Shown here piece by piece: positions 1-64,000 of a DNA stretch of 64,000 bases (position 1 is its first letter; each line of letters begins with the position of its first letter). The translations under genes were made by a program, and so were the position numbers. The DNA lies in contig OZ037771.1 of the NCBI GenBank assembly GCA_964035545.1, positions 2,677,628 to 2,741,627 of the forward strand, in the 5' to 3' direction. This DNA comes from Bugula neritina (lineage: Eukaryota > Animalia > Bryozoa). The notes below the pieces were generated by a model. That model did not search any database. It was not told the DNA's origin and was given only the letters and a program-made list of their open reading frames with translations.

Positions 1-439
1 TAAGGACAAATGGTTTACTGTGTCATGGCGTATGTTATATCATTTTCTCTGCCACTTCAAGTGTAGAACAAAACCATAGAAATGCTAGATGTCAGAATGG
101 GATAAACTACAAAATGACCAGATTGGTTATACTCTACAAATGCCTTCCTTTTTAAACTGTAAAAGCTGGTCACTTTTTACCACCAGTTTCCATGTTTTTT
201 GGAATTTTTATTAATAAACTTGGATTGTGGTGAATTGCATCTGAATATCTCCATCAACTTTTATATCTAACATTACCTTAATCTACAAATTGTCACTGGC
301 ACTTTTATAAACCTTTGATTTTGTTGGTGGATTCAGCTCTGCTCATTGGACCGTGCTGTGAAATCTAAGCGAATTAGCTTGTAGCAGTGGAAACTAGTGC
401 ACACCCTCCTTTACTCATTTCTGTTTATTTGCATGACAG

Positions 440-3400
440 TTGAAGAGGGAAACTGGTGCTGATGTTGGTCTCTTGCTCTCCTACACTCCTTCGGATGACG
501 ACTTTGTAATTAAGGTAATTCACAAACCTCTAAAATCTATCTCAACGCATTCTGTAACATATGCAAATATCTATGGGCTCTTTGGAATGTTTATTAAGTC
601 AGTAAAGGCATGGGTAAATCTTTTTCAATATTTAATTTCATTAGCTTGCTCAACTATTTCTATTAAAGTTAATTTTGACTTGATAAGTTGTTTGATTCAA
701 CTTTTATTCAAAATATCGCAAGAAAAAAAATCGAAACTGAATATTTTGACCTACTAAGGTTGTTACAAAACTTAATTACGTGTCTGAAACCCTATTTATT
801 GACCATAAAAGAAAAGTAAAAATTATATCACTGCTCACTAGCTCCATGTTTCTGAGGCTGTCATACTTAGTAACAAATATCTGTAGCCTGCCAAGCAGTT
901 TGACATGTGTCGCATGGTTCTTGTCACTCTGTCTCCATGTCATCTCTTGTCACATTTTTATTTCAGATTACATATTTTATAAACCCAATTTTATTGTAAT
1001 CCTAAACAACCTGCTTTCTAATTAGTTCATAGTCTGAATGCTTGGAGTCAGCCATTTTTATTTTATTAATAATTCCATCTTATCCAGACCAGTTACCGTA
1101 ATATCATATCAAGTATGACGTAAAGCATTGCTTAACCATCCAAATATATTATAAACCATCTTGTGTCATGTGATGTGTAGGTTACCAGGATATATTTTAC
1201 TGCATTTCAGTGAATTCTTAAAGGAATGTGATTTTATTTCAGATATAAATATTTTTACCAATTTTAATTACTTAGTGGTTATTTGAATTTCTTGTTTATC
1301 TAATTTCATTAAAGCTCAACTATGATGTATTTTTAGCAAATCCTTGTCTGTAGCATATATACAAGTGTGTCACTGTGTTACCTTGTGGCAATCTATAATG
1401 GTAGTTCTGTTGACCAGTCTGTCACTTGGATTATATTCTAGCATATTCTATAGCATTCCTCCCACCTTGTCTGGTATCCATCTCTTCACCATTTTCTCAC
1501 CTTGATTATATCGGTCATCTTCTAACTTTTCAGCTGGCATGTCTACAGATTGTGATAGTAAAATATTTGATCTCTTTAAGCCCACAGTTTCCTAATCCTC
1601 ACATTCTTTAGGTCATGATTTAAGGACTTGACAGTCTTGTTGTTGTACAAGTGCTGCCCAACGGCTTTTATACACAGATCTTTTTCTTATCTATTCTTTT
1701 TCCTAAAATTGATTGGAAATTTACTCACAGTTTAAAGTCATATTGAAAGAGCTTAAAGGATGATTTGTTTTAGTCTCCGCTTATGTGTGGCATTTTTAAG
1801 CAAATGTTTTTTAGTTATGTGTGTGTTATAATGTACTTATATCTGTTAAACAGATTGTTGTTTAACAACTTTTGAAATTGAAATATCTTTTTTTGTTGTA
1901 GATCTATTGTTAATACCATGTTTCGACTTTGGTATTTTGTCATGTTTATGTAATAACTACAATTATGAGTTGTAGTTACTTGTATTTTTTGAAAAACAAG
2001 TTGCTTTGATCACCTTGAATCACTAATTTTCATTGAACCAAAACTTGCTAATAGGTCTTATATTTTATTGATCTTTTAGGCATTGGACGGTAAAGTCATA
2101 CCAGAAAAGAGATTTCCTTCATCGTCACTACCAATACTACAATCACATTTGAACTTATCTCAGCCTATTCTAACTTCCTGTACTTCGGAGCTAAAGAGTA
2201 ATCTCACATTAATTGCTGGCCAGCCTCTTCATCCTGAACACTGTGTCTTAGCCCCAATAAAACAGAGCAACAAACTGATTGGTATTCTCATACTCCTGAG
2301 TGGAACACCAAGGCAAGCCATATCCAACCGTTTCTTGTGTTTTCTGTATTGGCATTTGATAATGCATCACCTTCATATTTGCTTTAAGATTTAAAAAAAA
2401 TTCTATTGGTTTTTATGAAGTTGATGAATTTGTGCGCTATGGGCACATTTCTTACATAATCAATTATTAGGTGGTGGTTGCTGATTAAAAGTGACTAGAC
2501 TGTGACAGACAATTATTAAATTATGATGAATCTGTGTAGGTTAATTATTTACTAGTGTCTTCTGAAACACTTTACGTCTGTAAAATGCACATCTTCCAAA
2601 TAGCCAAGTTTTTCTAAGATAAACTTATGTTTCACTTTTGTCCCATTCTAAGAGGATCTCGTGTATAAAATATGACGTGCTTTTCAAAGATAATGCAAGG
2701 TTATAATTGTTATTTGATTCGCTTATATATTGATGCAACTTATTAAAGGTCATCGTACGCAACTGCGTGGTTTGTTGTTTGTTGATTCCATGGTGACTAA
2801 TTTTGCAATATTTTCAAGTAGCTTACTGCATACACACAGTCTTAGCCTCCTACAATGGTAATGTAGAAAATAGTGAATAATACTCAAAGCATTTAATGAT
2901 TTACAGTTACTGATCAACTCTTATTGAATAACAACTTATTGATTACCAGTTGCTAATGAAGAATTATATAATCATAATTTATTCTTTGAAATTCAGGTTC
3001 AAAGTGCACACCCAAACTTGCTCTGAAATTCATTCTCCTCAATTACAGGGATTTACATTATTTATAAATTAATAATTTCAAGTTGCATACAGATCAAAGA
3101 TGTCTACAGTTTCAGCGCCTCTATCTGCACTCAAATCTAAAACATATTTAATGTAATTTTATGTCAGGATTCATGTTTCCAAATGCTTTACTTCTTGGAT
3201 TTACTTGCATACATAGTGAAATTACACACAGCTTGCTTTTGCTACTAGCTTTCTAGAAGGTTATTTTACTGCTGGTATCAGTTAGTTATATTTATAAATT
3301 TATTGAAGCTTTCAGTTTGAGTAGTTTCTGTGGTTTCAGTTTCTAGTTGGTCTGTTAAATATATTGAGAATGTTTGAAGATTTGGTTTAATGAAGAAAGT

Positions 3401-6400
3401 TGTTCACATCAAATGAGGAGTTGCTAGAGAAATGAGGTGTTGGGTAGAACCACTGTTGAAACCAGTAAAAGTACATTATTGGTTTTCTGGTAATGGCACT
3501 ATGTAAATGAGTTTATCTGTTTATTACATCAGTTTGTACCCTTCTCTCTCTCTCTCCCCCCCCCCCCCCCCTCTTCACTAAAGTATATTCACCATAATAT
3601 GCCCAGTTCCACTAAAATAGCTGTAAGCCTAAATTTCTTATGTTTCATTGTAAGGCTGCCATTAGTTCTATTTTCTCCAATTTTTTTGCACATAAACATA
3701 TTTTTTCACTGAAATTTAATCCTCCCTGCAGAGTTCTAGTAGAAAACCAACTAATTCATCATTTCAAATGAGGGATGAAAATATTTTGCAATTAAGAGAT
3801 GCTAATGGACCATTTTCCCACAATTATGTAATTATTATTATCTCTTTGGAGAGATTTTTACACATTATTGCTCTGAGATGAGTACTTTCAGATATTATGC
3901 AGAGTATATTTATGGCTTGTCACATCTTACGTAAGCTAATAGGGCCTAACTGTTGACTTATCTGCCTTTATTTCATAAACATGGTCACACTGCAAGGTCT
4001 TTAGTAAGCAACTTCTTCTGCTGTGATACTAATAACTACTAACCTGTTAAACTCGCTTTAAGTTTAGGACTCCTCAGTTTGTATGGGGTTGGTGTTGACC
4101 TGTTGACCTTTGGTTATGAATCTTGGAGTGATTGAACTTCTAAAACCATTTTTGTTGATTAGGTTTACCCAGGAACACTTGGATATGATCGAAGCTGGGC
4201 TGTCCTTGTGTGGCTCTATGCTGTACAAAGACATGGTGGTAGAGAGGGAGCGAACTCTTCGTCAGCAGACGGAGGTAAACTTCCTGGCATATTCACACAC
4301 TTCTCGCCAAAGCTAAGCATTTTTTTCATAAATAACTAATTTGTTGTTACTGATACTCTTACATTTACTACTTTGCTAAGTCTCATTTATATATCTTAAT
4401 AATTTTTTGTTTTACAGAAACTTCATCATGTGGCAAAGAACATTTTTACTCATCTTGGTAAGTAAAGTTGTTTTAGAGCTTGGATTTCACTCAACTATTA
4501 TGAAAAATGTTTCATTCACAATATAATATCTGCACATCCAAACTCTGCTATCCTCTTTCTTCCTTCAGGTACTCAGTTTAGCCGTTTAATTCAAGATCAT
4601 TACCAGCAGTTGATTGATCATGTTCTCATTCCTGACTTCCCTTCACCAATCCAAGCAACTCACCACACTCCTCTTTATAAAAATGTTTTCATTCCTCCAA
4701 TCGGGTGTCAGCGTCTCATCTCTCTAGACAATCGTCTCTTAATTGTTGGGCCTCGCTCTGCTCGCTATAGTACCGATTGGGACTGCAGCCAAAAGATATC
4801 TGGCACGACTCTGGATGATATGGGCACAGTCATTGGCGTGTACGACACGGGACATGCCTACTATGAATCTTCCAGTTATATTAGTGTTGAGAGTGATATG
4901 CCAAACCACCATCTTGGTGGTTCCATCATTCGAGAAAAGTGGGAAGCTGGAATGCCCAATTTAGGAGACATTCGTGAAGAAGGCGAGAGCTCCTTGCCCG
5001 ATGCCTCTCTTTACACAGATCTCAACTCCAGTATAGGCAAGCCAACGGAAAAGAATTCTCATGTGCATTATGGGATAGACTTCACAAGGCGTGGCTCTCT
5101 TAAGGCCGAAAATACTCTGCATTTACAGGAAACAGATTCAAACAATAATGCTGACAATGGACTAAATGAAAATGACAGTCAGCGAAAGAGTCAAACAGCC
5201 AGCGATCAAAACAATGACATCATTAGTCAAATATTCTCTGCTGCAACGGATTCCCCTCAAGCAACAGCAAAGCCGAGGCGATCTTCAGTTGCCAGTGCTC
5301 TGCAACGACCTTCAACTTTTGCTGCATATCGATCAACTGGTGTTGAGTCAAGAACTCATATGCAGAAAACCGTGCCCTCCTCTGCTAGCAGGACTGCCAT
5401 GAACTTTCGGTCGGAGAATAGATTTTACTCTGTGAATTTAAACAGGCCCAATAAGGTAGCTAGTAGATCTAATATGCCTCGATCAGTTGTGTCCAATCAT
5501 CAGCTCAAAGGTAGTCCTGATATTGGAAATAGCCGGCCCCGAACTCCGCCCATGGAAAAAATAGTCTACAGTTCTACTGTTGATGTCAAAGATAAAGCAG
5601 TTAAAAACTCAACAGATGTCAATGCTGAAATAGTGAAAAAAGCTTCTACTGTAACTGAAGAATGTGTGTTTCCACAAGATGACAGCCTGAAAAATCTTAA
5701 AAGTTCTCGAACCAAAGTAAACCAGTCCACTTGTGATTTAGATTCGAACTACACAGATCTTTCTAAGGAAAGTTCCCAATTGAGTAGAAATGATTCGGAA
5801 GAAAGTGCTGAGCTGAGAAAGTTTCAGGCGGTTATGAAGCAAGATTTTCATGTACCTGGTCAAGGTCATATGGATAAAAACATCATCCATCCAATTCATC
5901 CACACAGACGCATATCTGTTTTAGAAGAAAGTGACCAGCATTTGAACACAGCCAGTGACACGAATGAAGTAAGTAATGGGTCGCATGAAACTGCGCATTT
6001 CCACAAGCCATCACTTTCTCCCAAAGGCCATATTGAGAAGTCTGGAGATCAAGATGTTGTATTGGCTCATAAGCCATCATCTTTGACGCTAACAGCTCAT
6101 GTTCACGACAAAGCTGCTATTGCCAAATCTCGTGAATCTTTAGTCGTGCTTTCTGGCGGCAGCAAAAAAGCGCCATCACAAAATGTTGATACTGACACGT
6201 CTAGTTTTAATCACAAGAGAAAAGGGACTATTGATGCCTCCGTAAATCGAAAATCTGTTATGAGTTTAGATTCACGAAGTCGTGACACCAATGATAACCG
6301 CATTACAGTTGCTGATAAGCTTGAGAAGAAAAGAAGTACATATAAGAAGGTTTCAGCGACACTGCCAGCGCCAGCTATTGATTACGATCATATTAGCATG

Positions 6401-9400
6401 ACCTTATCTGTTGCAGACGGTATATCTGGTCCCTTTAAGCACCGGCCTTCTCAGGTTGATAACTTTTCAAAATTGAGACGATCACTGGCTGACTCAAAAG
6501 GTGCTGATCGTTTTCTTTCCCCTCGTAAAGCAAGCAGCCAACGTTATGTTGGACGCAAATCAGCTAGGTTAGAGGACAGCACCCACAATTTGGCAACCTA
6601 CCATTTGTCTAGCCATGCTCCTGTCATTTCTAAAGGCATCCAGCACACGGTGAAAATGCATGACGCTTCTGTTCAAGCTAACCATTCGATATTTAGATCG
6701 TCGATATCACCCATTCCAAATACTGAGAGATCACTGTCTTTCTCTCAGCCTCTCGCGGATTATAGAATGTTCCAAATACAAGTTCCAGATGAATCTAAAA
6801 CTAGTCTAACACACCCACATAAGTCATCAAGCCTGGATGATCAGCATTTGCTGAATTCGAAGGCTCTGTCCGACAGTTCTGCCCGATCTAGCGTTGACCC
6901 GAATGTCAACCCTAGCCTGCTCCCGCTTATTAGCCCGGTTTCAGGCACGGTGCTGTCAAATCTTTCTAAAGTCACTGAAGAACGAAACCGTTTGAAGGCC
7001 AACAATTCTTCAGTCATTTTCAGTGAATACTCAGCCAAAGGAGATAGCGACATTGAAAGCTTGCTTTATGAAGATAATTTGTTAGAATGGGATGAAAATG
7101 GCGGGAAAAGGTTATCCAAACGGCGAAAACATGCCAAATTGGTTGAGGTCAGGACGCTGAATATAAACACCCAAGAGTACGAGACGTTTGTGTGGCGTTA
7201 TAGAACCTTACAGATCTGCAAGCTCACCCCAGTGACTGGCTGCTCAGCTTTGGATGACTGTACGTTGAAAATGTCTGCCTTTTTACCTAATCATTGTGCT
7301 GTCTGTTAAGCTTATAGTTGCTCCCATTTACCATTTTACCATCCTCATAGTCTCCTTAGTCTGCCTGTGTATCTCATCTCTTACTTCAGTACTAATATTT
7401 TTCACTCTCTCTCCCTCCTTGTTGCTGGTAGGCTGCTTTCTTTGTAGTTTATACACTGATTTTTGAGAACAAGTTACTAAATGTTTTATTGTATTATTAG
7501 AATAGTAATTGTTTAAGGTGCTTGATAAAAGTGTGCTAAACAATATATTACACCTTTCTATATTAGTCTATTCTAAAGATGTATTATGTTGTATTCAGAG
7601 TAAGAATGGGTTGTAGATGACTTGACCATACTACTGAAGGAGATTATGCAAGAGGCGAGGTACTTGTGTCACGCCGAAAGATGTTCCGTGTTTCTTCTAG
7701 AAGCTGAAGCCAACGAGTTAGTTGCCAAGGTGTTTGATGGTGACATCGCCTCCAATGAGGTAATCTTGTTTGAAACACATTAACTTCTAACTGCTTTACA
7801 TGTGGTTTTGTTGTTCATCTATTTGATTGTGACTTTACATGTCTCTCTGTAACGTGAAATAAATTTTTTAATTCAGTACTCTGACAGTTTTAGCAAAAAT
7901 ACTTTGTTCATATCAGACTGGAATGTTCCATGAAGTTTCTAAATCTTTGTCATACCACATAAGCAGGATAATGCTTTCTTTTGTAACCAATCTTAAACCA
8001 CCTTTTCACAGGAAGTGCGTATGTCAGCATCTGAAGGTATAGCTGGTCAAGTTGTACAGACAGGAAAAATCCTAAATATAAAAGATGCGTATTCTCACCC
8101 GCTGTTCTATAGGGGAGTGGACGAAACGACTGGGTTCAGAACTAAAAGCATTCTCTGCTTTCCTATTAAAGATGAAAAAGGTAAGCTTTTTGCACCAGAA
8201 CAACAAACTTACCATTTGCAAAAATAGTTTAGTATTAATTATTGTAAACAATGTATAGTCCTGCAACAAAACACAGCCATTGCTAGTCTTGCTTGCACCA
8301 ATCTCCATGGTTTAAACCTCCAACTGTCGCACGATATTCTGGGATGTTGAAGAGTTGTGGGTGAGGTGGAACTGTGTAAACTCGTGGTTTGGAGTGCTAT
8401 TTTGTGTCTGCTATGGCATCTGGTAGACTGCCTGACAGCATACATGTATTTCCTACCTACCATAGACATTACTAGACTTTATTCTAGACATCAGTGTCAG
8501 AGCTGAATACTTACAGTTTAAATGTTCTGGAATGTTCTAGTATATTCTAGAAAATGTGGATTTGCTGTAAGAGGCTTCAGCGACATCAACTTATATAAGT
8601 TAATAATTTATTCTATGCTATTCTACTGGGGACATATTTTAACAAAAAAATTGACATACAGTTTTTAATTTATAATTTTATTGATTAGTTTGGTTTTCAG
8701 TGCAACTCTAGCCATGCTAGCCATTCTCCTTTTTCCAGGACTATTGTTGGTGACGGCGATATGGCTTCAGACACACCTGGTCTGTTGCATACATTTGGCA
8801 CGGGCTTAAAGGAGCACTCAAATGTGTGGCTTTGAAAGTTTTCATCAATTTTGCTTTTATTTAGGACGTGGTATTTGCTATTGAAGCATGTCTGGTCATA
8901 ATCCAGACATAGGAATGCCAGTTCCTGGTTAATAGCGGATCTGGCTAAATACAGTCTGTGTTTTGTAGACAAAATTATCGGAGCAGCTCAACTGTGCAAC
9001 AAAATCGGCAGTTCGCACTTCAACTCCACCGATGAGGTCATAGCCAAGGCACTGGCCACGTACTGCTGCATCAGTATTGTTAATGTAAGAATATATATCA
9101 ACAGTTTCTGTATTAAATTGAAGTTGTCCTCTTTTTCATACATACTGTTTATAAATACAGCCAATACTATAAGAGTTATTAGTGAAATGAGCGTAAGTAA
9201 AGGATATTTCAAGCAGTCTATACTGTGCCTAGCTGTACATGCTATTTACTGTGACCCATATATGAACACCATGCATAGGTACCATACAACGCCACCACTA
9301 CTGTTATTAATATAACATATGCACTTCTTGCTAACCGTCTTATCTGTATCTTGTAGAGTATAATGTATAGAGATGTTCTGGATGCACACAACAGGGTTAA

Positions 9401-11105
9401 ACTGGCCAATGAGCTTATGGTGTTTCACATGCTGGTAAGTATCTGTACACTGATTGGTTACAATCAGCATATGCTGCACACTGATTGGTCACAATCAGCA
9501 TACGCTGCACACTGATTGGTCGTGTGGTGTGCTTCCAGTCACATGTTGGATAGTTGAACTCACAAGCATATTTGGTAAAAATAATATTATCTTTTTATTG
9601 AAAGAGTTTTAGAATAGTTTAAATAATAGCAGCATTATTATGGCAGTGTTCAGTCTAGCCTACCTAATAAAAAATACGCCCCTCAGTCACTTACAGCGTA
9701 TATATCTGATTTGCTAAACCTTATTCTTTTAAACTTCTCGTTGTGTGCGTCATAGCTCTCTCTAGTCCACTCGAGTTCTTAGCATTGTTTGCTAACAGAA
9801 CAGTTTGTCCAATTGGCAAGAGCCTTCGAACGTCTGCCAATGTCCCTGTCAGTGTTTAATCAAGAATTTTTTTGTTGTTTTATTTTCTGCTTGTGTGGAA
9901 ATATCGGAAATAGAAATCTTCAATTCTAAGGTGCCACCTAGTGAGCTTGCTGCTGTGTTTCAATATTAGTTTTTCGGGTATATTATGTTTACTGAATGCA
10001 TTTATAAAAAAAACATATGAAAACTTCAAGTTTGTCAGCTTCATCTCAGTTTTGGCTTTAATCTGCTTTCTTGAAATTACTTTTCTAAGATCCAAGACTC
10101 TGTTTCCTGCAGGTTCCATCGCAAGACGTCGTTGAGTTGATGAAACAGAAAATTATTCCTCTCGCAGAGTTTGGCAAAGAACTACATTTACAAGACTTTA
10201 AGAATTCTCTCCCTAGATATGTTCCTATAAACTCCATGCCTATGGCAAGTTTTTTCTCTTTTCTTTCCACAATTGTGTTCTTGTTACTCATTGGGTAGAA
10301 GGATAGCTTGTTTTTACTTCTTAACATTTTTATATTCCAACAGAAAGGGTAACTGTTGGAGTCATTAGAGTTGGCGACTTTTAGAGATATATGGTTTGAA
10401 ATGTTGGTTTTTACTACTAACTTCCTTTCATTTCTATAACAATTATTTGTTTGTTTCAGGCGGTAATGAGTATGATGACAGAATTAGAATTTTGTAAAAA
10501 TTTCAAGATAAAATCCCAAACATTAGCAAGGTTGGTATGCTATATGACTGGGATACTATCAAGTTACTTTGTGTAATACTCTGAAAATGTTGCTACGTGT
10601 TTCCCGCCTTGTTCTCACAGGTTTGTGCTGATGGTGAGGAAGGGTTACAGAGACCCCCCGTATCACAACTGGAACCACGCCTTTTCTGTCGCTCACTTTG
10701 CATACCTGATATTGAGAAACATCAGATGTGTGGCTGAAGGAGTTTTAGAGTGAGTACACCAATTTCATTTTAAACTTTCTTTATTGTTCGTTATTTGCTT
10801 GTATGTTAAGGTACAAGTACCAAATAGAAGCATGCTTCTATTACTGCTACCTTTACGATAAATTATGAATTCTTATACATATTGTTTTCACTAATCAAAG
10901 ATAAAGTAATCAACTAATAAACTTACCATAATTTTTTTGGATAAAACTTTAGCAGTATTTAGAAGTAATCTTTTTTGTTCTATTTCTTTATACTACACAG
11001 TTTCACTGCTAGTCATCATACATGCAGCAGAAAATTGTGTTCTATCACTTACCTACTCACTTACTTAATTACCTAATTACTTACCTACTTACTTATTTAC
11101 TTACC

Positions 11106-11137
<32 letters not shown>

Positions 11138-13460
11138 CATTTACATACTTACTCACTTTTTTATTAACTCACTTACTTACTATATTTACTCACTTATTTA
11201 CTTACTTATTCACTCACTTACTTACTTACTTACTCACTTACCTACTTACATAGTCACTTATTTACTTACTTACTCACTTATTTACTATCTCAGTTACTTA
11301 CTTACAATAATTTTATTCAATTCTGCAGTGAGCTCGAGGCATTAGCATTCTTTGTGGCTGCTCTCTGCCACGATATAGATCACCGAGGCACAAGTAATTC
11401 ATTCCAAGTAGCATCAGTAAGTATTCTAGAAATCTTCTAAATGATGATGACTATGAGAGGGCAACTCCTACTTAATATTTATTATCTTAGGATTGTTCTC
11501 CTATTTGGAACTCGCATCTTGGTTGGACTTTACTCAAAATAAAATATGGAATTAATTTTAATGTGATTATAAAGCCATACTCTGGTGCATTTGTGTTTTT
11601 TATGTTTCATGGTTTTTAAGGAAGTTAAATATGTTGTATATACATTGTAGAACTCAGTTCTGGCAGCTCTCTACAGCTCAGAAGGCTCAGTGATGGAGGT
11701 CAGTAGGTCAAGTGGTTTATATGGTTATAAAATTTTTGCAGGTTGTTTTTGAGCTTTTCAGCTTTTTTTAAGTAGCAGTTCTTTAAAATTCATTTTGAAA
11801 ATAAGATGAAACTAGCTGTAATTTTCTCCACCTGTTGTGGTATTCTATAAACTTTTCCTCTCAAGTAATGAGTATATCAAGTATATGAAATAATTGGTGA
11901 TATCATTCTGTACTATTGTGTGTGTGTGTTTCAGAGACACCACTTTTCCCAAACCCTCTGCATACTCAACACTGAGGGATGTAATATATTTGAAAATGTT
12001 ACTCGTAAAGAGTATGAGCAGCTACTTGACCTAATTAGAGATATCATACTCTCCACTGACATTGCTCATCATCTGCGTATTCGAGGTGGACTCGAGGCCA
12101 TGGCAGAAGGTTTGTTATTTCAAAAACGTATTTATATTGGTTTAAAAGTTCTAAAATTATTTTTAGTGCTTATATTGCTAAACTTGCTATAAAAGCTGAA
12201 TTAATTTTGAATACATGATAAAAGATGTCAGGTTCGAAGCTTTTAGATTCTTTTGAAGTTTCTATACTTGTAAAAAGTTATATAACATGTCAGGTTATCG
12301 AGTGCCATGTGATAATTTGTTGTCTTGCGCTACCTCGTATTATACGAGTGAAGCCGTGATGTAACACTCTCTTTGATTTGCTACCGTGTTACTGAGATGC
12401 TGTTGTATTCTGTAGAGGGCTTCAACAAGACCAACCCTGAACACAAGTCCCTCCTATTGTGTCTAGTGATGACCAGTGCTGACTTGTCCGACCAGACTAA
12501 ACCCTGGAGCGCTGCCAAGAGAGTCTCGGTCAGTTGACTAGCCTTTGTTCTTGTCATCTCATCAGTTTTTGTATCATTGTGGTAGCTTGTTCATGAACCT
12601 GAGGCTGCATATTGCATGTCGGCTGCTTCAGAATAGAATTGATCACATGCTGTTATATTAGTCAAGCTATATTTAGGTTCTCACTTGTCGAATGTCGTTC
12701 TAGAAAATGCTATACAAGGAGTTCTTCTCGCAAGGAGACTTAGAAAAAGCCTTAGGTCGTAACCCAATGGAGATGATGGACAGAGAGAGGGCCTCTATAC
12801 CCGACCTACAAATTGGATTTATTGATCACATAGTTCTTCCAGCATTCAGGTTGGTGTTTCCTTTTTAGAAATTCAAAATGAAAAATGCTGCCTTCAAGAT
12901 GATTATAAATTATTCAAAGGATTTTACTCAAAGGTGTGCTGTTACTGTGAGAAAATCTTTGTAAACCAAATTCTATTTCACATAAGCTTATGTAAAGTAT
13001 TTTACATTACGTAACGGTTATGTAATGTAGCATACTGGCTTTTACAGGTCTATTTATATCTAAAACGTTGTTTACTTTGTTTTGAAAAAATATTATTTAC
13101 TGCTCTTCATTTAATTTGTACAAACGTTCAATTCATTTTGCATAACGGTTTTTGGATATTTGGCACTTGTTAAACACTATGCATGTCGAGTGAGAATAAA
13201 CATTATCAACAATTAATTAAACAGTCTCTGATATAGAATTGATCTCTTACTGTACATGACTCTTTTGTAGAACTCTTCGTACTGTGTTTCCCACAACCGG
13301 GTGCCTAGTAACTAACATTGAGGAGAATAGAGAGCATTGGGTGACTATCAAGACAAAGACGGCTGATAGAAGAGACAGTCTCACATCTTTAGAGGTCTTT
13401 GACTTTATAGATGAAGAGGATGAGCGTGAGAGTTCCGGTGAAGACATACCGTCTGCGTAG
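440..13460 (+). CDS. PDE2A: cGMP-stimulated GAF-domain cyclic nucleotide phosphodiesterase, PDE2 family (5' end upstream of window)
   Basis: Phase-compatible exons 440-514, 2080-2312, 4163-4274, 4418-4457, 7617-7759, 8012-8180, 8969-9084, 9357-9434, 10113-10244, 10460-10530, 10621-10749, 11329-11416, 11651-11698, 11935-12109, 12416-12528, 12704-12850, 13271-13460 (TAG). PDE2-typical motifs: [38 protein letters not shown]...[76 protein letters not shown]. Confidence 0.93.
4569..7309 (+). CDS. Candidate giant alternative (terminal) exon of PDE2: about 913 codons, Ser/basic-rich, ends CAVC-stop
   Basis: Strong pyrimidine tract plus CAG (tcctctttcttccttcag, AG 4567-4568). Joining to the phase-1 donor at 4457 gives ...[23 protein letters not shown]..., in frame with ORF 4610-7309. 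A 2.7-kb stop-free frame in AT-rich DNA is unlikely by chance. Confidence 0.7.
9447..9520. repeat. About 2.5 copies of a 30-bp intronic repeat (acactgattggtcacaatcagcatatgctgc-like)
   Basis: Visible tandem repeat just downstream of the PDE2 donor at 9435. Confidence 0.75.
11045..11305. repeat. Degenerate (TTAC/TCAC)n tetranucleotide microsatellite in a PDE2 intron
   Basis: acttacttacttac/actcac runs; explains spurious ORF 11022-11345. Confidence 0.9.
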
Positions 13461-13985
13461 CTTCCTTTCATCATCAGTGTAAGTTGAGGCTGTGAGTTAC
13501 GTACGTCCCTCTTGGTTTAACTTCTATTGCATTCATCACATTTCACTAGGGCTTCGTTTTTTTTTGCTAATTTTATTTTTATGTACTACATGTGAAATTT
13601 GTTTTAAAGGACTTTTTGTATATTTACTGCAATACTGAAAATCTCAGTTAGATTTATTTTGGGGTGGAGGTTTTAGATGCCATTAATTCAAGATTTAAAG
13701 TATGTTATTGTTTGTGTAGCTGTTGGTAATTTAAAATGGCGTCCGATTATCAATAACTCTATTTATAATTTTCTTGCTCAGGAAGGATTGGCAGACAATA
13801 TGGGAAGTTGTTCTCTCTCTTTTACTGGTTATCAGAAAATTCAGAGAAATATTCTATGGAATGGAAGTTGTGGAGTCCATGACATTGGCTAATGTTTTTC
13901 AACGCTCAGTGGCAATATTTATATATTTCTTAATTATTCTTGTAATCATTAATTTAATCACACAACAATGAATCACATCCATACC

Positions 13986-13995
13986 AATAAATAAA
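13986..13995 (+). terminator. Candidate polyadenylation signal of PDE2 (overlapping AATAAA x2)
   Basis: aataaataaa about 525 nt after the stop codon, followed by T/GT-rich sequence. Confidence 0.4.
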
Positions 13996-14822
13996 TTATT
14001 TGTGATTTTTCGATCATAGGATATCAATTATAGTTATTGTTTTGGTCATTTGTGTTCCTTAGACACCATATACCTACATGTTAAAAAGCTCTATCAATTA
14101 AGCGATAACTAACCCTAACCTCAGAACTTACACTGATGTCTTGGACTGCGGGAGGTGGCATAACCTTATGCAAGCTGTATATTTTTGTAGTGTTGCATGT
14201 GAATATAGACTACTATTTTATTAAACTTATAAGTATCTGTATTCCATTTTTCTTGTTAAGCTAACACAAAGCATACGCAATGAAAGTAGTGCAGTGCTGA
14301 TGAAGTTCTAATTATTTGTAAATTATATGCTTATGGTTATTGTTATTGTTAACTGTGATATGAATTACTTTAAATAAAAATATAAAGTCGTTATAGATTA
14401 TGTGAGATTTATTGTAAAGTTGTTGTTTTGTTGTGAAATAAGGAGGCAATAAATTGTTTAATATTTTATTTTTTGACAAAACGTTGTTGATAATATTTCT
14501 CAAAACTCGCATCTCTTTATAATATTATGTTCATACCTGCAATGATTATATGTAATCATGTTCACATTTCACAGTGAGATTGAATAATTAAATTTAAGCA
14601 AAACCTATAGTATGCTGTATGCGTACAGTTGTTCAGTGGGCTATTTATTATACACAATTTATACGAGTCCTAAGAAAAACGGGAATAGCTCCGAGCTGTC
14701 GGCACTCGGGATTTGTCTACTCTCATCATACTGCTTTCATTTGATCAACAGCCTAGCTGAGTTCTAGATGTTTTGTATGGGGGTACTTGATGCTACCCTT
14801 GACCAAACCCAACAAATATTTA

Positions 14823-14842
14823 AACTACAACAAAGCGCCAAA
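14823..14842. promoter_or_regulatory. Candidate SMC4 promoter element: E2F-like site (GCGCCAAA = TTTGGCGC on minus) next to AACTACAA
   Basis: Exact E2F consensus at 14835-14842, about 1.1 kb upstream of the SMC4 ATG. SMC4 is a cell-cycle gene. Single short motif only. Confidence 0.3.
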
Positions 14843-15965
14843 ATAAAACTAAATTAAGTTGTAATTTATCAAACTTCAACTTAAATACTGATAGTGACAG
14901 AGCATAGTTAATGTTTATGGCTTATACCCACTGACCTAAAGCCGAAGAGATATTATTTAAATTTTAGTCTCACAGTAGGTAAACTTGTAAATTGGTATAT
15001 AGTGATATCACTGATAAGTGATAACTGATATGACTTCGCTACGGTAATCGGAATTCTATCTTTATCTTGAAGCTAACATTCATATTGATATTGAGTTTGA
15101 GTTATTCATAACTGATAATTCATATTCATTTTCACGTTGACTCTTTGTCTCACCTAAGTTCAACAGCTTAAATTAGAATATCATAATATATTTGTGGTTA
15201 TAGTAACTGTAAGTGTAACACTAACAGTAACAGGTACACTTACTGTAACTGTAAGTGTAACAGTAACTGTAAGACTAAATCTAACAGATTGTGATTGTTG
15301 TGTTGATGTTGAATTTTATATTCTATTAATTATTTAATAATATAATTAGTAATTACTTATACTTATGGTTATTACTTATTAGTTATATTTACTACTATTC
15401 GTATTGGTAATACTAATAATAATAATAATTTATAATACTCATTAGTCATTAGATTTACTCTTAGTCTTAAACATTAGTAATACTAATAGTATTACTATTA
15501 GTATTACTATTAGATTTTGTCTGTTAGACTTACTCTTAGTATTACTATAGGAATGGCTATGTATCTAATTTATTCTAAATCAATGTCACTACCATATGTC
15601 ACACTCACACTATGAGTATGACTATCCACTTCCAGTTTGAGTTTTTAGAGTTAACAATCACACTTTCAAAGTGATCATCACTGATTCTAATTTCAATAAT
15701 AACCTTAGTTTAGAGTTAGTGACACCATGTTTCAATTTTGATTAATAATAACACCATTATGATCATCATTATGCTTGCTTTACTACCCTCGTGACCATAA
15801 CTATGATATAAAAATGGGTACTGCAGTGATTATGATCATGGTGTTATTGAATGATTGTGGTGACTGTTGGATGTCATGGCCTTAGCACTTGCATTGTATT
15901 TCTATTTCATATTCAACAATTCTTGTAATCTTCTAACTTTATTTTCAAGGTAAGTTTTAGTCAGC

Positions 15966-18900
15966 ATGCCAGGTGTAGATGCTGAAACACCGATGGAAGT
16001 TGAGGAAGGGGCAGGCAACTCCGTTCCACTAGACTTGGATAATCTTATAGAAATTGAGGTTCCCGAACCACTTCCTGTAGCAGCCTGTGGAGACGGTGAA
16101 AATGGCCGACTTATGATTAGTCACGTGACTAACATCAACTTCAAGTCCTACGCCGGGACTACCGTTTTAGGACCATTTCAAAAGGTGTGGCCATTTTCAA
16201 TTATAGTTTAACCTAACCCATAGTTGCATATATACACTAATTTATGTATATACTGTCTTCATAGGCTGAGCCTATTTTTTGTTGACTGTATTTTCGAACA
16301 AGGGAACATTGAAATGTTTTATGCCATCAGTGCTCTGGTCACTAGTATAATTTAAATTATTTCAAGCTACTAAAAGTTTATTGTAGTCAAGTAAGATTTC
16401 TAAGTTAACATTTTACCAATTTTTTAATTAATTGTATGCCTGAATAATTACATTAAAAATACCATAAATTATATTCGTGCTGATTTGAAATTTGATTGAT
16501 TATTTTCAAGTATTGGCCTGTTTATGAAATCTTTTTGTGGAATAAATGACAATAAAAGTAAGATTTTCTTTTCAATTTTCATTGCAGAGTTTCACTTGCA
16601 TTGTTGGACCAAATGGCAGTGGAAAGTCAAATGTCATCGACGCCATGTTGTTTGTGTTTGGTTTTCGTGCCAACAAGATCAGATCCAAGAAGCTCAGTGT
16701 GTTAATCCATAACAGTGAAAGGCATCAGAATATCACTAGTTGTACTGTCAAAGTTCACTTTCAACGAATCATTGATACCGGTGTAAGTTTTACTTATTTG
16801 TGGTAGTAATATTAACTAATCTCAGTATTTAGTTAAATTTAAAAAAACAATTCAACAATTTCATCCTTAAGAAAACTGATTAATGATCATATTTTTCCAG
16901 TGTCAGTTTAAACTAACTAACTATTTTAACTAAATTCTATCAACATGTTTGAATCGTCATTTTTGAGTTTTACAATTTTTTTTGCGTTTTTCTCTACGTC
17001 CTAACATAATGTGGAATTCTGAACAGTCAATATTTTGCAAAATAGCTTTTGTTCTTATATTTTTAGTCTGAAGATGACGACTTCACTGTAATTGCGGACT
17101 CTCAGTTTACCGTCTCAAGGACTGCATATAAAGACAACAGCTCCATGTATCACATTAATGACAGGAAGTCTTCTGCTAAAGACGTCATAAAGTTACTACT
17201 TTCACACGGCATTGACCTTGACCATAACAGGTTCCTCATCCTTCAGGTAAGTCTGCTGTTCGGATGGGTGACGTTATGTCGTGAAATTTGTATGTGGATA
17301 TGACATCTCTGTTTGCTGCCAGACGCTGTCGAGTGTGTTGGTATCTCAACTCTATAAGGTGTATAATTTGACCTTGGCCTTGTAGGGAGAGGTCGAGCTG
17401 ATCTCTATGATGAAATCGAAGGCGCAGACTGAGCACGAAGAAGGTATGCTTGAATACCTGGAAGACATCATTGGGAGTAACAGGTTTAAAGGACCCATAG
17501 AGATTCTGCTGCAGCGTATTGATGCAATACAGGAGATTAGATCGGAGAAGGTAATGGGTGGGGCCTTTCCCCCTACTGGTTCTAAGTGGCAGTAGAGCTA
17601 AGGCTATGCTGTGCTGGGGAATGTAGGCTATGAGGTTTAGACTAGAGACCAGTAATTCACCTCATAACCTAGTTTTAGTTTTGGGTCATATCTGAGAATA
17701 TTTTCTATGGCTGGTGTTCATCTACTTGCGTGTACCTTTGTTTGGGGTGTAAATATTTCAGCTAAACAAAGTGAAAGTGGCGGAGAAAGATAAGAATGCA
17801 TTAGAGGGACCAAAGAATGAGGCAATAGCCTATCTCACTGTGGAAAATGAAATCACAGTGATTAGAAACTCCATCTACCAGAAATACAGGTGAGTGTAAC
17901 TTTGGGTTGTATCACATCTGATGACTAGACCTGAAATTGTAAAAGTCTGGAAAATTATTTTCTGAAATGTTTCAATACAAATGTTTTCAACTTGTGTCTC
18001 CAGATGTAATCACCACATGAGCAAAATCACTCAAACTTGGCATCTAATTGAATTGATGTTGAAAGACTGAGTTCTGAAAATTAGTGCGAGAACCTGTCTC
18101 ATGCTGTATAGTACTCGAGTTATTGTGCTAGACTTGATTAAGTTTTGGATATTTGAAAGTTTTTTTTGCAATTTTCACCCAGAATTCTCGCTCTAAATTT
18201 GTATGGTAATGTTCAGTCTTTTAACTGGGAATCAAAAAGTCACTTTGTGCTAGCATGTAACATGAATTTATAAATCAATAATATAAATTATAATTTTTAA
18301 AACCAACTTTCAAACTGATTATAGTGATTAGTTGACAATTTCCTGTCATTTCATTTCATTTAGGTATGAAGCCGAATGCAACCTCAGTGAGGCCAACGAG
18401 AAGCTAACGGCAGCGAAGGAGCTGACTTCAGGTTTGGACACGGAGATGGAAAGCTTAGATACGGAGAAGAAGGAGGAGCTGAAGCAAAACAAAGGAGTCA
18501 TCAGGTGGAAGGGGCTTGTCAGTTCAATAGAAAGGAGTTGTCCCGCTGAGCACACAGACATCTAGTTTATCTGAGAGAATATGCAGATATTGTTTTATAA
18601 CTTTAGTTACCTCTGTTTGGTAGGGAGTATGAGAAGATGAAGCAGATTTGTGAGGATAATCAGGCTAAGCACGGAGATCTAGAGTTGAAGTCTACTAAAG
18701 CAGCTGAAGATCTCAAGCACTTGGTCAACAAGGTAATTATTCTGTACCACCACCAGGTAACTATTCTGTACCACCACCAGATGGTAAAATGGTGAAATTT
18801 TAAACTTGAATGTTATAGATAAAAAAGCTGGAAAAAAGTGTGGAGTCAGAAAGAAAGAAAGTGGCAGAGCTACAGGAAGCTCCAGAGAAATGTGCCTCTG

Positions 18901-21900
18901 AAATCAAAGAGCTGGAGGAGAAGCAGGAAGACTTGCAGGAGAGGAAGCAGCAGGAGGAGAAGAGCATGCTGAAAATCATGGAGAATATTAAGTCAGAGAC
19001 AGAGGTAAGTTCCTTCTCCTGTCATTCTGTAAGTAAGTATATGTAAGTACGTGTCTGTAAGTATATGTAAGTATGTGTCTGTAAGTATATGTAAGTACGT
19101 GTCTGTAAGTATATGTAAGTACGTGTCTGTAAGTATATGTAAGTTCATATCTGTAAGTATATGTAAATACATGTCTGTAAGTATATGTAAGTACGTGTCT
19201 GTAAGTATATGTAAGTACGTGTCTGTAAGTATATGTAAGTACGTGTCTGTAAGTATATGTAAGTACATGTCTGTAAGTATATGTAAGTACATATCTGTAA
19301 GTATATGTAAGTACATGTCTGTAAGTATATGTAAGTACATATCTGTAAATATATGTAAGTAAGTGTCTGTAAGTATATGTCTGTAAGTACGTGTAGATAA
19401 CCTCGGAGTAAGTTATGCATGAATTGTGAGTCTTAGTATCAGTTCGCTTGCTCATCCTGTTGGTATTGTCTCCTCGTAGACCTTTGATCCAGGCTTTTCT
19501 GGTTGTTAAAAATTAGCAAGTCTCTGGTGTTTTATAAAGTTTTGCCAAGAATCATAGCAAAAATCATATATCAATCTTGTAGCTGTTTTAAGGTTGCATT
19601 CATATCAAAGTGTTTCCTGTTTTCTACTTTAGGATCTGCAGAAACGAAAGACAAAGCTGGAGGAACGGTTGCTGGGCTATCAGGGTGAGCTGAATGAGAG
19701 GAAGTCTAAAGCAGACGTTGCCAAGGCGGAGCTTGATTTGACTAACTCCTCCTACCAGAAAGAAAAGGATGCTTTTGACAAAATGATTGCTACATTCGAA
19801 CAAGCAGGGAAGGGAATTGAAAGCCACAAAGTGTGAGTTTTTTTTAATTTTATTGGACAGCTATAATATCAGGTTTACTATGCGTGAATAAGTAAGTGAG
19901 TGAGTGAGTGAGTGAGTGAGTGAGTGAGTGAGTGAGTGAGTGAGTGAGTGAGTGAGTGAGAGTGAGTGATAATCTTCCACTCATCTTTTGACTCTCTAAT
20001 CAGGTTGCTCAATGAGCTACAGACTAAGATCCCAGACACTGAGAAGTACATTGTGGAGACGGGTGAGCAGTTGGAGCATGTCACTGCAGCGGAGAAAGAG
20101 CTAGGTGGCAAGGTTAGCCATTTAATCAGTTCTTTTAGCTTCAAGCTGGGTATGCTGAGTTGTAGATGCTATAGGCTCCTTCTAGCACCATTCAGTATCT
20201 TTGAAGTAAAGCTTTGTTACCAGTCTGTAGGTTTTTAGAGATGGTAAAAGCGATTAAAACAGTTTGATATAACAATGGTACTCATAGCATAATGGTGAAT
20301 AGATTACAAGCAGGTGTGTTGTATGTGAGGTAACTGTATATACTATGTATACTATGTAAACTCTATACACGCAGCTACAAGCTCTCCACAACAAGATCAG
20401 AGACTGCTCCAGTCAGATGTCCAGCAGAAGAAGTCAGTCGGCCCAACTCCAAGCTCTGATGGACCAGAAGAACTCTGGTCGAATACCGGGTATCATCGGG
20501 CGTTTGGGAGATCTGGGTGAGTGACTGTTGCAGGTGCTATTGGTGACATGCTGATACAGGTGCTATTTATGACATGCTGATACAGGTGCTATTGATGACA
20601 TGCTGATACAGGTGCTATTGAAGACATGCTGTTACAGGTGCTATTGATGACATGCTGTTGCAGGTGCTATTGAAGACGTGCTGATACAAGTGCTATTGAT
20701 GACATGCTGTTGCAGGTGCTATTGATGACATGCTGTTGCAGGTGCTATTGATGACATGCTGTTACAGGTGCTATTGATGACATGCTGTTGCAGGTGCTAT
20801 TGAAGACGTGCTGATACAAGTGCTATTGATGACATGCTGTTGCAAGTGCTATTGATGACATGCTGTTGCAGGTGCTATTGATGACAAGTACGACATTGCC
20901 ATATCTACAGCCTGTGGCCCTCTGGACAACATAGTTGTAGACACGCTGAAAACCGGCCAGCAGTGTGTGGAGTATCTGAAGCGAGCCAATCTCGGTGTCT
21001 GCACATTTATTCTACTAGAGAAAATGGAACAGTGGGTGGAGAAGGCAGATCGTCCAATCAAAACGTATGACACATATTCTTCATGGTGTCCAGCTATTTG
21101 TACGGTTTAGTTTCTCATGCAGCCTACATTCAATGCTAGAATACCCTGTTCTGTATTTACAGGCCCAACAATGCTCCCAGGCTGTTTGATCTGGTGAGAT
21201 ATAAAGACGCAAGACTGAAGGGGGCCTTCTACTACGCCCTCAGGGACACTCTAGTCGCTGATGATCTCCAGCAAGCCTCTAAAATAGCCTTCGGTTAGTA
21301 ACTAGTTTCTCCCAACTAGGTCCTGAGGCTAATGCTCTGAACATGTTGCTACTCTGTCATCAGGAGTTCTTACAGGGAAGATTTTTAGTTGATAGAATTT
21401 CGTGGCTTAACAGAAAGCACACCTTTTTTACTTGAACATAAAGTGTGCTGTAAGTCTGCACTAGTGTGTTACTGTAAGTCTACACTAGTGTGTTACTGTA
21501 AGTCTGCACTAGTGTGTTACAGTCTGGTACAATGTGCACACGCTGTTTGTAGGAAGTGTCAGGTACCGGGTGGTCACTCTAGCAGGGCAGCTCATTGAGG
21601 TGTCTGGGGCCATGTCAGGTGGTGGGAGGCCGTCCAAAGGTCGGATGGGTTCCTCTGTATCTACAGGAGACGAAGTTTCCCCGGAAAAGCTCAAGGAGAT
21701 GGAAGCTAAGCTCGAAAAGGGGCGGGGCAAACAGCAAAGCCAAAGGTAAAGTTGACGTAGTTCTCACCTGTTTGTTGTTGGTTTACTTTGTGTATCATTT
21801 CACTGAGAGTTGATTAATATAGTGTAAGTTTTATACTTGTGGTGTAGCAACTGGGGAGTATATGTAAGTGGTGTGACAACTTGGGGGTACATGTAAGTGG

Positions 21901-24510
21901 TGTAGCAACTTGGGGGTACATGTAAGTGGTGTGACACATCACAATACTTCTCTGTGGTAAGATTGCCAGGTAGATTGCCTAAGCTTAGGAAACGTTGCAA
22001 GTGAAATATACCTGTATTCCGTGTACCTGAGTTGTTCTGCTCTACCGGGTTTATTCGTCTGCAGCACTAAAATCTCAGACTTGACTCTAAAGAAGGACAA
22101 GTTGACAGAAGAATTGCGAAAGATGAAAGCTACTTTTGAGACGACACAGATGGAACTGAAGGTTGTTATGTTATGAACTACTGCAATGTATAGTTTATAC
22201 TGTATTACACTAAGTTATGTTACCCAGTATTACAGTGTATGATATTGTGTGTTGTATATTACGTGTTATATAATATAAAGCTTGATGTACCAAAGTATAA
22301 CTTAATGTAATATACATGCTGTAATTATGATATATTAGTCAGGTATTATAGGCTATGTATGTTATATGATACAATTACATTGCTGTAAGGCTCAAGCTTA
22401 TGAAACACTTTCGGTTTTGGCTGCTGTTTGCTGTTGACAGTTGCTGCCAGTGTCTGCTGATTCAGGGGTTCACCCCCTTAGTGGCAACCTTTCACTGTCA
22501 TATTCTTCATAGAAGTAGAAATTTACTATCAAATCCTCTGCTCTATTTGTATTCTGTTATTTTCTTCACATGCTGCGTATATTTATAAATAATTACTAAT
22601 TTGTGTTTAGTAATATTTCCATACACCTAATGCAATAATTAGTGCGTAATTTTGCAGAAGTTGAGTGTATTTCCCGTGACGTTACTCTGTATTTCCTGTT
22701 TAGATGTTTACCGATCAACGAAGCACTTTGAAGTCGGAGATTAAAAATCAAGAAGCCATTGTGAAGAAATCCAAACCCGATTCTCGGGTGATCGAAAGAC
22801 TAGAAGACAAGTACACCAAGTTGCAAGATGGTAAGTAGAATGGTGCTGTAACTTACTTTAAATAGGTCGTACTTTGCTGTAGAGTGTAGATGTACTCTTT
22901 TAGCTGCAGATATGCTCTACTTACTAGATACAAATATGTGGTGCTGCAGATACGCTCTGCTGTAAGTGAATTCTGCACATGACCTCTACTGTTGCTATTC
23001 TATAGAGTACAATGTGCTGCACAGCAAGACCTCAGTGATAGAGCAGGAGTCACAGGCACTGCACAAACAGATTCTGGAGCTCAGTGAGAACAAGATGAAG
23101 GCGGCCCAAGACAGAGTCAACAAAGTCACCAAGGAACTCGAGGCTAACAAGGCCAAGGTCAACAAACTGAACGTGGCCATCAAGTCTAACAGCAGGTTAG
23201 TGGAACTGAAGCTACGTTTACTAACGACTCTGTTTATGAGCTGATGAAAGTTTTATTTGTTTTAAAAAACAGTCGCTTGTGTTTTACTGAAAGAGTTGTA
23301 TAGACATATTTGTTCTGTCTCAGGAATTTGAAGAGGGCGATGGATAAGGAGAGCTCTTTGTCGGATGAGCTGGCCGAGTGTAGAGCTCAACAGGAAGATA
23401 TCGAGACCAATCAGCTGTCCAGCTTGAAGGAGCAAATCGCGGGCATGCTTCAGACATACGATGAGAACTTGGCTAAACTCAAGGTCAATATACTGTATAT
23501 ATTATATGTTAGCATAGCATCAATATACTGTTTATATTATATGTTAGCATAGTATTAATATACTGTATATATTATATGTTAGCATAGTATCAATATACTG
23601 TATATATTATATGTTAGCATAGTATCAATATACTGTATATATTATATGTTAGCATAGTATCAATATACTGTATATATTATATGTTAGCATAGTATTAATA
23701 TACTGTTTATATTATATGTTAGCATAGTATTAATATACTGTTTATATTATATGTTAGCATAGCATCAATATACTGTGTATATTATATGTTAGCATAGTAT
23801 CAATATACTGTGTATATTATATGTTAGCATAGCATTAATATACTGTATATATTATATGTTAGCATAGCATCAATATACTGTGTATATTATATGTTAGCAT
23901 AGTATCAATATACTGTTTATACCGTTTCTATGGCAATTCAGGAGGTAGAAGACAGACTGAAAGAATGTACAAAGAAGATTGATGAGATTGAAGGGAAACA
24001 GAATCAACTTAAAGTATGTACTCGCTAGCTCTATGTACTCGCTAGCTCTGTGTACTCGCTAGCTCTGTGTACTCGCTAGCTCTGTGTACTCGCAGATGTT
24101 GTACATGCAATCATTTATATCAGTGATAGTTACCAACTATGTCTGAACAATTTCCTATAAAGGCTGACAACCCCCACACTATTTGCAGCTCTCTATGGGC
24201 GAGAAGCGACGGGAGTTAGAAAATTATCAGCGAGCCGTGAAAGAGTGCGAGACAAGGAGAAACGCAGCCCAGAAAGCACTTGATAAACTCGCTCTTCATA
24301 AGCTGCCTGACGATAAAGAGACTCCCACACTTTCTGTCTTGTCTGAGGAAGAGAGGTGTGTGTAGTAGTAGTAGCAGTAATGGTACTAGTAGTAGTAGTA
24401 GCAGCAGTAGTAGTAGTAGTAGCAGTACTAGTAGTAGTAGCAGTAGCAGTAGTAGTAGTGACAGTAGCAGTAGTAGTAGCAGCAGTAGCGGTAGTAGTAG
24501 TAGTAGTAGC

Positions 24511-24545
<35 letters not shown>

Positions 24546-26690
24546 CAGTAGTAGTAGTAGTAGCAGTAGTAGTAGTAGCAGTAGTAGCAGTAGTAGTAGT
24601 AGTAGTAGTAGCAGTAGTAGTAGTAGCAGTAGTAGCAGTAGTAATAGTAGTAGCAGTAGCAGTAGTAGCAGTAGCAGTAGCAGTAGTAGTAGCAGTAGTA
24701 GTAGCAGTAGCAGTAGCCGGAGCAGCAGCAGCAGTAGTAGTACTACTACTGCTGCTATTTAATGATTGAGTGTATGTTGAAGCTAAAAAAATGTTCTGTT
24801 TATCCACTGATCAGAAACAAGGTAGATGTGAAGAACTTTGAGTATCAAATCACCTTCTTGGAAGAAAAGCTCAGCAAAAAGAAACTAAACATGGCAGCTA
24901 TTTCTGAGTATAGGTGAGTGACTCACCTGCATCACCTCTCCATCCGACTCACCTCTAGTTACCTGTGACTCACCTCTAGTTGCCTGTGTACCTGCATTGT
25001 TCAGGTACTCGAGTAACTAGACAGTTACTCTGGAGGGGGTAACTCCAGAGTTACTAGGGGGAGTAACTAGAATATATTTAGAAAATGTCTAGAGACTAGT
25101 TTTCTTATTCTTAAGGGGTGTTACAATAGTCACCCATTTACTATATATGTTTGGGTTCAGATATATTTATCAGACACATATAGCGAATCTGCATGTATAC
25201 TATGCCAATAGGAAAAAGGAAGAGCAGTATATTGAGAGAGTGGCTGAATTGGATAAAGTCACTCAAATTAGAAATAAACAAAAAGACTTGTGTGAAGAAA
25301 TGAAAAAACAGCGTCTGCATGAGTTTATGGCGGTAAGAGTTGTATTCTCATAACCAAGTGTATCCCACAATGCACTAGTTATACTGTGTATCCCATAATT
25401 CACTAGTTATACTGTGTATCCCACAATGCCCTAGTTATACTATGTATCCCACAATGCCCTAGTTATACTGTGTATCCCATAATTCACTAGTTATACTATG
25501 TATCCCACAATGCCCTAGTTATACTGTGTATCCCACAATGCCCTAGTTATACTGTGTATCCCACAATGCCCTAGTTATACTGTGTATCCCACAATGCCCT
25601 AGTTATACTATGTATCCCACAATGCCCTAGTTATACTGTGTATCCCACAATGCCCTAGTTATACTGTGTATCCCATAATGCCCTAGTATACTATGTATCC
25701 CACAATGCTCTAGTTATACTGTGTGCCGTCTGCTGCTAGGGTTTCTCCCTCATCACCAGCAAGCTGAAGGAGATGTACCAGATGATAACTCTGGGCGGAG
25801 ACGCTGAGCTGGAGCTGGTGGATACGCTGGATCCCTTCAGTGAGGGTATCGTGTTCAGGTAATGTGCCACTCCCTACTAACTACTCACTCACTAATCACT
25901 CACCAGTCACTCTCTAGTCACTAGTCACTCACTCATTAGTCACCTATCAAATAATTTAATCCAACTTGCCAATATCAGTTATGTTGAGGAGAGTTATTAG
26001 CGTTACTTCAAACCCAGGAAGCCGATTGTGGTGATGGTTGAACTCTGACTCAGTAGCTATTCTGCTATCCTATGCACTGTAGGTCTAAATACTTTAATTG
26101 CCTTCACTGATCTACTTTAGTGTGCGACCTCCCAAGAAGTCGTGGAAGAACATCTCGAATCTCTCAGGAGGTGAAAAGACCCTCAGCTCCTTGGCTCTAG
26201 TGTTTGCACTTCACCACTACAGGCCCACGCCCCTCTACGTTATGGACGAAATTGACGCAGCCCTTGACTTCAAGAATGTTTCTATCGTAGCCAATTATAT
26301 AAAAGTTAGTATAATAGTAGCCAATAGAATTTGCTGTAGCTACATGGCCAGCACAGTGAATGCCACACTAACTATAATCAATTTATCCAACTATTGTGTG
26401 TGTTACCATTGATTTCATCTCTACCTGGTTATATTGTAAGAGAAGTCATACAGTGATTGCATTTAACCTGCACATGTCGTTCATTATTTGACTTTCACCT
26501 TAATTGTTGCGTATTTTCAATGTAGGAGCGAACAAAGAATGCACAGTTTGTCATTATATCTCTCCGAGACAACATGTTTGAACAAGCCAGCCGATTGGTC
26601 GGTATATACAAGACTCATGACTCTACGAAGACCACCGTGTTGGCCATAAAAGACAACAGCTTCATATCTCTACCCGCATCCAAGACCTAG
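15966..26690 (+). CDS. SMC4: Structural maintenance of chromosomes protein 4 (condensin subunit), about 25 coding exons
   Basis: NFKSYAG..LGPF; Walker A IVGPNGSGKSNVIDAMLFVFGFRANKIRSKKLS; IDLDHNRFLILQGEVE; hinge GRLGDLGAIDDKYDIAISTAC and YRVVTLAGQLIEVSGAMSGGG; YQMITLGGDAELELVD; signature LSGGEKTLSSLAL; Walker B VMDEIDAALD. First coding exon 15966-16183, last 26526-26690 (TAG). Confidence 0.97.
19029..19392. repeat. 24-bp minisatellite (gtaagtatatgtaagtacgtgtct) x about 14 in an SMC4 intron
   Basis: Direct tandem repeat; each unit contains two GTAAGT. Confidence 0.95.
19892..19968. repeat. (GAGT)n microsatellite in an SMC4 intron
   Basis: gtgagtgagtgagt run. Confidence 0.95.
20525..20886. 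repeat. 26-bp minisatellite x about 14 whose unit is the SMC4 acceptor/exon junction (catgctgttgcag|gtgctattgatga)
   Basis: The last unit runs into the coding sequence GAIDDKYD (exon starts 20872). Confidence 0.95.
21448..21520. repeat. 24-bp repeat x3 (ctgtaagtctgcactagtgtgtta) in an SMC4 intron
   Basis: Direct tandem repeat. Confidence 0.85.
21836..21937. repeat. About 29-bp repeat x3.5 (gtggtgtagcaacttgggggtacatgtaa) in an SMC4 intron
   Basis: Degenerate tandem repeat. Confidence 0.8.
23486..23921. repeat. 35-bp minisatellite x about 12.5 filling SMC4 intron 23484-23941
   Basis: caatatactgtatatattatatgttagcatagtat units start immediately after the GT donor. Confidence 0.95.
24016..24094. 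repeat. 17-bp repeat x about 4.5 (tgtactcgctagctctg) starting at the donor of SMC4 intron 24014
   Basis: Direct tandem repeat. Confidence 0.9.
24362..24755. repeat. (AGT/AGC)n trinucleotide microsatellite filling an SMC4 intron
   Basis: gtagtagtagcagtag run between exons ending 24355 and starting 24815. Confidence 0.95.
25358..25725. repeat. 28-bp minisatellite x about 13 (gtgtatcccacaatgccctagttatact) filling SMC4 intron 25333-25739
   Basis: Direct tandem repeat. Confidence 0.95.
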
Positions 26691-29643
26691 CTCCATCTAC
26701 TGAAGAACATCAATGCTACTGGCCGTAGACCCACACGCCTCCTACTAACATTAATTTTTGCATAATACCCTCCTATGCTATGCCGTATCTCGTTTAGTGT
26801 CTACTGTTCCACCATTTTAGGGTCTCGTAACAATTCTTGTTTCTTCTGCTAGTGGTTCCATTTATTTTTTTTTGAAGGTAGTAACATTGACTCTATTCTT
26901 ATGAATAGTAAATTCATATTAACACATTTGTATCAGTGTTAAATGTTTATTTTATTGAATATTGTAACCACAAGTTTTGTTGGTTTCCTTATACTAACAT
27001 TTTATCCATTTTATTACTTGTCCATACATTTGCTGGGCACCATTTTTAAGCAATTTAGTTAAAGACAATTTTATAACACTTTATACTTGCAACATGTCTT
27101 AAAATACAAACTATGTGAATATGTGTAGTTCTTCTTCGTTTTTCTTTGCAGTTTAAGTCATGAATAGTTTCTTCATCACGCAGCATAATTATGCATGTTG
27201 CGCTACACAACACTTTATATCTATGTGCTCGCTTATTTAACTGCATTTTACCATACCTTTACTTCTTTATTCACTTAAATCAAATTTCCAACAAACATGT
27301 GTAGAAAGGATATTTACTGACACAACTATATTTATATAATGAATGATGTCTTATAAAAGTATCATCTCACTTTTGGTAATTCACTCAGTATCTTCAGAAA
27401 TCAAAATATAAGTTGTTTAGCCCAAAACTTTAAGTACATAAGTGGTAAATCAAGCAACCCACACCTTCTAATGTCATTTTGGTCAAATAACACAAATATA
27501 GTAGAAACTATAAATAAAAGACTTAATCCTTGTGTGTGTAATATAGTTGTGCTCTCCTGCATAATGAAGTTAGTCCAACTCTAATAACTCTATTTCAATG
27601 TTATTCCCAATCAGTAATTTGACAAAGTTTCTGGAACCTTAAACCTTGTTATATATACTTGCAATTTCAACTATAATTCAGTAAATTGTGACACGTAAGA
27701 ATATATTTGAGTAAAATTAATTGTAAACCTAATAGTCCTGTTTCTAATTTAAACCTTTTTCATGTGAATTACTAATGGCGCCAGAGAATTATGCAGACAC
27801 ACAATAATGTGATCTGGTGATATATTGATATATTGTAGCCTATTGTGGCTCAAATTGACCTTTTCATTGAATTAACTAACTTAATTTAAAATAAGTCTAT
27901 GTTGGTAGTATGTCAATAATTAAATAAAAAAAAACAAATGTTGACACATCTTTATTTTCATCTACTTTCAGTAAACACAGACGATATTCTCGGAATTGAG
28001 TCAGGGCACCTGTCGTTCTTTTAATGATCAACACTTTTCAGCTGTTGAACACACTTCAACTGCAGACTTGAGAAAGAAGCCAAAACTTGCTGTGAAACAA
28101 GAAGCTTCATCTTACACACAGAGGCAGCAATATAAACAGCAAGCAGATTATATTCCATATTGCAGTGAATGTTTGATAAAATTGTATATACTGATGAGTA
28201 CACTATTGTTTGTATTATATTCAAACAATTTAGAGTGAATATTATAATTGAATGACATCCAAGTGCTATAGCAATGTTTTGGTTTGAATCTTGCTGCCAA
28301 AATGACTTCCTTATTAGCTGCATTGCTTTGGAAATGTGAAACTTGCTCATTGTAGTAGCAGCTAGTGTCTGGTTGCTTTCTGTTCTATTCTTTCACATTT
28401 TCTAGTCTGCATATCAGCCATGAGTTTGGTAACCTTATTCAGCCATTTATCTTTATGGAAGTTTTAATATGTTTCAACAATTTAAATTATTTCAAAATGG
28501 AATAAATCGCCATTAAAATTGAATTCAGAATCAATACTTAGAAACATGAACAGACGTGTAGATAGTGACATCTGTAACCTGATAGACTCAGCTGTAAAAA
28601 TTGATTTGTTGTGATTTATATTAAAATAAAATAAGATTAATTTACAGTTAAAGAAAGTATATAAGAGCACACAGATACAGTTAGTTTTCCACTATAATGA
28701 AATGAATCTGCTGCACTAAAAATATTAAATTAGTGTATATTGACAGGATTGGTGCCTATATTGAATTAGTAATAGAAGACAGGTGCTGTATTTTAGCCTA
28801 TTTCATTATTTTAACTTTGGACTCTTAGTATTTACAGTAGAAGATTGAATTACATTGCCTAAGTTTTTTAAATTACACACGTATACTGTATACATACACA
28901 TGCGTAAATGAGGAAAAACGCTGGTTGTGCGAAAGGTCACTGTTTTAGGCAGCCAATGCAAGCAGGAACAAAATTGAGAATGGAAAACTTGCTGGTGGTT
29001 TCGTTTCTATAGCTTCAAAATCTATGGTTTTGATTAAAAGTTAAAAACATCTAAATAGCCGTTTTATCTAAACTCTAAAGCAACATTCGTAAGCAGCAAC
29101 AGTTGAACCAAAGTTTTTATCGAGAAATCGGTATTAAGTTATAATTGGCACTTTTGTCCTTGACCTGGAATATAAATTACCATGACATAGAAAGTTCCCG
29201 GAGATTATAAAAAAAGATAGCTCCAAGTTCTAGTGGCAATGTCACCATCCCTACTGGAAATATATACAAGTACAGGTAAAAAGTGTTGCCTTTGCTTTCT
29301 GGAATTCAGGCTTAAAGTAAGAATTCTGTTATAGCATAGGGCTGAACATTTGTAGGTTTCACATTAGAGATTGCTTTGCAGATGTCACGTGATTAACTAG
29401 CCACAAAGAGTTGTTTCCCTAAACCCTGGGCCACATGACTCATCCATATAGTAGTACGTGACTTGTTACTAGTTACCTCCAAATAAGGAAATACCTAAAT
29501 ATCAGAATATGTTAACCACACTATATTATCTCCAAGGCAGCATGCTGCCTGTATTCTTGATGTCAGGTGATGTTTTCTTGACATAAAAGATGTGAGTAAT
29601 TAGGTGTAAGTTTGAGAGCTGGCCTCAAGTAATCTTTTGTAGG

Positions 29644-31894
29644 GTGTTTAATCAGCTTCCGATTAAACTTGATGGATACTATCAAACAGTCAAAACACCT
29701 ACCCGCAACAATAAAATTCTTGATAAATGCTATATCAGGATCAAAGATGCCTTCAAACAATGCCATCAACTTGCAAAGCTTGGTGGGTCAGATCACTTTA
29801 TAACACATCTCATACCAACCTACACACCATTATCTAAATACAAACCAACTCGAGTCACCAGACGTATATATTCTGAAGAGAACTGTGAAAAGCTGAAAGC
29901 AGCATTGGACATTACTATCTGGAATAATCTGCTCTCTGATGATGATAACATCCATCAACAAACTGAAATTGTAACAGACTATATAAACTTCTGCACAGAT
30001 ATTTGCATACCCACGAAAAGCTTCAGAACATGTACCAATCAGAAACCTTGGATTACTAAACATATTACAGAAATGATCTATCAAAAACAAGTAGCCCACA
30101 AAGATGGAAACCGTAAACTATATAATAAGCTCAAACGTGACATCACCAGATCTATAACCAACAGCAAAGTTAATTACTCTAAGAAAATTCAACTACAATT
30201 AGTAAATCAACCAGCCAAAGCATGGACTGATATAAAGAAAATAAGTGGTCTACCACACAGCAAGACAACTACTGCTAAAGCTAACCCATTTACACCTGAT
30301 GACCTAAATACCTTCTTCACCCGATATGAAAAGCCTATATCTCATCAGCCTGTTTTTGATAGCAACATTATCAGTGCACCTCCATTGGAAATATCAGAAG
30401 ACGCTGTTCTCAAACAGCTAAAGGGACTAAACTCACGAAAAGGTGCAGGTCCTGATGGTCTCATTCCGAAAGTTTTAAAAATCTGCTGCTATCAACTAGC
30501 ACCTGTCTTTACAAAACTGTTTACTTTCTCCATCCAATCTAAGACAACTCCAAATTCATGGAAATCTGCAATGATCAAGCCACTTCCTAAAGTCAAAAAT
30601 CCTGAACTACTTAAACAATATCGTCCAATTGCTCTCACAAGCTGTATATGCAAAATGCTGGAAAGGCTCATCAAACACTACATTATAACTCATACACCTA
30701 TGGACAAATATCAGTTCGCATATCGCACAAATCGCTCTACACAAGATGCGCTGTTATGTCTAACTACAACTGTGACAAGTTTCATTGATAAGAAAGCATC
30801 CAATTACGCAAGGTGCCTCTTTCTAGACTTCTCTTCTGCATTCAATACTATATCTATTCCAGACCTCATTACGCAACTAACTCATCTTGACTCCAATGTT
30901 ACTGAGTGGATTTACAGCTTTCTTACAAACAGAGTACAGCGCACAGTAGTGGATGGCATAACATCAAATCCAATCATAACTAACACAGGAACTCCCCAAG
31001 GGTGCTGTTTATCTCCACTATTGTTTTCTATTTACACTAATAGGATTACCTCAAGCCAGAGCAACATCACCTCACCGTAATTAAATATGCAGATGACACT
31101 TGCATTATTGGCTGCATTGGCAAACAGTCTGATCTAAATATTTACTTTGACGAGATTAAAAGAATTTCTAAGCAATGTGATGATTTAAATCTATTATTAA
31201 ACCCTAGCAAGACCCAAGAAATGATGTTCTCAACCCAACGTGCTAAACCTCATACCCCTACTCTCGTATTGAATGGAACAAACATTGTATTGTCTGAAAA
31301 AGTGAGATATCTTGGTGTGTTAGTGGATCAGAATTTGAGATTTCATGAACATGTACAATCAGTAGTAACAACAGCATCAAGAAGAATGTATATTGTGAAG
31401 AATTTTGCGTATCTTAGCTCTAAACCTCTAGCAAATATGCTATTCAAAAGTTTCATCATGTCCCGCATCGCCTATTGTCTACCTACTATTTTTACTTGTA
31501 TCTATGCCAGTGATAAAAAGGCTATTCGAAGAATTCTCAAAGATTGCTCAAAACTCGGAATTAAGTATCTAAACATTGATTTGCACATTCAGAAACTCAC
31601 TAAAGAACTTGCCATCAAATATATAACAGACAATGACCATTTCATCAATAACTTTCTTAGTCAATGCCCTTCTGGAAGATATCGAACCATCAAATATAGA
31701 AGGGCATGGGGCAGAGATAGCTTCTTGCGACATCTTGTAAATACTTTAAATGAGCTTTTATTTTAAATAATCCAACAGAGTTTTGATTTTTTCTCTTATT
31801 TTTGTTCATTCCTACTTATTATAGCCAGTATTTACACTGAATTTTGCAACGTGTTGTCATGTTTGTGATATGTAATAAATCAATCAATCAATCA
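29644..31894 (+). mobile_element. 5'-truncated non-LTR retrotransposon (CR1 group, Rex1/Babar- or L2-like) with frameshifted RT
   Basis: End of APE endonuclease (TRNNKILDKCY, LGGSDH), KPWIT, RT motifs GAGPDG, YRPIALTS, QFAYRTNRST, FLDFSSAFNTI, GTPQGCCLSPLLF, KYADD (in shifted frame, about 31083-31097), YLGV; 3' tail aataaa(tcaa)n. Confidence 0.92.
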
Positions 31895-33015
31895 GTTACA
31901 TATGACCACCCGGTATTATGATGCTGAACCTTTTACCTATACCAACTTGTTAAAGAGACACTTTTTGTTTTCTAATACCTAAACATAAACAGACAAGTTG
32001 AAGTGAAAGAGCTTTGCCAAAGAGATCACCATAACAATCTGGAGAAAAATGTTTAAATAATATAGTCATGTGATTCACTTTCTTTTAAATACAGTAACAT
32101 CCTATTTATTTAAGCAATGCCCAACGAGATAAAAGAAGAATTAATGAAATAAATAGATAAATGGAGGAAATTAGCCAGTGCTTTAAAAAAAACCTAGAAA
32201 TAAGCTTAGAAAAACTGAAAGACTTTAAAAAAAATAGAAAATTAAATTACAAAAAGAAAACTAGTCACAAGATATTCTGTGCCAACTTGAACAATTACCA
32301 AATTTTGTAGTAATAGCTCTAGCAGATTTGTGGCACCAAAGATTTTTCACTGCAAAATAAAGCAGCAGTGAGGTACTTGCCGAAATTGAGAATTTGGACA
32401 AAGCCTGGATTCTAAATGAAAATTATAGCAAAAGATATTATGTTGGTGTGAGAAATTAAACAGCTCCTGCTATTGAAATTTTTCCAGTACTATACCTAAA
32501 TGTCTCTTTTTCAATTTATAAAAATCAAAAAGCTATTAACACTTCTATACATCATGGCTACATCTTAAGCATTTCCATCTTTTCTGAAATATGCATTAGA
32601 AATTACAAAACAGGTAAATATAGCTTTCATTTATTATATAAACTTGCCTCAAACAAAATTCTCACTTATGTGTCCACAAAGGCAAGTACTGATATCTAAT
32701 ATTGTAGTTCTGAAAACCAGCTCCTCTCTAATAAATCTATTACAAATATAAAGCATCAGCATGTATAAAGCTTCAGCATGTATAAAGCAGTTTTAATAGC
32801 CAGTTTTGAAACAAAAAAAGGCTAATTGCATTGTATTAATTCTTTTGTATTCCTAACCTAAGTTTAACTTAAAATTTAGCTAATATTAGGGGAGGGTAGG
32901 GGTTGCTAAACGTATTATAAACCCACAAAATTGTTTGACTTTCTAAAAATTGACACTAGGCTAAATTTATTGGTTAACCAATTAATGTCTACCCTATCAC
33001 AGAGTGATATAACTA

Positions 33016-33231
33016 TGACCTTTAACCCTCTCGCCTTCTTCATGGAAACCCGAGTATTTAGAATGTGGTTAGAGTCAGCATAACATCAACAGGCAGCTGT
33101 GCTGTTAGTGATCATGTACTAAAAATAGTGATGACTTCTTTGTTGGTCACGTGATGACTGCATTAGTCATCCAGTATGAAATTAGAAACACATGTTTTGT
33201 GTTGTTGCATCACATCTTCTCAGGTATAAAA
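33016..33231 (+). promoter_or_regulatory. Conserved core promoter of the secreted-protein cluster, copy 1 (DR1-like 33016-33028, E-box CACGTG 33148-33153, TATAAAA 33225-33231)
   Basis: Same motifs at the same spacing upstream of copy 2 (41088-41303) and copy 3 (47420-47635); TATA and E-box also in copy 4 (53825-53910). Confidence 0.6.
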
Positions 33232-33284
33232 GTTGGAGGTGATGTGAGATGTTTCATTCTAAAGTCTGCAACTAAACAACAAAC

Positions 33285-34687
33285 ATGAACATCCAAATTC
33301 TACTTTGTCTGCTTGTCTGTGCTGTGCTGGTAAGTTAAAATTATTTTAGAAAATAAAGTAGAAAGCATTCCTTTGTGGTTATAAAATATTCTGCTAGTGC
33401 ATGTGAGAATTTATTGTACACTTCAAAATTAGAATAAACACTTGAACTGCAAATCATACCAGTTTGTGTTTTAAATTATTGGCCAGTAACGTTTTTAAAT
33501 TGAATGCTGTTTGAATGCACTTTCACAGATCAAACCCGACTATTTTTTACTTGAAAAGTCAATATTTTCGGAAACTGTTGGTGTTGCCTGGCAAACTGGT
33601 GGAATAGCCTGTGTGTGCATGCTCAACAAAGCCTACCATTTAGCTAATTGCCTTCATATTATATGATGTTAATTAGGAAGAGTATTCAGATATTACCTAT
33701 CTTTCAACTTGTTATTAGGTTTCGATCATCTTCAGTGGTACCAAACGGAAGAAACACACGCTCACTTCGCTTGATGGGTAAGATTATATGAAACCATAAT
33801 TAGAACACAACAAAACATCTGTAACATTACATTGTAAAAGTGCAACATAATACATAACATAAGTATAACATATGTATAATGTAAGTATATAACATGTGTA
33901 ATATAATATAAGTATAATATATATAAGTATATAGTTTCATTACATATTTTTCTTGAATACACCTCTTCATAATCGTTTATTTTTTGTTGACAGATTATAT
34001 TAGGATAAGACCTTACTATTTTGGTGATAGCTATCAGCTGCGGTAAGTGGTTTCTGAATATAAATAAACAGTAGAATTAATCTAATTGTAGAAATTGTTC
34101 AAATTAATTCATAAAATTGATTACAAAGGTTAGAGTAATTCTCCAGTCACTTGATATGCAGCATAGCAATGACTTTCACTTAGCCAATATCTATTCCACA
34201 GCTGGCGCTACCCCTATTGGATACCAGAGCGACAAACCACCACCACCACCACCACTGCCATGCCTGACAGACATACAACTGACATGGCTGACACTAGTTT
34301 AGAATGGTGGGAAGATAACTTCAACAGCACAAATTCAGACAAGGAAGAGTTTGATGTTTTTAGCTGGTTAGAGTCCTTGGAGATTTTCGAAAGCTCAAGT
34401 AATCAAACTGAAAGGGAGAATAGAGGTAGCAATAGGAAAAGTAATCGTCAAGGAGGTAAAAATTCTCGCATGCAAAACCGTGAAGGTGGATTCGTTCAAA
34501 TGTCCCGTGGAGATGGAAAGGAAGGGAGAGGCAGACCTTATTCTCGCAACTCATCTGTAGAAGAAACAACTCCTAGCTGGTGTCTCAGTTACTGTTATAA
34601 ATGGATCGGGAAAATCAGAAACTTTGAGCAAGTGTTCCCAACTTTAAGTAAGTGTCCTTATGTTGTATACAAGAAATATATGATGTG

Positions 34688-34762
<75 letters not shown>

Positions 34763-36296
34763 TATATGTATATATATATATATATACATTATATGTATAT
34801 ATATATATATATATGTTATATAATGTGATAATATATATGCTATATAATGTGGTAAGATATATTTTATACGATCTGATACAAATATATTCTGTATAATATA
34901 TGGTTTTTATACTGCCTTGCAAAATATCTACTAACTTTCTAAAATGTTTTATTTTGTAGAAATACCTGACTTTTTCAAAAAGAAGGCCATCGAGTCTTTC
35001 TGTCAAATAGCCAGTGAACAGCTATGCAGGTAAATGTACTAGTATAAGTGAGTAAAGCTGTGTAAGCAAGAGCAATCAGCTGACTCTGTTTACTGCTCTG
35101 TATCTTTTGACTCTCAATTTAAAATAAGATTGCGATTTACTATTTTTCTTAGCTCCACCATTCTACAAACTGTATTCGGTAGCAATCTGCAGGCTGTATT
35201 CAGTAGCAATATGGAAAGTTTCAGGAAGTGTTTGCTAATTTAATTTTCAATTATTCTATTTATAATCTGTATCTTTTATAAGTTCTGTTTTATTCACAGC
35301 TCTAATGGTACGATGCCTTCTAACCTCACTGTAACAGTGGATCCAACAGGAAACTCTACCGAGCCAACTTCCTGTTTGTCTGGAGATGATTGCGAGATGG
35401 ATGAATGTTGTGTTATTGGAAGGTAATGTTATTATAATATAGATTGTAAATATATTTGTTTGTATAGCATATTGTCAATATACTTCTTAGCAACCACATT
35501 TATTACATCCATTTAATATCAAACTGTATACATTTAGGTCAGGAATGAGATGTGAAAAGTTGAACTCTCTTGGAGATACATGCAGATACACAGAAGATAA
35601 CGAGAATGTCACAGATGTTTACCTTTTTAAGTGTCCGTGTGCTGAGGGATTTGAATGTCACCTCAACCAATCACAGGTGAGATTTGGAGTTGGTTTTTCT
35701 ATAATAAAAAAAGAAAACAAATTTGAACTGATTGCAAATTACTTATTTACTGTATTATTGGTAATGAAAAGGAAATAAGTTAAAACAAAATATATTACCT
35801 TTTCATGTGTAAGTTTAATTTCATAGGAATCTACATCAAGAGGTGAAAAGAGAAAGATGTCCAAGGGACAGTGTGTAGAATCCAATACAACTACTCCCTC
35901 ATCAGAGATGACAACTCCTGACCTTATAGAAGTAACTCCGCTCATTCCAACCACTTGTGTAGAGCACATGGATTGTCCCTTCTCTCAATGCTGTACATTT
36001 AGGTAAGCTAAGGAGACCATTATTATATATCTTAGTAAGAAATTAACATAGTTATTTTTCTCTGTGCTAGTTCCTTCATGATTAGTAATCCATGTTTTCA
36101 TGATTTCAGTGCGAAGGGAGATAAGTCCAGTGGTCTATGTAAAGATTTCTCAGTTGAAGGTGCTACTTGCTCTACCCCAGAAACTTTCCTAGAGTTTCCT
36201 CAGGTTGGGGCATGTCCTTGCCAGGCCCCTAATCAGTGTCAAACGTCAACAGGATTTTCTGCTGATCCCACAGTGAATGGAATTTGTAAACCATAG
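33285..36296 (+). CDS. Secreted protein with two prokineticin/colipase-like 10-Cys domains, copy 1
   Basis: Signal exon MNIQILLCLLVCAVL (33285-33329); exons around 33994-34042, 34202-34647, 34960-35029, 35300-35422, 35538-35676, 35827-36002, 36110-36296. Domains C-x5-C-x4-CC...C...G.TC...CPC..G..C...C. Exon(s) between 33330 and 33993 unresolved. Confidence 0.75.
34690..34815. repeat. (TA)n microsatellite
   Basis: Long TA run inside a copy-1 intron. Confidence 0.95.
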
Positions 36297-37065
36297 TTCT
36301 GTATCCTGGAAAATTTCAGATTATTTTGTAGCTTCTTCATGGCTTGCTAAAGAATTATTTTTGTGCTGATCTTGCTGAATTTTACTCTCCATTTATCTGT
36401 TGGCTACTTTAAAATTCTAGTATAAATAATCACAATAATCGAACATTTTATTTTGTATCAATTAAAGTGAATTTTATTTTTATAAAAAAGCATCAATTAG
36501 GTGTTATGAATATTTTTTAAAAATGTTATCATGATAATGTTTTAATAAAGTTGTAATAAAATAAAACCAGTTATTTTAATTTAGCTGTTAGCATGCAACC
36601 ACATATATTGAGTTTACTATTATTAACAAAAACATATAAATGCATAATAATATTATGATCTGATTCACTCAAGTAACCACAGGGTTTTTTTACTTCAGCA
36701 CTCTGATCAGTGTAATTAGTAAATTAAAAGACAAAGACAAATTGTTAATAAATTTGTTTATGTTTACAAAAATTTCAATTTTATAAGCTTTAAAAGATAA
36801 CCTTTTACAAACATTTCAAAAGCACTTAACATAATAATGATTTAACTAGTATTCAGAGTAGAATTGATAAATTACAGAAACTAATTTGATTTGCTATAAG
36901 TTTCTATTTTATGTATGATTGTACTTTTTTATATTGTGGTAAATTATGTTAATGATAACTGCTGGATTTGTTGGGTGTAACTGGTAGAGAGCTCAAGCTC
37001 TAAACTAATGATCAGCTAAAGTCTAATATAAAAGAGGTAAAAAATATATTGACAGCAACTAAATA

Positions 37066-37270
37066 GGGAGCAGCCGTGGTCTAGGGGTTATTAGAGCATT
37101 TGCCTAGTAAACACAAAGTCATAGGTTCAAGCCCAGACAAAGGCCATTGGTGATGTTAAGAAGAGCATCTAGCCATAATTGCTCCTGTGCCTCATCTAAA
37201 TAAGTCCTTAGCCCGCTTTAATAAAAACCCTTTCCATCAGGAGTTTCTCACAGAGATGGTGACTATAAAC
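37066..37270 (+). mobile_element. tRNA-Thr(AGT)-derived SINE-like element (3' end uncertain)
   Basis: A box (tggtctagggg), anticodon-arm remnant cctagtaaaca, B box ggttcaagccc; acceptor stem not pairable; followed by a non-tRNA body. Confidence 0.6.
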
Positions 37271-37947
37271 TTGTGTGAGTTTTTATCAACTGCAATTAAA
37301 TAACAATGATATTGTATATTAATATCATGATAACAATAGAATAAAACATGTCATAAAAAGCTGTTTAGTAGCACCTATCTATATAGTCATAGCCATGTAA
37401 GTTCTCTAAACTCAATAGCTTTCTTGTTTTAGCTTTGAGTTTGGCGATTATAATTGAATATTTCAAACTAACAATTTCAAACTAAACTTGTTAGTTAATT
37501 AGTGAATATTTAGCAACCCAAGTTGTTGTCATCAAATGACACCAAATGATTAAATGACAGGCTGTCATATAGAGTCACTGATGATATAAACAATAACAAT
37601 AAAATTGATAATAAAAACATAATAGCATTTTTATATATTCTCACATTATAATAAAAAACACATACTTGCTTAGTTTCTTAGTCAAATTTATATTCCATAC
37701 TCTAAAATTCTGAAATTTTAAAATCTCTGAGATTCATAAGCAACAATATAGCTTTATACTTATTATTATATTATAATTTATTATATTATTATTGTATTAA
37801 AAATATAATTTATTACTCCGATATAATTTATAGCAATGTTTTACTCAACATATACAATGCAAAATAATTTAATGAACCTCCTATAAATGGTGCGTTTATA
37901 TGGTTTTTATTCGCCACATCATCACGTCAAAAACAACATCTCCCTAA

Positions 37948-38291
37948 GCCTAGGGCCACACTGTGCGTATTTTCGCATGCGAAAATTAAAATCACAAGTA
38001 GCAAAGGTGTCCACTGTAGCGTCAGTGATGCGTGATAAATAAAGCTTTCATTTTTAAATCGCACTCGCTTTCAATAGAACGCAATTTGCTGGAATGTAGC
38101 ACTAAATTAAAGAAATTGGGCTCGCTGAATAGCTACCTGCCAATTAGGTGACGATGACAGAGACGATTCGCACTTGTCGCTCAGCATTTTCAACGCAAGT
38201 GCGAACGTTTTCTCAACGCGCACAGTGGACACCTTTGCTACTTGTGATTTCAATTTTCGCATGCGAAAATACGCACCGTGTGGCCCTAGGC
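37948..38291. mobile_element. MITE, PIF/Harbinger (Tourist)-like, 344 bp
   Basis: 70-bp terminal inverted repeats (37948-38017 and 38222-38291, 2 mismatches); TAA target-site duplication at 37945-37947 and 38292-38294. Confidence 0.9.
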
Positions 38292-39215
38292 TAACAGCTA
38301 AAGGCATTAAAGGCATTGACTTTTCAAAAGAGCTGAAAAACTTTACAGTTTTGACTTGAAATATTTTTGACTTGACAGGTCTCTAAGAGAAGCCTATGAG
38401 TCATGTATACCATATAATTACTATATTAAAACATCTGGTAATCTACTAACTTATAGACCACAGGCTAATTTAATAGTACTCTCTGTCCGAGGACTGTATA
38501 GTAATTTATTTCTGCTAACAACAACTTCTCTCAATTAAACTCCTAACGCTACATAATAAACTTATCAGAGGATATATACATCATAGCAGCATAGATTAAC
38601 CAGAAGTAAAGACATGTTAGTAAAATCTTCCCTGCATATAGTTTAGCTATGAGTCAGTTGTTATCAAATAGACAGGCTTCTTGCATACAGCCTATAGAAT
38701 AGTAACCTGCAATCATTATTATCATCATTATATAACTTTGTTATTAGCATTATTGGCTGTCGCAGCTTTTTGCTAATGGAAATACTGCAGCCCTCTAGTT
38801 TAACAAATAAGGAAAACAAGCTAAGACTGAGTACAGTTGTATACTTATATAAGTGCTTGTAATTATATATTCCTGCTTGCCAATTTTTGATATCATTCTT
38901 TGTGCTTCAGTATTATCAACATTATTGTTATCATTATCGTTGTTTAAAATCAGTGCTAACACCCTATCATCATGTAAGATAAAATATAGTTGAATAGAGG
39001 ATGCAAACAGTTTATTATATACATTTTATGGATCTAGAAAAAGGGGAACAAATGCGTTAAATATAATATATACAATAATACTGGCAGCACAGTACATGGC
39101 AAAATAAACTTATGCAAGAAAACTATATTATGCTGTATCCAACAAAGTAAGAAATATGTATATAGAAGCCTAGCTCAGTTTCCATAGTGACTAGAAAACA
39201 TTCTGGAATACAGAA

Positions 39216-41034
39216 TTATGGTTTACAAATTCCATTCACTGTGGGATCAGCAGAGAATCCTGTTGATGTTTGACACTGATTAGGGGCCTGGCAAGGACAT
39301 GCCCCAACCTGAGAGAACTCTAGGAAAGTTTCAAGGGTGGAGCAAGTAGCACCTTCAACTGAGAAACCTTTGCATACACCACTGGATTTATCTCCCTCCG
39401 CACTGAAATTATGAAAACATGAGTTACTAATCATGAAGGAACTAGCGGAGAGTAAAATAACTATGGTAGTTTCTTACTAAGATATATAATAATGGTCTTC
39501 TTAGCTTACCTAAATGTACAGCATTGAGAGAAGGGACAATCAATGTGCTCTACACAAGTGGTTGGAATGGGTGGAGTTACTTCTTTAAGGTCAGGAGTTG
39601 TCATCTCTGGTGAGGGAGTAGTTGTATTGGATGTATCTTTTCCAGATGAGCCTCTTCCTCCCTTCTTCCCTTGTCTGCGAGAGTTTTCACTGGATCCACC
39701 CATTTGGTGTTGTCTCTGAGAGCTTCTGCCTCCTTTGCCTCCTCTGTGATTGCCATCTCTAGAGTTACCTCCCCTTCTTCCTCCGGTTCTGTTGTTACGG
39801 CCTTGAAACAGTTCTAAAGACTCCAGCCAACTAAACACATCCATTTCTTTTGCTGAATCGGTGCTGTTGAAGTTACCTCCCTCAATTTCTGATCTGCTGT
39901 GAGTTCCATTGCCAGGCATGGCTGTTGTAGAGCGTTGGCCAGGTCTTCTAAAAAATGAATTTAGTTAACATATCTTAATAAGCTACAGTCTACATGCTAT
40001 TCATAATATAAAAAACAACAGGTAGACTTAGTCCCTTACAAGTCAACCCCAACAACTTCAAAGCTCATGGGTGAGAATTTACTAATAACAAAAGACATCT
40101 ACTGGGAGACCAACCAGTCTGTATTAAGTACAGTAATTGCTCTGCATATACTTGATATTATAGACTTCTACTCACCCTCCTCTCCCTCCACCATTCTTCC
40201 TTCCTCTGGTTGTTACACCTTGCTCTCTTCTTCCACCAAACCAACCTATAGTGTTATAACATTACATGAAGTACTAGAAGTCTAAGCAATAATGTAATTT
40301 GCCGTACATAAGAATTCCTACTATACAGTTTTAATCGGTATGCGTAGATTTAAATGTAATGTAACAATAGTTGTTTATTTTATATTATATTGATCTCTAT
40401 GTTTATTTCTTACCATCATTCGAGTTTCCTCCACTTTGATTTCCTGATTTCCTTCGTCCTTCCGAATATGAAATCTAAGCACACCAACACATGGATAAGA
40501 AATCAAAATCAGAAATATTTTGCAAACTTTGAGGAAACAAAAGTGCACTGAAACCAAATTTTATTATTTAAAACTTGTCAGTTTTTGGGAGAATTTAATT
40601 ACTGTAAAATACAACATTAAAAATCAGACCTATAGAACACAATATATATGCTAAGTTAGACCTATAATTCATATTTGTTTAGCACTAAGAATTTAATAGA
40701 CTCTAAGCTGGAAAGTTAAATAGTCACCAAGTATTTGGTTGACAATTTATGAGAAATTATTTAAAACATAAAACATAATAGCTATAACTGACAAAGTAGC
40801 ATACAATTTACATCTAAGTCTGGCCAATATAAATATATTTAGTTTAAGTTTTTAATAAACTGGAAATAGAATATTTTGATGTATATAAATTAGTAAATAA
40901 ACAACATGTATTACCAGTTATCCATTAAAATCTTTAACCACCTCAAAATAAACTGTTCTATTTTATTTTCTAAAAGAGTTTTAACTTACCAGCACAGCAC
41001 AGACCAGCAGACAAAGTAGAATTTGGATCTTCAT
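39216..41034 (-). CDS. Secreted Gly/Arg-rich protein with a single prokineticin-like domain, copy 2 (internal in-frame deletion)
   Basis: ATG 41034, MKIQILLCLLVCAVL|ISYSEGRRKSG...; fused exon ...GRGSSGKDTSNTTTPSPE...CVEHIDCPFSQCCTF; last exon ends CKP-TAA at 39216. Confidence 0.75.
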
Positions 41035-44000
41035 GTTTGTTGTTTAGTTGCAGACTTTAGAATGAAACATCTCAGATCTACTCCAACTTTTATACCTGAG
41101 AAGATGTGATGCAACAGAACAGAACATGTGTTTCTAATTTCATACTGAATGACTAATGCAGTCATCACGTGACCAACAAAGAAGTCATCACTATTTTTAG
41201 TACATGATCACTAGCAGCACAGCTGCCTGTTGATGTTATGCTGACTCTAACCACATTCTAAATACTCAGGTTTCAATGAAGACATCGAGAGGGTTAAAGG
41301 TCAAAGTTATATCACTCTGTGATAGAGTAGTGTTATTTAAGTAACCAATTAGATTTAGTTTTATAAACAAGGTCACGACTCTATATATTCTAAAAATCAT
41401 TATTATTCAGTAGGAAATACCATCCTAACCCACACACATGAAAATGATGAACCCATCAACTATAAAATGTGTTGCCATGTTGTTTAGTTTATGAAATAGA
41501 ATTATAAGATTAAATTCTTTATAGTAGGTGCTGATTCATGCAACAATATTATGTATAATTATATATGTTAGTTTATTTAGTCATTCAGCGCATGTGAGAT
41601 ACCACCAGCTCCAGAAATAACATGGCAACCCACTCAAAACTCAGCAACAACAACTATCAGCTATGATTTTCCTCATGTGATGTCTTGTAAACTTTTTCTA
41701 ATTTTTAGCTTTGAACTAACTTTAAAATAATAATTTACTTTGAATAGCAATTGTTTTGAACTTGAGTTAGGAGTGTGAAAATTCACCAGTTATTTATTCC
41801 CACGATAACGTATCTGTGAGACTGAATAATGAGGATAGAGGAGAGAAACTTAAAAGTGATATATGAAAGAAATATAATAACAGCATCATTTAAGAGCAGT
41901 AGAGGAGAAATTGACATAGCCTTATGTTCTTCATGTTTTTATTAAATTTTTGCTCTTCTCACTTTCTCCATTACTGCGCCTACCTCAACAGTATAGCATC
42001 AAATAATCAACCTAAAAGTCATAACAACTCAAAACAGAGAATAAATTATAGACCCATGGAAGCTCTACATGTACAAGTACATGTAAAAAGAATGTTTAGA
42101 TGCTTTGTTTTGAATATGCTATGAAATAACAAGTACTTCAAATAGACTCTCTACAAAAAATTGAATTTTTAAAATCAATAATGATTTACACAAAAAATGT
42201 ATGTTCAATATGCAATATGCAATAAATATTTTTAACATCAGAACTAAAAGCTGCCAACATATTCTGAGAGCTGAATGTGTCATAATATTTCTCTCGTGAT
42301 GTACTATTGGTATCATCAAACTAAATTGATCTGCTTCTGTGTATACAAGTATATTAAGTCATTCATTTCAAAGAGCTTCGGGTACAATGAAAGTTATATA
42401 AATTTACCAGTTTTACGATTAACTGGATAAGAAATTCATGCACAATATGAAACAGAATATCTCTACAATATCTGAAGGCAACTATTATATCTGCAAGTAG
42501 AATGGCATAGTAATACATATAAATAAATAGAAAACTTCTCAAAAACCATTTGTATACAAATTATTATATTAGGGACCCCCCCCCCCCCCCCGCTACCTGA
42601 ACAGGACAAAGCAGAGATAGGTGAGAAGATGAGAAATTATAATTATAGGGAATATTTTTATATAAGTTTAGTTCTAGAGTTATAAGATATAAAGAGAGTC
42701 AGCAGTTACTATTTGTGGCTATTTTTTAGGAAAACATCTTTCAAGTGTTTGTAATAACATTCGTGGTTTACATTCATGAAGCCTTGTGCCAAAAATGTTT
42801 CCTCATAGCAATAAGGTATCCTACACTGTATAGCCTAAATTTAAAGTAGCTGATTCTATAATAGGGGTGGTGGCATGTGCCAGCCTACAAACAGCTCACT
42901 CAACTAACTCTCACACCTGTACCTAATTATCTATCTTGTATGTCAAGTAAACAGCACCTGATTATAATAACAAAGGCATCAAGCTGCTGCCTCTAATATA
43001 ATAATAGTTTATGATGGACATATCCTGGTATATCTAAGGTAGTATTTCCTTATTGCTATGAATAAAACATGTTTGTACTATATATTGTAGTAACGCTGAC
43101 TCAACATCATGTGAAACTACGTTATACCACGTGATGCCCAGGGCAGTGAACTGCAAGGTGTATGCAGGCCCCATGGTTTTTCCAAGTATCCTTGTTCGCA
43201 CTTTCAGCATATGAAATTGACTGATTTTAAAATCATGGAACGACATTCAGAACTTACTTGTACAGGAGCTAAATCATATATTTTGGATCAAAACTGCACA
43301 TCACTGCTCAAACATGCAGCTCCTGAAATGGTATGACATGTTGATGAATGACAGTTACTAAAATATATAGTACAAACATGTTTTATTGTTCTTGCTCTCA
43401 ATTTTTTTCCAATTATTTTTTAGTATTTGCTGCTAAATCTTTTATATTGAATATGCTGAATATTATGGCCAGTGCAAAGCTCCTTTACTAAATTTTACTC
43501 TTGATAAACTCAGCAAATTTATATTACTACTACTTAATTATAAACTTGTTTTAGAATATATAGTTTAACTTGCAGGTAGGTTACATAATATATTGAAGTT
43601 AATGACTTTATCAAAAAAATCATCTATGCATTGTTTTTACTATTTTTAATTTTCTTTTAAATTAAATTATGTCTATTTAAATTAAAGTTATGACCCAAAT
43701 TATATAATATCCTCCTACGCTGTTAATAAAAAATATGTTGGATTATCAATTCATATAAATTAACCATTTTTTTATTACGTTTATTCAAATTTTATTGCAA
43801 TAATTTGTAGATGAAGCAGTAATAAAACTAAAGTAATTTTAATTTAGCTTTTAATTATACGTAATTTATCTATTCTTTGTTTTGAGTTTATTACTAAACA
43901 TTGCAAGTTTTCTGCCCTTTTCTAAACAATTAAAATAAAGTTTAAAAGTATAGTACTAAAACCACTAAGATACCACCATTTTAGCAATTAATTAATTACA

Positions 44001-44590
44001 GTAACTTTAGTATTTTAAATATAAATATTGACATAGCAATCATCACATGTATAACAATGATGAGATGAACACGATTACTCCAAGCACTTTCAGAAACAAA
44101 GGTGCATTCTTATCAAGTTGTGAATATTTTGAACTAGTCAGTTGTGATAAAATAAACAGACTGTCCACAGCTGAGTAAACCTGATCACTGCTTGTAAATC
44201 TTTATAGAGAACCATTATTATTACATTTATTGTCATTATCAACATTATTGTTATTACATTATTACTATTTACAGTCTATACCTTATATTTATATAAAATA
44301 AACTGGCATAGTTGATGCAATAGTGTTTATTATGTATTGAAGTTTATAGAAAACGGGAACAAATTAGGTGATGTGTTACACATAATATACACAAAAATAT
44401 CAGCAGTACAAACTTGTACAAGAAAAATTAGGAAATCCATATTCAACTATAAAGTTATTGTTATATTACAGAATGTAGCAGGTTATGAAAAAAAAATTTT
44501 GAACAAATTGACATTATAAACAAGTGTGACACAAAGTAACAAGCTGCTCAGTTTCCATAGCGACTAGAAAGCATTCTGGAATACAGAACT

Positions 44591-47366
44591 CTATGGTTTA
44601 CAAATTCCATTCACTGTGGGATCAGTAGAGAATCCTGTTGATGTTTGACACTGATTAGGGGCCTGGCAAGGACACGCCCCAACCTGAGGGAACTCTAGGA
44701 AAGTTTCTGGGGTGGAGCAAGTAGCACCTTCAACTGAGAAACCTTTACATACACCACTGGATTTATCTCCCTCCGTACTGAAATCATGAAAACATGAACT
44801 ACTAATCATGAAAGAACTAGCAGAGACAAATAGCTATGGTAGTTTCTTACTAATATATATAATAATAGTCTCCTTAGCTTACCTAATTGTACAGCATTGA
44901 GAGAGAGGACAATCCATGTGCTCTACACAAGTAGTTGGAATGGGCGGAGTTACTTCTATAAGGTCAGGAGTTGTCATCTCTGGTGAGGGAGCTGTTGTAT
45001 TGGATTCTACACACTGTCCCTCGAATTTCCTTCTCCTCTCTTGTCTAGACATGGAATTCTACAATTTAAACAGCAATTTTACATAATTTTCAGAGTTTAT
45101 ATACTCTTGAAATGAGAACAAATTCAATTTGCTGCTAGAGGCTTCAATGAACTACGCTTCTAATGCTCACATCTGATTGGTTTATTTGGCATTCTAATCC
45201 CTCAGCACATGGACACTTGAAAATGTAGAGATCTGTGACATTCTCATTATCTTCTGTGTATCTGCATGTATCTCCAAGAGAGTTCAACTTTTCACATCTC
45301 ATTCCTGACCTAAATGTATACAGTTTGATATTAAATGGATGTAATAAATATGAGTGCATGCAAAGAAACATTTTGACAAGATTTCATACAAACAAATATA
45401 TATTTACAGTATTATCATAATATTACCTTCCAATGACACAGCATTCGTCCATCTCACAATCATCTCCAGACAAACAGGAAATTGGCTCAGTAGAGTTTCC
45501 TGTTGGATCAGCTGTGACAGTGAGGTTAGAAGGCAAGGTACCATTGGCACTAAAATAAATTAACACCATGTAAATGTAAACACCTTTACAGAAATAAGAT
45601 TGAGTTATTCAAAAAGGTGAACTAGTTAATATATAGATTTAATATAGACATACTTGCATAAACTTTCACTGGCTTCTTTACAGAAAAATCTAATAGCGGT
45701 TCTTTTGAAAGATTCTGGAATACCCAAAATACAGAAAAGTTGAGAGTCGGTAAATATAGATTAAAACAAATTCAATTTACAACAGAACAAAAATTATTGA
45801 ATAATTAGATAAATTACTCACTTGCATTTGGGAACACTTGCTCAAAGTTTCCAGCTTTACTCATCCAGTTGTAGCAATAAGTGAGACACCAAGTGGGAGT
45901 TGCTCCTTCTTTTCCAGATGAGCCTTTTCCTCCCTTCTTCCCTTGTCTGTGAGAGTTTTCACTGGATCCACCCATTTGGTGTTGTCTCTGAGAGCTTCTG
46001 CCTCCTTTGCCTCCTCTGCGATTGCCATCTCTAGAGTTACCTCCCCTTCTTCCTCCGGTTCTGTTATTACGGCCTTCAAACAGTTCTAAAGACTCCAGCC
46101 AACTAAACACATCCATTTCTTCTGCAGAATCAGTGCTGTTGGAGTTACCTCCCTCAATTTCTGATCTGGTGTGAGTTTCATTGCCAGGCATGGCTGTCGT
46201 AGAGCGTTGGCCAGGTCTTCTAAAAAGTGATTTTAGTTAACATATCTTAGTAAGCTTTAGTCTATATGTTATCCATAATATGAAAATATCAACAAGTATA
46301 CTAGTCCCGTACAAGTCAACCCCAATAACTTCAAAGCTCATGGGTGAGAATTGACTGATAACAAAAGACATCCAGCACTGGGAGACCAACTAGTCTGTAT
46401 TAGATACAGTAATTACTCTGCATATACTCAATATCATAGACTTCTACTCACCCTCCTCTCCCTCCACCATTCTTCCTCCCTCTGGTTGTTACACCTTGTT
46501 CTCTTCTTCCACCAAACCAACCTATAGTGTTATAACATTACATGAAGTACTAGAAGTCTAAGCAATAATGTAATTTGCCGTACCCGAGAATGCCTACTAT
46601 GTGCACATATATTTCAATCTGTGGTGTGATGGTTGTTTATTCTTAGAAATTATTTTGTTTTTGTTCTAACTTTATAATTTTAAATGATCATATTTAATAT
46701 TGCAAAGGAACAGCTTTAATTCCCAAAACAAATTAAAAACTTCATGAATAAATAATAATTTCTTACCATTATTCGAGTTTTCTCCATTTTGATTTCCTGA
46801 TTTCCTTTGACCTTCCGAATATGAAATCTAAACACACCAACACATGGATAAGAAATCAAAATCAGAAATATTTTGCAATTATGTACTTCGAGGAAACAAA
46901 AGGGAACTGAAACCAAATTTATTACTTATACTGATTTACTTACAGCTTTGGTAGAATTTTATTACTGTAGAGTATCATATATATTAAATCAGACCTGTTC
47001 ATATTTAATTTAGCACTACGAATTTAATAGACTCTAAGCTGGGAAGTTAAATAGTCACCAAGTACTTGGTTGACAATTTAAAAGAAATTATTTGAAAATT
47101 AATAAAACATAATGGCTATAACTGATAAAGTAACATATAATTTAAATGTATGACATCTAAGTGTGGCCAATATGAATATATTTAGTTTAATGTTTGCATA
47201 TAATAGAATATTTTGATGTATTGTAAACAGTAAATAGAAAAATCGCATAACCAGTTATCCATTAAAATTTCCAACCACCTCATAATGGAATGTTTTATTT
47301 TCTAAAATAGTTTTAACTTACCAGCACAGCACAGACAAGCAGACAAAGTAGAATTTGGATCTTCAT
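44591..47366 (-). CDS. Secreted Gly/Arg-rich protein with two prokineticin-like domains, copy 3
   Basis: ATG 47366; nine exons homologous to copy 4; stop TAG 44591-44593; one acceptor mutated AG>GG at 45724-45725. Confidence 0.75.
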
Positions 47367-50300
47367 GTTTGTTGTTTAGTTGCAGACTTTAGAATGAAAC
47401 ATCTCAGATCTACTCCAACTTTTATACCTGAGAAGATGGGATGCAACAACACAAAACATGTGTTTCTAATTTCATACTGGATGACTAATGCAGTCATCAC
47501 GTGACCAACAAAGAAGTCATCACTATTTTTAGTACAGGATTACTAGCAGCGCAGCTGCCTGTTGATGTTATGCTGACTCTAACCACCTTCTAAATACTCA
47601 GGTTTCAATGAAGAAGGCGAGAGGGTTAAAGGTCAAGGTTATATCACTCTGTGATAGGGTAGTGTTATTCAAGTAGCCAATTAGATTTAGTTTTATAAAC
47701 AAGGTCACGACTATATTATACTCTAGAAATCCTTATTATTCAGTAGGAAATACCATCCTAGCCCACACATGAAAATGATGAACCCCTAAACTATAAAATG
47801 TGTTGCTATGTTGTTTAGTTTATGAAATAAAATTATAAGATTAAATTCTTTATGGTAGATGATGATTCATACAACAATATTATGTATAATTATATATGTT
47901 AGTTTATTTAGTCATTCAGTGCATGTGAGATACCACCAGCTTCAGAAAATAACATGGCAACCCACTCAAAACTCAGCAACAAAAACTATCAACTATGATT
48001 TTCCTCATGTGATATTTTGAAAAACTTTTGCTAATTTGTAGCTTTGAACTAACTTTATAATAATCATTTGCTTTGAATAGCAATTGTTTTGAACTTGAGT
48101 TAGGAGTGTGAAAATTCATCAGTTATTTATTCCCACGATGTGAGACTGAATAATGAGCATATAGCAGAAAGAAAATTAAAAGTGATATATGAAAGAAATA
48201 ATATCAGTATATAGCACCAAATAATAGACCTAAACGTCATGATAATTCAAATAAGAGAGTAAGTTATAGACCTATGAAAGCTCTACATATGTACAAGTAC
48301 ATGTAAAAAAATGTTTAGATATTTTATTTTGAACATGCCATGAAATAATAAGCCCTTTGAATAGACCCTCTATTGAAAATTTAATTTTTAAAATCAATAA
48401 TAATTTACACAGAAAATGTATGTTCAATATGCAATATGTAATAAGTATTTTTAACATCAGAACTAAAAGCTGCCAACATATTCTGAAAGCCGAATGTGTC
48501 ATAATATTTCTCTCGTGATGTACTATTGGTATCATCAATCTAAATTGATCTGCTTTTGTGTATACAAGTATATTTAGTCATTCATTTCAAAGAGCTTCAG
48601 GTACAATGAAAGTTATTATATAAATTTACCAGTTTTATGAATAACTGGATAAGAAATTCATGCACAACATAAAACAGAGTATCTCTACATATCTGAAGGC
48701 AACTATTATATCTGCAAGTAGAATGGCACAGTAATACTTATAAATGAATAAACTTTAAATTTCTCAAAAACCATTTGTATACAAATTATTATGTATATTA
48801 TAATTAGGGAACCCCCCCTCCCCCCCCCTACTTGAACAGGACAAAGCAGAGGTAGGTGAGAAGATGAGAAATTATAGGGAATATTTTTATATAATTTTAG
48901 CTCTAGAGTTATAAGATATAAAGAGAGTCAGCAGTTACTATTTGTGGTTATTTTTTAGGAAAACAACTTTCAAGTGTTTGTAATAACATTTGTGGTTTAC
49001 ATTCATGAAACCTTGTGCCAAAAATGTTTCCTCATAGCAATAAGATATCCCACACTGTATAGCCTAAGTTTAAAGTAGCTGATTCTATAATAGGGGTGGT
49101 GGCATGTGCCAGCCTACAAACAGCTCACTCAACTAACTCTCACACCTGTACCTAATTATCTATCTTGTATGTCAAGTAAACAGCACCTGATTATAATAAC
49201 AAAGGTATCAAGCTGCTGCCTCTAATATAATAATAGTTTATGACAGCCATATCCTGGTATATCTAAGGTAGTATTTCCTTATTGCAATGAATAAAACATG
49301 TTTGTACTATATATTTTAGCAACATGTGATTCATCAACATGTGATACTACGTGATGCCCAGGCCAGTGACCCGCAAGGTGTGTGAGGGAGGGGGGGAGGG
49401 GGCCTATGGTTTTTCCAAATATCCTTGTTTCAACTTTCAAACTTTCAGCATTATAAGCTCTGAATTTGTACAAGCACTAAATCACATATTTTGGACCAGA
49501 TCTTTGCAAAGATTCACATCACTGCTCCAACAGCTTCTGAAACTTATAATTCTTGCTCTCAACTTTTTCTAATCTTTTAGTATTTGCTGATAAATAGTTT
49601 ATACTAAATATGCTGAATACTATGACCAGTGCAAAGCTTCTTTACTAAATTCTACTGATCTTCATGGATTCAGCAAATTTACATTTCTATTCCTAATGGA
49701 CTTATTCTAAAATATATAGTCTAACTTGTTAATAAGTTATATTCAAGTTTGACTTTATCAAAGAAATTATCTCAGCTTCTGTTTTTACTATTTCTAAAAA
49801 TTTTTTAAATTAAATTGTTTTTATTTAAATCGAAGTTGTAACTCAAATTATATATATTATTATTTTATGTTACTAATGAAAATCATGTTGGATTATTTTT
49901 ATATAAGTTTAACACTTTCATATATATTATGTCTATTCAAATTTTATTGTAATAATTTGTAGATGAAGCAGTAATAAAACTAAAGCAATTTTAATTTAGT
50001 TTTAATTATATGTTATCTATCTATTCTTTGTTTTGAACTTATTACTACCAAACATTACTAGTTTTCTGCCTTTTTTATTTAATTAGCATAAAAGATCCAC
50101 TGTACTTAACATGCTGAATGTAAAAAAATATGTTACCAAAATGCACTAACATCCTAAAATACCACTATTTTCGCAATCAATTTATTTAAGTAACTTTAGT
50201 ATTTTAAATATAAATAATGACATAGCAATCATCACATGTACAATAATGATGGAGATGAACAAGATTCACTTGAAGCACTTTCAAGAACAAAAGTGGTTTA

Positions 50301-51079
50301 TTTTACCTAATTTAATGCACACTGGAAATCTCCAGTTTTTAGCTATTTTTTACAATTTAGCTGCTAATGAACATGGTTTTTTGTCAAAAACTAGTAAAAT
50401 ATAAATGAACACACCTAAATAATCAAGGTTCTTTTTAATTTTGCTTGATTTCCCATAATTTTTTCTAATTATTCAGCTACTTTTAATTTCGGAGAGTTAT
50501 GGTTTTTTCATAACACATGATGGAGATGAACAAGATTTGCTTAAAGCACTTTTAAGAATAAAAATGCATTCTAATCAAGTTGGGAATATTTTGAACTATA
50601 AGTCAGTTGTGATAAAATAAACAGACTGTCCACAGCTGAGTAAACCTGATCACTGCTTGTAAATCTTTATATAGAACCATTATTATTACATTTATTGTCA
50701 TTATTAACATTAATACCCAAATTATTATTGTTGTTATTCCATTATTATCAGTATTACTATTTACAGCCTATACCTTAGTCTTTATATAAAATAAAGTCGG
50801 ATAGTTGATGCAATGTTTATCTTGTATTGAATCTTATAGAAAAAGGGAACAAATTAGGTGATGTGTTACATATAATATATACAAAAATATCAGCAGTACA
50901 AACTTGTACAAGAAAAATTAGAAAGTCTGTATTCAACTTAGTAAAGATATTGCAATACTACAGAATTTAGAAAGTTATGAAAATTTTTTTAACAAATTGA
51001 CATTATAAACAAGTGTGGCACAAAGTAACGAGCTGCTCAGTTTCCATAGCGACTAGAAAACATTCTGGAATACAGAACT

Positions 51080-53771
51080 CTATGGTTTACAAATTCCATT
51101 CACTGTGGGATCAGTAGAGAATCCTGTTGATGTTTGACACTGATTAGGGGCCTGGCAAGGACACGCCCCAACCTGAGAGAACTCTAGGAAAGTTTCTGGG
51201 GTGGAGCAAGTAGCACCTTCAACTGAGAAACTTTCACATACACCACTGGATTTATCTCCCTCCGCACTGAAATCATGAAAACATGGATTACTAATCATGA
51301 AAGAACTAGCAGAGACAAATAGCTATGGTAGGTTCTTACTAAGATATATAATCATAGTCTCCTTAGCTTACCTAAATGTACAGCATTGAGAGAGAGGACA
51401 ATCCATGTGCTCTACACAAGTAGTTGGAATGGGTGGAGTTATTTCTATAAGGTCAGGAGTTGTCATCTCTGGTGAGGGAGTTGTTGTATTGGATTCTACA
51501 CACTGTCCCTCGAATTTCCTTCTCCTCTCTCGTCTAGACATAGAGTTCTACAATTCAAACAAGAATAATTTACACACAACTAGAAGACTTTATACATTGT
51601 CTAAATGAAAATATTCATTCAATTTGCTGCTAGAGGCTTCAATGAACTACGCTTCTAATACTCACATCTGATTGGTTCACTTGGCATTCTAATCCCTCAG
51701 CACATGGACACTTGAAAATGTAGATGTCTATGGGATTCTCGTTATCTTCTGTGTTTCTGCATGTATCTCCAAGAGAGTTCAACTTTTCACATCTCATTCC
51801 TGATCTAAATGTATACAGTTTGATATTAAATGGATGTAATAAATATGAGTGCAAAAAATATATTAGAAAGACTTCATACAACCAAATGTATCTCACGTAT
51901 ATATTATCATAATATTACCTTCCAACTACACAGCATTCGTCCATCTCGCAATCATCTCCAGACAAACAGGAAATTGACTCGGTAGAGTTTCCTGTTGGAT
52001 CCACCGTTTCAGTCATGTTAGAATGTGTAGTAGTATTGGAACTGAAACAAATGAGCACGAAATGAACACCTTTACAATATATGACCGATCATATTCGGAA
52101 CAAAAACAAGAATATTGTTGTTTATTGAAAAATTTGGTGAATAAAAGTAGTTTAATGCAAAATAGATTCAATATAGACATACCTGCACATGCTTTCACTG
52201 GCTTCTCTGCAGAAAAATCTAATTGCTGTTCTTTTGAAGGAGTCTGGGAAGTCTAAAATATGCAAAATTTAAAAATTAGTAACTATAAACTCAATTTAAG
52301 GTACCACAAAATAAAAAGAATTATACAATAGTTCAGATTACTCACTTGCATTTGGAAAAACTTGCTCAAAGTTTCCAGCTTTACTCATCCAGTTGAAGCA
52401 ATAAGTGAGACACCAACTTGGAGTTGGTCTTTCTTTTCCAGATGAGCCTCTTCCTCCTCTCCTTCCTTGTCTGTGAGAGTTCTGACTGGATCCACCCATT
52501 TGGTGTTGCTTCCAAGAGCTTCTGCCTCCTTTGCCTCCCTTACCTCCTTTGCCTCCTTTGCCTCCTCTATGATTGCCATCTCTATTACCTCCCCTTCTTC
52601 CTTCGGTTCGGTTGTGACGACCTTCAGATCTCAGCCAACTAAACACACCCATATCTCCTGCTGAATCGGTGCTGTTGGAGCTACCTCCCTCAATTTCTGA
52701 CATGGTGTGAGTTCCATTGCCAGGCATGGCTGTTGTGGAGCGTTGGTGGGGTCTGTAAAATAAATGAATTTGAGTAAACTTAAAAACTCAAACATTCCGA
52801 GATATACTTGGTTCCTAGCCTTAACAAGTTTGAAGCTCATTGATGAGAAGTGACTGATAACAAAAGACATCTACTGGAAGACCATCAAAGTCTCTATTAA
52901 GTACAGTAATTATACTCTGCATATACTTGATATCATAAACTGTTACTCACCCTCCTCTCCCTCCACCATTCTTCCTTCCTCTGGTTGTTACACCTTGTTC
53001 TCTTCTTCCACCAAACCAACCTATAGTGTTATAACATTACATGAAGTACAAGAAGTTAAGGGTAACATGATTATACAATATATATGTATAGCAACTATGA
53101 AACATAAAGTTTACATATTAAATCAACGTAGCAATTCCATAAACACTTTTCGTATGCATATATTTTCAATCTGTAGTGTGATGGTTGCTTATTCCGTTAG
53201 ATTATTCTGTTTTTTGTTTTAACTTCGTAATTTTACCAAGTGTTTATAATGTTGTGAAGTAATAATTCAGTTTTTAATGGATGTTTGAAACTTTATGAAA
53301 AAAATAGTAATTTCTTACCTCCATTTGAGTTTCCTCCATTTGGATTGCCCGATTTCCTTCGACCTTCCGAAAATGAAATCTAAATTAAAATAAAAAACAT
53401 AGGTTAAAAAATCTTTATAAGAAATAACTTTTATGGAAACTGAATGGCAGTTTTTTACCACTAGTATGCGTTTCAGCTTTAAAATTTGAATATGCAGACC
53501 ATGATTTCATCTGTAGCTAATTTCTTACCAATTTACAAGAAAGCATTGGTTTGTAATATTATATAATGAAATTATGAAAAAAAATTTATAAAGAACAGTT
53601 GCAAGCAGTAGCCAAATATTAGTTTGGGTTTAATTAAAAATGTAGATAATTGTCTATATAATTGCAAAATTAAATTCTCTATAAAATATAATATTTACAT
53701 TCTGTTTCTGAAGAGTTTTAACTTACCAGCACAGCACAGACCAGCAGACAAAATAGAATTTGGATCTTCAT
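51080..53771 (-). CDS. Secreted Gly/Arg-rich protein with two prokineticin-like domains, copy 4 (all nine exons phase-compatible)
   Basis: MKIQILFCLLVCAVL-ISFSEG-RRKSG...GGKGGKGGKGGKGG...WCLTYCFNW...FFCREASESMC...CLSGDDCEMDECC...CPCAEGLEC...QC...CVEHMDCPLSQCC...CPCQAPNQC...ICKP-stop. Confidence 0.82.
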
Positions 53772-54737
53772 GTTTGTTGTTTAGTTGCAGACTTTAGAAT
53801 GAAACATCTCAGATCTACTCCAACTTATATACCTGAAAAGATGTGACGAAACAACACAAAACATGTGTTTCTAATTTCATACTGGATGACTCATGTAATT
53901 GTCACGTGACCAACAAAACAAAAACTTTTAGTACACTACTAACCGTTAATGTTCTAATGTTCATTCAACATCCCATTGGCTACGGTTACCTGCATGTGGG
54001 ATCAAGTACTCAGTTAACCAATCAAATAGAGTTTTAGAGACAAGGTCATGTGCACCAGAAATCAGAAAAACATCACTATTTAGAAAGCTGTGGCTATGCT
54101 AACCCACACACATAAAAGTGATCGGCTCATATACCATGGAATGTGTTGTCATGTTGTTTAATTTATCATCTAAATCAGAAGACGAGCTTAGTAACTATTG
54201 AGTCACGTAGCAACATGTTAGTTTAATATATGCGGGCTATATTAGTTTATTTAGTACATGCAAGATAAGAGCTTCAAATATAATGCATGGCAACCTACTC
54301 AAAACTCAGCAAAAAACAATTATCAATCATAATTTTGGCAATCTAGTAGTTCGCAACACTAAATAACAATTCACTTTGAGTAGAAGCTGTTTTTAGTAGC
54401 AGATTCAAATTGATAAGTGAGCTGTATTATAATATCCACATTACAAATATAAAGAATTATGTAATAAATATCATAGCAATTATCAAACTTCAAACTTGCA
54501 GTCATTGGAGTTTGAATACTGATTATTTTATACATGTATAATAATACTTTGTTGTAATGCATTGTTTACTTATTTTTGAATAACTTATAATAAACATGCC
54601 AAAATCTTCCAAAGAGAATGTAAAGATATTTATCCGTCAATACAAATATGTAAAAGTATTTTGTCATTGTTTTCACCTGGTTAAGGTGTAGTGATATAAT
54701 CATCTTCTATATGAAGTGGTTAGAAAGGATGTCTTTA

Positions 54738-55066
54738 TACACACACACACGCACACACGCACACACAGCACACACACAGCACACAGCACACAGCACACAC
54801 AGCACACACACACACACAGCACACACAGCACACACAGCACACACAGCACACACAGCACACACAGCACACACAGCACACACAGCACACAGCACACACAGCA
54901 CACACAGCACACACAGCACACAGCACACACAGCACACACAGCACACACAGCACACACAGCACACACAGCACACACAGCACACACAGCACACACAGCACAC
55001 ACAGCACACACAGCACACACAGCACACACAGCACACACAGCACACACAGCACACACAGCACACACA
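54738..55066. repeat. Compound (CA)n/(CACACACAG)n microsatellite
   Basis: Visible repeat; source of several spurious ORFs. Confidence 0.95.
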
Positions 55067-55698
55067 AAATGGTTCTACCTTAAAGCATGCCTATATTAAA
55101 AGAAGAGCTAGTGTAAGCCAAAGAGCTGATATTTCCATTCTAATCATAAAGGGTTTTCTGTAAATGTTTCAAAAGGTATGGAAAATCATCAGCAAAATTT
55201 CGCAATAAAGTTTCAAGAAAGCACTGGAAATGAGGCTCTTTGTCAGGTTTGTTTATCCCCAAATCTTGTGCCAAAAATGCTTCCTTATAGCAATAAAATA
55301 TGTCCCACAGAGCATAGTCTAGGTTTAAAGTAAATAATTCCTATCAAATGGGTGGTGGCATGTGCCTGCCTACAAACACCTCAGTCAACTAGATCTCAAG
55401 CTTTAACCTAATTATCTGTTTTATGTCAAGTAAACAGCACCTGATTATAATAACAAAGACATCAAGCTGCTGCCTCTAATATAATAATAGTTTATGAGGT
55501 GATATCCTGGTATATCTAGGGTAGTATATCCTTATTGCTATGAATAAAACATGTTTGTACTATATATTTTAGTAACGTGTGACTCATCAACATGTGATAC
55601 TACTGATGTACAGAGCTGCAACCTCAAAGTGTTTGGGGTTTGGGGTGGTTAAAAAGCCTAATTTTTTATACTTAAGTGTTTCACTATCACATAAATAA

Positions 55699-55699
<1 letters not shown>

Positions 55700-55731
<32 letters not shown>
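55700..55731. repeat. Poly-C/G homopolymer (about 32 nt)
   Basis: Visible run; shorter C-runs near 3556, 42576 and 48812. Confidence 0.85.
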
Positions 55732-55732
<1 letters not shown>

Positions 55733-57943
55733 AATCTGCAAACCAAGAAGCACATTATGAAATACCATCCTGTTTTAGTGATCATTGCAAAACTCCCTTA
55801 CTCAATGCTAACCTATATTGTAATATAACGTAATATACTATATTAGCATAATGCATTATATCATATAGAATATATTTTATAGTATAATTTATTTTATTTA
55901 TACAATATATAATGTTGCTGCATGATATATTATATTGCTAATACATACTGTATTGTTTAATTTTATATTATTGTGCATAGTATATAATATATCTTATTAT
56001 GTTCATTGAGATTGTTGAAAAGTTAAAAAAAACAACCTAATAACTACAGAAGGTACACACCTAGCAATATCAATTAAAACCAAATTTCACGCACCAACAG
56101 CAGTACCAACAGGCTATTAGTTACATTTATATATAATGTACTATATATTATATAATATACTATATATTATATAATATACAAAGTTGAGGGTATTCTCCCA
56201 AATATAACAATTATATTTTTCAAATTTTGCTTGATTTCTGACACAGCCTGAATTTTTCTATTTCTTTATTGTATAATTTTCAATGCAAAAAGTAAAAATC
56301 AAGTTGGGGGAACAGATGCAGCAAACCTCAAATTTTTTAGGCCTGCAAGATAGAGAATTAGGCTATGTTGTACTGCAAACAGTCAAGTACTTTGTGAATC
56401 AACTCACCTGGTTGTGATTTACATATTTTAATGTTAGTTCATGCTTGAAAAACTTATCCTATAAACCAGTATAATGATTTATCCTGCATTGCACTGCTAC
56501 TGTACTGTACATTGTACTGTTAGCTGCACTCAGGGTGATATATCAGAGTGGCAGCAATGGCTAATGAGGCATTGTCCTCACTTTGTCTTTTAACCCTTTG
56601 GTTGTAAGGAGACAGAAATTACAGTAGCCTCAAACTTCTAAACTTCTATATATGAGTTTCGTAATTTTCTTCAAAAAATAATTAATGAAAAAGTTAACAA
56701 ATTTGAGGAAAGTTTTTGCTATGAGTATTAAAACAACAAATGCACTTAGTGTAACAGTATTCCACCATTGTTTCACTTAAGTAAATATCAAATATACAGT
56801 AACAGCTGTTTACCTCAAACTTTGCATAAACACATGAACTTGAAGTTTGTAAATTTGTTTGAGTCTCATTTTTACAAGCTAGTGTAATCTAGTTATTTTA
56901 TTCTTAGCTGTTTATAGTCAATAATTCCGGTGAAATTTTCCAACCAGCAAAATAGAGTATGTATTTTTAGAATACAGCCTCAGAATATTTATAGTATTTT
57001 TGGCTCTTAGCTGCTTGAATCATGTATAGCATAGTGTTATGCTACGGCAGCTTCTACAAAAATTAGCATCTTTTTTTGTAAAATTTCTTTCAGGAGCTGT
57101 CTAATCTACACTCGTGAAGTTGCTGCATGTTTCCTAGTTTTATTGACTGACAGTTTTTCTTTTGCAATTTTTAAAATTGTAGAAGTTAGCATAAAGTTAT
57201 AGATGTCAAAATCAAGTCATGATATTCTACATGGGTGCAGTTTAGTAACATGATAGGTTGTCTATTTGTAAAATAAAAAACAATCTTGCTTGAAACATGA
57301 ATCAATTAAAAATCATTAACTCAAGTTAAGCAAAAATCTAACTCTCCGCGCCAAACAGTGATGTTTATTCTCTGTAGCTCCACATGTTTGTTTACCTACA
57401 TAAATTAGCATAATGGTGAGTAACGATCCTACTTAACTTTGGATAATTTAGTGATATATGCGCTTAAACCTATGATTTGCTTCTCAATAATTTGTGTGTT
57501 TTTATGCATCTTTATGAATCAGCACCACCACGCATCATACTCACACAAATAAAGAAGGATCTAACTTTATTTTGAGTGTATTTTTAGTTCATATAGCTGC
57601 ACTGTATAGCTGTATTTACATAAAATGCGCAGAATTAACACATGGTTTCACTATTTACAATTTGCACGGTACTAAAAACAATAACATAACATAAAAATTC
57701 TGAACTGAAGATAAGTTAAATTAATAAATTATTAAACATGAATTCTGATTGGCCAAACTGGCTGAGCTTGAGATCCTAACTCAGTAAAAAGAGAGATTAC
57801 GGCTAAATTAAATATATTATATTATATGTGCGACAAATATATTTCAATAAAAATAAAACATATTTCTTCTGAATATAGATATGGCATAGTAAGAGTTGAA
57901 TGTATATGGTGAAGTTTGCGTGAGATGGTTTCCGTGGTTACAG

Positions 57944-60900
57944 TTAAAGAGGCGGAGGGAGGTAATCATCATAATCATAGCTGTCTGAGGTGGTAGCTGA
58001 TTGCGATTTGGCTGCATGATTTAAACCCGTGTTTTTATATAATAACTTGGGGCCTTCTTTTGGGCGATCAACTGATGGTGTTGCCAATCTCGAGGCCGTC
58101 TGGGCTTCATTTAACTTCGGCATCACCTGTGATGACTGTAGACTACCTGGTGCTTGCTTAACTGACAACTTCGGTATTAATGATTTACCAGATTTTGACA
58201 CTCGGTGCAAGGTGGGAGTTTCCACAATGTCAGCTGGTTTGCTCTGCATGCTGTCATCACAAATATGTTCAATTATTGCAGACGTACCCGAAGCAGTTTG
58301 ATTGGCAGAAGAGTTGAGCATATAATCAGCAAAGTGAGAAGGAGGCGGGGTTATCCCCGGTACAGAATGTCTACTACGAGGACTATCTGCTGGTGGAGGT
58401 AATATTGAAACAGGAGGAGAGAAGCTGTCGCTGTCAGTGTGACTCGCGCCGTCCGGTTTCAAAAGAACTCTGGGAAAGACGGATGTACTGTCAGCGGTTT
58501 CTGGAGTCACGTTGCTGCCGCTGTCACATGTCACCTGTTGTCGAAGTGTCTGACTGTTGGGTGTGCTGTGACGGGTGGGCAGCTCTTTTGACAGCTGCTT
58601 GACTGAACAATCGCTTGCATTTCCAGACTTTTCTCTGATTCTCTGAAGTACTGGCGCCACTATACTTTCTCTACCTTTAGATGATAGATTTGACTGAGTA
58701 GAACCAGTGTTTGCTAAGGAGTTGTAACCGTCATCTAAACATGGCGACCTGCAAATCATCATAACAAAACCTTAATAAGCTGAACTTCTAGAATGCTTAG
58801 TAGATTTACTTATGATGCAGGAGCAGCCATAAAGAAATACTAATAAACAAAATTCTTTAATTTTCTAGGTGAATTTTCACAAGAACATAACTTTTTTGCT
58901 TTTTTTTCAGTTCTAGAAAACAACCTTTTCTCAATTTCTCCATGACTGCACCTACCTCAACTTATCAAAAGATAATTTTTTCAGGTTCGCAACAAAAATA
59001 TTAGTTTTAATCCTTTCAATGTTGGATTGCACTCGAAACTTCGAGAAATAATTGCAATATATGAAATAAAACAATGCTATAGTTGCAAATATATGATACA
59101 TATTCGTTTAGTACATTATTTTGTAATATCTAAATAATATACGGAAGTCTAGGGGTGAAATCTGATTTTAGCTATCTGTTTAATCCTGGATTTTCATGAT
59201 GAATCAAGCATTGCAATGAGGAAGGTCTGACAGGATTACAGGGTTCACTGCACGCAAGTTGCTCTTAGCGTAATACTCAGATAGAAACTGTGACTATTAC
59301 ATTGAACTGAACACCCACCTTTGTCCATTCACTAATAAGGCAGAAGGATCGTTGGCTATAGGTGAGACAGTGGGGGATAACTCCGAACTGGTATTTTCTA
59401 CTGGAGTAGTATGCGGTACTGGGTGAACCTCAGCAGAAGTGTTTACCAACTCACTCTGGTTGTTGGAGCCAGTGGAGGAAAGGTGGTTGATTAAAGCTCT
59501 GTACTCACTAGTAATTCAAATATAAATAGTTATATAACAAATAATGCAGACCATAAAATTATAGTATATGATAATATAATGTAAAAAATAAAACAATCAC
59601 TTTTACAAGCCCAACATTCAAGGTAGCCTAGTTTGAAAAAATTACACAGAGATATACAATAGAGCATTAAGTGTGCATGAATCTACCTAGAAAAACTGGG
59701 TATGTTAGTGTAGAGATTTAACCTGGTGGTATGTTCAAAGCACAAATTAGTACCAATACATATATTGTACTCTATACTGTAATTTTGTTACTAGCTATAA
59801 ATCATAATTTATATTTAATTGAATTTAGAGCAAACTATTAGGCAGTAGATTTGATTAGGTATCATTCATGAATCAGAACAAGCGCAAATAAAAACATATT
59901 ATAACAGATACCAGCATGATACTACACACCCAAATATTAGCTATTTTATCTGCAAATTTCTCATGATCACATGCTTGGATAAGATTGTTTATAATTTCAG
60001 GAGATATAAATTATAATTGACTTCTAAAAATGACAAGTGATTCACAGTCAGGTGCAGCCGGATAATGAGTAAATAAGAATACATAGTGACGTGTTGATTG
60101 AAAGCAGCAGTGGTAAAGAATCTGCATTATACTGCATGCTATATATCTGCTAGATGTTGGGCAACATGTAGCATCATAACATCTGTAACTAATCCCAACA
60201 AAACAGTTAATATGCTTGTGTTTTGATAAGCTTCATGACTTTACAAGTTGCCATATCATTTCCCAACATCCTGTTAGAGTTATGCTATTTAATCTGCATG
60301 CCCTCAACTAGTTCTAATTTATCACACCTTCTGGGAATAAAACCAATACTATTGCAAACCTAACATTAAGGACAATTCTAGTTCAAACAATACACACAGG
60401 TATACAATAGAGCAATTATACACAAATTAATGGGTATGTTGGTGCAGATATTTAACCTGGTGAATGTCTAAAGCACAACTTAGAACAGGTACATAGCATA
60501 GCTGTTATTAGCTAAATGCAAAGCGGTGTGTTAATATTTCACCTGTTGCTATTTTCATAAAAACAGCAATAATAAACCGTATATAACAGTACAGGGTGTG
60601 CATATGTTGAATATGTGACAGTTGACAGTGGAGAAGTAGCAAAACTATCAAAATAAATTGTAGGAAATTTTATAAAATCAAATTTATGACAAAACTATTC
60701 AACATGCAAGTATTGTGGAATAGATTAGAGTTTTCTTACCTATCAGCATTGACTTGAGTTGTGTTTGGTTTTCCCACTGGTAAACCGCGGATTAATTTGT
60801 CTAACTCTGATTGGTCAGTTAAGCTAGCCGGCTTCCTGTATTTTGGCTTATGTCGCTTTCTCTTTGGTTTCTAAAGTAAAGATTACAGAGTCTAGAAATT

Positions 60901-63685
60901 TTGTTCCTCTTTCAGAAGTCTGAATGAGTGAGTCTATCAACAAGTAAACAAACAAAATGCTAGAGTCTAAATTGTGAACAACAACTTTTGATTTTTAAAA
61001 CTTATTCAACCACTTTTTCTAAAATTCTTAATTTCAACTACTTCTCAGGGCTATGTTAAAAATTGAGATGAGTAAAAAGTTTTCTAACCAAAGTTTCTTT
61101 ACTAATGACTTGATGTAAACATTTAAACAAACTGTAGCTACCATAGTCTGAAGTCCGGTTGCTTAGCAACAATATAATATGGCGAATATTAAGAGTTATC
61201 TTACCTTATGCCTTGAGTTCCTGTTCAAGGAGGGAGACCTGTAGTTGAGCTCATGATTGAAGTGACTCACCATTGACTCATCAGGAGGGGACGCTAGCAG
61301 ACGTCTCTCAGCAGGGGACAGAAGAGTGTGGAGCACGTCTGTGCTGTGCACAAAATCCTCAGGCTTTATGTGGTACGGGTCAGGCAAGTTTGCCACAAGC
61401 ATAGCGTTATGTTGCACCGTCTGGTCTGGAATGTAGACAGTTGAGTATATTGTATATTTCAGTGTACAAATTAAATTCTTGAAAAAACATCTGTCATATC
61501 TTTATAAAATAAAATGAAAATGAGCAAGTGGACAGAGAAAAAAAGGAAAATTATTTTTTCAAGTACAACAGAATGATTTAAAAGCTATATTCTAGACACA
61601 ACATAAGTTTCTACAGATAATCTTTTCTTGAAGATTTTAAATAGTACAAGGCAAGTTTTGCTCTATAATATTGGCATTTTCCGATTACAGATTATTTGGT
61701 ATTGGATTGTCTAACCGTGAAGGTTACGCTTGCGATGCGACTTCCGTGTTCGTCTCGTAGGATACGTGTCAGCATCAACATTGTGTGTTCTAGAGTGATT
61801 CGCCCTCTTGGACGGTCGATCAGCATTCCCGTGGCGGTGATGATGTTTGGATGGTTGAAATGGCAGCGATGTTGGCCGTGAGGGGTGGTGCTTATGATGA
61901 ATATCTTGCTGGGACTGCTGCCCTTTCTTTGACGTTTTCACTGTATTGAGGGATGTCGTTCCGTCACCAAACTGGCAGTACTGGCCATCTTTTACCTGCA
62001 ATCACGTAACGTCAAACAAACATGGAAATTTATCATAAAGCTGCTGTATTCAAACTTGTACTGAAGCAATATTTTCATATTTTGAAGAAAGGTTTTTCAA
62101 ACTGTCATACCCTCTCATAAAATTTTAAAACTTTGTAGATTTTTAGTTGCTATTGTTGAAATTCATCAGCACGCAAATTAAAATATTAAAATATATAATA
62201 TGTATATAATATTAATATATATTTTTTTTAGATGTGACCAGTGACTGTTTCAAAACATTAGCAACATTCAACTTAATAAACCATTATCATACTAGGAAAT
62301 TAAGTCACCACTGCTGCACGTTGCCTTAATACCACAAGTGAACTAATTTACCTGCATGACTATATGATTAGGACTATCCTCTACATCAGATTTCATTGGT
62401 CGAGAGAGTCGCCTTCTCCTGTATATAAGAACTCCGACTATGACTGGCACCAACACACTACCTGTCACAATTCCAGCTATTATAGTGGGCAACTCCCACT
62501 TTGATTGCACTGTTTCAGATGTCGCCAATTCAACATGGCCAGACGATGAAGAAACTAGAAGTATAAGACAGTTGTAAGATATCTATTCAATCTGTCCCAC
62601 CAAAAGAATAGGCAAGTTTTTCTATTGAGTAGAATACTACTAAGTTTAAAATGTCATATTTTAAAAAAGACTTTCTGGCAACTCAACTTTTACTTTAAAA
62701 TGAACTAAAACTGTTACTTTGGGAAAGAAATACAATCTCTAATCCATTTAGAATAATATGAAAAATTATAAAATGTGTTTATTTTTCAATTTTTGAGGCT
62801 TTAGTATACTTTAAGTTAATTATATATCCATTTATAAGCAATTATTTAAAATACAAAACATTGTAATCTGAAAACATAACTCCAAATACATTGCAGAATA
62901 AAAACATAACTAATATTATTTCCTGCAGGGGGAACGTAATTTAAACTACAAGTTTTCAAAGTCTATTAAATAAGCTCTGTATATATTTGTCTATATACAT
63001 AAATACAAGCTAAATGTAAAGCAGATTGAATCTGTATGTCCCACAATGCATAGAATATCCTTTCTAGCATACCTGTCATGCTATAGACTCCTATGAACAA
63101 GTCGGGGTAGTCTGGTACAAGTTCACTGGACATGAATTCAATGTGGAGATAATTACTAGATGATATAATAGATAGATCTTCAAAGTCTTCATTACCCTTG
63201 AGATCAAATAGTAGGCTGGCATCAAATGTAGCCCCATCTCTTATCTATAACATAGTTAGACTCCCCAGCTAAAGAATTAGTTAAATAACATTATAAAAGG
63301 TGAACTAATATAATTTGTTATCACTTTTACCAACTTAATCATAAAAAGGTTTTGCTGCCTATAAATTGAGTTTATTAAACAGTAAAAATTTGAAATTAAG
63401 GACTAATTTTGATAAATTTTATTAATCAAAATAATTTTTTGCTAAAACCCTGTAGCCTCAAATTCACCACCTTTTCCCTTTGCAAGTGACCATTTGATAT
63501 TAGTATATTATGTAAAAACTTCAATTTGTCTTCATGCAGCAGAGATAAGTGATCAACATACCTTTAGTATTTGTCCTGCGGCATTCCATTTGAAATTAGT
63601 TAAGTTTAGTTGAATCACAGCATTGGGTGGTGCTTCAAGAGTCCAAACTATGTGCACCTTGTAGTCTTTAGTCCCCGGGCAAGAC
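57944..63685 (-). CDS. Single-pass transmembrane protein with a CUB-like ectodomain and long Ser/Pro-rich cytoplasmic tail (5' end beyond window)
   Basis: Phase-compatible exons 63685-63562, 63244-63073 (IVWTLEAPPNAVIQLNLTNF...ILKIRDG...IISSSNYLHIEFMS...FIGVY, CUB pattern), 62554-62352 (TM IIAGIVTGSVLVPVIVGVLIY-RRRR), 61995-61716, 61425-61205, 60870-60740, 59507-59319, 58748-57944 (ends YDYDDYLPPPL-stop). Confidence 0.8.
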
Positions 63686-64000
63686 CTACAAATATAATGG
63701 GAATCATTTTGACAACAGAAAACTAAATTAAGATCTCTAAAATATTTATTTTTGCTACTTTTTATGAAACAAGAATCACTTATACCTAGTCGTGGCAATA
63801 ATTTAAAAGTCATGTCTCAATACTTAATAACATACAGACTGCAAATGGCTTTTGGCATTTAGCTGTTAGCATACAATATAATTATAATATCACTATTGAC
63901 AGCTTTAACTGATATATAATTTCAGCAAATACATATGATGAAGTGGTTTTAAATTAATGTATATAATAGTATATTGCTGAAGGCCATTTCAAATGTATTG

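Follow-up and report, generated by a model that had tools for sequence, protein, structure and literature searches.

A giant conserved exon inside a PDE2 orthologue of Bugula neritina, probably an alternatively included internal exon

Results

The window, a stretch of 64,000 nucleotides of Bugula neritina DNA, carries a gene in which tandem GAF domains and a PDEase_I catalytic domain are joined, the combination expected of a PDE2. A GAF match at 7619-8191 and PDEase_I matches at 11288-12856 lie on the same strand, with GAF-A-like exons upstream. The following host gene exons were delineated (window positions).

2080-2312, + strand: GAF-A exon of PDE2; the next intron, 2313-4162, is of the GC-AG type
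4163-4274, + strand: PDE2 exon encoding the end of GAF-A and the start of the GAF-A/GAF-B linker helix (RNA joints, translation)
4418-4457, + strand: 40-nt PDE2 exon, 13 amino acids plus 1 base, phase-1 donor TTG/GTAAGT (joints 4274>4418, 4457>7617, 4457>4569)
7617-7759, + strand: first GAF-B exon (Pfam GAF profile position 1 at 7619; joints 4457>7617, 7759>8012)
8012-8194, + strand: next GAF-B exon (PDE2A match in the PDB)
11288-12856, + strand: PDE2 catalytic-domain exons, PDEase_I (Pfam match, genome coordinates converted to window coordinates)

All protein searches were run one exon at a time, without the joined (spliced) protein, and in these exon-by-exon PDB searches the gene came out closer to PDE2A than to the other GAF-containing phosphodiesterases (PDE5, 6, 10 and 11). 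GAF-B exon 8012-8194 matched PDE2A (3ibj/9lrn) with an E value of 1.7e-25 versus 2e-14 for PDE10A (in rounded figures, 1e-25 versus 1e-14 for PDE10A and PDE5), and catalytic exon 11905-12108 gave 2e-22 for PDE2A versus 1e-12 for PDE10A. The best PDB match of the first GAF-B exon is PDE2A, residues 409-452 of 9lrn. Domain and PDB matches thereby support a PDE2 orthologue as the host gene and agree with the original prediction, made from the letters of this DNA, that GAF-A is encoded upstream and GAF-B from 7617. Its exon bounds had to be adjusted, as the 40-nt exon starts at 4418 and not at 4417; the GAF-B exon ends at 7759. The RNA joint 2310>4161 contains three ambiguous bases; no placement other than a shift of +2 yields GC..AG while preserving the frame.

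Within the PDE2 intron between exons 4418-4457 and 7617-7759 lies a stop-free frame of 947 codons (4466-7306); between the acceptor AG (4567-4568) and the stop (7307-7309) it comprises the 913 codons that had been predicted. As 6-7 % stops are expected per codon from composition, the chance probability of 947 open codons is about 1e-25 to 1e-30, which excludes a chance origin of the frame. It is the frame of exon 4418-4457, the sole interruption being a TAA at 4463-4465 just past the donor, and the predicted phase compatibility holds, with donor 4457 and acceptor 4568/4569 both in phase 1 (g+gt = Gly). The G+C content of the open frame is 43 % versus 33-35 % in the flanks, and the exon is single-copy in the genome. 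Also as noticed originally, the pyrimidine tract of the acceptor before 7617 is poor. We delimit the features in this region as follows.

4458-4568, + strand: 111-nt intron preceding the giant exon; contains an in-frame TAA (4463-4465), a pyrimidine tract and the AG (4567-4568); spliced out in an RNA contig of run X2
4569-7259, + strand: giant exon up to its putative donor, 2691 nt (897 codons) with phase 1 on either side; the insert it encodes is rich in Ser and basic residues, predicted to be mostly disordered, and contains conserved islands (dN/dS, orthologues L002-L011)
7260-7265, + strand: putative 5' splice site GTACGT, exon side ACT, conserved among lineages
7260-7616, + strand: putative 357-nt intron downstream of the giant exon; conservation unusually high at 7260-7559; without AATAAA or ATTAAA
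7260-7309, + strand: read-through tail ending C-A-V-C-stop (stop 7307-7309), which would be translated only on intron retention

Taken by itself, ACT/GTACGT is not a strong donor.

Selection on the open frame was assessed against a relative about 94 % identical to the window. The giant exon shows a dN/dS of 0.14 (0.08-0.21 in windows along the exon), and its other two reading frames give 0.9-2.1. Mismatches are distributed 26/12/81 over the three codon positions, and the sole indel measures 6 nt. In independent lineages, too, pN is far below pS, and a frame of 880-990 codons stays open in ten lineages with saturated synonymous sites. Judged by these substitution patterns, the open frame is a real coding exon under strong purifying selection. 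One could still suspect that the open frame is fortuitous and that splicing noise or retained introns without function account for its RNA, given that inclusion is a minority event and the exon's RNA depth only about 2-2.5 times the intron background, but the selection tests contradict this reading and leave it next to no credibility. Constraint extends to the neighbouring introns: intron 4458-4568 is 95.5 % identical to that of the relative versus about 88-90 % for other introns, and both introns flanking the giant exon are more conserved than the rest. Such raised intron conservation is usual around regulated exons.

Ten orthologous loci share one layout, consisting of the 40-nt exon, an intron of 111-846 nt, the open exon, an intron of 256-490 nt and the GAF-B exon. 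Six other loci also conserve the 40-nt exon ahead of the giant exon, and the orthologue of exon 4163-4274 in L006 is 78 % identical. At 2631-2961 nt in the nine other loci, the length of the giant exon is a multiple of 3 in every case. The acceptor ag/G follows a pyrimidine tract in 11/11 loci, and a donor GTAyGT occurs in 10/10 loci, which represent 9 independent lineages; its phase and its place in the alignment are identical in all of them and correspond to 7259/7260 in the window, 47 nt upstream of the stop. None of the nine independent lineages departs from G, T, A, G and T within this donor, while the codons overlapping it vary (Cys/Ser/Arg, then Thr/Met/Arg), a pattern that points to a splice site rather than to a conserved peptide. 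In every lineage protein homology ends at this donor and sequence conservation collapses right after it. Exon 4569-7259 continues in frame into the GAF-B exon with the junction codon TAT (Tyr); across loci this codon encodes Tyr, Asn or His and is never a stop. Selection has preserved the exon in no fewer than ten related animals.

The same comparison bears on an independent nested gene with its own promoter and start codon inside the PDE2 intron, the reading implied by gene callers, which report a stand-alone protein of 880-1078 residues in the contigs. No ATG is conserved, and in the window the first 100 codons of the open frame lack one despite being constrained, which means that translation has to come in from the upstream exon. 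Homology is moreover bounded exactly by the conserved acceptor and the conserved donor, RNA links the open frame to PDE2 exon 4418-4457, and strand, frame and intron are unchanged in ten loci, making a nested gene very improbable.

RNA was available as assembled contigs from the relative about 94 % identical to the window, in two runs designated X1 and X2. The joint 4457>4569 (GT..AG), called for in the original prediction, was found in X2 at a depth of 9.7, in one run and one contig with a 26-nt side. This is about one sixth of the constitutive joint 4457>7617, which skips the giant exon and reaches depths of 300 (X1) and 52 (X2). The giant exon itself is covered at 45-52 (X1) and 8 (X2) versus 19-21 (X1) and 2-5 (X2) for other introns, and unspliced pre-mRNA amounts to about 5 % of the exon depth in these runs. 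Intron 4458-4568 was also found retained in RNA contigs, and contigs of both runs extend unspliced from the giant exon through 7260-7616 into exon 7617. The joint 7259>7617 was not among the RNA contigs of X1 and X2, and a search for short spliced peptide fragments across the 3' junction found none. Because assembled contigs drop rare paths and pre-mRNA is present, we regard the missing joint as weak counter-evidence.

Originally, an alternative last exon had been proposed, in which the N-terminus, GAF-A and a 913-residue tail ending at stop 7307-7309 form a membrane-anchored, catalytically dead PDE2 decoy farnesylated at its CAVC. The C-A-V-C-stop ending is indeed present in the letters, the 4457>4569 junction exists, and contigs stay unspliced past 7259 through the stop. 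Apart from the window, however, the CAVC tail is retained in the near-identical relative L002 alone; it is missing from all eight more distant orthologues, in which 2-47 unrelated codons separate the donor position from the stop, and it lies 3' of a donor conserved in 9/9 lineages. A terminal CaaX is not conserved among the orthologues. Both differences from L002 within 7260-7309 change the encoded amino acid and none is silent, in contrast to the exon. Between 7260 and 7616 neither AATAAA nor ATTAAA was found, the only similar hexamers being GATAAA at 7524 and AATATA at 7542, and no transcript 3' end was seen after the stop in the RNA contigs, which continue into 7617 and cannot show true 3' ends. 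A stop codon upstream of many later junctions is expected to expose an mRNA to nonsense-mediated decay, and the CAVC stop lies in such a position. An internal donor before the CAVC, named in the original prediction itself as an outcome that would speak against it, is strongly implied by comparison at 7259/7260, and we consider the prenylated last-exon isoform quite improbable.

A truncated isoform could also arise without any CaaX in all species, if the exon is included, the next intron kept and the protein ended 2-47 residues past the donor position; GAF-A plus tail would then act as a dimerising decoy or scaffold, and GTAyGT would serve regulatory rather than productive splicing. This would be in line with the in-frame stops soon after the donor in every lineage, which are nevertheless normal for introns, as well as with the unspliced contigs across 7260-7616 and the unusual conservation of 7260-7559. 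It leaves unexplained why the donor is invariant at the nucleotide and not the amino-acid level, and why the phase matches GAF-B in all lineages though exon lengths vary by 330 nt. We therefore judge it unlikely.

The encoded insert had no match in Pfam or the PDB in exon-by-exon searches, and none in a limited search of the literature. It is predicted to be almost entirely disordered (AlphaFold2 mean pLDDT 34), with the following islands.

4571-4756, + strand: N-terminal module of about 62 amino acids, predicted helix, then a YKN[IV]FIPPI..QRL.SLD motif (alignment A3, mean column identity 66 %)
5285-5287, + strand: Ser239 codon, R-x-x-S (RRSS) candidate site, R236 and S239 invariant
5915-5917, + strand: Ser449 codon, RRxS[IV]LEE candidate site, basophilic-kinase consensus, kept in 7/9 sequences
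7142-7225, + strand: predicted C-terminal beta-hairpin plus helix, exon residues about 858-885 (AlphaFold2 on A2)

The N-terminal helix is predicted at residues 2-19 with a pLDDT of about 60. In the AlphaFold2 model on A2, pLDDT values of 85-88 are confined to the C-terminal hairpin-helix element, in which V860 and W875 are invariant. Basic-Ser/Thr motifs are present as originally noted, and their reading as PKA/PKG-consensus sites is borne out in part, namely by enrichment (10 [RK][RK]x[ST] sites versus 2.9 +/- 1.6 in shuffles) and by conservation of two of them. This supports conserved candidate PKA/PKG-type (basophilic-kinase) sites in the insert.

Discussion

The giant exon is coding and constrained, its 5' junction and the skipping junction are seen in RNA, and splice sites, phase and gene position are conserved. 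In our view, 4569-7259 is probably a giant internal (cassette) exon of the PDE2 orthologue that is lineage-specific and included in part of the transcripts, most likely leaving via the 7259 donor into GAF-B; use of this donor is inferred from its conservation. The 4457>7617 splice predominates and yields ordinary PDE2, whereas in a minority of transcripts the acceptor 4568/4569 is taken; the exon would then most likely exit at 7259/7260 and join GAF-B exon 7617 in frame. The junction Asp (about Asp408 of human PDE2A) would thereby be replaced by Gly, 895 residues and Tyr, and the product would be a full-length PDE2 with GAF-B and catalytic domain that carries about 900 extra residues where the linker helix borders on GAF-B. 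We infer that the insert works as a regulatory or docking loop through which phosphorylation would control or localise PDE2 in certain cells. An 897-residue insert in a helical connector could also disturb the dimer geometry, and a folded, active enzyme is not guaranteed.

The deduced domain order, N-terminus, GAF-A, linker helix, GAF-B and catalytic domain, is that of mammalian PDE2A, and in both cases alternative splicing diversifies the enzyme. The described splice variants PDE2A1, 2 and 3 vary solely within their N-terminal localisation region (PMC7590001), whereas here the variation concerns about 900 residues inserted where the linker meets GAF-B, around residue 408 of human PDE2A. In a limited search of papers, we found no report of a comparable insert in any GAF-containing phosphodiesterase.

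A close analogy may be found in ankyrin-G and ankyrin-B, which contain giant neuron-specific cassette exons encoding disordered inserts. As in the ankyrins, a single in-frame alternative exon of several kilobases would place a Ser-rich, unstructured, phosphorylatable and fast-evolving segment with conserved islands between folded domains. There is no sequence relationship, and the host here is an enzyme and not a membrane adaptor. PDE6 catalytic subunits likewise are GAF-containing phosphodiesterases, and the window offers a Cys four residues from a possible C-terminus; their CaaX, however, is conserved and ends a full catalytic subunit, while CAVC is an intronic read-through found in two near-identical genomes only. 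With respect to kinase feedback, long PDE4 forms carry a PKA site in UCR1, and PDE5 a PKG/PKA site near its N-terminus. The putative RRxS-type sites of the insert resemble these in lying in a regulatory region outside the catalytic domain and differ from them in their position between the GAF domains and in the lack of sequence homology.

Allosteric signals in GAF-containing phosphodiesterases pass through the helical relay that links GAF-A to GAF-B. All described PDE2 isoform diversity is N-terminal, and the GAF-A/linker/GAF-B core has been treated as a rigid, invariant allosteric unit. A selected insert of about 900 residues at that very point would be a natural experiment on the tolerance of the relay helix and a new way to wire a phosphodiesterase into kinase feedback or scaffolds. 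More tentatively, and with somewhat less than even confidence, we propose that a clade of marine invertebrates evolved and kept a regulated giant exon that threads a disordered kinase-site segment into the PDE2 GAF-A/GAF-B relay, creating a second isoform in which phosphorylation or docking partners would set the cGMP activation, the dimer geometry or the localisation; retention of the next intron could add a GAF-A-only decoy.

For annotation, the case shows that a long 'intronic ORF' entered in contig databases as a stand-alone protein may in fact be a giant alternative exon, and a prenylated dead isoform appears here as a tempting but wrong reading that is based on intron read-through. Tandem repeats or a reverse-transcriptase element account for the other long open frames of the window.

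Position in the PDE2 Gene

Within the 34.7% G+C window, 4466–7306 is the single outstanding stop-free frame (947 codons), which bears out the open frame originally noted in this intron. Tandem-repeat arrays or a reverse-transcriptase element account for the remaining long open frames. It shares its reading frame with the small exon 4418–4457, and the sole break between the two is a TAA at 4463–4465, directly after the donor TTG/GTAAGT. Upstream of the giant frame, a pyrimidine tract is followed by an AG at 4567–4568, and this acceptor and the donor at 4457 are both in phase 1, so that their predicted compatibility holds. G+C content amounts to 43% in the frame versus 33–35% in its flanks. A transposon or repeat origin of the exon was rejected, since the 216-Mb genome contains it only once.

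All searches were run on separate exons. Exon by exon, PDE2A was the top match in PDB searches, leading PDE10A and PDE5 by about ten orders of magnitude. From exon content and domain matches, the frame lies within the intron separating the GAF-A/linker part from GAF-B, which bears out its earlier placement. The relevant features are as follows.

up to 514, 2080–2312, 4163–4274 and 4418–4457: exons for GAF-A and linker helix, upstream of the giant frame
4458–7616: PDE2 intron holding the giant frame
4569–7259: giant exon
7617–7759: GAF-B exon, with the Pfam GAF match starting at 7619
11288–12856: exons matching PDEase_I

By alignment, the insertion point falls near residue 408 in human PDE2A. 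A review assigns residues 215–372 of PDE2A to GAF-A and 393–541 to GAF-B (PMC7590001), and in GAF-containing PDEs this stretch is formed by the helical connector LH1, which runs into helix alpha-1 of GAF-B (PMC6392808).

Two further observations concern the host gene. Its intron 2313–4162, between exons 2080–2312 and 4163–4274, is assigned as GC-AG (AAG/GCAAGC ... AG) because this register alone agrees with the RNA joint without breaking the frame. At 11047–11305, an (ACTT)n microsatellite (about 64 copies) in a PDE2 intron, shortly ahead of the first exon for the catalytic domain, carries an open 'LTYLLTY' frame.

Coding Constraint

We compared the exon with L002, a contig of a close relative that is 93% identical to and colinear with 4037–8551. 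Mismatches in the exon are distributed 26/12/81 over the three codon positions, with a single indel of 6 nt. The Nei-Gojobori dN/dS is 0.14, in keeping with the original expectation of a value below 1, and dS (0.139) is near the intron divergence of 0.11–0.13. Each 150-codon window gave a dN/dS of 0.08–0.21, and the other two frames gave 0.9 and 2.1. The first 100 codons contain no ATG, yet are equally constrained, and translation must therefore enter from an upstream exon.

Orthologous Loci and the 3′ End of the Exon

An exhaustive HMMER search yielded eight more homologues (26–37% identical, 880–941 residues) and a profile search one further. When queried with the single exon and with A1, the alignment of insert orthologues, a word-indexed search of proteins returned only the entries P0001, P0002 and P0010. 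Scanning metagenome contigs with A3, the alignment of the conserved N-terminal module, gave four contigs, all of one already-known lineage; one orthologous contig stems from a marine-biofilm metagenome. Where flanks are present, the 40-nt PDE2 exon precedes the giant frame and the GAF-B exon follows it, with introns of 111–846 nt upstream and 256–490 nt downstream.

Homology starts at ag/G after a pyrimidine tract in 11/11 loci and ends at N/GTAyGT in all ten loci reaching that far. As G, T, A, G and T of this motif are invariant in nine independent lineages, while the codons that overlap it differ between lineages (Cys/Ser/Arg, then Thr/Met/Arg) and the sequences downstream are unrelated, with in-frame stops after 2–47 codons, GTAyGT is, judged from the alignment, the signature of a predicted 5′ splice site and not a conserved peptide. 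The corresponding donor of the window, ACT/GTACGT at 7259/7260, is located 47 nt ahead of the stop and therefore delimits an exon of 2691 nt or 897 codons at 4569–7259, in phase 1 at both ends. In other lineages the exon measures 2631–2961 nt, always a multiple of 3. Joined to the GAF-B exon, it forms a Tyr, Asn or His junction codon, after which reading continues in frame.

This 3′ boundary changes the original prediction, which took the frame for an alternative last exon encoding a catalytically dead PDE2 prenylated via C-A-V-C. The terminal C-A-V-C before the stop at 7307–7309 and the basic Ser/Thr motifs are indeed present. The CAVC tail lies beyond the conserved donor and is found only in the window and L002, which show two differences in 7260–7309, both non-synonymous; conservation of a terminal CaaX is thus not borne out. 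Nor was a transcript end after 7309 borne out: neither AATAAA nor ATTAAA occurs in 7260–7616, and no 3′ end is listed among the RNA contigs, in which true 3′ ends would not show.

The introns flanking the exon are about 95–98% identical to those of the relative, versus about 88–90% in other introns. Over 4458–4568 and 7260–7559 identity is 95–100%, and conservation exceeds that of the synonymous sites of the exon itself. Raised intron conservation is typical around regulated exons, and both segments may contain splicing-regulatory elements.

RNA Joints and Competing Explanations

X1 and X2, assembled contigs from two runs of the relative labelled metagenomic RNA-Seq, do hold RNA, because spliced joints are seen at five PDE2 introns. 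The constitutive joint 4457>7617 has a depth of 300 in X1 and 52 in X2, and the predicted joint 4457>4569 (GT..AG) was found in X2 at a depth of 9.7. Depth over the exon body is 45–52 in X1 and 8 in X2, compared to 19–21 and 2–5 for other introns and 300–500 and 50–86 for exons. Inclusion of the giant exon is a minority event of about one sixth by junction depth, a figure that is rough because it derives from contig depths.

An independent gene nested in the PDE2 intron is contradicted by the constrained start devoid of ATG, the 4457>4569 joint and the splice sites conserved across loci. Splicing noise is likewise contradicted by the coding constraint, the RNA and the comparative results.

Unspliced contigs span 4458–4568, and others run from the exon across 7260–7616 into exon 7617. 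The X1 and X2 contigs list no joint from inside the frame, which proves nothing for a rare joint since such joints may drop out of assembled contigs, and a search with the C-terminal 130-residue alignment gave no short spliced fragments showing the 3′ junction. The main rival is a truncated GAF-A-plus-tail protein, with or without the fortuitous CAVC, made from exon-containing mRNAs in which the following intron is retained. It is possible, but leaves the nucleotide-level conservation of the donor and its phase unexplained. We consider a minor PDE2 isoform most likely, made by a regulated cassette exon after which GAF-B and the catalytic domain are still read in frame.

Over 5611–5764, X1 contains two alternative contigs (depths 25.8 and 37.8) covering the same 150 exon nt of the relative, which suggests two alleles or strains in the sample. 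The 6-nt insertion after 5744 is present in the two contigs alike.

Properties of the Proposed Insert

Conserved islands occur all along the insert in A1.

N-terminal module: 62 residues, 66% column identity
REK..PNLG.I.EE.E and NNNAD: motifs in A1
Arg236/Ser239: invariant R-x-x-S site
NDSEES..LR.FQA: helix motif
Ser449: RRxS[IV]LEE site, kept in 7/9 sequences
Ser562: invariant, in RKSVM.LD, then SGPFK and SP.SGTVL motifs
C-terminal hairpin-helix: island in A1

The exon encodes 10 [RK][RK]x[ST] sites versus 2.9 ± 1.6 in shuffles. AlphaFold2 modelling gave a mean pLDDT of 34 for the whole exon and 58.6 for the last 130 residues, where only the 30-residue hairpin-helix is confident (85–88). Pfam had no match for the exon or the nine aligned orthologues, nor did a PDB profile search with A1, and an ESM Atlas feature search gave only weak matches (≤0.80) to unrelated disordered fungal proteins.

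At the boundary between linker and GAF-B, the cassette exon would add some 900 residues that are phosphorylatable and mostly disordered. The insert might serve a regulatory or docking role, be it in localisation, kinase feedback or the binding of partners. In function, it would most closely resemble what the giant cassette exons of ankyrins encode, which is likewise disordered. In our literature search, an insert between the GAF domains was reported for no PDE; described PDE2A variants vary only at the N-terminus (PMC7590001).

Other Features of the Window

57947–58771 (−): 275-codon stop-free frame without Pfam match or reported tandem repeat
19033–25724: minisatellite cluster with periods of 24, 26, 29, 35, 6/21 and 28 nt, 12–18 copies each
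54739–55066: (ACACAGCAC)n array
29596–31763 (+): overlapping open frames of 494 and 240 codons with RVT_1 matches, downstream of the PDE2 gene

The (ACACAGCAC)n array and those at 19033–25724 make up most other long stop-free frames of the window. At 29596–31763, the change of frame between the two RVT_1 matches suggests that a frameshifted copy of a retroelement is present.
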